64,000 bases of DNA from the NCBI RefSeq assembly GCF_044704955.1, contig NC_091987.1, positions 69,130,001-69,194,000 on the forward strand. Direction: 5' to 3'. Below the pieces are notes generated by a model. That model did no database searches. It had not been told where the DNA came from and saw nothing but the letters and a program-made list of their open reading frames with translations. The position numbers and the translations under genes are program-made. Positions within the stretch are counted from its first letter, which is position 1. Every line of letters begins with the position of its first letter. Of this stretch, positions 1-64,000 are shown piece by piece. Source of the DNA: Pristiophorus japonicus (lineage: Eukaryota).

Positions 1-172
1 TGTGACCTGTCCTTTATTCCTTAGCACTCAAGTGATGAAGGTGGGTGGAGCTTCCCCTTTTATACCTGAAGGTCCAGGTTAGGAGTGTCTCCCACCTAGT
101 GGTCAGTGTTCTCACGGTGTACAACTTAGGTCAGTTTATACATGGGTTACAATGCTGGTTGAATACATGACA
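1..172 (-). mobile_element. Gypsy LTR (partial, cut by window start), inserted in a CR1 3' region
   Basis: Closely similar to the LTR at 63249-63492 (shared ggagcttccccttttatacctgaa...catgggttacaatg...gaatac.tgaca). Ends in CA at 172, directly followed by CR1 sequence. Confidence 0.8.
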
Positions 173-3105
173 GGTTGCCCCTTATTCTAAGATTATGCCC
201 CCGAGTTCTAGTCTCCCCTATCAGTGCAAACATCTTCTCTGCATCCACCTTATTAAGCCCCCTCATAATCTTATACGTTTCAATAAGATCACCTCTCATT
301 CTTCTGAATTCCAATGAGTAGAGGCCCAACCTACTCAACCTTTCCTCATAAGTCAACCCTCTCATCTCCAGAATCAACCGAGTGAACCTTCTCTGAGCTG
401 CCTCCAAAGCAAGTATATCCTTTCTTAAATATGGAGACCAAAACTGTACGCAGTATTCCAGGTGTGGCCTCACAAATACCCTGTAAAACTGTAGCAAGAC
501 TTTCCTGCTTTTATACTCCATCATCATCATCATAGGCAGTCCCTTGAAATCGAGGAAGACTTGCTTCCACTTCAAAAGTGAGTTCTCAGGTGAGTGAGCA
601 GTCCAATTCGGGAATTACAGTCTCTGTCACAGATGGGACAGAGTCGTTGGAGGAAAGGGTGAGTAGGGACTCTGGTTTGCTGCACGCTCATTCTACTGCC
701 TGCACTTGTTTTCTGCATGCTCTCAGCGACGAGACTTGAGGTGCTCAGCACCTTCCCGGATGCTCTTCCTCCACTTAGGGCGGTCTTTGGCCAGGGACTC
801 CCAGATGTCGGTGAGCATGTTGCACTTTATCAAGGCGGCTTTGAGGGTGTCCTTGAAACATTTCCTCTGCTCACCTGGGGCTCGCTTGCCGTGTAGGAGT
901 TCCAAGTAGAGCACTTGCTTTGGGAGTCTTGTGTCCGGCATGCGGACAATGTGGCCCGTCCAACAGAGCTGGTTGAGTGTGGTCACTGCTTCAATGCTGG
1001 GGATGTTGGCCTGATTGAAAACACGAACGTTGGGTGCATCTATCCGCACAGGGGATTTGCAGGATCTTGCGGAGACATCGTTGATGGTATTTCTCCAGCG
1101 ATTTGAGGTGTCTACTGTATATGGTCCATGTCTGTGAGCCATACAGGAGGGCGGCTATTGCTACAGCCCTGTAAACCATAAGCTTGGTGCCAGATTTGAG
1201 GGCCTGATCTTCGAACACTCTCTTCCTCAGGCGGCCGAAGGCTGCCCTGGCGCACCGGAGACGGTGTTGAACCTCGTCGTCGATGTCTGCCCTTGCTGAT
1301 AATAGGCACGTGAGGTATGGAAAATGGTCCACATTGTCCAGGGCCATGCCGTGGATCTTGATGACTGGGGGGCAGTGCTGTGTGGCGGGGTCAGGTTGGT
1401 GGAGGATCTTTGTCTTACGGATGTTTAGTGTAAGGCCCATGCTTTCGTACGCCTCGGTAAAGATGTTGACGATCACTTGGAGTTCAGCCTCTGAATGTGT
1501 GCAGACGCAAGCGTCATCCACATACTGTAGTTCGACGACAGAGGATGTGACGGTCTTGGATCTGACCTGGAGGTGACGAAGGTTGAACAGGTTCCCACTG
1601 GTTCGATAGTTTAGTTCCACTCCATCGGGGAGCTTGTTGAATGTGAGGTGGAGCATTGCAGCAAGGAAGATCGAGAAGAGTTTTGACGCGATGACGCAGC
1701 CCTGCTTGACCCCGATTCGGACGTGGATTGGGTCTGTGGTGGATCTGTTGGTCAGAATCACGGCTTGCATTCCATCTTGGAGCAGGCAGAGGATGGCAAC
1801 AAACTTTTGGGGGCAGCTGAAACGGAGGAGGACACTCCATAGTCCCTCGCGGTTAACAGTATCAAAGGCCTTTGTAAGGTCAAAGAAAGCCATGTACAAC
1901 GGTTTTTGCTATTTCCTGCATTTCTCTTGCAATTGTCGCGCCGTAAAGGACATCTCTGTCATGCCCCATAGTGGACGGAATCCACATTGTGACTCCGGGA
2001 GGAGTTCCTCAGTCACAGGGAGAAGACGGTTGAGGAGGATTCTAGTGATGACTTTCCCAGTGCCTGACAACAGAGAAATTCCTCTGTAGTTGCCGCAGTC
2101 GGACGTCCCCTTTTTTAAAGATGGTCACGATTACTGCATCTCTGAGATATCCTGGCATGCTCTCCTCCTTCCAGATGAGGTGATGAGGTCATGCATTCGT
2201 GAGAATAGTGCCTCTGCACCATACTTTAGTGCCTCAGCGGGGATTCCATCCGATCCCGATGCCTTGTTCTTGAGCTGACGGATGGCCTTTTCAACCTCGT
2301 GGTGGCCTGGTGTTTTGCTGAGATGGTGGCGGGTAGCATGCTGTGGGATGGAATCAAGGACACTCGTGTCAAAGGCAAAGTCTCGATTAAGGAGATCTTC
2401 GAAGTGCTCCTTCCAGCAGGTCCTGACTGCCTCGGTGTCCTTGACCAGCAGTGGGGTGGGGCCTTGGGTGCTTGGGGCTTAGGTGGACTTGACTGTAGTG
2501 GCAATAAAGGCCAAGATTCCATTGGCCTTCCTGATCACTTACTGTACCTGCATACCAACCTTTTGTGTTTCATGCACCAGGACCCCCAGGTCCCACTGTA
2601 TGGCGGCACTTTGCAATTTAAATAATAACTCACTCTTCGATCTTTTTTCTGCCACAGTGCATAACCTCACACTTTTCAACATTATGCTCCATCTGCCAAA
2701 TTTTTGCCCACTCACTTAGCCTGTCTATGTCCTTTTGCAGGTTTTTTGTGTCCTCCTCATTGTTTTTCCTCCCATCTTTGTATCGTCAGCAAATTTGGCA
2801 ACATTACACTCGGTCCCTTCATCCAAGTCGTTAATATAGATTGTAGATAGTTGTGGTCCTAGTACTGATCCCTGCAGCACCCCACTAGTTACTAATTGCC
2901 AACCGGAGAATGAACCATTTATCCCGACTCTCTGTTTTCTGTTAGTTAGCCAATCCTCCATCCATGGTAATATATTACCCCAACCCCGTAAACTTTTATC
3001 TTGTGCAGCAATCTTTTATGTGGCACCTTGTCAAATGCCTTCTGGAAGTCCAAATACACCACATCCACTGGTTCCCCTTTATCCACCCTGTTCATTACAT
3101 CCTCA
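173..3105 (-). mobile_element. CR1 LINE 3' fragment (RT C-terminal part), split by an RTE insertion (pieces 173-518 and ~2501-3105)
   Basis: ORF 147-575 [23 protein letters not shown]; ORF 2725-2961 [10 protein letters not shown]...KFADDTK. Both are homologous to the intact ORF2 at 40400. Confidence 0.85.
519..2500 (-). mobile_element. RTE/BovB-like LINE, 5'-truncated, frameshifted
   Basis: ORFs 991-1899 (FFDLTKAFDTV, GVKQGCVIA, QYVDD) and 723-1142 (WTGHIVRMPDTRLPKQVL). (CAT)n tail at 519-533. Confidence 0.88.
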
Positions 3106-4030
3106 CACTTCTCTCGATCCCTGCTTGGTAGCTAAATTGTCAGAATGCTTGTCCAACATTCAGTACTGGATGAGCAGAAATTTTCTCCAATTAAATATTG
3201 GGAAGACCGAAGCCATTATCTTTGGTCCCCACCACAAACTGTGTTCCCTAACCACTGATTCCATCCCTCTCCCTAGCATCAATCTGAGGGTGAACAATTG
3301 TTCACAACCTAGGTATCATATTTGACTCTGAAATGACTTTCCAGCCACATATCCGTGACATAACTAAAACCACTTTTTCCCACCTCCGTAACATTGCCCG
3401 CCTCCGCCCCTGCCTCAGCTCTTCTGCTGCTGAAACATTCTTGCATTTGTTACCTCTGGACTTAACTACTCCAACTCACTCCTGACTGGCCTCCCACCTT
3501 CTACATTATGTAAACTTGTCATCTAAAACTCAGCAGCCCGTGTACTAACTCACACCAAGTCACGATTACCCATCACCCCTGTACTTTCTGACCTACATTG
3601 GCTCCCAGTTAAACAACGCCTCGATTTCAAAATTCTCATCCTTGTTTACAAATCACTCCATGGCCTTGCCCCTCCCTATCTCTGTAATCTCCTTCAGTCT
3701 CACAACTCCACAAGATGTGTCTGCTCCTCAAATTCTGGCCTCTTGAACATCCCTCATAACTGCTCAACCATCGGTGGCCGTGCCTTCAGCTGTTTGGGCC
3801 CTAAGCTCTGGAACTCTCTCCCCAAACCTCTCCGTCCCTCTACCTCTCTTTCCTCTTTTAAGATGCTCCTTAAAACCTACGTCTTTAAACAAGCTTTTGG
3901 TCATCTGCCTTAATTTCGTCTTTTGTGGCTCGGTGTCAAATTTATCTGTTTTGTCTTGTAACACTATTGTGAAGCACCTTGGGATGTTTACTACGATAAA
4001 GGTGCGATGTAAATAAAAGTTATTATATTT
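3106..4030 (+). mobile_element. L2-clade LINE 3' fragment
   Basis: CLSNIQYWMSRNFLQLNIGKTEAIIF and LHWLPV-type coding remnant. 3' end gtgaagcaccttgggatg...taaa, similar to 47890-47969. Confidence 0.8.
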
Positions 4031-4109
4031 ATCCATTGAATTGTCTTTTAATGCTTTCAATAAAGCTTTTCCTTAAAGTCCTTAGTTTCTTCCAAAGATT
4101 TGGAGTTAA

Positions 4110-5232
4110 ACAATACAAAAGCAAAATATTGCGGATGCTGGAAATCTGAAATACAAACAGAAATGATGGAAATACTCAGCAGGTCAGACAGCATCTGTGG
4201 AGCGAGAAACGGAGTTAACGTTTCAGGTCGATGACTTTCTGTCAGAACTGAAAAACTTAGAGATGTAACAAATTTTAAGCTAGGGAAAGGAGAGAGGAGA
4301 GGAAAGAACAAAAGGGAAGGTCTGTGATAGGGTAGAAGGCAGGAGTGATTAAATGACAAAAGGGATGATCGTGCAAGGCAAAAGGAAATGGTAATGGGAC
4401 AATTCATGAAACAAAAGATGACTCTAGAAAAGGTATAAATGGTGTTGGCAGAATCTTCAACAGCTGCCATTTGAAAAAATATGGGCAGAAGTTATGGTCT
4501 GAAATTGTTGAACTCGATGTTGAGTTTAGAAGGCTGTAAAGTGCTTAAGCGAAAGATGAGGTGCTGTTCCTTAAGCTTCCATTGAGCTTCATTGGAACAG
4601 TGTAGGAGCTGAGGACAGAGAGATCAGAGTGGGAGTGGAGTGGAGAATTAAAACGACAGGCGACCGGAAGCTCGGGGACACGCTTTTGGACTGAAAGGAG
4701 CTGTTCCACAAAGTGGTCACCCAATCTGCGTTTGTTCTCCCCAAGAGGAGACCACATCATGAGCAGTGAATACAGTATACTAAATTGAAAGAAGTACAAG
4801 TAAATCATTGTTTCACCTGGAAGGAGTGGTTGGGGCCCTGGATAGTGGGAAGGGAGGAGGTAAAAGGGCAGGTGTTGTATCTCTTGCGCTTGCACGGGAA
4901 GGTGCAGTGGGAAGGGGAGGCGGTGTTGGGGGTGATTGAGGAGTGGACCAGAGTGCCAAGGAGGGTGCGGTCCCTTTGGAATGCTTAAAGGAGAGGGAAG
5001 GGGAAGATGGTACTGAAACAATGGGTCTACCAGGACAGTCCTGTTTGTGGATCTTGGGAAGGGGGTAGAAGTGGGCTGTGCGGGGTTGGGGAACTATGAG
5101 GTTGGCGGCTGTGGAGAGAAGATATCGAGAGGATATGTGATCAGTGACAGTCTTGGAAACGATGGCTTGATATTCGGTAATGAGATCATGGTCCAGGGGA
5201 GGCAGGAGGAGGTGTTAGAGAGTTGGCCTTCA
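4110..5232 (-). mobile_element. Penelope-like element fragment (GIY-YIG C-terminal region plus 3' pLTR-type tail)
   Basis: ORF 4545-5021 contains GENKRRLGDHFVEQL...PELPVACRFNSPLHSHSDLSVL, matching the PLE pattern GETKRRLxDRFxEH...PVAxHFN. The tail carries a hammerhead-like motif. Confidence 0.75.
4213..4249 (-). ncRNA. Degenerate minimal hammerhead ribozyme motif of a Penelope tail
   Basis: Minus strand reads AGUU-CUGACAG-AAAGUC-AUC-GACCU-GAAAC-GUU-AACU: stem I AGUU/AACU, short stem II, GAAA core. The CUGAnGA core is mutated. Confidence 0.45.
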
Positions 5233-6084
5233 ACCTGCTGTTTTTCTCAAAGCAGTGTCTCTGAGCTGTATTATATATGAGCCTATGATATATGATGATT
5301 TGGATTGTGCAGTCTGACCATGAGCATTGCACCTAACTCCCCAAATACATCAGTGCCCTTCAGTTAGTTATACTGATGGAATATTTTTCTTAAGTTTCTA
5401 GCAGTAGATTTTCTTAAAAGAACTTGGGAAAAACAAGCACAAATTTCAAAAGCTTATTGAGGCAAGTTTTTGTTAAACAGGCTGTGTATGTGTGCATGCA
5501 CTTGTTTGTGTGTGTAAGATAATGAGAAAACACAATCGCCTACTGATCAGATAGCCTTCTGTAAATTTCAGAAAGTGTGTTAGCCTAAGCAAAAGGATGA
5601 CTGAGGTCAAAGTGAGAGAAGCAAGAAGTGGGTAGGAAAAGGCTGTGAAAGAATTTGTCTTCATGGTTACAGTTCAATTTTCAAAGAAAAACATTGAATT
5701 TTGAAGCCAAATAATGATCTCACCTCTGTTCTGTTGACAGTTAGAAAAGGCAGTTGTTAATTGCAGCTGTGAAATAAATTCTAATTGCTAATGCCCGTGA
5801 GAGAGAGAGAAATGGGACGAAAATTAAACTTCAAGTCGGGCACAAAATGGGTGTTTGTGGTTCAGCTGTCCGTTATACAACCCACCCAATGTTCCTGTCC
5901 ACAGAGAGGGTAGAATTTCCATGGGGGTTCCCCTCATCTCCTACCACAACTTTGGAAAAAAAAACCAGTGGAAACCCAGGAGAAACAATGGAAATAACCA
6001 TTTGTGCTATTTCTCTAAGGTTGCTGCCCATCTTTCACAGAAGTTACGATGGGGGATCAAGCGAATCCATGTGAAAATTTTACT

Positions 6085-7120
6085 CCAGTGTTGTTGCTCA
6101 TTCAAGGAAGATGGTTATAGTGGTTGGAGGTCAATCATCCCAGCCCCAGGACATCGCTGCAGGAGTTCCTCAGGGAAGTGTCCTAAGCCCAACCATCTTC
6201 AGCTGCTTCATCAATGACCTTCCTTCCATCATAAGGTCAGAAGTGGGAGTGTTCAATTCCATTCGCAACTTCTCAGATAATGAAGCACTCCATGCCGGCA
6301 TAACAGCAAGACCTGGACAACATTCAGGCTTGGGCTGATAAGTGGCAAGTGACATTCACAACACGCAAGTGCCAGGCAATGACTATCTCCAACAAGCGAG
6401 AGTCTAACCACCGCCCCTTAGCATTCAATGCCATTACCATCGCCGAATCCCCCACCATCAACATCCTGGGGGTCACCATTGGCCAGAAACTTAACTGGAC
6501 CAGCCACATAAATACTGTGGCAACAAGAACAGGTCAGAGGCTGGGTATTCTGCGATGAGTGTCTCATCTCCCGACTCCCCAAAGCCTTTCCACCATCTAC
6601 AAGGCACAAGTCAGGAGTGTGATGGAATACCCTCCACTTGCCTGGATGAGTGCAGCTCCAACAATACTCAAAAACTCGAGACCATCCAGGACAAAGCAGC
6701 CGATTTGATTGGCAACCCATCCACCACCTTAAACATCCACTCCCTCCACCACCGGCGTACCGTGGCTGCAGTGGGTACATCTACAAGACGCACTGCAGCA
6801 ACTCGCCAAAGCTGTTTCGGCAGCACCTCCCAAACCTGTGATCTCTACCATCTAGAAGGACGAGGGCAGCAAGCACATGGGAACACCACCACCTCCACAT
6901 TCCCCTCCATCCTAATTTGGAAGTATATCGCCGTTCCTTCATCGTCGCTGGGTCAAAATTCTGGAGCTCCCTCCCTAACAGCACTGTGGGAGTACCTTCA
7001 CCACATGGACTGCAGTGGTTCAAGAAGGTGGCTCACCACCATCTTCTCAAGGGCAATTAGGATGGGCAATAAATGCTGGCCTTGCCAGCGACGCCCACAT
7101 CCCATGAACGAATTTTAAAA
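6085..7120 (+). mobile_element. Non-LTR LINE 3' fragment (RT C-terminus; clade not resolved; same family as 53090-55900)
   Basis: [21 protein letters not shown] and ILGVTIGQKLNWTSHI. 3' end gggcaataaatgctggccttgccagcgacgcccacatcccatgaa. Confidence 0.75.
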
Positions 7121-7499
7121 AATCATAATTTGATTTTTTTTAAAATAGAACAAATTTAATTTTGAAAGTAAACGATAGCTTTTTGAGGGAAACAGAAGAG
7201 GATAGGAGAGAAGAGAAACAGGTTGAAGTAAGGAAACCTCTGATCTCTCACCACCTGCCTTTGGAGGCCAACTAGGAGTGGAGGTGCTGAAAAATATGAG
7301 TACGTGGGACCTACATTCGTGGCCAAGTACATCTTTCATTCAGTGTACTAATCCATCGCTATTCTTTCCTCACCAGAGAGTTCCCTCCCCTTGCTGCGCC
7401 CCATCTGGTGGCAGTGCCTTTGCTTGGGGTGGGCTGAGACTCCACCCGAAGCATGGAACCAAGGCAACTGGCAGGGAAAGTCAGAATACAGCATATTCA

Positions 7500-7830
7500 C
7501 ATCCCAACATCAGAGGGCTTTAAACTTACATCATATGTCAGGCTTCCCTAGAATGCAAGGGACAATAGACCACACCCATGTAGCAATAAGGGTTGTACCT
7601 CAAAACCTGCTGCACTTTTTAAATCACAAGGAATTCCGGTCACTCAATATATACATGTTATGAAACCGACAGTGTAACATCTTGCACATCAATGAAGGAG
7701 CTGCCATGACACCTTTACATTGAGGAACTCCAGCATCCATCCTCTGTTTCAAAGAGTCTGACTGGCTCCTTAGTAACAAGGATTACCCATACTACCCTGG
7801 CTAATGACCCCAACCGCATCCCTTTCACTA
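7500..7830 (+). pseudogene. PIF/Harbinger (HARBI1-like) transposase remnant
   Basis: GFPRMQGTIDHTHVAI...FLNHKEFRSLNI matches the Harbinger motif GFPxxxGAIDCTHV...NRKGFHSLNVQ. Confidence 0.65.
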
Positions 7831-8890
7831 CTGCATGACATTTCCCTGCTGAATGGACTTACAATGGACACCACAAAAGAGAAAAGGGAGCCAGCAGCGA
7901 GAGCCCAGCAGCTACTTGACCAACAGCAAAGGAAGAAGAAAGGCAGGCCCTTGAACATAGAGAGAGATCATCCCAACCACACCTGATGAACACTGCTTTC
8001 TCCAACCAATAAATAAAGAGGTGGGCTTATCTTATAGCCTTTACACTACTGCCAATAACTTTGTTCTTAATGTCAATCCATGACTTTGTCCTTTTCCCGA
8101 TCACTATTTTCCAACCAAAGTAGCTCAATATTCCTAGTCTGATGCCTCTATTAAAAGTCTTCAATTACATTTTAATATACACCCAGCTAAAAAACAGTCA
8201 TCATTCTAAACACTAGATTAGATATCACAAAGCATTTTTACCACACACACATGTATATACTTACAGTAAGTGTAACTTTTATTCACTGTGCATAAGGTGC
8301 CTCCTTGTGCTGTTCTCAAACTTATCCTGGTGCTATATTTAGGTGTTGCCCAAGGACCAGTGATGCCAGAGATGTTTGGCTGCACTATGTCAATGTAAAC
8401 TTCTTGACACAAAGGCGGTGCTCGTCTCACAGCTTATGATTCCTGAGAGGACACCAGCAGGCTGTATCACCTCTGAAGGTTCATGGGCAGCTTGGTCCTG
8501 CCTCCTGTCACTTAAATGAGGAGGCATCTGAGAGGGGTCGACTGAAAAGTTCACAAGAGCTGCCATCAGGAGTGAGGACAGCATCATGAGAAGGGCGCTT
8601 GACACAACATTTGTGCTGGATGCTGGATCTAGGAGCCCACAGGTCAGTCAGAGGGCAGACCCAATGACAATTAGTCTTGTAGACCCTGAGAGATTACACC
8701 ACATAAGGCCTGAAGGCCATATTGGCAAGATAAAATAGTCTCCAATAGAAAAGATGGATACAGGTATTTCTGGTCACTCCAGCTAATGCTGTATCATGTC
8801 AAATCCTTCTTGGATATTGGCACAAAGGATGGCATTGGACTCCACTGTGAGCTTTGCAATCTGCCTCAGGTCCTCTGAGATGGTCCTCAA

Positions 8891-11800
8891 TGTTATCTCT
8901 TGAATAAAGAATCAGACCAGATACTGCAAGCTCAAAGTAAAGTGTGACTATAGTCCTTTATTACAGGTCTCAGAGTGCCTCTCTAGCCTGTGGGACCTCC
9001 ATATGTACCAGTGCTCCAAAGGGATTGTGGTATCCCTTGGGACTCCAGGGATGAGCCCTCTGGTGGTTAAACATGATATTTACAGGTTTACATATATAAC
9101 AACGCCACCACACCCCCCGCCCCCCCCACCCCCTGCCAAAGTCAATAGTGTAACTATTTACAATGTGAGTCGATCTGGGGCCTTCCTTTCCCTGGTTGAT
9201 CGTCTCGGTGCAAATGCTGGTTTTGGTGAGACGTTTGTTGGGCCCTCGCTGGGCTGCTGTGCAGCTGGCCTTGCTGGGCTGCTGTGGGTAATGGGTTCTG
9301 CTTCGTGGTCAACCGTTGGGTTGGTTGCCACTTGTGTGTGTGTTGGAGGGTCGAAAAAGGTAGAGTCTATTGTGGGTTGTTCTGGATAATCTGTGAATCT
9401 GAGTTTGGTTTAGTCCAAGTATTTCCTGCAGGTGAGTCCATTTGAAAGTTTGACCACAAACACCCTACTCCCCTCTTTGGCCAAAACAGTGCCGGGAAGC
9501 CACTTGGGACCTTGTCCATAGTTCAACACAAATACAGGAGCATTAATCTCGATTTCGCGTGACACATTTGCACGGTCATGATATGTATTCTGTTGAAGCC
9601 GCCTGCTCTCTACTTGTTCGCGTAGATCAGGGTGGACTAACGAGAGCCTTGTCTTAAGTGATCTTTTCATGAGCAGTTCAGCGGGGGGAACCCCAGTGAG
9701 CGAGTGGGGTCTTGTGCGGTAACTAAGCAGGACTCGGGATGGGCGAGTCTGCAGTGAGCCTTCAGTTACCCTCTTGATAGTTTGCACTGCTCGCTCTGCC
9801 TGACCGTTGGACGCTGGTTTAAACGGGGCAGATGTGACATGTTTAATCCCATTGCGGGTCATGAACTCTTTGAACTCGGCACTGGTGAAGCACGGCCCAT
9901 TGTCACTCACAAGGGCATCTGGCAGGCCGTGCATGGCAAACATGGCCCGTAGGCTTTCAATGATGGCAGCGGACATGCTTGCAGACATTATCACATTCAA
10001 TCCATTTGGAGTACGCATCTACAACCACTAGGAACATTTTTCCTAAGAATGGACCTGCATAGTCGGACATGAACCCTGGACCACGGTTTGGAGGGCCAGG
10101 ACCATAAACTTAGTGGTGCCTCCCTGGGTGCATTGCTTAACTGTGGACATGTATTACATTTGTGCACGCAGGACTCTAAGTCTGCATCGATACTGGGCCA
10201 CCACACGTGGGATCTGGCTATCGTTTTCATCATTACGGTGCCTGGGTGGGTGCTGTGGAGGTCACTAATGAAAGTGTCCTTGCCCTTTTTTGGCACCACT
10301 ACCCGGTTACCCCATAGGAGGCAGTCTGCCTGTTTGGAAATTTCATCTCTGCGCCACTGGTACGGCTTTATTTCTTCCTGCATCTCTAACGGGACACGAG
10401 ACCAACTCCCGTGGAGCACACAATTTTTTACTCAGGACAGTAAGGGGTCCTGGCTCGACCAGGTTCTAATCTGTCGGGCGGTAACAGGTGATTGCTCACT
10501 CTCGAATGCTTCCATTACCATAACTAAATCTGTGCCTGGCCTGTGGCGGATGGCGTAGTTGTATGCGGACAATGTGAGCGCCCATCTCTGGATGCGGGCC
10601 GATGCATTCGTATTTATCCCCTTACTTTCAGAAAAGAGGGATATAAGTGGCTTATGGTCGGTTTCCAATTCAAATTTGAGCCTAAACAGATATTGATGCA
10701 TTTTCTTTACCCCATAAACACACGCTAACGCTTCTTTTTCGATCATGCTGTAGGCCCTCTCAGCTTTAGACAGACTTCTGGATGCATAAACAACCGGTTG
10801 CAATTTCCCAAATTCATTAGCTTGTTGCAATACACACCCGACACCGTACGACGACGCATCACATGCTAGTACCAAACGCTTACATGGATCGTACAACACA
10901 AGCAATTTGTTTGAACATAACAGTTTCCTAGCTTTCTCAAAGGCATTTTATTGGTTTTTACTCCATACCCATTCATCTCCTTTATGCAGTAAAGAGGGCA
11001 GTGGTTCTAACAATATGCTAAGACCCGGTAAGAAGTTACCAAAGTAGTTCAGGAGTCCTAGAAACGACTGCAACTTCATCACCTTCTGTGGTCTCAGTGC
11101 ATTCTTGATTGCCTCCGTCTTTGAATTGGTGGGCCTGATGCCGTCCAGCGCGATTCTTCTCCCCAGGAACTCCACTTCAGGCACCAGGAAAATGCACTTT
11201 GAGCATTTTAGCCTGAGCCCCACACGATTAAGCCAACTAAGAACCTCCTCCAGGTTCTGCAGGTGCTCGACGGTGTCCCGGCTTGTAATCAAGATGTCAT
11301 TCTGAAGACTAAGGTGCGCGGGACTGACTTCAGCAAGCTTTCCATGTTCCTCTGGAATATCGCCGCGGCCAATCGAATCCCAAACGGGCATCTGTTGTAA
11401 ATGAAGAGACCTTTGTGCGTGCTAATACAGGTGAGGCCCTTCGATGATTCCTCTAGCTCCTACGTCATGTAGGCTGAGGTCAAGTCCAGCTTCGTGAACG
11501 TTTTTCCTCCTGCCAGCGTCGCAAATAGGTCGTCTGCCTTTGGTAGTGGGTATTGATCCTGCAGGGAGAAACGATTGATAGTTACTTTGTAATCACCACA
11601 GATTCTGACAGTGACGTCTTCCCTGAGGACTGGAACAATTGGACTGGCCCACTCTTGAATTCGATCGCCGAAATGATGCCCTCTCGTTGCAGCCTTTCCA
11701 GCTCGATCTCCACCGTCTCTCTCATCATGTATGGTAACACTCTCGCCTTGTGATAGATGGGTCGCGCCCCCGGAATCAAGTGGATCTGCACTTTTGCTCC

Positions 11801-13346
11801 TTGGAGCTTCCCGATGCCCAGTTCGAACAAAGAGGGGAACTTGTTTAGGACCTGGGCACATGAAGTGTAATCAATGGACGAGAGCGCTCGGACGTCGTCC
11901 CAGTTCCAGCGTATCTTTCCCAGCCAGCTTCTGCCGAACAGCGTGGGGCCATCGCCCAGTACCACCCAGAGTGGTAACTTGTGCATCGCTCCTTCATAGG
12001 AGACCTTTACGGTAGCACTGCCGATTACGGGAATCAGTTCCTTTGTGTACGTTCTCAGTTTAGTATGAATGGGAGATCAGGACTGGCCTTGAGGGCTTGC
12101 TGCACCCCAATTTATCGAAAGTCTTTTTGCTCATTATTGACTGGCTCGCATCTGTGTCCAGCTCCATTCAACCTTCAGCATTATCGGGGGACACTTTGTG
12201 GTAAATGTGTGCACCCCATATACCTCTGCCTCCTTAGTCTGAGGCTCTGGTTCATCGTGATCCACTGTGGATCTGTCCTCCTCTGCAACATGGTGGTTTG
12301 CAGGATTAGCAGGGTTTGCAGCTTGCCTGCACATACATTGGAGGTGTCCTATTGTTCCACAGCCCTTGCAAACGTATCCTTTGAAGCGACATGAATGGAA
12401 ACGATGATTCTGCAGTGCCAAGAAGGTGTTAATGGCCTTACATTCACCACCCTTGATGGTGGACTCTGAGCCATCTGCGGATGTGCAGCTGCAGGCATGT
12501 GAGTCCTGCCCTGCACATTACGATTTGAAAACAACATTACTTTGTTCACAGTACTTGCAGCAGCACTCGTGTGCTGAGAGATTTGTTTGGTATTGTCACT
12601 GGTGGAGATAAACGTCTGGGCTATCGCTATGGCTTTACTCAAGGTTGGGGTCTCTACAGTCAAGAGCTTGCGAAGTATTACATCATGGCCAATGCCAAGT
12701 ACAAAGAAGTCCCTGAGCATGTGCTCCAAGTGTCCTCCAAATTCGCAATGTCCTGCAAGGTGCCTTAGCTCGGCGACGTAGCTCGCCACTTCCTGTTCTT
12801 CAGACCCCTTGTACGAGTAGAACCGATACCTCGCCATCAGAACGCTTTCCTTCGGGTTTAGATGCTCCCAGATCAGTGTGCACAAATCATCATACGACTT
12901 CTCTGTGGGTTTCCCTGGAGCGAGCAGATTTTTCATGAGGCCCTACGTTGGTGCCCCGCAAATGCTGAGGAGGATTGCCCTTCGTTTGGCAGCATTCACT
13001 TCTCCTTCCAGGTCGTTGGCCACGAAGTATTGGTCGAGTCGCTCCACGAATGTTTCCCAATCATCTCCCTCTGAAAATTTCTCCAGGATGCCCACGGTGC
13101 TCTGCATTGTTGCGGTGGGGTTCGTCATCTGTATTTCGTCGCCAGTTGTTATGTCTTGAATAAAAAATCAGACCAGATAAAGTAAGGTATGACCGTAGTC
13201 CTTTATTACAAGTCTCAGAGTGCCTCTCCAGCCTGTGAGGCCTCCTTATGTACTGGTGCTCCAAGGGATTATGGTATCCCTTGGGACTCCAGGTGATGAG
13301 CTCTCTGATGGTTAAACATGGTATTTACAGGTTTACTTATATAACG
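8891..13346 (-). mobile_element. Full-length but decayed Gypsy/Ty3 LTR retrotransposon (gag-PR-RT-RH-IN)
   Basis: LTRs at 8891-9101 and 13147-13346. PBS TGGCGACGA next to the 5' LTR, purine tract next to the 3' LTR, near-TSD CTCAA/CTCAG. ORF pieces: gag (WETFVERLDQYF), RT (RICGDYK, FTKLDL), RNase H (LACDASSYGVG), integrase (VSDNGPCF, SNGQAERAVQT). Confidence 0.93.
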
Positions 13347-14394
13347 CTCAGGTCCAACATTCTGCTGTTTTTTAGCAGAACCCCTGAGATCTGTGTAAAC
13401 AGACCAGAGAGCCAAAGATTAACTTCTGCAGAGCTTCTGCCTCCCATTGTCAGACTCCACTTTCACTTTTGAATTCTTCAACAACCTTGTGCTCTGTGCC
13501 TCACCCAGTGACAAACCCTCATCAGAACTATTTATATATCCAGGTGCACGTTTCTTGGTTGATGAATGAGAAAGAAAGAATTAGAGATGGCACAGGTGGG
13601 AATTGAGTTGGTCAGGAATGTCCTCATCATCTTCTTCCTTCTCCTCAGCGGCATCAGGAGGTAAAACAAATAGAAAGATATTAGTCATGTAGACTGGTTA
13701 CTGGATGTCTCAATAGTGCAATTTGAAGGAGGCTGATCAGGTTGTTTACACATGTGCTAGTGTGCACAAGCCACAATAATGACAAGCTCTAATGCTCTGA
13801 CAGTCCTGCAGCTGCTATTGGGACTCGAACTTATCCCTCTCCAACAGATTCTGCTGTCTGCCTCTGCAGAATGTGCAAGGCTTCCTCCATCTTGTGGCAG
13901 CAATTATCTAATATATGTGGGTCCTCCACCTGTAGCCTGTAACTCGGTATTGTTGTGGGAGACATTCTCATGTGATAAAGTGTAGAAGAGAATAGACATG
14001 AGTTCAATATTGACAGTCGGAATGCTCCACCTATCAGCTTCTGACAGGGGCTAAGACCTGCACAGTGTAAGTGTTGGCATTTCAGGAGGCATGCTCATAT
14101 ATGTCACTTCAAGAGAGGGTTCATCTTATTCTTGCAATTATTCCAGGGTGCAGATAAGGAAGGATGTGTAACATTTGAGCCTTACATCGCATGGAGGTTC
14201 ATTCCTGAGGAGCTCACAGTTTTGACAGGATAATGATCAGCTGTCTAATTCAATACCCAGTAAAAAATCTCAGAATGCCAATAAAAATGGAATTTGATGT
14301 TTTCAGTCACTGTAAATACGCATCCCTGATAATATCTCTTGCATTGCATAAATATTCCTAATGTTAAAATCAGCAAATCCTTCAACTCAGCTTG

Positions 14395-14880
14395 GACAAC
14401 GCCGCAGAAGATTTACTCGAATAGAATTGCAAATAGTTGAAATTGCATAAGAATCTGCAATTTTATGAAAGGATTCAAATATCATAAATCATAGGATCAA
14501 GAGTCATAGAAGGCTGAAGAAATATAATAAATCTTTAAAAGTTATGAAGGGTTTTGATAGGGTTAAAAGGGAAAGACTATTTCCTCTGGTTGGATGCGGT
14601 GTGATGAAGGGCCATCAATTCAACACTGTCACTGTGAGAGTGAGGAGGAAGGTTAGGAGACAAGTCTTTACACGGAAAGCTGTTGGAGAAAAGACTGTTT
14701 TGCCACAAACCATAGTTGAAGCAAAGGGCATTTTAAAGGAAAAGTGGGTAAATATTTGAAGCAGATGAAGGCACAGAACGATGGGGACAGAGGGCAGCGG
14801 GATTAGTTCAGCATTGCTCTCGCAAACAGCTGGCACAGACGCGAATGTCTTTCTTCTATGCTCTAAACTTCTTTGGTTCT
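14395..14880 (+). mobile_element. Old CR1 3' fragment
   Basis: MKGFDRVKRERLFPLVG...GHQF...FTRKAV resembles the CR1 ORF2 C-terminus. Confidence 0.6.
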
Positions 14881-15187
14881 AAATGGTCAATGAATGTCAA
14901 CTAAACCGAGATGGAATTACAATGCACTAATACAGTTTCTCTAAGTAGATTCTTTTTTACACGCTATCATCTCAATAAAGTGAAAAAAATGTGAACAGAT
15001 ACCGGTATGGCAGACATTACACTCAAGGTTGACGAGGCTTCACAATAGAATGTGTAATACAGGATGAAACATATTGGATTAACATCGATCAGTATCACAT
15101 CACGCAGCTCAGGTAATCTCATAAATCAAATTAATATTTTCTCGGTGTTACCTGAATTCCCCGGCGAGTTCCATCAGCTGGAATTCG

Positions 15188-15433
15188 TGTGGTTTACAGA
15201 TGTATTTATTTTTGATTTTTTTAAATAAAGTTATTGATGTCAGGGTGGGTGATTGTACCATTCGATTTAAAATGAAATATTACAGGATTTTATTGCACTG
15301 CATGTTAGGGGGGAAATGCATTTCAATTGCACGGAAGGAACGAAGAGACTGCCACAGATATTTAGTTGAACTATTCCATTCGGTCCAAAACCAGCAGCCA
15401 GTGTGATGTGACGCACTGTGTGCTACAACCGCA
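15188..15433 (+). promoter_or_regulatory. Putative TATA-less leukocyte-type promoter of the Ig-superfamily gene
   Basis: RUNX consensus TGTGGTT at 15188-15194 and AACCGCA at 15427-15433, ETS core CGGAAG at 15332-15337, CRE half-site TGACG at 15409-15413, all within ~330 bp of the ATG. These short motifs could be chance matches. Confidence 0.3.
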
Positions 15434-15510
15434 ATAATCTCCCAGCGATCTTAACTTTAGAACAGCCAACAGATCTCACCAACCGGTGAGGCGGTGATTT
15501 CTTCAGCAAT

Positions 15511-15559
15511 ATGGGTCCATTCAGACACAGTGTTCTCAAACTCTGGCTCCTTGTCTTAG
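15511..15559 (+). CDS. IgSF receptor exon 1: leader peptide MGPFRHSVLKLWLLVL(G)
   Basis: ATG at 15511 (A at -3), hydrophobic stretch, phase-1 donor G|gtaagt, and a 93-bp intron typical of split Ig/TCR leaders. Confidence 0.85.
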
Positions 15560-15652
15560 GTAAGTATTCACTTTTACCTCAGATGACATTTATTCTAGTT
15601 GTTACTCAGATCATTTGAATGCTATGTTCCTACTTGTAATTTTATGTCCCAG

Positions 15653-16000
15653 GGCCTGCTGTTGGTCTGAAAGTGATCCAGTCTCCTCTAGCTCTGACCC
15701 TCCTGAGAGGACAGACTGCTCGGATCAACTGCACCCTGTTACCCGGAGAGGAGCTGGTGGAGTTGGTGAGATATTACTGGTACAGGACAAGAGACAACCC
15801 TGACTTCAGAGGCAACGCAACTAGGAATGTCCTCAATAACAGCCCTCGTGTGTCTGTGTCTGTATCTGTATCGGGGGGTTCTCTTCTTATTCGGGAAGTG
15901 ATTATGGACGATTCGGACACTTACCACTGCCTGGTTCTGAGAGATGAGCCTCAGTCCTGGAAACAGGTTATAGGAGAGGGAACAGAACTGAACATCCAAG
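15653..16000 (+). CDS. IgSF receptor exon 2: germline-joined VJ-type V-set domain
   Basis: Acceptor tgtcccag|, phase 1 in frame with the leader. VIQSP...GQTARINC...YYWYR...DSDTYHC...IGEGTELNIQ, donor G|gtaatt. Confidence 0.92.
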
Positions 16001-16554
16001 GTAATTAGATTAACCAAAACTGAAATAGATCAATGTAATCAGAAGGAATCAGAAATAGCTCCGTACACATTTCTAATCTAGGACTGACATGCTCGGTGCC
16101 CTGGGGACTGGACTGAATACACCAGTGTTTAACAATATCCATTAAACAGTAGGACTTTCATATAGTTTTTAAAAAACTTCGTTTGAAGAAAAACAGACAG
16201 AAGGTAAAATCATAGAATGCTGATACCAATACTAACAGCGGAATGTGATTTATATAACAAGCGAATTGCAAGTAGAGAAACTGATTTTGTGAAATAAGCA
16301 TCGTCATTTTATTTCAATTTTCTTGATATTGGTCTAAAGAAAATCAAAGGGAATTTGTGCTCGAACAAAACATAAAATCACGGGCTATCATTCTGGCTCG
16401 TTTTTCATTATGTTACGTGTGTTAGATTTTATTATATATATCTAGTGATTTGTATATTGAAACATAATCTAATCAAAATTGATTTTCGGTTTACCATTTA
16501 TTATCAAATATGCACAAGTTTAAAAATCTTTTTTGCACAGTTTCTCTCTATATA

Positions 16555-16710
16555 AGGCCAGACAGCAGTTGTGGAGAGAGAAACAAAGAGATTGTTCCAG
16601 GTCGATGATCTGTCGTTTCTCTCTCCACATATGCTGCCTGACCTGTTGAGTATTTCCAGCATTTTCTGTTTTTATTCCAGATTTCCAGCATCCGCAGTAT
16701 TTTGATTTTT
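16555..16710. repeat. Penelope-tail-derived inverted repeat in intron 2
   Basis: Perfect 15-bp inverted repeat tgtggagagagaaac (16570-16584) / gtttctctctccaca (16615-16629). Sequence is homologous to 4110-4250. Confidence 0.65.
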
Positions 16711-16761
16711 CTCAATAAATGTTTGCTGTAACTCAGATTGATTTAATTTGTGTTTATTTAG

Positions 16762-17055
16762 CGAAACCTGACGTCTATCTCTCTGCGGAGAATGAAGTTG
16801 TTGGGATTCAGTCTCTGATTTGTGTGGCTGCGGGATTTTTCCCGAGCGATGTGAACATTTCTTGGATTGTAGCGGGAGATGTCTCCTATCAAACAGAACC
16901 GGGCTCCCTGACAGTAAACAGTGACGGCACCTACAACCTGAGCTCCCGGCTGCGGATTACAGACACTCGCTGGGACTCGGGAACCGCCATCACCTGCCAG
17001 GTTCAACACCTTACAGTCAAAGGGTCAGTGAGGAAAAGTTTCAGTAACAGCGGGG
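16762..17055 (+). CDS. IgSF receptor exon 3: C1-set constant domain
   Basis: Acceptor tgtttatttag|, phase 1. KPDVYL...LICVAAGFFPSDVNISW...NSDGTYNLSSRL...WDSGTAITCQVQH, donor G|gtaagt. Confidence 0.92.
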
Positions 17056-20000
17056 GTAAGTTGTTCACAGAGGGAATAAATCCCACAGCTCACAGTTACT
17101 GTTAATATATGGAGGTAAAAATAGTCATTTTATGTAACCACGCGTAAAATGCGACTCATTAATGCGGATAGAATTACAAAAGGTAACACGATGTGCACAC
17201 GGGAGATTTACGGTCTCAATTTTTAATGCACTTTTAAATAAATTAAATTGATAGAGTATAGACGCTGTGTTTTATTGGTAAATATTGCAAATAATGATGT
17301 CAAGAAGGTGGGTGAATTGAGATAGGCAACAATAACCAACCAGACTAAAACACAAAACAGCTGGAAATGCACAGCAGCTGGGACCAGAGGAATTTATCTC
17401 AAACTTTATCGATGCGAACTTACCTGCATGTATTTCCAACATCTTTTTTGATTGTTATTGATGGCGACTAGATAGATTCGCTTCTAGTAACGATATTTTA
17501 CAGCAGAGAACAACTCAAAGAAATATAAAAATGGAAGTCCAGCAGCAGCGAGTTTGTTCTATCTTTGTTCTATCACTGAGCTGTTTCAAAGCTCGTTTAT
17601 AAACCCACCGCTGCCGAATCGGTTTTAACTCGAGTTCTGGTTTGACACGGGCAGACTCGATAAAATATGATACATGGCAAAAGAAGGCAGTCATTAAATG
17701 CTATTTGGGTAACTGAAAAGTTCTACATTACTGAATGAATTTAATTTATTTCGGTCTCATAAATCGACAGAGGAAAAGTCACCGGGGAGCAGAATGGGCA
17801 AAGTCTAAACAGTACAAAACAGTCATCTCGATCGCACAGTTTCTGCTCGCTCTGAGTTACCTTGATTTCCATATTTGAAAAGAAGAATACAGAAGGAAAT
17901 AGCGGAAAGGACAGGGAAGTGGGATAAGGTTAGGTAAAAGCTAGCACGGACACAGTGGGCCGAATAGTCTCCTTGTATTGTACTTTCTATGATTCCGATT
18001 AACAACCATTTGCCATTTAACCAGTTGACAAAATTCTCAAATTATTACCAGACACATGTACATGCCTTCCGCCAAGTCTCCACCTATTGATTCTGTGATA
18101 ATACCAGCTGCACACAGTCCTGGCTTCAGGTAATAGACGATAGAACACCGCTACCACTCGTTGGGTACACAATATACCAGCTTCATTTTTTGGTTCAATT
18201 ACAAAGCATACTAAGATTTTAGATTCTGAAGGAGAGTATGAGCAAGAAAAAGCCACGGTGTCCATTCAGTTCATTCCTTCATTCCTCAGACCATTAAAAG
18301 GCGCTGTATCTCGTTTCTATCCCTGCTCGTTATCAAGTTCAATTAGTAATAATATGACTTTAATCCCCAACCTCGACTTTTTTTTCAAGTACCCTCTTCT
18401 TTAAGTTAACATATTCAAATGAAACAGCGAGAAGACAGATTTAAAACATACCATTTAGCCGCAAGCAAGATTGAGAGCTGCGGTTACATCGCCCGCTTTA
18501 AGCGCTTGAGAGGTTGGGCGCTGGGAGACGGTATGGGTATTTGTAAGTCTGCAGGAAACTTTGCATAGTAATCTTGGATGGCAGTGAATTACTTACTGGC
18601 TTGTGAAATATTCTATAATTGGCAGTGTAGCGGCCTGCCTTGGTTGATGCAAAGTGTTTTTTTCGGGTGTACATCAATACAGAAGTGGCATTATAACTCA
18701 GAAAACTACAGAATGCACTAAAGCCATTGGGATATAAGATTTCCTCTTGGAGGCTGCCTCGGAATGGTTTATATTTCCAAAGTGTGCAGTATAAATCGAG
18801 TCTTAATTTTTTTATTTAATATTTTATGCTGCTATTAGCATACCTGCCAGGCCTGAAAACTAACTAAAGCTGACCAACTGCTTCAGAAAAACTCACACAG
18901 CCCCAGAAAAGCTGATAGCTCAATAATAGCCCTTAATATAGACTCCTCCACACACGGAGTTCGACTGAGAGTGTAGTGGGATATGGGCTTGCCAAAACAA
19001 TCTTCATATATAGCCAGCATATACAAACACACAGCAACTGTGGAAATTACTGAAGATAGATGTGAATGCGGAAGGCATGAGATTTATTTTCAGCAACAAC
19101 TTGCATTTATATAGCATCTTTAACACAGTAAAGCATCCCAAGGCACTTCACAGGAACATTATCAAACAAAATTTGACACCAAGCCATATTAAAAAAATAA
19201 AATGAAATTCATCTTCCCACCTTTCTCATTTCCTATTTTATTTCCAAACTCAGACAATTCTGTAACTGAGGTAATTTGTATTCTCAAATAAATGTAGTTG
19301 GTACTGTCGCACTAGGGAACATCACATTATTTCAAAAGGCAGCCGCAACCACTCTTTAAGAAAATAAACCTTTATATGAAATAATAGGACATGCCCCAAA
19401 TAGTTCCTTTGAGGAAAATAAAAGTTTAAAAATCTGTATTTTAGAAGCTTTTTTTAAATGTATAACTTCTTTGGGATTAAACATTAAATACACACACCTA
19501 TAAATATGACTCTCAGAAATGATCAGCTCATTTCTAACTGTTCACCTCAAGTTTGCATCCAAGAAACATTGAGACAAAATAGCATCTGATTAATTTCAGT
19601 TTTGTCCTCCAACCAGTCCAGTCCTGACAGGCTCCAGTTCCAACTTTCAAATGATCTGATTGATTATACAACCTCCAATGCAGGTGGAAAAAAAGTTTAA
19701 GTTTCTTGTGAAACACTAACAAACTGGCAGATTGAAATATTAACAGTCGGCTTGAAACACTAATGGTTATTATGTATGTACTGATGCAAATCAGAAATAG
19801 CGCAAGTATACATGGATAACATACTTATTATTATCTGACCATGGTAATGTTACAGTTGGATATCAACAAATGTATGTGATGAGGGGATGGAAAGAAGAAA
19901 GAATGCACAAACATTGTAAAGTACTTCTGCAATTAGCCGGCATAATTTGAGCATGGAGTTGAGGTTACGCTTCCCACTTCAAGCCTGTGCAACTGTTGCA

Positions 20001-20129
20001 GCAGAGGTGGGGGAGAGGGTCCAGCGAGGGGATGGCAGAGCATTGGTATTGTGCACTCAAGTTACAGGGATAATTTGCTTATTATCCGACCATGGTAAAT
20101 TTATTACTGATTTATTACAGATTAGTTTA

Positions 20130-22300
20130 GATTAGCTACAGAAAAGGACAGGGAGCAATCTAGGGTAAAAAATATTTAATTGGAGGAGGGACAATTTCAG
20201 TGGGCTGAGAACAGATCTGGCCTGGATAAACTGGAATCAAAGATTGACAGGCAAAACGGTAATCGAACAATGGGCTGCCTTTAAAGAGAAGATGGTTCGG
20301 GTACAGTCGAGGTACATTCCCACAACAGGGAACGGAAGGGCAACCAAAGTCAGAGCTCATTAGATGCCAAAAAAGATAGAGAGTAAGATGAAGCAGAAAA
20401 AGGGGGCATATGACAGATGTCAGGTTGAGAATACAAGTCAGAACCAGGCTGAATATAGAAAGTTCAGAGGGGAAGTCAATAGGTAACGAGAGAGTACAAG
20501 AATAGACTGGCAGCTAACATAGAAGGGAATCCAAAAGTCTTCTATAGGCATGTAAATAGTAAACAGGTAGTAAGAGGAGAGGTGGGGCTGATTAGGGACA
20601 AAATTGGAGACCTGCGCATGGAGGCAGAGTGCATCGCTGAGGTACTGAATGAGTACTTTGCATCTGTCTTCACCAAGGAAGAAGATGCTGCCAGCGTCAC
20701 AGTGAAAGAGGATTTAGTTGAGATACTGGATGAGATTAAAAATTGATAAGGAGTAGGTACTAGACAGGCTGGCTGTACTTAATGTAGATAAGTCACCAGG
20801 ACTGGATGGGGTGCATCCTAGGATGCCGAAGGAAGTAAAGGTGGAAACTGCAGAGAGTATAATCTTCCAATCCTCATTAAAAACAGGGGTGGTGCCAGAG
20901 AACTGGAGAATTGCAAATATTACACCCTTGTTCAAAAAAGGGTGTAAGGATAAACCCAGCACCTACAGGCCAGTCAGTTTAACCTCGGTAGTGAGGAAGC
21001 TTTTAGAAACAATAATGCAGGACAAAATTAACGGTCACTTGGACAAGTGTAGATTAATTAAGGAAAGCTAGCACGGATTTATTAAAGGCAAATGTGTTTA
21101 ACCAACTTGATTGAGTTTTTTGATGAGGTATCAGAGAGGGTTGATATATATGTGGACTTCCAAAAGGCATTTGATAAAGTGCCACATAATAAGCTTGCCA
21201 ACAAAGTCGAGGCCCATGGAATAAAAGGGTCAGTGGCAGCATGGATACAAAATTGGCTAAATGACAGAAACAGAGAGTAGTGGTGAACGGAAGGTATACA
21301 GTGGTGTTCCCCAGGGATCAGTTCTAGGACCACTCCTTTTCTTGATAAATATTAATGACTTGGACGTGGGTGTACAGGGAACAATTTCAAAATTTGAAGA
21401 TGACAGAAAACTTGGAAGTATAGTGAATCGTGAGGAGGATAATGATAGACTTTAAGAGGACATAGACAGACTGGTGGAATGAGCGGATACGTGGCAGATG
21501 AAATTCAATGCAGAAAAGTGCAAAGTGATATATTTTGGTAAGAAGAACGAGAAGAGAAAATATAAACTAAAGGGTACAATTCTAAAGGGGGTGCACAAAC
21601 AGAGAGACTTGGGGGTATATGTGCACAAATCGTTGAAGGTGGCAGGGCAGATTGAAAAAGTGGTTAAAAAAGCATATGGGATCCTGGGCTTCATAAATAG
21701 AGTCATAGAGTACAAAAGCAAGGAAGCTATGATGAACCTTTATAAAACACTGGTTTGGCCTCAACTAGAGTATTGTGTCCAATTCTGGGCACCGCACTTT
21801 AGGAAAAATGTGAAGGCCTTAGAGAGGGTGTAGAAAAGATTTACAAGAATGGTTCCAGGGATGACTTCAGTTATGTGGCTAGACTGTTCTTAGAGCAGAG
21901 AAGGTGAAGAGGAGATTTGATAGAGGTGTCCAAAAACATGAGGTGTCTAGACAGAGTAGAAAGATGGAAACTGTTCCCATTTCGGAAGGGTCGAGAACCA
22001 AAGGACACAGATTTAAGATGATTGGCAGAAGAACCAAAGGCGACATCAGCAAAAACTTTTTTATGCAGCAAGTGGTTATGATCTGGAATGCACTGTCTGA
22101 AAGGGTGGTGGAGGCAGATTCAATTGTGACTTTCAAAAAGGAGTTGGATAAGTACCCGAAGGAAAAGAAATTGCAGGGCTACGGGGAAAGGGCGGGGGAG
22201 TGGGACTAGCTGAAGTGCTCTTGCAGAGAGCCAGCACGGGCTTGACGGGCTGAAGGACCTCCTTCTGTGCTGTAACCATTCGATGATTCTATGATTCTAT
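20130..22300 (+). mobile_element. Decayed CR1 LINE (ORF2 3' two-thirds) in intron 3
   Basis: Fragments [45 protein letters not shown], and a (ATTCTATG)n-type tail at ~22280-22300. Many stops and frameshifts. Confidence 0.88.
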
Positions 22301-22949
22301 CATGAAGTGTTAGAGAATGAAAGCAAAGCAGGCTGTCTTAGCTTTTAACGTTATTTTTGAATATCTATACAGTTATTTGGTACCAAGTGAAAATACCACA
22401 TGAACATTTCTTAGGGTGCAGGTATGCAGCTAATTTTGCAATGATACAAAATGGTTTTGGATGTCGTTCAATTAAAAGTGGTAATATAACTTAGGAAGCC
22501 ACTCAACACATTAAAACAGTGAGGTGTGAGATCCCTCCAGACAGTGATAGCATCCCTCATGAATAATAAGACGGTTGCCATAGAGACCTAGGACTCCACA
22601 GTGGAATGGGCTTTTTCCTCCAAACAATTACATTTCTTTGAGAATTATTAGTAGAAATAGGATAATGCATGATTATGTAAAATTACTATTTCTACAAATG
22701 GAAGTATTCTTGACATCTATCATCAATGGAGTTCCTGCTGGGTGAATCCTATTGGTATCTTTCACAAGAACAAGTTAACTCAAAAATGCAGAAATGACAG
22801 ATGTTAAATATATTTCTGATTCAATATATGGTTTAACTAATATATGAAGATGTGTATTTAAAAGTGTAGTATGTATGTAATATATCGCTTATATTTGTAA
22901 TTAACTGCAATGAATTGTTATGATTTACATCTCAATTGTAATTTTGAAG

Positions 22950-23057
22950 GTTTATCCAAGTACTGCTATTACCTCAGCCTGCTGGGCCTTATCCTCATTG
23001 TACCATTTTGCCTCTGGATCATTAAGAGTCAGTGCAGTAAACTGAAGAATGGAAAAG
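22950..23057 (+). CDS. IgSF receptor exon 4: connecting peptide plus transmembrane (GLSKYCYYLSLLGLILIVPFCLWIIKSQCSKLKNGK)
   Basis: Acceptor ttttgaag|, phase 1. About 20 uncharged hydrophobic residues followed by a basic stop-transfer segment, donor G|gtaatc. Lies in non-repeat sequence. Confidence 0.75.
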
Positions 23058-24485
23058 GTAATCAGATACAATGTACATTTTATTTTGTAATTAAACTATG
23101 ATATAAAAATGGTCAATTGTATTTAAATTATACTTAGAAGAGATCCAACAAAAATAACTGAAAAAAAAATGAAAACCAATTTCGTGTACCTTCTAAAATT
23201 CACTTTATAGAAATAACATATTAACAAAACCTGTAGAATTAATATAGTTAAGCGAAGCGAACTGTACTAATATAGATTTATATGATTTTTTAAAAATAGC
23301 TAACTATAAATACCTTTGCATCCAAATATACTAACATAGTTTTCATGTGTAAATGATGAAGCCTCAGTTATAAGTTAAAAATGGGAACTCACTAATATCT
23401 AAAAGTTATAGACTCTTTTTTTGTTGCTTCTCGCTGCATACACAACTACACTATATGTTAACATTAAGACATTTCTAATATTCATGATATTCATATAGAT
23501 TCATCAATCCAGGACAAAAATGTTGATGATCTAATAATGGGAAAAGGGGTGACTGAATCAGTAAATGTTGTAAGTATATTGTTTTGATATTTTTCCTACA
23601 CTGTATGCACCTGCACTGCGCTGAACTGAATGCATTATAAAGTATCATTAGCTCATTTAAATAAATCGTCAGCACTTTTGAACATGGCGCACTGGGAACA
23701 CAAAGGGGGCAGAATATTTAGTGCCAGTGGGGTGGATTTTTTTTTTAACCACCTGGGTGTTAAGGATTGCCTGGATGGAGTACAGCTAGGAAAATTGGGT
23801 GGGGAGGATCACATCACTGCTACAGGGCCCGCTCAATTTTCCTTCCAGCATTAGTTGATACTAGCCTGGAGGTTGCAAGATCGTCCTGTAATATTCATCC
23901 CGACTTTTTCCACATTCTCAGAGCCCACAATCTCAAGGGTCAACTTCTCCTGGAGACTTAATATTCAGAGGAGCTCCACCAATTTTGCGCCAGATCCTTT
24001 TCTTATGGGCTTCTTTTTCCTGTAAACAGATACAAAATGATAAAGTGTTGGGAGTCTGAAAAGTGCATATATTGCCACTGTGCATGCAAACCTATGCACA
24101 ACTCAATGCAATTGCAGCATGCATATCGATGGTGAGGGAAGCTAAATTAATGGGCACCATCAGCTTTCCTTGGAAACAGGCATGCAAATGTGTGAAAGGC
24201 TGAACATTGGCATGTGTCCACATTGCAGATGCAGCTGGTTGAGATAAAAAAAATCTTTGTTCTAGGTTTGCCGTACCCATACACTTGATGCAGGTAAATG
24301 CAACAACTCTTACATTGACAAACTTCCTCAAGGTGGATTTTTTTTCCATCTGAACAGTAGACCTGGACCTATACATGGGAGGGTGTATTAAATCATTGTG
24401 ACCGCCTCCCAGGCAAACAAGACAGCCAAAGCTTGTGCTCCTCTTTCCCCAAAAGAGCAGCTCTTCTTTGTTGCACCTTTTCCAG

Positions 24486-24513
24486 AAAAACTCCATAAGG
24501 CTGAGTCAAAAAA
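24486..24513 (+). CDS. IgSF receptor putative exon 5: 28-nt cytoplasmic micro-exon (EKLHKAESKN)
   Basis: Strong acceptor ctcttctttgttgcaccttttccag| and donor AA|gttagt. Converts phase 1 to phase 2, as needed to join exon 4 to the acceptor at 30059. Inferred from phase. Confidence 0.5.
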
Positions 24514-25775
24514 GTTAGTTGTCTTTTCACTTGGCCCGGGCCTGCTTTCAAATAAAGCAATCTTTGACTTAATTTCAAAAAGTTTCAGCTGGCAAAAATA
24601 ACCTACTCCGAATACTGCAGCACTCCTTAAAGTAACATTGGCAGCAGCTTCTTATGAATTATTGCTGTGCTGGGTATACCTTTCCCAGCATTAGCTTGCT
24701 CCCTGCGCAGGGTTCAATTAATAATTATGTGGATAAGCAGACTTCAAAATGTCACAGAAGATCTATTCCGTGTTTCTTCTTTGCGAGCTGTGCTCCCAGC
24801 ATCCAGTCTGGGTTGCAATTAGCTGAGACAGGAAAATCCACCCTTAAGTTACAAGCTTTCCAGGGCGAGGTTGTCCAAGGACTACTGATATTAGCAATAT
24901 AGGTCAGACTTGGGAACAGTAATACACTTTTTGGTTAATTCTCTAAATTGCTGCTATTTTGGGACCAATGCTTAAGTAACACTGAAGCCTACTGGCCTTA
25001 TTATTCGTGTTTTTTTAATCTGGGGAAATACCAAGGGGGGTGGGGTAAGGTGCTTTTTTCTCTACAACTACCATTTGTTTAGCGCCAACTTTTTTGGCCC
25101 TTAGTCAGAATATGATAACATTATAAAGATTGCAAGCCAACACCAACTGAGGATTATTCTCTGAAATAATAATCAACTATGAAAGCGATGATACTAGGGT
25201 TTTGCATTGGATCTCAGTCTTGTTAACTAATTATTCCAGGAAGTAAAATTATGAATTGCAGTCCTCAAAAAATGTATTGTTTAAAATTTGGTTACCCCAT
25301 CTGCTTCAGATGAGTGACAATATTATTGTTGGATACTCACTTGCCATAATAATACATGTGGTTTATCTAATTCTCATTTATTGGACTATTTTATTTTAAA
25401 CTGCGACTGAAATTTAACTATTAATGAACCCCTTTTTGAAGATCTGCCATTTTTAAATCAATTTTCACTCCTCTACTCCTGAAGGTATTCGCTGGAGTAT
25501 GGTTCCACAGTCCCAGTGGCTTTCACATAACTTGTTCAGATGGATTTTCTTCAGGTCTTAGTCTAGGCAGTGAACTTTAGCAGGTTGTTTGACCAGAGGG
25601 GGCATCATGGCTAATCATGCAAGCGTGTGCATATACAGACACACTCACACACATACTTTTCAGCAGGAGTCACTGGGAAGCAATCAAGAGTACAAACCTT
25701 CTTCTATCCTGAGAACAGACACACCCAGGCCACCTGTACTGGTCCAGATGTTGCCAGATAGAGATCAGGGAATCA

Positions 25776-28700
25776 AAACATAGAAAATAGGAAACATAGA
25801 AACATAGAAAACAGGTGCAGGAGTAGGCCATTCGGCTCTTCGAGCCTGCACCACTATTCAATATGATCATGGCTGATCATGTAACTTCAGTACCCCATTA
25901 CTGCTTTCTCTCTATACCCCTTGATCCCTTTAGCCATAATCTAACTCCCTTTTGAATATATCTAATGAACTGGCCTCAACAACTTTCTGTGGTAGAAAAT
26001 TCCACAGGTTCGCAACTCTCTGAGTGAAGAAGTTTCTCCTCATCTCGGTCCTAAATGTCTTACGCCTTATCCTTAGACTGACCCCTGGTTCTGGACTTCC
26101 CCAACATTGGGAAAATTTTTCCTGCATCTAACCTGTCCAATCCCGTCAGAATTTTATATGTTTCTATGAGATCCCCTCTCATTCTTCTAAATTCCAGTAA
26201 GTATAAGCCTAGTCAATCCAGTCTTTCTTCATGTGTCAGTCCTGCCATCCCGGGAATCAGTTTGGTGAACCTTCGATGTCCTTCCTCAGATTAGGAGACC
26301 AAAACTGTACACAATATTCAAGGTGTGGCCTCACCAAGGCCCTGTATAACTGTAGTAAAACCTCCCTGCTTCTATACTCAAATCCTCTCGCTATGAAGGC
26401 CAACATGCCATTTGCCTTCTTCACCGCCTGCTATACCTGCATGCTAACTTTCAATGACTGATGTACCATGACACCTAGGTCTCATTGCACCTCCCTTTTT
26501 CCTAATCTGTCACCATTCAGATAATATTCTGCCTTCCTGTTTTTGCCATCAAAGTGGATAACCTCACATTTATCTACATTCTACTGCATCTGCTATGCAT
26601 TTGCCCACTCACCTAACCTGTCCAAGTCACCCTGCAGCCTCTTAGCATCCGCCTCACAGCTCACATTGCCACCCAGCTTAGTGTCATCTGCAAACTTGGA
26701 GATATTACATTCAATTCCTTCGTCTAAATCATTAATGTATATCGTAAATAGCTGGGGTCTCAGCACTGAACCTTGCGGTACCCCACTAGTCACTGCCTGC
26801 CATTCTGAAAAGGATCCATTTATTCCTACTCTTTGCTTCCTGTCTGCCAACCAGTTCTCTATCCACGTCAATACATTACCCCCCATACCATGTGCTTTAA
26901 TTTTGCACACTAATCTCTTGTGTGGGACCTTGTCAAAAGCCATTTGAAAATCTAAATACACCACATTCACTGGTTCTCCCTTGTCCACTCTACCAGTTAC
27001 ATCCTCAAAAAATTCTAGAAGATTTGTCAAGCATGATTTCCCTTTCATAAATTCAGGCTGACTTGGACCGAGCCTGTCACTGCTTTCCAAATGTGCTGCT
27101 ATTTCGTCTTTAATGATTGATTCCAACATTTTCCCATGACTGATTTCAGGCTAACCGGTCTATAATTCCCTGTTTTTTCTCTCCTTCCTTTTTCAAAAAG
27201 TGGGGTTGCATTAGCTACCCTCCAATCCATAGGAACTGATCCAGAGTCTATAGAATGTTGGAAAATGACTACCAGTGCATCCACTATTTTTATGGGCACT
27301 TCCTTAAGTACTCTGGGATGCAGACCATCAGGCCCTGGGGATTTATCGGCCTTCAATCCCATCAATTTCCCTAACACAATTTCCTGACTAATAAGGATTT
27401 CCTTCAGTTCCTCCTTCTCTCTAGACCCTCGGTCCCCTAGTATTTCGGGAAGGTTATTTATGTCTTCCTTCGTGAAGACAGAACCAAAGTATTTGTTCAA
27501 TTGGTCTGCCATTTCTTTGTTCCTCTTTATAAATTCACCTGATTCTGACTGCAAGGGACCTACATTTGTCTTCACTAATCTTTTTCTCCTCACATATCTA
27601 TAGAAGCTTTTGCAGTCAGTTTTTATGTTCCCTGCAAGCTTACTCTCATACTCTATTTTCCCCATCCTAATTAAACCCTTTGTCCTCCTCTGCTGAATTC
27701 TAAATTTCTCCCAGTCCTCAGGTTTGCTGCTTTTTCTGGCCAATTTATATGCCTCTTCCTTGGATTTAACACTATCTCTAATTTCCCTTGTTAGCCATGG
27801 TTGAGCCACCTTCCCCGTTTTATTTTTACACCAGGCAGGGATGTACAATTGTTGAAGTTCATCCATGTGATCTTTAAATGTCTGCCATTGCCTATCCACC
27901 GTCAACCCTTTAAGTATCATTCGCCAGTCTATCCTAGCCAATTCACTTCTCATACCATCGAAGTTACCTTTCTTTAAGTTCAGGACCATAGTCTCTGAAT
28001 TAACTGTGTCACTCTCCAATGAAGAATTCTTCCATATTATGGTCAATCTTCCCCAAGGAGCCTTGCACCACAAGATTACTAATTAATCCTCTCTCATTAC
28101 ACAACACCTAGGCTAGGATGGCCAGCTCTCTAGTTGGTTCCTCGACATATTGGTCTAGAAAACCATCCCTTATACAATCCAGGAAATCCTCCTCCACCGT
28201 ATTGCTACCAGTTTGGTTAGCCCAATCTATATGTAGATTAAAGTCACCGATGATAACTGCTGTACCCTTATTGCACACATCCCTAATTTCCTGTTTGATG
28301 CCATCCCCAACCTCACTACTACTGTTTGGTGGTCTGTACACAACTCCCACTACCGTTTTCTGCCCTTTGGTGTTCCGCAGCTCTACCCATACAGATTCCA
28401 CATCATCCAAGCTAATGTCCTTCCTTACTATTGTGTTAATTTCCTCTTTAACCAGCAACACTACTCCATTTCCTTTTCCTTTCTGTCTATCCTTCCAGAA
28501 TATTGAATACCCCTGAATGTTGAGTTCCCAGCCTTGGTTACCCTGGAGCCATGACTCCATAATCCCAATTACATCATATCCATTAACAGCTATCTGCGCA
28601 GTTAATTCATCCACCTTATTACGAATGCTCCTCGCATTGAGACACAGAGACTTCAGGCTTGTTTTTTTTAACATTCTTTGTCGTTTTAGAATTATGTTGT

Positions 28701-29288
28701 AATGTTGCCCTTTTTGAATTTTGCGTTTGATTTCTCTGCCCTCCACTTTTCCTTATCTCCTTTCTCCTTTTTGCTTCTGCCCCCATTTTACTTCCCTCTG
28801 TCTCCCTGCATAGATTCCCATCCCCCTGCCATATTAGTTTAAACCCTCCCCAACAGCACTAGCAAACACTCCCCCTAGGACATTGGTTCCGGTCCTGCCC
28901 AGGTGCAGACCGTCCACTTTGTACTGTTCCCACCTCCCCCAGAACCAGTTCCAATGTCCCAGGAATTTGAATCCCTCCCTCTTGCACCATTCCTCAAGCC
29001 ACGTATTCATCTTAACTATCCTGCTATTTCTACTCTGACTAGCACGTGGCACTGGTAGAGATTACTACCTTTGAGGTCCTACTTTTTAATTTAACTCCTA
29101 GCTCCCTAACTTCAGCTTGTAGGACCTCATCCCATTTTTTTTACCTATATTGTTGGTACCTATATGCACCATGACAACTGGCTGTTCACCCTCCCCCTCC
29201 AGAATGCTCTGCAGCTGCTCCAACACATCCTTGACCCTTGCAGTAGAGAGGGAACCTATCATCCTGGAGTCTCGATTGCAGCCGCAAA
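25776..29288 (-). mobile_element. CR1 LINE (ORF1 esterase end plus disrupted ORF2), antisense in the last intron
   Basis: ORF1 end NTWLEEWC...DGLHLGRTGTNVLGG, APE (CLNARSIRNK, GDFNLH), RT (KFADDTK), and a (TTTCTATG)n-type tail at ~25776-25810. Confidence 0.92.
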
Positions 29289-30059
29289 CTGGAATCTTTT
29301 GGTCTGTATGGATTAATAAATCCTGGATGATGTTTTACCCAGTAGTCCACCACTGAATGCGTTGCAGCAGAGTGTGATTGAGGTGGATTATGTCTCTGGT
29401 ACATATTGGCCGCGTGGTGGCCTGCTTAAATACAACAGGTTGGCTGGCAGCACTAAACACACTGCTTATAGGGAGCTCACGGTTTGGAAGGGCTGTGAAT
29501 CCAGCGGGCCGGTCACACTTAAACATCCCACAGTTCTTAAAGACGAGGTTCATTTTTCAATGGTAGTCTGTGTGAACTGCACATTATTGAGGCAGCAAGA
29601 CATCAACCAGGGCCCCCTGATACTCCAATACAGCTATGGAGCTGCAAATGAGGAACAGGAAGGAAGTCTTCTTTACCAGTGATGGCTGCCAGGTGACCTG
29701 GCAAAGTAGCCAGCAACAGTGGAGAGTACTGGCTGGGCAGGTCAATCAATGACTTCAGTGAAATTAAAATCAGGCAAGGTCGTTAAAGAGCCTGCGATCC
29801 ACTCCACCAGACTACTGCCCAGGCAGTGAAGACAGAAATCTACAGTTTAGTTACTTCCCATTGGATGTTGGCGATTGGAACTGGGTACTTGACATTTCCA
29901 TGTGGCTTTGCAACATACAACATGAAGGTAGCATTTACGCTAAATCAAGGTCAGGACAAAAATGTAATGTAAAATAATGTGTTGTGTTTTTTAATGATAA
30001 GTGTGTGTGTGTTCTTATTGTTGCTTGTTATTTCTGTTACAGGGTAATGTTTTTTTCAG

Positions 30060-30303
30060 CAGTGAAAGTCTGCATTATGCATCTGTTCATGTCAACCATC
30101 CTCTAAAGAGGAAGCAGAAACAGAAATTTAAAAGATCAGAGCAGGACCAGGCAACTGTATACTCTGTTTTAAAGGTCAAAGATAAAAATAATCCATTCTA
30201 TGAAGAATCGGTACATTACTCCACCATTACCATTCGTCCCACATCAAACAGAACACAAACTGCTAACTACAATGCAACCACGTATGTTTCGCTTAAGCTT
30301 TAA
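30060..30303 (+). CDS. IgSF receptor last exon: cytoplasmic tail with four ITIM/ITSM-like motifs
   Basis: Motifs LHYASV, TVYSVL, VHYSTI, TTYVSL and stop TAA at 30301-30303. Acceptor ttttttcag|cag. An alternative phase-0 acceptor exists at 30042. Confidence 0.8.
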
Positions 30304-30544
30304 ATATTTGATATACTTATTTACTTGGCTTTAAACTCTGATGTGATCTAACAACAAATGCAATTTCAATGAAGTACAGCTTTGCAGCGAAAAATACATA
30401 ACCAAGGGTAATATGACAGTCATTGTTCCTTTAAACTGAACTCAAATAAGGTATTGATGGTTTAAATGCAAGGTGATGTTTACCAGATTCATTGAACATG
30501 AATATGCTTCATTTACTACCTTTTAAAATTAGTTAAATACTATT

Positions 30545-30570
30545 AATAAATAGTTTGATGATTTAATAAA
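30545..30570 (+). terminator. Tandem polyadenylation signals of the IgSF gene
   Basis: AATAAA at 30545-30550 and 30565-30570, followed by a U/GU-rich tract, about 240 nt after the stop. Confidence 0.6.
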
Positions 30571-32639
30571 GTTTATTACATTTTCCTACTTGTTTTTTTG
30601 ATTGACTGCATTTGTGTATTTTTCATATCTTAAGCATAATCAAAAATATTGGGTTTTTTTGTTGCGTTTTCTGTCAAGGTAATTGATGTCTTAAATCAGA
30701 CTGTGTGGCGATTTTCACCTCTCGATCATCTCACTTGCACTCAAAACTGAGGCAATAGTGGATGGAAAATAAAATGGCTGGTCATCTCGCCTACTTACTT
30801 GTTTTGAATAATTGGTCTGATTTTCGAGGTCACATCAATCCTGGTGGTCAGACCTCCACATTAAACAGGCCTTATGAATAAATTCAAATTGTGGTCAAAT
30901 GGCGATGCCGACCCCAATTTTGCAACTTCATTGTCTGACTGCCACCGCTTCCTGCTCCCACCCACCAACCATGCTATTTGAAAGGATCCTCAGCTGCTAT
31001 CAAGTAAAGTTGTATCGAACATTTGGAGATAGCATTATTGCTGTAGTTTCTGGTTTTCCTTTTGACCTTGAAGGATTTAAAAGTACTTGCAGTTGCTAAT
31101 GTAAGTTGTTAATTACAGAAGGACCTAGACAATATTTGCAAGTGAGTGGAATTTTGGCAGATAAAATTCAATGGAGATAAACGGAAGGTCTTGCACACAA
31201 AATTGATTGAATGGTATTGGACTAGCTAGAAAGAGGCAGAAAGTGACTTGGGAGTGAGAGTCTCAACACTGGTCTTGTTCAGTCATTGCAGAGTAGCAAT
31301 TACCAAAACAAACAGGGTGCCGAGCCATATTGGTAAATCAGAAAAAGTATAAATCTATAGTAGAGGCTGTCATGCTGAAGCTGTATGGAGCTCTGCTCAA
31401 GCGCTGCACCTTAAATATTGCATTCAGTTATGATCACCAAGGAACAGGGAAACATTTAAGTCTCGGGGCAGGACAATACCACTTTTCGTAAGTTTACCAC
31501 TGCTGGAATTTAAAATGCTGCAGCCATATAAAGTGGCACTTGTGTTTTTGGAGATTAAAAAAACTGGAGTTGCCAATATGACAGAGAGAACAGCAGCCTT
31601 GAGGGTGTCAGGAGGGCAGGACGCTCCATAAGAGGCTGGCTCAGGCAGCATGGTGCGAGGTAACAGAGGCATTCAGTGCAACCTCCACCACCCCAAAACT
31701 GTCATACAATGCAGAAAAATACAATCACCTCATAAGAGTAAGCGAGGTATGTCAAGGCACTGTTGCTAATCCACATCTTGTACCACCAATTCCCATCTTC
31801 TTATCTATCATACTACTTTTCTACCAGCATCTGGGTGTCAGGGATACTAACATGCACAAAAAACAACCTCTGCAAGCACCCAAGCACCATCTTTACTCAA
31901 AACCATTCTGTCACCATACATTACCTGCGATTACTGCTAGTCTTCAAGAACACAGCATTGCATATAAATTACAATATGGAAACTGTCCATTCAGCCCAAC
32001 CAAACTATGTTGACACAAGCAGTAGTCCTAATCCCATGTACCCGATCTGCTCCCATGTTTCTTTTTCCCCTTTCCTCAACTACCCATATAACCTATTCTA
32101 AAATGTTTTTCTTGCTTACTATCCTAAATCTCTTCAATTTAATCTTATATTTATGTACTTTTGTTCTAGATCCCTCAACTATTGAAAACAATTTGTTTCT
32201 ATCTAATCTATCGCATCCCTTCATAATTTTAAACAATTCTATCAAATCACCCCATAATGCCCTCTGTTTTAAGAAAAGAAGCCCCAATCTTCTGCATATG
32301 TTATTTCCTCATACCAGGCAGCATCCTAGTGAATCTGTGCTGTACTCTCTCTATTGCCTCAACATCCTTCTTTTTGTATGCCCAGAATTATAGAGTACTT
32401 CAGCTGTGGTTTTACTAAGATTTTATAAGAGATTCACCATTACATATTATATCCTATACTTCTTGCCATAACATCTAATATTCCATTAGTTTTTTTATGG
32501 CCTTATCCACTTGAGGTTGCTTTTAATGTTTTGTGACCCTAAACCCTCAAATCTCTCTGCTCTTCCACCTCACCCAGCTTTCCCCCCATTCAAAGTATTA
32601 AAAAAAATCAGAATATAACACCTCATATTTATGACTAAA

Positions 32640-33348
32640 GGCCAGAATTTACTATAGCTGGTAAATGACTGGTGCCGATCGTTTGTTAAACTTGCTGTTG
32701 CCCATTTAATTTCTATGACCTTTTGCACTGGAAGTTGGTGTAAGTTCACGATCCAAACAGTGCAGCACCCTCTACAGAGCATCTGGGATCTGTGTGAACA
32801 GGGCATGCAACTGTGTGTCTCCTTAACCAGTCAGATTGAAGTATTGTTAATGAACACTGCAGAGTCTGGACCAGGAAGTATAAGTTAGAATAGTTAATTC
32901 AATGTCAAATCAGGTACAGGAAGCAAAATAAAGAGAGGAAAATAAATATTGGATTGAGAGAGAGAGAGAGAGAGAGAAAAAAGAGATGGAAAGAAAAAGT
33001 AAAACAAAAATTAAATTAAAAAAAATCTCCAATAACAATTGAAATCTGAAGGAATGAGAATCCACACTTGTAAAAGTTAATTTTCAATGCCAGAGAGGTT
33101 GTTTGGCCGCAATTAAGACTTATCACGCCACACAAGTACAGGAACTTCATGCCATTCAATACATTTGAATCGGGAGCCAGACAAGGAGATGCCATTTTTG
33201 CACAGTTTACAGAGGATCTTGGACAGCAACTTCTGGATTTTCACATTTAACTATGCACCCGTGCTCGCCTGAAATTGGTGCCTGATTTGCACATAAATAA
33301 CAGTGAGTGCTGTTAGCCTCACTATTCTTTTGGCAGTAAATTCTGGCC
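32640..33348. mobile_element. Non-autonomous DNA transposon (MITE, Harbinger-like termini)
   Basis: Perfect 14-bp terminal inverted repeat ggccagaatttact (32640-32653) / agtaaattctggcc (33335-33348). No clear TSD. Confidence 0.55.
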
Positions 33349-33397
33349 CATTGATTCCATCTGACACATTTTTTGTCCATACCACCATTCAATCAAT

Positions 33398-34152
33398 GGG
33401 GGGGAAATTGCCGTTGGAGGCTTCCTTCGTACAAATGCCTCCGACCTGAAAAAAATCTACGAAAATACTGGTGATCCCTGAGCAACCTACGATCCCGGTT
33501 GGAGGCCCAGATTCACTGCGCAGCACATGGGAAGATGCCTTTCAGGTACGGACACGCTGGAGTCATGTGAGCCTGGATCGCCAATCACTATGCAGTATTC
33601 TCATTGATAAAAATGGGAACTCCATTTGTATGGACCTCCTGTTACTATCAATGAGAATAATCCCCTAAAACACTGAAACACAGCATAATAAATAAATAAA
33701 ACAACTCACATATTTAAAATTAATTGAAATTAAATGTAATTAAATGTTTTAGAAAAAAAAAATATTTTTTGGATTAAAAAAAAAGTGTTTTAATAGCGTT
33801 AAAAATACGCTTACCTTAATGGACAGGGTTTTTAATATAAAACTGAGTGTTTACATTTATTTGTTATATGTTTTAATACTCTTACACTGGCAAAAATAAG
33901 ATGTGATTGCTTTTACCAGGTGTAAAAGTTTGAAGGACATTCGCTGGGCATGAGTTTGGCAAATAGCCCAATCTCCGACGCGCGGATGTCCTTCCTGCGG
34001 GGATGCATAGGCTCTGTCCAGAGAAATCTTGACAGATCAGAAAAGATGGTTTTTGGTGCATTCGCATTGCACCCCGAAAACCAGCTTTTGCGAGGCCTCC
34101 CCAGATCCGTGCGCACTTCGTATGGACCCAGTGAGGCCAGAATTTTCAGCCC
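33398..34152. mobile_element. Possible second MITE-like insert
   Basis: Imperfect termini ggggggaaattg / aattttcagccc with GC-rich subterminal arms around an AT-rich core. Confidence 0.3.
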
Positions 34153-34544
34153 ATTATTCTCTTGTACCTTCCTTTGGTCTCAGAATGATTTATTGTATCT
34201 CAAATTTTAATATTGTCTGCAAATTTGGACCCCACTCCCTCTAGCCTTATATTCAAGATGTTGACAGTGAACGGAAGCAGTCCTAGAACAAAACCCTGTG
34301 GGACACTGGAACCCATTTCCAAGCATCGAGAAACTGCCCTTAACTCCTACTCTCTTTTTCCTTTCTTTTAACAAGTTTTCAATCCAAGTTTCTACTTTTA
34401 TCCTCATTTCATACCCCTTAATCTTCTCCAATAATTTCCCTTGAGGTACCTAGTCAAAAGCTTTCTGAAAATCCATGTGCACCGCATCCCCAGTATTTAT
34501 CCCATCCACCATACTCGTTACTTCCTCAAAACGACGCAATCAGG

Positions 34545-37500
34545 TTGTTCAAAGCTGATCTCGATTTAAAGGGGCAATGCTTCTCCACCTCTCATCATCA
34601 TGGCATGCATGAACTCTTATGGGGAAGTGTCTGTGACACTTCTACGTCTTTAAATTGTGTTCCCTCCTTCCAAAGGAAAAACATATCAATAACCATTGCC
34701 ATAGATAAGCAATTGGGGGAGGAGCACCAACACTAAAATACCCGAGTCTGGGTGAAGAGAAGGTGTTAGCCTTCATAGGCACTGTGCTGCATGGCAATAC
34801 AGACAGCAGTTGGAGGAAGTAGAGCAACAGGAAGAGTCATCATCTGATGAGGAATAATTGGGTGATGGTGAGGGCGAAGCAAAAGAAAGAGGGAGAGCAC
34901 AATGCATTGCAACTAGAGAGGCCAGGGATCAGTTGATAGAGCAGTGCTTCTGGTGACCTGCTATTCTCCTCCTGAAAAGTTACACAAAGCTCCTCTACAT
35001 TAATACGCCCTTCACTACGACTTTAATCCTGCATTAAAGAACATTGAAACCATTCAGCCAACTTTTAAATGAATGATATAATGACATGTTGACAATGCAG
35101 AATCATGTGATTAACCTGATGCCAAACACAATAATTGCCTTCAATTCATCTCTGACCCAAATGTCAATTCATAAAGCTTTTTTAAAAAGATTTACTAATT
35201 TTACTAATCCTACGAGGCGCTCCCTCAGTGACTTCAGTAAAGCTGGTGGAAGGTTGCTGTTTCTCATGTTGAAACCTTTCCGATGCTCGTGGCTTTGAGG
35301 GCTTGGCTGCAGACGGCAACTCTTCAGCTGCTGCTGCGGCAGCTTGGTCCAGTTGGCTTTCATGGTACCATGCTGCATATTTATTGAGGGGGTGTTGTGG
35401 GAGCAGATGTGATGACATCCTGAGAGAGGGCAGCTCATGCCGCTAACATTACACCACTGACACTCTTACGGGGCTGTGGCTCATCAATCCCACTGATCTA
35501 TGGACTCCATAAAATGAGAGACACCACTGTCTCTCTAAGATGGAGATCAGGGCCTGAATGGCAGCCGTTTGAGCTCCACTAAAGCTACAAAGACAAGTGA
35601 CATAGATTCCTGTTGTGAGGGCCTGGCCGCAATGTCCCTGAAGGTGGACTACAGAGTGCTAATGCCATTCGAGAAGACACCACACACGCTGGAAATTAAC
35701 TCCCCCATACTTTCCGTCAAGTTGCTTTGCAGCCTTTCTAATATCTGCGTGAGGCAAGCAGTTTTGTTTACACAGCTGGACCCCGGAAGTCTGCATCTCT
35801 GTCCTGTCGAGCAGAGCTGGGAGAGGACCGCTCCCTAACTCATGCTGGGTGCTTCAACATGTGCAGAACACTTGAACTCATTCTCTGACCTAGTTGGGGT
35901 GCCAATCTCTTTGCTAATGCTTGGAAAGGCTGGATCATGTGACAGTGCCTTCTCCGAAGGTTTCTTCTTCAGGAGGTTCTTGCTGCTGAGAAAGGCTTAG
36001 AGGAAAGAGAAAAGGGGCAAGAGCTAGTGAGATACTGACAGGCTGGATTGTAGCAGATGCTGTTGTCATACTGGCCGAATGTGCATTTTTCTGAGATACA
36101 TGGAGAGGCACAAGCAATAATCAGAGACTCTGAAGATTTCAGTCTAGAGGCTTATTGGAACAATTTGGACAGCTCTCCACAGGGGCCTCCGCTGCTCCAG
36201 CTTTGATAGGATTGTCAGGTTGGCTGTTCCTCTACTGGTCTACCTCCTCTCCCTGATGTTGTGTGTTGTTTTCTCCTACAAGAAAAGTAGGCTAGAGCTA
36301 GTGATTGTGTACTGAAAAGGAGAGTGGAATGGACATGTGTAAGGCTTCTGCTGGAAGTGCTCATGTTGAGAGGGAGAAGAAACAAGAAATCAGGGTGGGG
36401 AGGTGCTGAATGGAAAGTAAGTGGCTGGAATGTGAAGTGAAGAAGGAATCATGAGAGAATTTGCTGATTCTGCGAATACTACAATGTGAGTGTTGGATAA
36501 GTTCTTTACCCTTTAAACAGATTCATGTAGCTAGAGACAATAATGTGTTTGATATTTCACTTAATTTTATTACTGACAAAACATTGATCTTAAACATCTT
36601 AACCACACATACAGAGTAATGCACATTAACCCTGTGTCCACAACTCACATGCATGGATATTAGTGAGGACCCATGAAGATGGCTTCTCCAAGCCTATTCA
36701 CGCCATCGGGTCTCGAAGGTAGCAGGAGGCTTTTCTTTATGTCTAAGTAAAAACATGGCATCTCTTTGCACTTCCTGTCGGATGCAATGCCATCCAATGT
36801 TTTAAGACGACCCAGTTGTTCGATTTAATTGCCAAACAGAGATGAGAGACCCCATGCCTTTTCACGTCATTCTGTTCCTTCCTATCATTGCTTTTCACCG
36901 AGCCATAGTTTTATTATAAACAGCCTTTGATGCACGTTCTTATAGCAGCATATTGTCTTTTATATTGCAGCAATCTTCTGCCCTTATACTCCTCCCTGCT
37001 GTGATGAAAAGCCTGCATTTTAAAAGCATGTGTGTTATCAGCATCATTAACAAGTCTTTCGAGAACATGATTTAAACCAATTCTGTCTAAATTACTGTTT
37101 TGTGTTTGTTAGAAATAAAAATAATGTAAAATATATCGATATTCTCAGTGAGAACAAAATGCTGTTAGCGGCTACTGTGAAGTAAGCAAATAAAAGGTGA
37201 GAGTATGCTTGGAATGAAAATAAGACGTGATACAGTGTGCCCTTGTGATGGGTGGAGAAGGATGTGATGCATTGGCGGAATTGTTCAGAGTGCTGGGGAA
37301 GGAAGAAGCATTGTTGCCAAGTGATATGCAGAGTAATGGAGAACTGAAGAGCTGTACTTACTCTTGCTTACTTGTGAGGTAATTGAAGTGCTTCCTATAG
37401 TGAATCTAGATCCTGAGGGTAATACTCCCACAGCTGATGCTTTCAACTACATCTCTCGAGGCCTAATGAACATCCATTTTTGGAATCTTCCTACCATTGG

Positions 37501-37700
37501 TGGGAGAGAGCACTTCCCTTCTTGCCCTCACCTCTTTGACCATGAGCTCTAGGGAGGCTACAGAAAATCTGTGGGGGCGGGCGGGGAGGTGCGGTTTGCC
37601 TGCGACTCATTTCTGACCAAATTCCTTCTTGCAACAATGAAACAGCTAAACCAGCCAGAAGGAAATGCAGCCTCCCTTTAAGAGATTGATTTCCACTTTA
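34545..37700. mobile_element. Highly decayed Harbinger-like remnant (Myb/SANT gene traces on -, possible transposase end on +)
   Basis: Minus strand ~37355-37410 reads HYRKHFNYLTSKQE near a gtaagt donor, resembling the QCRKKFNDL exon end. An acidic stretch at ~34810-34950 resembles a transposase C-terminus. Confidence 0.3.
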
Positions 37701-38522
37701 CATAGATCTTGACAGGCTCGCCATAAATCCTGCCCAGAATGTGGGCGAGCTTCTTGTTCCCAAAATCATTTGATGGGAAATTCAATGGTGTTTTCAAAAT
37801 GGCTCTTGGGGTGCAAGCTCCTTTCTGACTTGCTCATCCATGGCCATCCTCTGCCCTTCTTCCCCAAATCTCCTTTCTTCCATTACTTATGTTATCCTGC
37901 CTCTGATAGTGAAGGCATTTCAGCCCAAATTATCAGTTCAACCCTTCTCTCCTGTCATCATGCCTGCTTTAATCTCTCCTCTCCTCTCCCGGATACTCTG
38001 CCCTCCCAAATCCCGACCCCAATCCTTCATTACTCTTTGACCTTCCTACTCTCCTGCCGCCGTCCCAGGTTTGACTCCCTCCTAGATAAGCCGACAGCTT
38101 CCCTCTGTGCTTCTCTTGGCATCCTATGAAGAGCCCATCGAGGCACTCAGCGCTGCTTCCTTACGAGCAGCAACCCCAACTGTCCCATCCTATTCTCTCG
38201 CCGACCTTCCCGCCATTGGTGGGAGAGAGCACTGGGGGCTAATCTTGCCAATCCCATCCCCGTCCAACTCACTCCACCGCGCCCCCCCCGGCCCCAGTGC
38301 TGACCCTGTGGACACTGGCAGTGGGGCAGACATCACTGACCCTCTCCGCATCTTGTTCCAGAATGTCCGTTCGTTTGCGAACAAGGCCCTACCCATCAAT
38401 GAGCTTATCGTGGGTGATTGCATCGACATCATGGCCCTGACGGAAAGCTGGTTGAGGGGCGATGACACCTTACCCTTAAATGAAGCCTCCCTGCCTGGCT
38501 ATACCTTCCACCACCAGACCAC

Positions 38523-39116
38523 CATAAGAACATAAGAAATAGGCACAGGAGTAGGCTATATGGCCCCTCGAGCCTGCTCCACCATTCAATAAGACCGTGG
38601 CTGATCTCTCAGCTCCACTTCCCCGCCCGCTCCCCATAACCCCTTATCCCCTTATCGGTTAAGAAACTGTCTATTTCTGTCTTAAATTTATTCAACGTCC
38701 CAGCTTCCACAGCTCTCTGAGGCAGCGAATAGCACAGATTAACAACACTCTGAGAAAATAAATTTCTCCTCATCTCTGTTTTAAATGGGCGGCCCCTTAT
38801 TCTAAGATCATGCCCTCTAGTTCTAGTCTCCCCCATCAGTGGAAACATCCTCTCTGCATCCACCTTGTCAAGCCCCCTCATAATCTTATACATTTCGATA
38901 AGATCACCTCTCATTCTTCTGAATTCCAATGAGTAGAGGCCCAACCTACTCAACCTTTCCTCATAAGTCCACCCCCTCATCTCCGGAATCAACCTTATGA
39001 ATCTTCTCTGAACTGCCTCTAAAGCAAGTATATCCTTTCGTAAATATGGAAACCAAAACTGCACGCAGTATTCCAGGTGTGGCCTCACCAATACCTTATA
39101 TAGCTGTAGCAAGACT
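38523..39116 (-). mobile_element. CR1 3' fragment
   Basis: ORF 38609-39277 [14 protein letters not shown]...GYGERAGKWS, with tail (ttcttatg)n at 38523-38538. Confidence 0.85.
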
Positions 39117-40161
39117 TGCAAACTACCGGCCCATCTCCAACCCCTCTTTCCTTTCCAAAGTCCTTGAAAGTGTTGTAGCCTCCCAAATCCGTGCCCAGCT
39201 TTTCTGCAATTCCATGTTTGACTCCCTCCAATCCCTTGGCCGAAAACATAATCCGAAAACATAGCGTCCGTTTCCACATGTACGCTGATGACACCCAGCT
39301 CTACCTCACTATACTTCTATCAACACCTCCACGGTCTCTAAATTGTCAGACTCCTTATCCAACATCCAGTTCTGGATGAGAAGAAATTTTCTCCAAATGT
39401 ATATTGGGAAAGCCGAAGCCATTGTTTTCAGTCCCCGCCACAAACTCCATTCCCTAGCCACTGACTCCAACCCTCTCCCCAACGTCTGTCTGAGGCTGAA
39501 CCACACTGTTCACAACTTTGTTGTCATATTTGACCTTGAAATGAGTTTTCGACCACATATCCGCAGCATAACTAAGACTGCCTATTTCCACCTCCGTAAC
39601 ATTGCCCGTGTCCGCCCTTGCCTCAGTTCATCCGCTGCTAAAGCCCTCATCCATGCCTTCGTGACCTCTAGACTTGACTATTCCAACTGGCTGGCCTCCC
39701 ACATTCTACCCTACGTAAACTAGAGGTGATCCAAAACTCGGCTGCCCGTGTCCTAACTCACACCAAGTCCCGTTCACCCATGACCTCTGTGCTTGCTGAC
39801 CTACATTGGCTCCCATTTAAGCAATGCCTCGATTTAAAAATTCTCATCCTTGTTTTCAAATCCCTCCATGGCTTCGCCCCTCCATATCTGCGTAATCTCC
39901 TCCCCCCCCCCACCCGCCCCGAGACATCTGAGCTCCTCTAATTCTGCCCTCTTGAGCATCCCTGATTACAATCACTCAACCATTGGTGGCCGTGCCTTCT
40001 ATTATCTAGGCTCTAAGTTCTGGAATTCCTTCACTAAACCTCTCTGGCTCTTGACCTCTCTTTCCTCCTTCAAGACGCTCCTTAAAACATATCTCTTTGA
40101 CCAAGCTTTTGGCCACCTACCCTAATTTCTCCTTGTTATGTATTTAACGCTTTGTAACTTG

Positions 40162-43100
40162 AGCAGTGGTGCAGCAGGGAGGGATTCAAATTCCTGGGGC
40201 ATTGGGACCGGTTCTGGGGGAGGTGGGACCAGTACAAACCGGACGGTCTGCACCTGGGCAGGACCGGAACCAATGTCCTAGGGGGAGTGTTTGCTAGTGC
40301 TGTTGGGGAGGATTTAAACTAATATGGCAGGGGGATGGGAACCAATGCAGGGAGACAGAGGGAAACAAAAAGGAGACAAAAGCAAAAGACAGAAAGGAGA
40401 TGAGGAAAAGTGGAGGGCAGAGAAACCCAAGGCAAAGAACAAAAAGGGCCACTGTACAGCAAAATTCTAAAAGGACAAAGGGTGTTAATAAAACAAGCCT
40501 GAAGGCTTTGTGTCTTAATGCAAGGAGTATCCGCAATAAGGTGGATGAATTAATTGTGCAAATAGATGTTAACAAATATGATGTGATTGGGATTACGGAG
40601 ACGTGGCTCCAGGATGATCAGGGCTGGGAACTCAACATTCAGAGGTATTCAACATTCAGGAAGGATAGAATAAAAGGAAAAGGAGGTGGGGTAGCATTGC
40701 TGGTTAAAGAGGAGATTAATGCAATAGTTAGGAAAGACATTAGCTTGGATGATGTGGAATCTATATGGGTAGAGCTGCAGAACACCAAAGGGCAAAAAAC
40801 GTTAGTAGGAGTTGTGTACAGACCTCCAAACAGTAATAGGGATGTTGGGGAGGGCATCAAACAGGAAATTAGGGGTGCATGCAATAAAGGTGTAGCAGTT
40901 ATAATGGGTGACTTTAATATGCACATAGATTGGGCTAGCCAAACTGGAAGCAATACGGTGGAGGAGGATTTCCTGGAGTGCATAAGGGATGGTTTTCTAG
41001 ACCAATATGTTGAGGAACCAACTAGGGGGGAGGCCATCTTAGACTGGGTGTTGTGTAATGAGAGAGGATTAATGAGCAATCTCATTGTGCGAGGCCCCTT
41101 GGGGAAGAGTGACCATAATATGGTGGAATTCTGCATTAGGATGGAGAATGAAACAGTAATTTCAGAGACCATGGTCCAGAACTTAAAGAAGGGTAACTTT
41201 GAAGGTATGAGGCGTGAATTGGCTAGGATAGATTGGCGAATGATACTTAGGGGGTTGACTGTGGATGGGCAATGGCAGACATTTAGAGACCGCATGGATG
41301 AATTACAACAATTGTACATTCCTGTCTGGCGTAAAAATAAAAAAGGGAAGGTGGCTCAACCGTGGCTATCTAGGGAAATCAGGGATAGTATTAAAGCCAA
41401 GGAAGTGGCATACAAATTGGCCAGAAATAGCAGCGAACCTGGGGACTGGGAGAAATTTAGAACTCAGCAGAGGAGGACAAAGGGTTTGATTAGGGCAGGG
41501 AAAATGGAGTACGAGAAGAAGCTTGCAGGGAACATTAAGGCGGATTGCAAAAGTTTCTATAGGTATGTAAAGAGAAAAAGGTTGGTGAAGACAAACGTAG
41601 GTCCCCTGCAGTCAGAATCAGGGGAAGTCATAACGGGGAACAAAGAAATGGCAGACCAATTGAACAAGTACTTTGGTTCGGTATTCACTAAGGAGGATAC
41701 AAACAACCTTCCGGATATAAAAGGGGTCAGAGGGTCTAGTAAGGAGGGGGAACTGAGGGAAATCTTTATTAGTCGGGAAATTGTGTTGGGGAAATTGATG
41801 GTATTGAAGGCCGATAAATCCCCAGGGCCTGATGGACTGCATCCTAGAGTACTTAAGGAGGTGGCCTTGGAAATAGCGGATGCATTGACAGTCATTTTCC
41901 AACATTCCATTGACTCTGGATCAGTTCCTATGGAGTGGAGAGTAGCCAATGTAACCCCACTTTTTAAAAAAGGAGAGAGAGAGAAAACAGAGAATTATAG
42001 ACCGGTCAGCCTGACCTCAGTAGTGGGTAAAATGATGGAATCAATTATTAAGGATGTCATAGCAGTGCATCTGGAAAATGGTGACATGATAGGTCCAAGT
42101 CAGCATGGATTTGTGAAAGGGAAATCATGCTTGACAAATCTTCTGGAATTTTTTGAGGATGTTTCCAGTAAAGTGGACAAAGGAGAACCAGTTGATGTGG
42201 TATATTTGGACTTTCAGAAGGCTTTCGACAAGGTCCCACACAAGAGATTAATGTGCAAAGTTAAAGCACATGGGATTGGGGGTAGTGTGCTGACGTGGAT
42301 TGAGAACTGGTTGTCAGACAGGAAGCAAAGAGTAGGAGTAAACGGGTACTTTTCAGAATGGCAGGCAGTGACTAGTGGAGTGCCGCAAGGTTCTGTGCTG
42401 GGGCCCCAGCTGTTTACATTGTACATTAATGATTTAGACGAGGGGATTAAATGCAGTATCTCCAAATTTGCGGATGATACTAAGTTGGGTGGCAGTGTGA
42501 GCTGCGAGGAGGATGCTATTAGGCTGCAGAGTGACTTGGATAGGTTAGGTGAGTGGGCAAATGCATGGCAGATGAAGTATAATGTGGATAAATGTGAGGT
42601 TATCCACTTTGGTGGTAAAAACAGAGAGACAGACTATTATCTGAATGGTGACAGATTAGGAAAAGGGAAGGTGCAACGAGACCTGGGTGTCATGGTACAT
42701 CAGTCATTGAAGGTTAGCATGCAGGTACAGCAGGCGGTTAAGAAAGCAAATGGCATGTTGGCCTTCATAGCGAGGGGATTTGAGTACAGGGGCAGGGAGG
42801 TGTTGCTACAGTTGTACAGGGCCTTGGTGAGGCCACACCTGGAGTATTGTGTACAGTTTTGGTCTCCTAACTTGAGGAAGGACATTCTTGCTATTGAGGG
42901 AGTGCAGCGAAGGTTCACCAGACTGATTCCCGGGATGGCGGGACTGACCTATCAAGAAAGATTGGATCAACTGGGCTTGTATTCACTGGAGTTCAGAAGA
43001 ATGAGAGGGGACCTCATAGAAACGTTTAAAATTCTGACGGGTTTAGACAGGTTAGATGCAGAAAGAATGTTCCCAATGTTGGGGAAGTCCAGAACCAGGG

Positions 43101-43404
43101 GTCACAGTCTGAGGATAAGGGGTAAGCCATTTAGGACCGAGATGAGGAGAAACTTCTTCACCCAGAGAGTGGTGAACCTGTGGAATTCTCTACCACAGAA
43201 AGTAGTTGAGGCCAATTCACTAAATATATTCAAAAGGGAGTTAGATGAAGTCCTTACTACTCGGGGGATCAAGGGTTATGGCGAGAAAGCAGGAAGGGGG
43301 TACTGAAGTTTCATGTTCAGCCATGAACTCATTGAATGGCGGTGCAGGCTAGAAGGGCTGAATGGCCTGCTCCTGCACCTATTTTCTATGTTTCTATGTT
43401 TCTA
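40162..43404 (+). mobile_element. Young CR1 LINE, 5'-truncated within ORF1
   Basis: TSD TGTAACTTG (40153-40161 / 43405-43413), ORF1 end DGLHLGRTGTNVLGG...DLN*, intact ORF2, (TTTCTATG)n tail. Confidence 0.95.
40400..43306 (+). CDS. CR1 ORF2: AP-endonuclease plus reverse transcriptase, 968 aa, uninterrupted
   Basis: CLNARSI, ITETW, GDFN, LDWVL, SDHN (APE); [25 protein letters not shown] (RT). The frame is also open upstream, past the ORF1 stop. Confidence 0.95.
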   Translation: MRKSGGQRNPRQRTKRATVQQNSKRTKGVNKTSLKALCLNARSIRNKVDELIVQIDVNKYDVIGITETWLQDDQGWELNIQRYSTFRKDRIKGKGGGVALLVKEEINAIVRKDISLDDVESIWVELQNTKGQKTLVGVVYRPPNSNRDVGEGIKQEIRGACNKGVAVIMGDFNMHIDWASQTGSNTVEEDFLECIRDGFLDQYVEEPTRGEAILDWVLCNERGLMSNLIVRGPLGKSDHNMVEFCIRMENETVISETMVQNLKKGNFEGMRRELARIDWRMILRGLTVDGQWQTFRDRMDELQQLYIPVWRKNKKGKVAQPWLSREIRDSIKAKEVAYKLARNSSEPGDWEKFRTQQRRTKGLIRAGKMEYEKKLAGNIKADCKSFYRYVKRKRLVKTNVGPLQSESGEVITGNKEMADQLNKYFGSVFTKEDTNNLPDIKGVRGSSKEGELREIFISREIVLGKLMVLKADKSPGPDGLHPRVLKEVALEIADALTVIFQHSIDSGSVPMEWRVANVTPLFKKGEREKTENYRPVSLTSVVGKMMESIIKDVIAVHLENGDMIGPSQHGFVKGKSCLTNLLEFFEDVSSKVDKGEPVDVVYLDFQKAFDKVPHKRLMCKVKAHGIGGSVLTWIENWLSDRKQRVGVNGYFSEWQAVTSGVPQGSVLGPQLFTLYINDLDEGIKCSISKFADDTKLGGSVSCEEDAIRLQSDLDRLGEWANAWQMKYNVDKCEVIHFGGKNRETDYYLNGDRLGKGKVQRDLGVMVHQSLKVSMQVQQAVKKANGMLAFIARGFEYRGREVLLQLYRALVRPHLEYCVQFWSPNLRKDILAIEGVQRRFTRLIPGMAGLTYQERLDQLGLYSLEFRRMRGDLIETFKILTGLDRLDAERMFPMLGKSRTRGHSLRIRGKPFRTEMRRNFFTQRVVNLWNSLPQKVVEANSLNIFKRELDEVLTTRGIKGYGEKAGRGY

Positions 43405-46400
43405 TGTAACTTGCATTACACCTGACCTCCAGAGGGAATCCCAAGGGATTCCAGCATCACAGGTCACCTATGAGGTACTTGCACTCTGGAATCTGAATAA
43501 AGGAGCTAAGGTCACACTTGCTCATTACACACAGTACTCAGTCTCACCATTTATTATGAGTGTAACAATTGGCGATGAGGTAACGAACAACCACGCGAAA
43601 ATGCAAAGAACAGTCGGCATCCTGGAGAAGTTCTCAGAAGAAGATGATTGGGAGGCCTTCGTGGAGAGACTCGACCAATACTTTGTGGCCAACGAGCTGG
43701 AAGGAGACGAGAATGCCACTAAACAAAGGGCGATCCTCCTAACTCTCTGTGGGGCAACAACCTATGGCCTCATGAAGAATCTCCTGGCCCCGGCAAAACC
43801 AACAGAGAAATCCTACAAAGAATTGTGTACGTTGGTCCGGGAGCATCTAAATCCTAAGGAAAGTGTTTGATGGCGAGATATCGGTTCTACACGTGTCAAC
43901 GATCGGAGGGCCAGGAAGTGGCGAGCTACTTCGCCGAACTAAGGCGCCTCGCAGGACCTTGTGAGTTTGAGCGATTCCTAGAACAAATGCTCAGAGACTT
44001 TTTTGTACTGGGCATCGCACATGAGACAATCCTTTGCAAACTGTTGACTGTAGAAACTCCGAATCGGAGTAAAGCCATAACGATAGCCCAGGCATTTATG
44101 TCCACCAGCGACAACACCAAGCAGATTTCGTAGAACAAAGAAGTTTCGGCCAGTACTGTGCACAAAGTAACGTCGGTTTTTGAGCAGAAATGTACATGGC
44201 AGAATGTACACGCCGGCTGCTGTGGCCCGACCTCAATTGACCCAGAGTCCGCATCATCTGTTAATGCGAGGCAGTTAACACCCTGTTGGTGCTGCGGAGG
44301 TGATCATTGGCCCCATCAATGCCACTTTAAGCACTATGCGTGCAATGGTTGCAGAACAATGGGGCACCTCCAACGAATGTGCAGGCGAGCTGCAAACCCT
44401 GCAAACCATCACGTTGCAGAGGAAGATCAATCCACAGTGGATCAGACTGAGTTGGAAACTCATACGGAGGACACAGGTGTACACACGTTCACGATGAAAT
44501 GCCCACCAATAATGTTGAAAGTTGAACTGAACGGCATTCCTATATCTATGGAGCTTCTTACTCAGGGACACGGGGCAAGTCAGTCCATAATGAGTAAAAA
44601 GGCCTTCGACAGGCTGTGGGGAAAGAAGGCACACAGGCCCAAGCTCAGCCCCATTCACACTAAACTAAGGACTTACACCAAGGAACTAATCCCTATAATT
44701 GGCAGTGCAGAAGTCAAAGTCTCCTATGATGGAGCAGTACACGAACTCCCGCTGTGGATTGTGCCAGGGGATGGCCCCACGTTGTTTGGCAGAAGCTGGC
44801 TGGGGAAAATCCGCTGGAACTGGGACGACATCCGAGCGCTTTCATGCATCGACGACGCCTCAATTACCCAACATGTTCCCAATGTTATTCGAGCCAGACA
44901 TTGGAAGCTTCTCGGGGCCGAAAGTGCAGATCCATTTGGTTCCTGGTTCGCGACCCATCCACCACAAGGCTCGGGCTGTACCGTACATGATGCGTGAAAA
45001 AGAGGAAATTGAGCTGGACAGGCTGCAATGTGAAGGCATCATCGCGCCGGTTGAATTCAATGACTGGGCCAGTCCGATTGTCCTGGTACTCAAGGAGGAT
45101 GGTACGGTTAGAATTTGCGGGGACTATAAAGTAATGATTAATCGTTTTTCACTGCAGGACCAGTACCCGCTACCCAAGGCAGACGACCTATTTGCGACCC
45201 TGGCTGGAGGGAAGACGTTCACCAAGCTGGACCTGACCTCGGCCTACATGACGCAGGATCTGGAGGAGTCTTCGAAAGGCCTCACCTACATTAACACACA
45301 CAAAGGTCTGTTTATCTACAACCGGTGCCCGTTCGGGATTTGGTCGGCCGCGGCAATCATCCAACGGAATATGGAGAGCCTGCTAAAGTCGGTTCCTTGC
45401 ACAGTGATCTTCCAGGACGACATATTGGTTACACGTCGGAACACCATGGAGCACTTGAAGAATCTGGAGGAGGTTCTTAGTCAGTTGGATCGCATGGGGC
45501 TCAGATTGAAATGCTCGAAGCGTGTTTTCCTGGCACAGGACGCTGAATTCTTAGGAAGGAGAATCGCAGCAGACGGCATCAGACTCACCGATGCCAAGAC
45601 GGAGGCCATCAAGAACGCGCCGAGACCACAGAATGTGACAGAGCTGCGGTCGTTCCTGGGACTCCTTAACTATGTCGGTAATTTCCTACCTTGGTTAAGC
45701 ACCCTGCTAGAACCCCTACATGCGCTACTGCGTAAGGGAGATGACTGGGTATGAGGGAATTCACAAGAGGCTGACTTTAAGAAAGCCAGAAATTTATTGT
45801 GTTCTAACAAACTGCTTGTCCTGTATAATCCATATAAATGATTAGTGTTAGCTTGCGATGCGTCGTCATACAGGATCGGGTGTGTGTTACAACAGGCTAA
45901 TGAGTCGGGGATTTTGTAACCGGTTGCTTTTGCATCCAGGAGTTTGTCCAAGGCCGAAAGGGCCTACAGCATGGTTGAAAAAGAGTCTTTGGCGTGCGTT
46001 TACGGGGTAAAATAAATGCACCAGTACTTGGCCTCAAGTTCGAGCTTGAAACTGACCACAAGCTGCTCATATCGCTGCTCTCTGTGAGCAAAGGGATTAA
46101 TACCAATGCCTCTGCCCGCATCCAAAGATGGGTGCTCACGCTGTCGGCATACAACTATGAAATCCGCCACAGACCGGGCACAGAGAACTGTGCAAATGCT
46201 CTCAGTTGGCTACCATTGCCCACCACCGGGGTGGAAATGGCACAGCCAGCGGACTTGCTCATGGTCATGGATGCATTTGAGAACGAGAAGTCCCCCGTTA
46301 CGGTCCGCCAGATCAGGACCTGGACCAGCCAGGATCCTTTACTGTCCTTGGTAAAAAAATTGTGTCCTCCATGGGAGCTGGTCCAGTGTCCCAGTGGAGA

Positions 46401-49253
46401 TGCAGGAAGCGATTAAGCCGTTCCACAGACGCAAAGACGAGTTGTCCCTGCAGGCAGACTGTCTTTTGTGGGGCAATCGTGTGGTCCAAGAAAAGCAAAG
46501 ACACATTTATTTGTGAATTGCACAATACCCACCCAGGCATCGTAATGATGAAAGCCATAGCCAGATCTCACATATGGTGGCCTGGCATCGACTCAGATTT
46601 AGAGTCATGCGTGCGCCAGTGCAACACTTGCTCTCAGTTGAGCAATGCACCCAGAGAGGCACTGCTAAGTTTGTGGTCTTGGCCATCCAAACCATGGTTG
46701 AGGATCCATGTAGACTATGCAGGCCCATTCCTATGCAAAATGTTTTTGGTTGTTGTGGACGCTTACTCAAAATGGATTGAATGTGCAATAATGTCTGTAA
46801 GCATATCCACGGCCACCATTGAAAGCCTATGAGCCATGTTTGCCACGCAGTCAGCGACAATGGGCCGTGCTTCACCAGTGCTGAATTCAAGGAATTCATG
46901 ACCCTCAGCGGGATCAATATGTCACATCTGCCCTGTTCAAGCCCGCACCCAACGGCCAGGCAGAACAAGCAGTTCAAACCATCAAGCAAAGCTTGAAACA
47001 TGTGTCGGAAGGCTCCCTGCAGACCTGGTTGTCCCGAGTGCTGCTCAGCTACCGCACCAGACCCCACTCACTCACCGGGATTCCCCCAGCTGAGCTGCTC
47101 ATGAAAAGGGCACTTAAAACAAGGTTCTCTCTTGTCCACCCTGATCTCCATGATCACGTGGAGGGCAAGCGGCATCAACAAAGTATGTACCATGACCACG
47201 CAAATCTGTCACGCGATATTGAGATCAATGATCCTGTGTTTGTGTTCACTTATGGACATGGTCCCAAATGGCTCGCTGGCACGGTCACAGCCAAAGAGGG
47301 GAGTAGGGTGTTTCAGGTCAAACTGACCAATGGACAAATGCACAGAAAACATTTGGACCAAATCAAATTGCGGTTCACCAACAGTTACGAACAACCCGAA
47401 GAGGACACCACCAACTTTGACCTTCCAACACACATACAAGTGGCCACTGACATCATAGTTGACCACGAAACTGAACTCATCATCCCCAGCAGCATGGCAA
47501 GGCCGGCTGCCCAGCAGCCCAGTGAAGAACTGACCAACCCAGCCACACCTGCATTTGTACCGAGACGATCGACAAGGGAGTGCATAGCCCCAGATCCTTG
47601 TAAATAAGTGTACTCTTGACTTCACGGGGGAGTGATGTTATGTATTTAACCCTTTGTAACTTGCATTACACCTGACCACCAGATGGCCCACCTGTTGGAG
47701 TCCCAAGGGATTCCAGCATCCCTTGGGAGCACAGTATATAAGCAGACCACCCACGAGGTATCTGCACACTGGAACATGAATAAAGGAGCTAAGGTCACAC
47801 TTGCTCATTACGCACAGTACTCAGTCTCACCATTTATTATGAGTGTAACACTCCTCATGCAGTTCGGTGCTAAATTTTGGATCTCATAATACTCCTGTGA
47901 AGTGCCTTGGGATATTTCACTATGTTAAAGCCACTATATAAATGTAAGTTGTTGTTGTTGTTATTGTTGAAACCCACTAGTCAAACTGAAATGAGGCTTG
48001 GCGCAGCCAGTGTCGGATCATTGAATGAATGACCACAAATTGAGGATTTCCGCTTTGGGATGCGCATGCACTACATCCTGAAGATGCGGTCAGTTTCAGA
48101 GGAGTAATAACAGGGAACACTGTTCGTTCGCTGTATTACCCACCACAAATTCCAGGCCCAAATAGTACAAACCTAAAATTTATTTAATATGGGCTGAGCG
48201 TTTCACACAGTGTTTAAGTGAATCACATTTGTCTATAAATTCAGCCACACAGTGCCCATTTTCCGTGCGCTAACTGGCCTATTAAGCCCCCATATGCTGT
48301 TTGGAAGTCCACTGCCGCCGTATTGGGAAAGGAATAAAAAATAGGCGCCAGTGCCCATGCCTGAAGCAGGTGTTAGGTCCCTAATTTGCATATGCCACTT
48401 GAAGATTGGTTTGCCCCGAATGCAGCACGCTCCAGCATTGGCCGCAATCAAAACCAGACCTTGGGAGCGCCTGGGACCTGCAAGGTAAGTTTTTGTACAT
48501 CTATTTACCTGAACATTGAGCCCAGGGGGAGCAGAAATGTAATATCTGACCTTACATTTAACGAGAGCTCACCACCACTCCTGACACCCCCTCACTTCCC
48601 CCATTGATCATCGTCAATCCCGAACCCCTGATTACCAATATTCCCAACTCCAACAACCCCCCCCCCCCGCCCCCCGGTGGCCTCCTTGCCCCTTGCCCTC
48701 CATCCCTGACCTCCCAGACTGCAACCACGATCCCTGACCTTTTGCTCCACTACCCCATCCTTCACCTGCCCTCCAATTCCAACCACAGCATCCTCCCCAA
48801 CCCTCGTTCTCTTGACCCCTGACCCTGGACCCGGTAAGCTCTATTTTCTAGGTCACTGAGTCCAATAAAGTATATTTATTATCTTATAAAAAAAGAGCTT
48901 GCATGACTGGAGGAAATGAGTTGCAAAACATTATTAGAACAAATTCTCTGTGGTTCAATGTTGCTTATGCATTTCAGCAGAGCTAAGACTAACCACAAAC
49001 CAAATATTTTTTCCATTCGGACTATGACGGATATCACAACATGGAAAAAAATAAACTTAATGACAAGCAATGAGTTAGTCATTGGCAAGACTGACCACAA
49101 TAAAACACTTCCTTTGCTTCTGACCCTTCATAGAACTAGTCGCGAGCACTAGGTGACAAACAACTTAACATGCACAGCAATCCTTATAAGTGTGTGGTGA
49201 GTATAACAGCCAACCAAGGCTACAGGTGAAAGGTTATGAATGTTGGCTAAAAG

Positions 49254-51110
49254 TATTGTGCTCCTAACACAGATGAGACTGCACACAGGGAGGTTAAAGT
49301 AACAGTGACCTCAGTCTTTATTAAGACACTCCAGAGTGAGGAACAGGCCTTAGGGGCCGGCTTATATACAGTGCTCCCAAGGGATGCTGGGATCCCTTGG
49401 GACTTCAGGGGATGCGCTCCCTGGTGGCAGAATATGGGAGTGCATGCTTTACAGATACACAACATCACTCCCCCCCAAAGTCAAAGTGAAAACTATTTAC
49501 AAGGTGAGGCAGTCGGGAGCCTTTCTTTCCCTGGTGGACCGCCTCGGTACAAATGTCTGTTCTGGTGTGTTGGCTGTGCCCTTGCTAGGCTGGCATATTG
49601 TTGGCCCTGCAGGGCTGCTGGGTGAGCCTGGCCTTGCTGGGCTGTTGGGCGTGATGGGTTCAATTTCCTGGTCCGGGGTGGTGTCGTTGATCCTTTGGGT
49701 GTATGTTGTGGGCTCGAAAAAGGTGGTGTCTGCTGTGGGTTGTTCAGGGCAGTCTGTGAATCGCAGCCTCATTTGGTCCAGGTGCTTTCTGCAAATTTGT
49801 CCATTGTCTAGTTTGACTACAAACACCCTATTCCCTTCTTTAGCTATCACCGTGTCCGCGATCCACTTGGGACCATGTCCATAGTTTAGCGCATACACAA
49901 CACAGGGTCATTCAGATCAATTTCCTGTGACACAGTGGCGCGACCATCGTTTACATTTTGTTGCTGCCGCCTGCTCTCTACCTGACCATGCAGGTTGGGG
50001 TGGACCAGCGAGAGTCTGGTTTTAAGTGTCCTTTTCATGAATAGCTCAGCCGGGGGCACCCCTGTGAGCGAGTGGGGTCTCGTGTGGTAGCTGAGCAGTA
50101 CTTGGGACAGGCGGGTTTGGAGTGAGCCTTCTGTGACTCGTTTGAGGCTCTGTTTGATTATTTGTACTGCCCGCTCTGCCTGCCCATTGGAGGCTGGTTT
50201 AAACGGGGTCGAGGTGACATATTTGATCCCATTGCGGGTCATGAATTCTTTAAATTCGGTACTGGTGAAACATGTCACTGACCAGTATGTCAGGCAGGCC
50301 GTGGGTGGCAAACATGGCCCTCAGGCTTTCAATGGTGGCAGTGGCGGTGCTTCCCGATATTATTTCACATTCAATCCATTTTGAAAAAGCATCCACCACC
50401 ACCAGGAACATTTTACCGAGAAACAGGCCCGCATAGTCAACATGGATCCTCGACCATGGTCTGTAGGGCCAGGACCACAAACTTAGTGGTGCCTCTCTGG
50501 GCGCGTTGCTCAACTGAGCACACACTCGGCATTGCCGTACACAGGATTCTAAGTCAGAGCCGATACCGGGCCACCACACGGGTGTGTGCTGTGGAGATCC
50601 GAGATGAACGTCTCCCTGCCCTTTTTGGGTAGCGCTACGCGGTTACCCCACAACAGGCAGTCTGCCTGAATGGACAGCTCGTCCTTTCGCCACTGGAACG
50701 GCTTGATTAGCTCTTGCATTTCAACGGGGATGCTGGCCCAGCTCCCATGCAGTATACAGCTTTTTACTAGGGACAGCAGAGGATCTTGGCTGGTCCAAGT
50801 CCTAATCTGGCGGCCAGTGACAGGTGATTTATCATTTTCAAACGCTTCCATGACCATCAACAAGTCTGCGGGCTGCGCCACCATCAACAAACTTGCAGGC
50901 TGTGCCATTTCCACCCCCGTGGTGGGCAATGGTAGCCGACTGAGAGCATTCAGTTCTCGGTGCCTGGCCTGTGGCGGATGGTATAGTTATACGCTGATAG
51001 CGCGAGTGCCCACCTTTGTATGCAGGCTGAGGCATCAGTATTTATCCCCTTGTTTTCAGCGAACAGGGATATGAGGGGATTGTGATCGATTTCCAATTCA
51101 AACTTGAGGC
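49254..51110 (-). mobile_element. Truncated Gypsy (3' LTR 49254-49464, PPT, integrase, RNase H end)
   Basis: PWSRIHVDYAG, SNGQAERAVQ, GHGPKW. PPT (rc gggggggagtga) adjacent to the LTR. Confidence 0.88.
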
Positions 51111-51639
51111 CACACATAATGGGTGATAATGTGACCCTGGCATAGCACTTCTAGTGCCACTGTTGCTCAGGTGCTTTGTGCACCTGTGTATGAATGAGTT
51201 GACCATGCCAAATAATCCAATAATTTGAATATTTTTCTGGTGCCTAGGCGTGTTGCTTAGGACATGCCATGAGCACTAGAGGGGGTGGGAGCCAGAATTC
51301 CAGGCCGATTGTGCCTTTTCGGGGCCAGGATATTTTGGTTCGAACCTGTAGGTGGGGATGATGTAGGCCAAGGTTGTGCTTGTGGAAATCTTTGGCCATA
51401 TCTGGGGACTCAGTGCACTTATTGGAAAAAAATGACACTAATGAATCACTGGATTATTTGAGGTAAGGATTGTTTGTGTTTGATTATCTTGTATGACAAT
51501 GGGTAACAGCTAATATACTGATGTTGAGGTTTAGAATATGATAACTAACTGTGATGGCCAAGGATTTTACTTCGACAATAGAGGATTTGGGGACATGAGG
51601 TAGATTTTGACTTCCAAATAATGGTGCTCTATTCACCTG

Positions 51640-53052
51640 TGGCTAACGATTCTGTCTCTTGGCTGTCTAGCTGGCTAACACCACTGGCCACTGAACCTGC
51701 TTCCTGTTCTTCATGGGCCTGGACTTCAGCATTAGTAATGTCATCATTGTCAGGCTCTCTATACAGTATAAAAGCATCATGACAGCTCCCAGCATGTCAG
51801 CATGGCAAACAAGCTGCACATTAAGGGAATTGAAGTTTTTGTGGTTCACATAAAGATGGCAGGTTATATTTGGAGCATGCAATACCACATGGGTACAATC
51901 AATAGCCGCTACAGCCCTACGGAATCCATCAGTTCTAACAAGCTTATTAGCCCTCTCAGTCATCCATCTGGGAGCACTGTTCAATTGTACTAATTGAGAT
52001 GCCTTGACAAAATGGCCTTTGTGACATCATCATCATCATAGGCAGTCCCTCGAAATCGAGGATGACTTGCTTCCACTCTAAAAGTGAGTTCTCAGGTGAC
52101 TGAACAGTCCAATACGGGAATTACAGTCTCTGTCACAGGTGGGACAGACAGGTTGTGACTAACTTATAGAGGAGCACACAGCACAATAGTTGATCTGGCA
52201 ATGGGGTTGATGTCACTCTCCCCCCCCCCCCCCCCCCCCCCCCCCCCGTTCTCTGCTGCTCCCTTCCTATTGTGGGCCATCTTGGCCTGCAAGAGAAACA
52301 AATGTGTGTGAGTCAGAGTCCAGCCATGTGTTTGGGAGTTGAATTGCTGTAATTGTATGTAAGGCATGAGATGTGAATGTGAGTTTGAGTAGGGGGAGAT
52401 GCTCGGTGGGTGGGGATGTGGCGGTTTGTGCGTGTACAGACTGAGGTTCAGATGCTGGTATGCAGGACCTGTTGAAGCATGTACTCATCCTGACTGCCCG
52501 AGTGAAGTTGTTAAATTTCTTCCGGCACTGTGTCAGACTGCATACGACCACACTACTGGCTGAGACCTCCTGGGCCACTTTCCTCCACATTGTCCTGAAG
52601 ACCTGGAGCAATGGCCTCCTTCCAGTGGCTGGGAACAGCATTGCCCTCCTTCGCCCCACTCCCGCCATCAATGCAACATCTGTGAAACGATGAGCTCTCT
52701 CCTTGGGAGTGGGATCAGCCCATTACAATCAAGGGATTGAGCTAGTTGCAAGTTGCCTTCACAGCCAGCAATCCTGATAATGAGGATCTGCACAATGATG
52801 CAACCTCCCCTTTAAAGAGCTGGAAGGAGCCAGTGTGAAGAATCATTGCCGATTGCATTGTGCCTGAAATTCATTAGCACTCTGCTGGTAGCACCCTACT
52901 GAGGTAATTGGCGCTTGATTTAGTGCTCCAGTGCTTTCCTGGAGCGCTCAAGCCAATTTAATGGAAGCTCAGAATCATTAGTGCCTGGCGATAATTGTTC
53001 AAGATTTTAAAAGTTAGCGCCCCAAAACAGGGCAATACCAAATTTCTCCCCT
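51640..53052 (-). mobile_element. Decayed PIF/Harbinger: Myb/SANT gene (~52160-52720) and transposase remnant (~51640-52020), both on -
   Basis: WRKVAQEVSASSVVVCSLTQCRKKFNNF and AAIDCTHVVLHAP...YVNHKNFNSLNVQLVC. Confidence 0.7.
52026..52155 (-). mobile_element. RTE 3'-end fragment
   Basis: Near-identical to 519-645 (catcatcatcataggcagtccct.gaaatcgagga...). Confidence 0.85.
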
Positions 53053-53089
53053 GTAGTATTAATTTGACTACCCATTATACACACCACTC

Positions 53090-55900
53090 AGGAACGTAGT
53101 GGTAATGTCACTGGACTAATGATCCAGACACATGAGTTCAAATCCCACCATGGCAGTTGAGGATTTTAAATTCAGTTAATTAAATAAATCTGGAATACAA
53201 AGCTAGTATCAGTAATAGTGACCATGAAACTATCGGATTGTCATAAAATGTCCTTTAGGGAAGGAAATCTGCTGTCCTTACCTGGTCTGGCCTATATGTG
53301 ATTCCAGACCCACAGCAATGCAGTTGAATCTGAAATGGCCTCGCATGCCACTCAGATGTACCAAACCGCTACGGAAACTAGCAAGAGGAATAAAACCGAA
53401 TGGATCACTCGGCATCGACCTCGGCACTGGCTATGGACACGACAACGGCACACCCAGCCAGTCGACCCTGCAAAGTTCTCCTCACTAACATCTGGGGACT
53501 TGTGCCAAAATTGGGAGAGCTGTCCCACAGACTGGTCAAACAACAGCCTGACCTAGTTATAATCACAGAATTATACCTTTCAGCCAATGTCCCAGACTCC
53601 TCCATCACCATCCCTGAGTATGTCCTGTTCCACCAGCAGGACAGACCTTCCAGTGGTGGCAGCACAGTGTCATACAGTTGTGAGGGAGAGACCCTGAGAG
53701 TCCTCAACATTGACTCCGGACTCCATGGCTTCAGGTCAAGGAACTATCCTGCAATTACCACCTATCACCCTCCTTCAGCTGATGAATCAGTACTCCTCCA
53801 CATTGAACAACTCTTGGAAGAAGCACTGAGAGTAGCAAGGGCACAGAATGTACTCTGGGTGGGGGACTTCAATGTTCCATCATCAAGAGTGGCTTGGTAG
53901 CACCAGTACTGACCGAACTGGCCGAGTCCTGAAGGACATAGCTGCCAGACTGGGCCTGCAGCAGGTGATGAAAGAACCAACATGAGGGATAAACCTACTT
54001 GACCTCGTCCTCACCAATCTACCTGTTGCAGATGCATCTCTCCATGACAGCATTGGTAGCAGCGACCATCGCACAGTCATTGTGGAGACGAAATCACGTC
54101 TTCACACTGAGGACACATCCATCGTGTTGTGTGTCGGTGGTGGGAAAATGATTGGAAAAAATCCTGAGGGACAGTATACATCTTCATTTGGAAAGACATG
54201 GATTAATCAAGGACAGTCAGCATGGATTTGTCAAGAGAAGGTTGTGTCAGTGGCAAATGGAATTCAATCTGGCTAAGTGTGAAGTAATGCATTTGGAGAG
54301 GCAAAGGAATACACATTAAATGGTATGACACTGAAAAGTGTAGAGGAACAAAGGGAGCTTGGAGTGCAGGTCCACAGATCCCTGAAGGTAGCAGGCCAGT
54401 TAGATAAGGTAGTTAAGAAGGCATATGGAATACTTACCTTTATTAGTCGAGGCATGGAATACAAGAGCAAGGAGGTTATGCTTGAACTGTATAAACACTG
54501 GTTAGGCCGCAGCTGGAGTACTGTGTGCAGTTCTGGTCACCGCATTACAGGAAAGATGTGATTGCATTGGAAAGGGTGCAGAGGAGATTTAGAAGAATGT
54601 TGCTTGGATTGGAGAATTTTGGCTATGAGGAAAGATTGAAGATGATGGGTCTGTTTTCTTTGTAACAGAGGAGGCTGAGAGGAGACCTAATTGAGGTGTA
54701 CCAAATTATGATGGGCCTGGATAGAGTGGATAGGAAGGACCTGTCTCCCTTGGCAGAGGGGTCAACAATCACGGGGCAGAGATTGAAAGTAATTGGGGGG
54801 AGGTTTAGAGGAGATATGAGGGGAAATTTCTTCACCCAGAGAATGGTGGGGGTCTCGAACTTACTGCCTGAAAGGATGATAGAGGCAGAAACCCTCACCA
54901 CATTTAAAAGATACTTGGATGTACACTTGAAGTGCTGTAACCCATAAGGCTATGGACCAAGAGCTGGAAAGTGGGATTAGGCTGGATGGCTCTTGGTCGG
55001 CCGGCGTAGACACGATGGGCTGAAATGGCCTCCTTCTGTGCTGTAAATTTCTATGATTCTATGATACCACCGTGCTAAATGGGATAGATTCAGAACAGAT
55101 CCAGCTGTTCAAAACTGGGCATCCATGAGGCACTGTGGGCCATCAGTAGCAACAGAATTGTATTCCACCACAATCTGTAGTCTCATGGCCCAGCATATCC
55201 CTCACTCTACCATTATCATCAGGCCAGGGGGCCAATCCTGGTTCAATGAGGAGTGTAGAAAAGCATGCCAGGAGCAGCACCAGGTGTACCTAAAAATGAA
55301 GCATCAACCTGGGGAAGCTGTAACACAGGACTACATGCATGCTAAAAAGTGGAAACAGCATACTATAGACAAGGTTAAGCGATCCCACAATCAACAGATC
55401 AGATTAAAGCTCTGTAGTCCTGCCACATTCAGTCATGAATGGTGGTGGATCATTAAACAATTAACGGGAGGAGGAGGCTCCATAAATATCCCCATCCTCA
55501 ATGATGGCTGAGCCCAGCACATGAGTGCAAAAGATAAAGCTGAAGCGTTTACAACTATCTTCAGCCAGAAGTGCTGAATGGACAATTCATATCGGCCTCC
55601 TGCTGAGGTTACCACCATCGCAGAAGCCTGTTGAATCACTCCACATGATATCAAGAAACGGCTGAGCCCATTGGATACAGCAAAGGCTGTGGGCCCCGAC
55701 AATATCCCGGCTGTTGCGCTGAAGACTTGTGCTCCAGAACTAGCTGCGCTTCTAGCCAAGCTGTTCCAGTACAGCTACAACACTGACATCTATCCGACAA
55801 AGTGGAAAACTGCCCAGGTATGTCCTGTCCAAAAAAGCAGGACAAATAAATGCTGGCCTTGCCAGCAATGCCCACATCCCATGAATGAATTAAAAAAAAA
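53090..55900 (+). mobile_element. LINE with tRNA-like 5' head, APE and RT start, internally deleted to its 3' end and interrupted by CR1
   Basis: A-box-like cgtagtgg and B box GAGTTCAAATCC (53134-53145). APE motifs TNIWGLVPKLGEL...IITELYL, VGDFNV, SDH, then KAVGPDNIPAVALK. 3' end matches 7070-7115. Confidence 0.75.
54133..55064 (+). mobile_element. CR1 3' fragment with internal deletions
   Basis: ELGVQVHRSLKVAGQLDKVVKKAYG and MGLDRVDRKDL, tail ttctatgattctatga. The host LINE continues on both sides. Confidence 0.8.
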
Positions 55901-56063
55901 CATTTTCCTTCCCATTGCCTTTGACAACAAGGAAAACCAGGCAGGCTGTATAATGGGCACGCACTCTGATACACCATCCCCAAAAGTTAAAATGACCTCC
56001 ATTGTCTTCAGCACACCTGTGCAATCATCCAATCTGAATTCTAATCTACATCTCCCAATCCTG

Positions 56064-56590
56064 CTGCCCTTGAGCTAGGTTTAGAGATGAGCAATAATTG
56101 CTGCCCTTGAGCTAGGTTTAGAGATGAGCAATAATTGCTGCCCTTGAGCTAGGTTTAGAGATGAGCAATAATTGCTGCCCTTGAGCTAGGTTTAGAGATG
56201 AGCAATAATTGCTGCCCTTGAGCTAGGTTTAGAGATGAGCAATAATTGCTGCCCTTGAGCTAGGTTTAGAGATGAGCAATAATTGCTGCCCTTGAGCTAG
56301 GTTTAGAGATGAGCAATAATTGCTGCCCTTGAGCTAGGTTTAGAGATGAGCAATAATTGCTGCCCTTGAGCTAGGTTTAGAGATGAGCAATAATTGCTGC
56401 CCTTGAGCTAGGTTTAGAGATGAGCAATAATTGCTGGCCTTGAGCTAGGTTTAGAGATGAGCAATAATTGCTGGCCTTGAGCTAGGTTTAGAGATGAGCA
56501 ATAATTGCTGGCCTTGAGCTAGGTTTAGAGATGAGCAATAATTGCTGGCCTTGAGCTAGGTTTAGAGATGAGCAATAATTGCTGGCCTTG
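56064..56590 (+). repeat. 37-bp minisatellite, 14 full copies plus 9 nt
   Basis: Unit ctg(c/g)ccttgagctaggtttagagatgagcaataattg. Units 1-10 have ctgccc, units 11-14 and the partial unit have ctggcc. Confidence 0.97.
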
Positions 56591-58959
56591 CCAGCGGTAC
56601 CTACATCCCATGAACATATCATTTTAAAAAAGCTGAGCAATATCATTTTAAACATAAATTACCCCAAAGTCCTCCTAGTTAGAGATCCCAAAATGTGCTA
56701 TTCAGGAATTAGCATAAAATCAATTTCAAAGATTGATTTAATTTTCAAATCTTAATGCTAATTAATGCTAATTTTAGAGAAACTGGTGAATGGTACAAAA
56801 TATTTCAAGAGCTTATTCAATATATCAGTAGATACATAAAACTAGATTATTGCATCATAAAAGGAAGCAATAAAAATGGCTCGGTTAATAAATGGGACAT
56901 AAAACCTCATGGAATGTCATAAAGAAGGCAAAATAACAATTTTCCCAGGTCTTTTAAGAAAGATAAGCATTCAAAATAAATAAAATGTAGGACTAAACAT
57001 AAAACGTTAGTGAGAGTTACTCCATGGATATTATCATACCCACCCTTGGGACTGGGAAAGGGTAATGTTGATTCATGTCTTCGCCAGTAAATGGCACTGT
57101 TGTACTTTGCAATTGTTATATTGTGACCTGTTAGGGATCTCAAAGGCAGAGCATGCCACAGTGGCAGGTGAACCAGTACTAGGTTTAAGATTACATGGCT
57201 GCAACCTCACGAATCCAATCCACAGTTCCTGCTGCATACTTCAAAATCCCACAAAACAGCAGATTGACAGGTTTGATCATAAATTGCATAATTGCACCAA
57301 CAATTGCTGCATTTTCCTGATTACATTTATAACAAATCTAATCAATATCTTTGTAGTATGCATTCACAAAAAGAGTTAGGGGCGTGATAAAGAAAATTTG
57401 CTGTTTGAACAGCAAGCTCAATACAACATTCTGATGTATTCATGTAACGTCCTGCAAGGTGATGCTTTGGAAACACGGTTAAACAATATTTTTTCAGAAT
57501 CGTAAGCACCTAAAATGCGGCAACTGAAATATGACACCTGGTTTATAAAAGTCATTGCTTGCTGTTCTGCTTTAACATCAATAATCAAGAAGTGTAACTG
57601 TACATATTTTTAATAAATTAATTCTCTTCAAGGAAAAAGTTTACATTTTTTCACACTGCTAATCAACATCCTGGGCTAGAATAACAGTTTGCACCAATTG
57701 TGTATGACACAATGAAAACTTCCTAATTCATTCAAATCTTCCTCACTTTGCCAATTTTTGTGAAAAAGTAGATGTTGGTAAAAGGTGGCGTAACGTGGGG
57801 TAAAACAGCCTCTAGTCATTAGATGGAATTTTCGGTTTTCAGCAAAAACAGTAGTTTTACGACAAAATTACCGTTTTCTCTGCACTACTGTTTGTAGACC
57901 TAACGTTTGGCCTTTACACATCGGTAAAGTCAGTGTTGCATGTGGCTTCGTGGCGCAAACCGCGAGTTTCGGCAACTTTTATCTGAGGCCAGTAACGCTG
58001 CGAGAGATGCCTTGGGGGTGGGGGGGGGGAGGGAAACAAAACAAAACAAAATTGCAAAAAACAAAAAAAACACATTCACAAAACATTCACAAAACCTTTA
58101 CCTACTAAATCGCTGAAAAAAAATAAAAAATAAAAACTTTAACTTACCTTTTGTGCAGGTCTTCATACTTACCGCTGTTGGCAGGGCTGCACTGACAGGT
58201 TTGACTATGTCGGTATTCTGGGCATGGCGTAAGAGTGCTGAAAGTATGACGCAAACGCAATCTGCATTGTTGCACGTCAGCGTACCTCTCCCCGCCATCG
58301 CAAAGAGGTACCTGAGGATCCCGCGGAAAGGGTTTTCGCCGCGGAGGGTCAAATCGCGCGAAAACCCAGTCGCAAAGTCGGCGAAAATCTAGGCCAATAT
58401 AATTGCATTAGTGATATGAACACATTCACAAAGATCTCCGATGTTCAGTTTTCCTAGCAAAATCATAAACACATTCTAAAAGAATGTGTTTACAATATCA
58501 GGAAACATCAAACATTAAGAAACCTTCACCACAGGGTTTATGACGTCAGTAACGTGACAACCCGAAGATTTATAACGCCATTATTCTTCCAAAAATGGAG
58601 ACAAAGTTGGGCTGGATTTTTGGCCTTTTTGCGATTTCGCCTGTTTCCGGGCGCAAATCGTGGCGAAATCAAAAATTAGCGCTGGGTTAGCCTTAGCGCC
58701 AGAGCGTACAACTTTTGCCAAATGAAAGTTCATGAGGAGTGTTAACTCCGGTGTTGCACCACAGAATTTGTGTGCCGGCACCGAAAATTCTGGTGCTACA
58801 AAAACTGGCTGTTCTGTGCACGCGCAAATATTTTTATTTATTTTTTCTTCCTGCGCTTCTGGTCTGCTGTCCAATCGCAATCGCTAATGCAGGGCGCGAC
58901 TGCGTGCATGCGCAATACACCCGGGGCTTAATCAACTATTTTAATATTGGATTTTGATC

Positions 58960-60730
58960 ATGGAAGACGAGGATCGCATACAGCATGCCAGGCGATTTAG
59001 ATAAGCAGCTAACAAAGCCCTCCTGGGGGCTGTGGAGAGAAGATGGCAAGAATTACATCGGAGGGGTGGATCTAGACCCCTGCCATCCATTTTTAATCGC
59101 ATATGGAGGGAAATCGCTGAGGAGGTCTCTGCCTCAGACACAGTGACCAGGAGTGGGAAGCAGTGGTGAAAAAAGTTCAATGATCTTTCGACGGTCGTTA
59201 GAGTGAGTCAATATTTATTGTTCCAAGCCTTCATTGCTTCAATTATCAATCTGACACACTATTTGTTCTCTTGCTTTTGGTGTCTCTCAGCACTCTGTGG
59301 GTTGCCTCCTAAAATGCATGACACACAGGTAGGCTTAGTTTGGCACCCTATTTGCCATGAATGATCTTTACACATTATTAAGATTGCTTTCTGAGATCTC
59401 ATAAGATGTTTCCGCACATCGATGTCCTCCTGATGAACCATGTGCAACTTCCAAGGCCATTAAACAGAGGACTCTATTACATTCAGACAGTATGGTATAA
59501 GTGCTTTGGTGACTATCTGTGTGTGCCACAAGAGCAGATGGACCCTCTTGTAACCATTCCCATTTTCATCTTTGCAGGCAAAGAAGTCCCATAACCGCCA
59601 TGAGCCGGTGAGGACAGGCGGCTGCTCGCCTCAGACGCTGCCAGTCACCGACCTCGAGAAGCGAGTGGCAAGCCTCATCGGCATCTCAGGTTGGGCAGCT
59701 GCCACTGCGGGTGCTGACCCCCGCTCAGACACTGAGGATAAGTCCTGCACACTCCCCGGGGCTGGGTTGGGGCAATGTGATGCAGTGTCTGTGGACTAGG
59801 TACAATGGAGTCGCGCCGGTCCTTCAAATGAGCCTGTGAAATGTGACCTTCCTCATACCACCGTGCCCCCTCCCTCCTGCTAACCACTCATCTGTTGCTT
59901 TCTACTTCCAGACGACCAGCCACAGCCGCAGCATCAAATCAACCCTCCATATCAGGCTATCTGGAGGAGGAGCAGGAAGAGGAAGAGGACGAGTTCAGAG
60001 ATCAGCCAACTCTGGGGCAGATGCAATCTACCCCTCCTTTACCACCCACAGAGAGCTGAGGATGATGATGTAACATTCTTGGGGTTTGACACCACTGAGG
60101 CTCCTGGGACTAGTGGTGTGCATCAACACAGTTCTGGGGTCGAATCCCGTATGCCATCTCTCCGGATGGGTGACAAACAGGCAGACGTGGAACTGGACAT
60201 GGTGGGGCTGTCCAGGGAGAGTGTCCAGCTCACCCGTCAGTTCCTTGATGTCTTGGGTAGGGTTCCCACAACCATTGTGAATCTCACTGTGACCATTACG
60301 GAGGTAGGGTCGCAGTTTGTTGGTGCAAGCCGTGAAACCTGCGAGGCCATCAGTGCCCATACAAGGCTTGTGGCCTCCAGCAGTGACAGTGGAGAGCCGG
60401 AGAGTGTGGCGCAAAGCCTTGCCGAATAAGGTGCATCACCGGCACAAGCTCTGCTTCAGATTGGGCAGGTGATGCAGTCCATAAACCCTTCCACCATACG
60501 CTCTGCATTCCCCAGTGTCACACTCAGACTCACACCACCCGTGACTGTCGACGCCGATGAAGAGGCTCGCCAGTCAGAAGCCGGGCCAGTGTGTCCCCAG
60601 ATGGCGTCTCCAATGTCCCTCCCCCCAACACAGCAGCGCTCTGGCAGCCTTACTGCACGCCATCTTGGTGCCACTTTGGGTAGGATCAGCAGGCAAGGGA
60701 GGGGGATAAGTGTAAGGGGAGGTGGGGAGG
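58960..60730 (+). pseudogene. Harbinger Myb/SANT-like DNA-binding protein, 3 exons (58960-59202, 59578-~59738, ~59912-~60730)
   Basis: MEDEDRIQHARRFR*AANKALLGAVERRWQEL...IWREIAEEVSA...RSGKQW*KKFNDL|gtgagt, then exon 2 AKKSHNRHEPVRTGG. Two stops and a mutated second donor (ataagt). Confidence 0.75.
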
Positions 60731-60974
60731 GGGGAGAGCTGGTGGTAAAAGATAGAGGGGCATTATGTTCTGCATTCTGTTGTTTATAATGTTGTTATTG
60801 TTGTTGTTGAATAATCACACTGCTGTATGCAGATAATTTATGTTATTATTAAAGTTTCAAAGTTTCAAAATTAAGTTAACAAAGTTATAAAAGTTTACAA
60901 TGTTTCGTAAATTATTTTGTTCACCTTAACCATTCCTGTGTAGTGTCTCATTTGCAGAATAAGAGGGGGAATAG

Positions 60975-62180
60975 TCAACATTGTGGGATAGAATGGCCAG
61001 GCAACAGTTCACTCTTCAAGCAAAGCTGACGTAAGGCTTTTGCAGCGGCAAAATTCCCACGATGCCTCCCCCATGGTTGTGGTGGGGGTGGTGGTGGCAT
61101 GGGTTCCTCGCCAGGCTCCTCTTCCTCATCTTCCTCCTCCTCCTGCCCCCCTCTCTCCTGAGGTGGTCCTGCAATTCCTATTGGCAATTCCTGTCCCCTC
61201 ATGATGGCTAAGTTGTGTAGCATGCAGCACATCACAATGAACTCAGAGATCTGCTGAAGGGAATATTGCTGGCAGCCTCCAGAGTGGTCTAGGCATTGGA
61301 AGTGCTGCTTGACCACTCCAATTGTGTGTTCGACGATGTTGCGTGTGGCTGCATGGCTCATTATGGAGATACTCGGCTTTTGTCTGAGGGTTCCGGAGGA
61401 GGGGCCATTAGCCAGTTGGTGAGGCGGTAACCTTTGTCCCTGAGCATCCAGCTCTGGCCTTGTGGTTGACGCTGGAACATGTGTGAGACACTGCTCTCAT
61501 GCAAGCTGAAAGCATCATGGATGCTCCCTGGATATTGGGCATTGACTGCCATGATGCACTGAGTATGGTCGCAGACGATCTGTACGTTCATGGAATGGAA
61601 TCCCTTTCGGAATCGGTAAAACCTGGATTGAGTAAAAGTGCTCACAGGGCAATGTGCGTATAGTCAAGGGCACCCTGAACCAGCAATTCGTCCAAAACCT
61701 ACAGCCCTTTCATTCTGTGCTTCCTTGGTCATTGGGAAGTTTATGAAGTCCATCCTGCATGCATACAGTGCAGTAGTCACCTGGTGAATGCAGCAATGTG
61801 TAGTGTGCTGAGAGATGGAGCATATGTCCCCTGCTGATGCCTGAAAGGAGTCGGAGGCATAGAAGGCAAGTGCCACAGTCACCTTCACCTCGATGGGCAG
61901 TGCAGTCCTGTTGCCGCTGGTAGGCTGTAGGTCTGCGTGTATGAGCTGGCATATCTCTGTGACCACCTCTTTTCAGAAGCACAGCCTTCTAACGCACTGC
62001 CTCAGAGAGCTGCAGGTATGAGCGATGTTCCCTGTAAACTCGTGGGGTGTTAGGTGTCCTCCCCATTCGTCTGCGACCTCATCGATTAAGTTGAAAATGA
62101 CCAGCAATAAGCCTTCTTCCAGCTCGATGCTGTATAAATATAGCAACTAGGATTAATGGCTGACATAGTATGGCCACCAT
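60975..62180 (-). pseudogene. Harbinger (HARBI1-like) DDE transposase, frameshifted
   Basis: QGALDYTHIAL, RKGFHSMNVQIVCD, YPGSIHDAF, LRDKGY, RNIVEHTIGVVKQHFQCL, CCMLHNLA. Confidence 0.85.
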
Positions 62181-63248
62181 CTTTTAAAAAGCCCTTAAAT
62201 GTCCTTTAAAACAAACTATAAACTTCACAATCGAAAGTATGCAGTAACGCAGCGTTCTTCTCCCAATGCTTTTAATCACTCAGAACTGCGACTTTTTCCT
62301 CCATTTTCAAGATGGCGCCATTAGCACCTGGTGCACCCTGGGTCCGACTGCTTTTTGCTGGCAGGTTTCCGGGCGGACACTAAACTAGGCGATATGCTTG
62401 AAAGTTCTGCCCGGGGCACTAGCACAGCAATCGACATCATCCAAACGGACAAAACAGCGGGTGGGTGCGAATTTTTAGTTTCACCGCAAAACCATTGGCA
62501 AAAATTCCGCCCGGGCGCAAAATCTTGTGCGCCTCGTTTCACACAAAAAAAATTTGATTTTGCGCCCCGCTGAGCCTTGAATGTACTCGCACGCAATAGT
62601 TTACCACGAGATGATGGTATGGCAATAGCTGCAAACCAGAATTACAGGTATGCAGCCACTTAAATATTATTGTTGCAAGATGGGATAACAGTTCTTTCTG
62701 TATTTCCAAATTGGAGGGACTTTTAAATTATGTTAAACTGTAAGGGGAAAAAGTCAGCAAAAGAAAAAAAGAGTGTGTGGCCAAGTAATGGAGTGACACA
62801 GCACTCAAGTTCTCTGCTTAATGGCTGCCTTAGTGGCGGGGCTTCTGCATGAGGTGACTGCTAGGAAGTTGTCCTGTTTGACATTCCGGCGAACCCTTGC
62901 CCTGAGATGATGGCTGGAGTCAATGCACGAACTGCAAGTCCTGCCAGATGGTAGAGCTAAAGGAAGCTGCAAAGAAAATGCTACCCAATGATACCATTTA
63001 TCTGATAGATGGTCCCCAAGCATGCAGAGCAAAAGTGTTGTCTGTCAATCTATTTTATATTTACTGCTGGCCCATGTCAAGTCCTCATATAGCTCTACAG
63101 AACTTTAATTGTTTAACATGCATACCCATACTGCAACTTGCAAATGAAAGCCCTAGCCTACTGACATCTTCAAAGGACTTCACACATAAAATTACTGTAG
63201 CATAACCGAGCTACATAATATACAGTTGTTTATTGACACACAGTAATA

Positions 63249-64000
63249 TGTCCTTACTACACAGTATAAATGCACACGAGGCCCATACTTGAGAAAAGGT
63301 CACTCTGTGACCAGTTACCTTTATTACCAAGACCTCAAGAGAGGCAGATGGTCGGTGGAGCTTCCCCTTTTATACCTGAAAGTCCAGGCTAGGAGTGTCT
63401 CCCACAAGTTCGTCCCCTGTGGTCAGTGTTCTCAAGGTGTACAACTTAGGTCAGCTGAAACATGGGTTACAATGATAGTTGAATACTTGACATCACCTCC
63501 TCCAAAGTCTGATTGGGATCACAGGTTAAGTTTCTCTGGTGGTTTACGCTCCCTTGTAGAGTGCTTGAGTTGGGGCTCCGGTTGTTGGGCGCTGGCCTGA
63601 GTGTCTGCTGTTTGCGGTGCCACAGACCTGTCCGGACTGCCCACATTGTCTGGGCTCTCCTCCACTTGGTTCCGGTGTTCGGTCACCTATGGTGGAGTAA
63701 ACTCTACATTGTGTTCTTCCTCTGCTTCTTCTATGGGGTTACTGAACCTCCTTTTAGTTTGATCCACGTGTTTGCGGCAAATTTGTCCATTGGTAAGTTT
63801 AACTACCAAAACCCTATTCCCCTCTTTGGCAATCACAGTGCCTGCAAGCCATTTGGGCCCTGCAGCGTAATTAAGGACAAAAACAGGGTCATTGACATCA
63901 ATACATTGCGCCTTCACATTACTGTCATGGTAGTCACATTGTGACTGACGCCTGCTCTCAACAATTTCTTTCATAGTAGGATGTATAAGGGATAACCTGG
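63249..64000 (-). mobile_element. Gypsy 3' LTR (63249-63492), PPT and integrase C-terminus (continues beyond window)
   Basis: TG...CA LTR and ORF 63687-63974 PVFVLNYAAGPKWLAGTV...CRKHVDQ. Confidence 0.88.

Follow-up and report, generated by a model that had tools for sequence, protein, structure and literature searches.

Within the window analysed here, a stretch of 64,000 nt from the genome of Pristiophorus japonicus (contig NC_091987.1, positions 69,130,001 to 69,194,000), a retrotransposon carries two reading frames that overlap at a heptamer known from viral frameshift sites, which raises the question of how the second frame is translated. The retrotransposon is a young, 5'-truncated CR1 LINE copy of family A (40158..43402, + strand), gaplessly aligned over 3245 nt to the full-length copy L052 at 99.3 % identity. 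It comprises (i) the 3' remnant of ORF1 (40158..40322), translating into the end of an SGNH esterase domain and closing with Leu-Asn-stop, (ii) ORF2 in the -1 frame (40313..43306) with a basic 68-codon linker, an APE endonuclease and a reverse transcriptase, and (iii) a 3' tail (43337..43407) composed of a hairpin and an 8-nt tandem repeat (43379-43407). CR1 elements end in a hairpin plus short tandem repeat without poly(A); the hairpin arms covary between the tail types (read by eye). ORF2 matches the Pfam families Exo_endo_phos (E 2.7e-14) and RVT_1 (E 5.7e-33), and the 315-aa ORF1 of full-length copies (L009, L003) matches Lipase_GDSL_2 above the curated cut-off (E 4e-14). Judged by these domains and by its likeness to consensus elements labelled LINE/CR1, the element is an esterase-type CR1 LINE. 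Among named proteins, those sharing at least 40 % identity with ORF1 belong mostly to sharks, rays and a chimaera. P0006, a protein with 62 % identity to ORF1, carries a bacterial name on a 4-kb contig and probably represents host contamination.

A second, older and likewise 5'-truncated CR1 copy with the same junction is located on the minus strand (25791..29286; 86.5 % identity to L052). The first-pass annotation had reported that this copy retains the heptamer (28837-28843) and all four downstream G-tracts, has ATA at the codon equivalent to 40400 and a different in-frame ATG, all of which is correct; this ATG lies at 28784-28786. However, at about 87 % identity the two window copies are, taken alone, too similar to demonstrate selection. 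Moreover, the plus copy has an intact ORF2 but only about the last 54 codons of ORF1, and the minus copy carries a frameshift before the endonuclease, so that neither can itself make a full fusion protein; with most of ORF1 missing, the plus copy is a passive record of the signal. Heptamer, stop and G5 together occur twice in the window (expectation 0.00 from 100 shuffles). The neighbourhood is rich in other repeats: a probable LTR-type retroelement adjoins the CR1 tail (43403-47850; direct repeat 43460-43567/47743-47850, reverse transcriptase match 44702-45751) and has decayed relatives at about 9000-13300 (inverted) and 49350-51100, further LINE fragments lie directly upstream of the CR1 insertion (39000-40134) as well as at 2643-3922 and 175-650, and a minisatellite (56062-56590) consists of 14.3 copies of a 37-nt unit with 99 % matches.

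At the junction of the plus copy, ORF1 ends with GAT TTA AAC TAA, placing the heptamer T-TTA-AAC (40313-40319) in X-XXY-YYZ phase immediately 5' of the stop codon (40320..40322; replaced by TGA or TAG elsewhere among the lineages). Without any stop, the -1 frame extends over 40298-43306 (1002 aa) and thus leads into ORF2. The coordinates given in the first-pass annotation were accurate. UUUAAAC is the natural shift site of coronaviruses and most arteriviruses, and the coronavirus heptamer named by the first-pass annotation is contained in Table 1 of PMC3835772. GUUAAAC is that of equine arteritis virus (PMC3835772; PMC5009743). Based on the comparisons described below, (U/G)-UUA-AAC plus stop is likely to drive a -1 frameshift yielding an ORF1-ORF2 fusion in esterase-type CR1 elements.

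If so, the heptamer should be retained well beyond the two window copies. Relatives were gathered by anchor and pattern searches, the DNA search skipping very common words and a junction query giving no match. A 35-nt anchor taken from ORF1, 5' of the heptamer, gives 18,070 exact matches in the genome. In every lineage inspected, i.e., four families of this genome and all nine visible junctions of metagenome elements, ORF1 ends with (T/G)-TTA-AAC-stop. Among 70 family-A copies picked on the upstream anchor (65 unique segments), (G/T)TTAAAC plus stop is present in 59 segments (44 with G, 15 with T, 6 other), so most members carry G-TTA-AAC, unlike the window's T-TTA-AAC. Of 40 long family-A copies, nine have an ORF2 that is open, and each of these nine carries TTTAAAC. 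Family B, recruited with a protein 44 % identical to the family-A ORF1, also ends with TTTAAAC-TAA: counted by eye with anchors on both sides, 79 TTTAAAC and 2 GTTAAAC are found among 100 listed of 239 matches. In family D (2,562 anchor matches), TTTAAAC is the modal form (31 of 62 junctions located in 70 old copies), followed by TTTAAAT (7/62), which fits decay at a per-site identity of about 0.9. Twelve of 30 metagenome loci were read, of which three end before the junction; at 29-37 % amino-acid identity, the other nine all display (T/G)TTAAAC-TAG. Eight of these elements presumably resemble bird CR1, while the ninth (L131) stands apart. The viral and prokaryote collections provided no usable full-length element, and a search with protein P0010 returned solely junctions like those of families A and C.

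Such conservation could in principle reflect the protein rather than the RNA, as Leu-Asn closes 45 of the 47 ORF1 homologues whose C-terminus is complete. A requirement for a C-terminal Leu-Asn, however, cannot fix synonymous letters. Across seven lineages, four of which are interrelated (58-75 % identity) so that about four are independent, 27 columns combine an invariant residue with a choice of synonymous codons. The terminal pair is encoded by TTA (Leu) and AAC (Asn) in 7/7 lineages each, and just one of the remaining 25 columns keeps a single codon. Among the 19-32 Leu codons per lineage, TTA is used no more than 1-9 times. The residue preceding Leu-Asn also conforms: a codon unable to end in U is required in 1 of 47 proteins ending in Leu-Asn, versus 50 of 235 residues at positions -8 to -4. 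With synonymous letters fixed and the preceding residue U-compatible, the constraint acts on the RNA letters and is shaped like a slip site.

An RNA signal of another type, e.g., a splice acceptor with branch point or a premature poly(A) signal, would also constrain the letters. CTAAT and CAG are splice branch-point and acceptor consensus motifs, and both occur just downstream in family A. Yet a polypyrimidine tract is absent, CTAAT is not kept in the lineages terminating with TAG, and no GT..AG was found among 10 joints in four runs, which consist of contigs whose RNA nature is a guess. Taken together, another RNA signal or a mere protein constraint is a most improbable explanation of the junction.

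Published consensus elements agree with the codon pattern. In the supplement of PMC13343379, covered to 400 letters per entry and scored for hits and not for misses, 15 of 19 listed places with 'tttaaacta' represent an ORF1 end (by eye). The entry abbreviations were expanded as alligator, crocodile, bowfin, bullfrog, coelacanth, chimaera, sharks, rays and one teleost. Six synonymous alternatives (70 occurrences) were not encountered by eye at a CR1 ORF1 end among the four places listed per alternative in the same consensus file. The catshark-labelled consensus ScyCan_CR1-1a is nearly identical to the window element in its ORF1 end and junction (PMC13343379).

A functional slip site further implies that the linker remains in the -1 frame. 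The endonuclease motif is locatable in 93 of 100 family A/C loci, and 73 of these 93 linkers keep the -1 frame, most often at a length of 204 nt. In family B, a short span across a slippage-prone G-run is in the -1 frame in 67 of 100 listed matches (60 at one modal length), and the whole linker is in frame in 5 of 15 measurable copies, old copies being mostly broken. Family D has modal linkers of 171 and 162 nt, and the modal lengths of all measured families, like these two, are multiples of three. Among metagenome elements of sufficient length, 6 of 7 are open in the -1 frame up to the endonuclease. The out-of-frame linkers (20 of 93 in family A/C, 10 of 15 measurable in family B, 15 of 37 in family D) are read here as decay. 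Two near-identical groups (L002, L004, L006, L010, L019; and L003, L005, L012, L017, L018; contig C1, first 3.3 Mb) each share one linker break (205 and 197 nt), however, and are tentatively interpreted as duplicated dead copies, stemming from local duplication or mobilisation in trans. In addition, the same ORF1 end and junction occur with different 3' tails and partly different linkers (204, 213-216 and 447 nt; L034, L036, L041, L047, L050, L053, L060, L068 versus L037, L052), which suggests that CR1 lineages have exchanged modules at breakpoints within the linker.

The main competitor of a frameshift is separate synthesis of ORF2 by termination at the ORF1 stop and reinitiation beyond it, either on an AUG close by or, following L1, on a non-AUG codon; the heptamer would then serve as termination or reinitiation context. 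The start codons give this route some backing. The first in-frame ATG of ORF2 in the young subfamily (40400..40402) is fixed there (15,812 ATG versus 130 ATH matches) and its equivalent is present in 48 of 65 family-A segments. An in-frame linker AUG exists somewhere in families A, B and C as well as in all six scored metagenome elements, i.e., in most lineages. Within family A, the AUG shifted from codon 19 to codon 29 via copies possessing both, as a required AUG would. On the other hand, its position ranges from codon 4 to about codon 47 between lineages, and family D has no shared AUG at all: no codon ahead of the endonuclease is ATG in more than one of 14 copies in either of two sub-lineages, and any linker ATG is found in only 4 of 22 in-frame copies. 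Hence AUG-dependent initiation cannot yield an intact endonuclease in family D. AUG-less copies of the young subfamily do not constitute a comparable branch, as they are at decay level (130 versus 15,812), and the AUG-less L119 is a single copy rather than a lineage.

Known modes of coupled translation were also considered. A TURBS-like UGGGA downstream of the stop is missing in the TAG-terminated metagenome lineages and was dismissed as a reinitiation element. SART1-type coupling relies on UAAUG, with the AUG overlapping the ORF1 stop. The element has TAATA here, without AUG overlap, and lineages differ freely in the codon at this overlap, which is unfavourable to reinitiation. A UAAUG stop-start overlap in the -1 frame was seen in just two published consensus elements in the supplement of PMC13343379; these two are in line with reinitiation, but SART1-type coupling does not fit the junction here. 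The L1-type spacer arrangement does not apply either, since no stop interrupts the ORF2 frame where it crosses the ORF1 stop. Nevertheless, L1 sets a precedent for AUG-independent initiation in the sections covered of PMC5009743 and PMC1965478, and since L1 ORF2 is made without needing an AUG, a missing AUG alone is not decisive against reinitiation. What reinitiation leaves unexplained is why the retained letters spell an X-XXY-YYZ in phase, and why their only common variant is likewise a known shift site. Separate translation of ORF2 is therefore considered improbable. The frameshift fusion that the first-pass annotation had put forward as a possibility gains strong support, as far as sequence comparison reaches, from the codon conservation, the linker frame and the AUG-less family. 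What looked like a natural fusion of 1332 aa proved to be two normal ORFs.

Which feature would stimulate such a frameshift is less clear-cut. The G-rich element behind the stop (40326..40343; G5 at 40330-34, G3 at 40337-39) is conserved: a run of at least five G begins 8-11 nt past the heptamer in all 15 representative loci, mostly followed by a second G-tract, and G4Hunter scores reach at least 1.2 in 14 of 15 loci (1.4 in the window copy, within the top 1 % of the element's windows). This G5-N2-G3 element is probably the stimulator or half of one. By contrast, a strong local hairpin or pseudoknot behind the heptamer was not found in the 15 loci (-4 to -20 kcal/mol; z -1.2 to +1.3 in 14 loci and -3.6 in one), and Rfam gave one chance-level match. 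Pairing of the G-rich element with the 3' tail was rejected for this family: this site ranked 8th among those in the window copy, and the tail arm varies together with the local hairpin it belongs to, against a constant junction.

The stimulator originally proposed is a three-tier G-quadruplex formed by four tracts (40330-40362). All four tracts do exist (40330-34, 40337-39, 40350-52, 40360-62), the pattern recurs in 58 of 70 family-A copies, and the window copy has the G4Hunter score given above. Quadruplexes indeed stimulate -1 slippage in reporters, on UUUAAAC itself (PMC3919603), as the first-pass annotation had stated for reporters in general. However, tracts 3 and 4 (40350..40362) are lineage-specific: the full pattern is present in only 7 of 27 family-B copies and in none of 8 scored metagenome elements, and is missing from L008, L030 and L111 of family A/C. 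Relatives in four other organisms are alike up to about 40343 and then diverge, i.e., before tracts 3 and 4 (among 40 listed of 109 differences). The reporters carry compact quadruplexes at 6-8 nt, the optimal spacing, with about 7 % efficiency (PMC3919603, parts covered), whereas the CR1 version would have long loops (10 and 7 nt) and a 10-nt spacer. Two further such patterns are present in the same G-rich element, and the structure is not chosen by ViennaRNA with quadruplex folding enabled. Accordingly, the proposed four-tract quadruplex did not withstand comparison and is very unlikely to be the stimulator. A different quadruplex or a protein-bound G-run may tentatively be envisaged. The absence of any discrete structure, with stop codon and G-run sufficing, or something else, is a plausible option, if still short of an even chance.

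A fourth candidate, rather doubtful as the stimulator, is a long-range helix. Scanning for distant partners revealed a 12-bp helix between the G-rich element and an ORF1 tract about 634 nt upstream, ranking best in 6 of 12 family-A copies. The partner is a pyrimidine tract formed by the codons immediately before a PLxNR[YF] motif and is absent from both window copies. Synonymous resampling in family A matched the helix twice in 300 ORF1 versions and never in 100 versions of the whole element. All 23 G-rich decoys were weaker, yet one of them likewise outdid all 60 resamples. Outside family A the outcome was mixed, with matches in 4-236 of 500 resamples for nine family-B copies, 1-403 of 500 for five bird-like elements, 340 of 500 for L131 and 3-94 of 300 for 18 family-D copies. 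The ORF1 tract is Pro-rich and could instead fold into a local hairpin. Folding of the whole region assigned the helix a probability of 0 in L009 and of about 0.9 at the homologous site of the family-B copy L078. A central pair is lost in the five copies of one young sub-lineage, two mismatches in family D are uncompensated, and no compensatory changes in the 12 bp were found among the families compared. In four other organisms, the 9-nt core varies solely by a change preserving a G-U pair; one flanking pair is disrupted, however, and the surroundings upstream vary just as little. A local hairpin of -16 kcal/mol is predicted in ORF1 before PLxNR[YF] (L009:905-950), and its block 907-931 has no listed variant in these four organisms. 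The modelled helix, significant in family A and mixed elsewhere, is thus a lead and not a result. The broader proposition that esterase-type CR1 elements across vertebrates make a Gag-Pol-like fusion stimulated by pairing with ORF1 sequence some 630 nt upstream is regarded as unlikely. Such a helix would close again once the ribosome has passed, acting in the manner of an antisense oligonucleotide supplied by the RNA itself, and would tie the frameshift rate to ribosome traffic on ORF1.

The predicted arrangement resembles several known systems in part. The vertebrate esterase-type CR1 elements of PMC13343379 have, as here, an ORF2 with APE and RT domains and an esterase ORF1. The main text of that paper is silent on frameshifting, overlap, slippery sites, start codons and translation and offers no ORF2 expression route, and the portion covered of its supplement does not mention frameshifting. 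ORF2 translation of the Dictyostelium elements TRE5-A and TRE3-A is stated to require a -1 frameshift (PMC5911963, parts covered); these are also APE-type LINEs, but belong to another clade and host and lack an esterase ORF1. The nidovirus ORF1a/1b sites UUUAAAC and GUUAAAC are identical to both CR1 forms, but are followed within 3-7 nt by a strong pseudoknot (PMC3835772; PMC5009743, parts covered), whereas CR1 displays a conserved G-rich strand without local partner. Mammalian L1 likewise has a bicistronic LINE RNA with ORF2 independent of a conserved AUG (PMC5009743; PMC1965478, parts covered); its ORFs are spaced and ORF2 is initiated separately, while the ORF2 frame of CR1 spans the ORF1 stop from the slippery site onward.

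No description of a -1 slip site in CR1 and no account of CR1 ORF2 translation were found in the full-text literature searched, the 1997 chicken and turtle CR1 papers and Kapitonov and Jurka 2003 lying outside its scope. A CR1 slip site is not mentioned in the portions covered of PMC13343379, PMC5009743, PMC11835228, PMC3905857 and PMC4255032, the term CR1 being absent from that of PMC5009743. Hence, while -1 frameshifting is common in viruses and, in the text seen, stated for TRE5-A and TRE3-A, the present analysis adds the test against a four-tract quadruplex, the AUG-less family and the upstream-helix lead.

In the favoured scheme, tRNA-Leu and tRNA-Asn would slip in tandem by one base back at the heptamer. 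The majority of ribosomes would end at the ORF1 stop and release a 35-kDa ORF1 protein, and a minority would continue through the basic linker into endonuclease and reverse transcriptase, giving a predicted fusion of 1310 aa (about 148 kDa; sizes from copy L054). The slip frequency would set the ORF1:ORF2 ratio in gag-pol style, and the fusion would be the likely source of endonuclease and reverse transcriptase. The cassette of about 30 nt with its unusual G-rich candidate stimulator is directly testable. If the frameshift is real, the annotated start of ORF2 would change, as would the construct needs of CR1 retrotransposition assays. CR1-group elements are the dominant retrotransposons in most vertebrates, according to the text seen of PMC13343379; their polymerase would then be expressed in a retrovirus-like manner, fused to the esterase ORF1, unlike that of L1.
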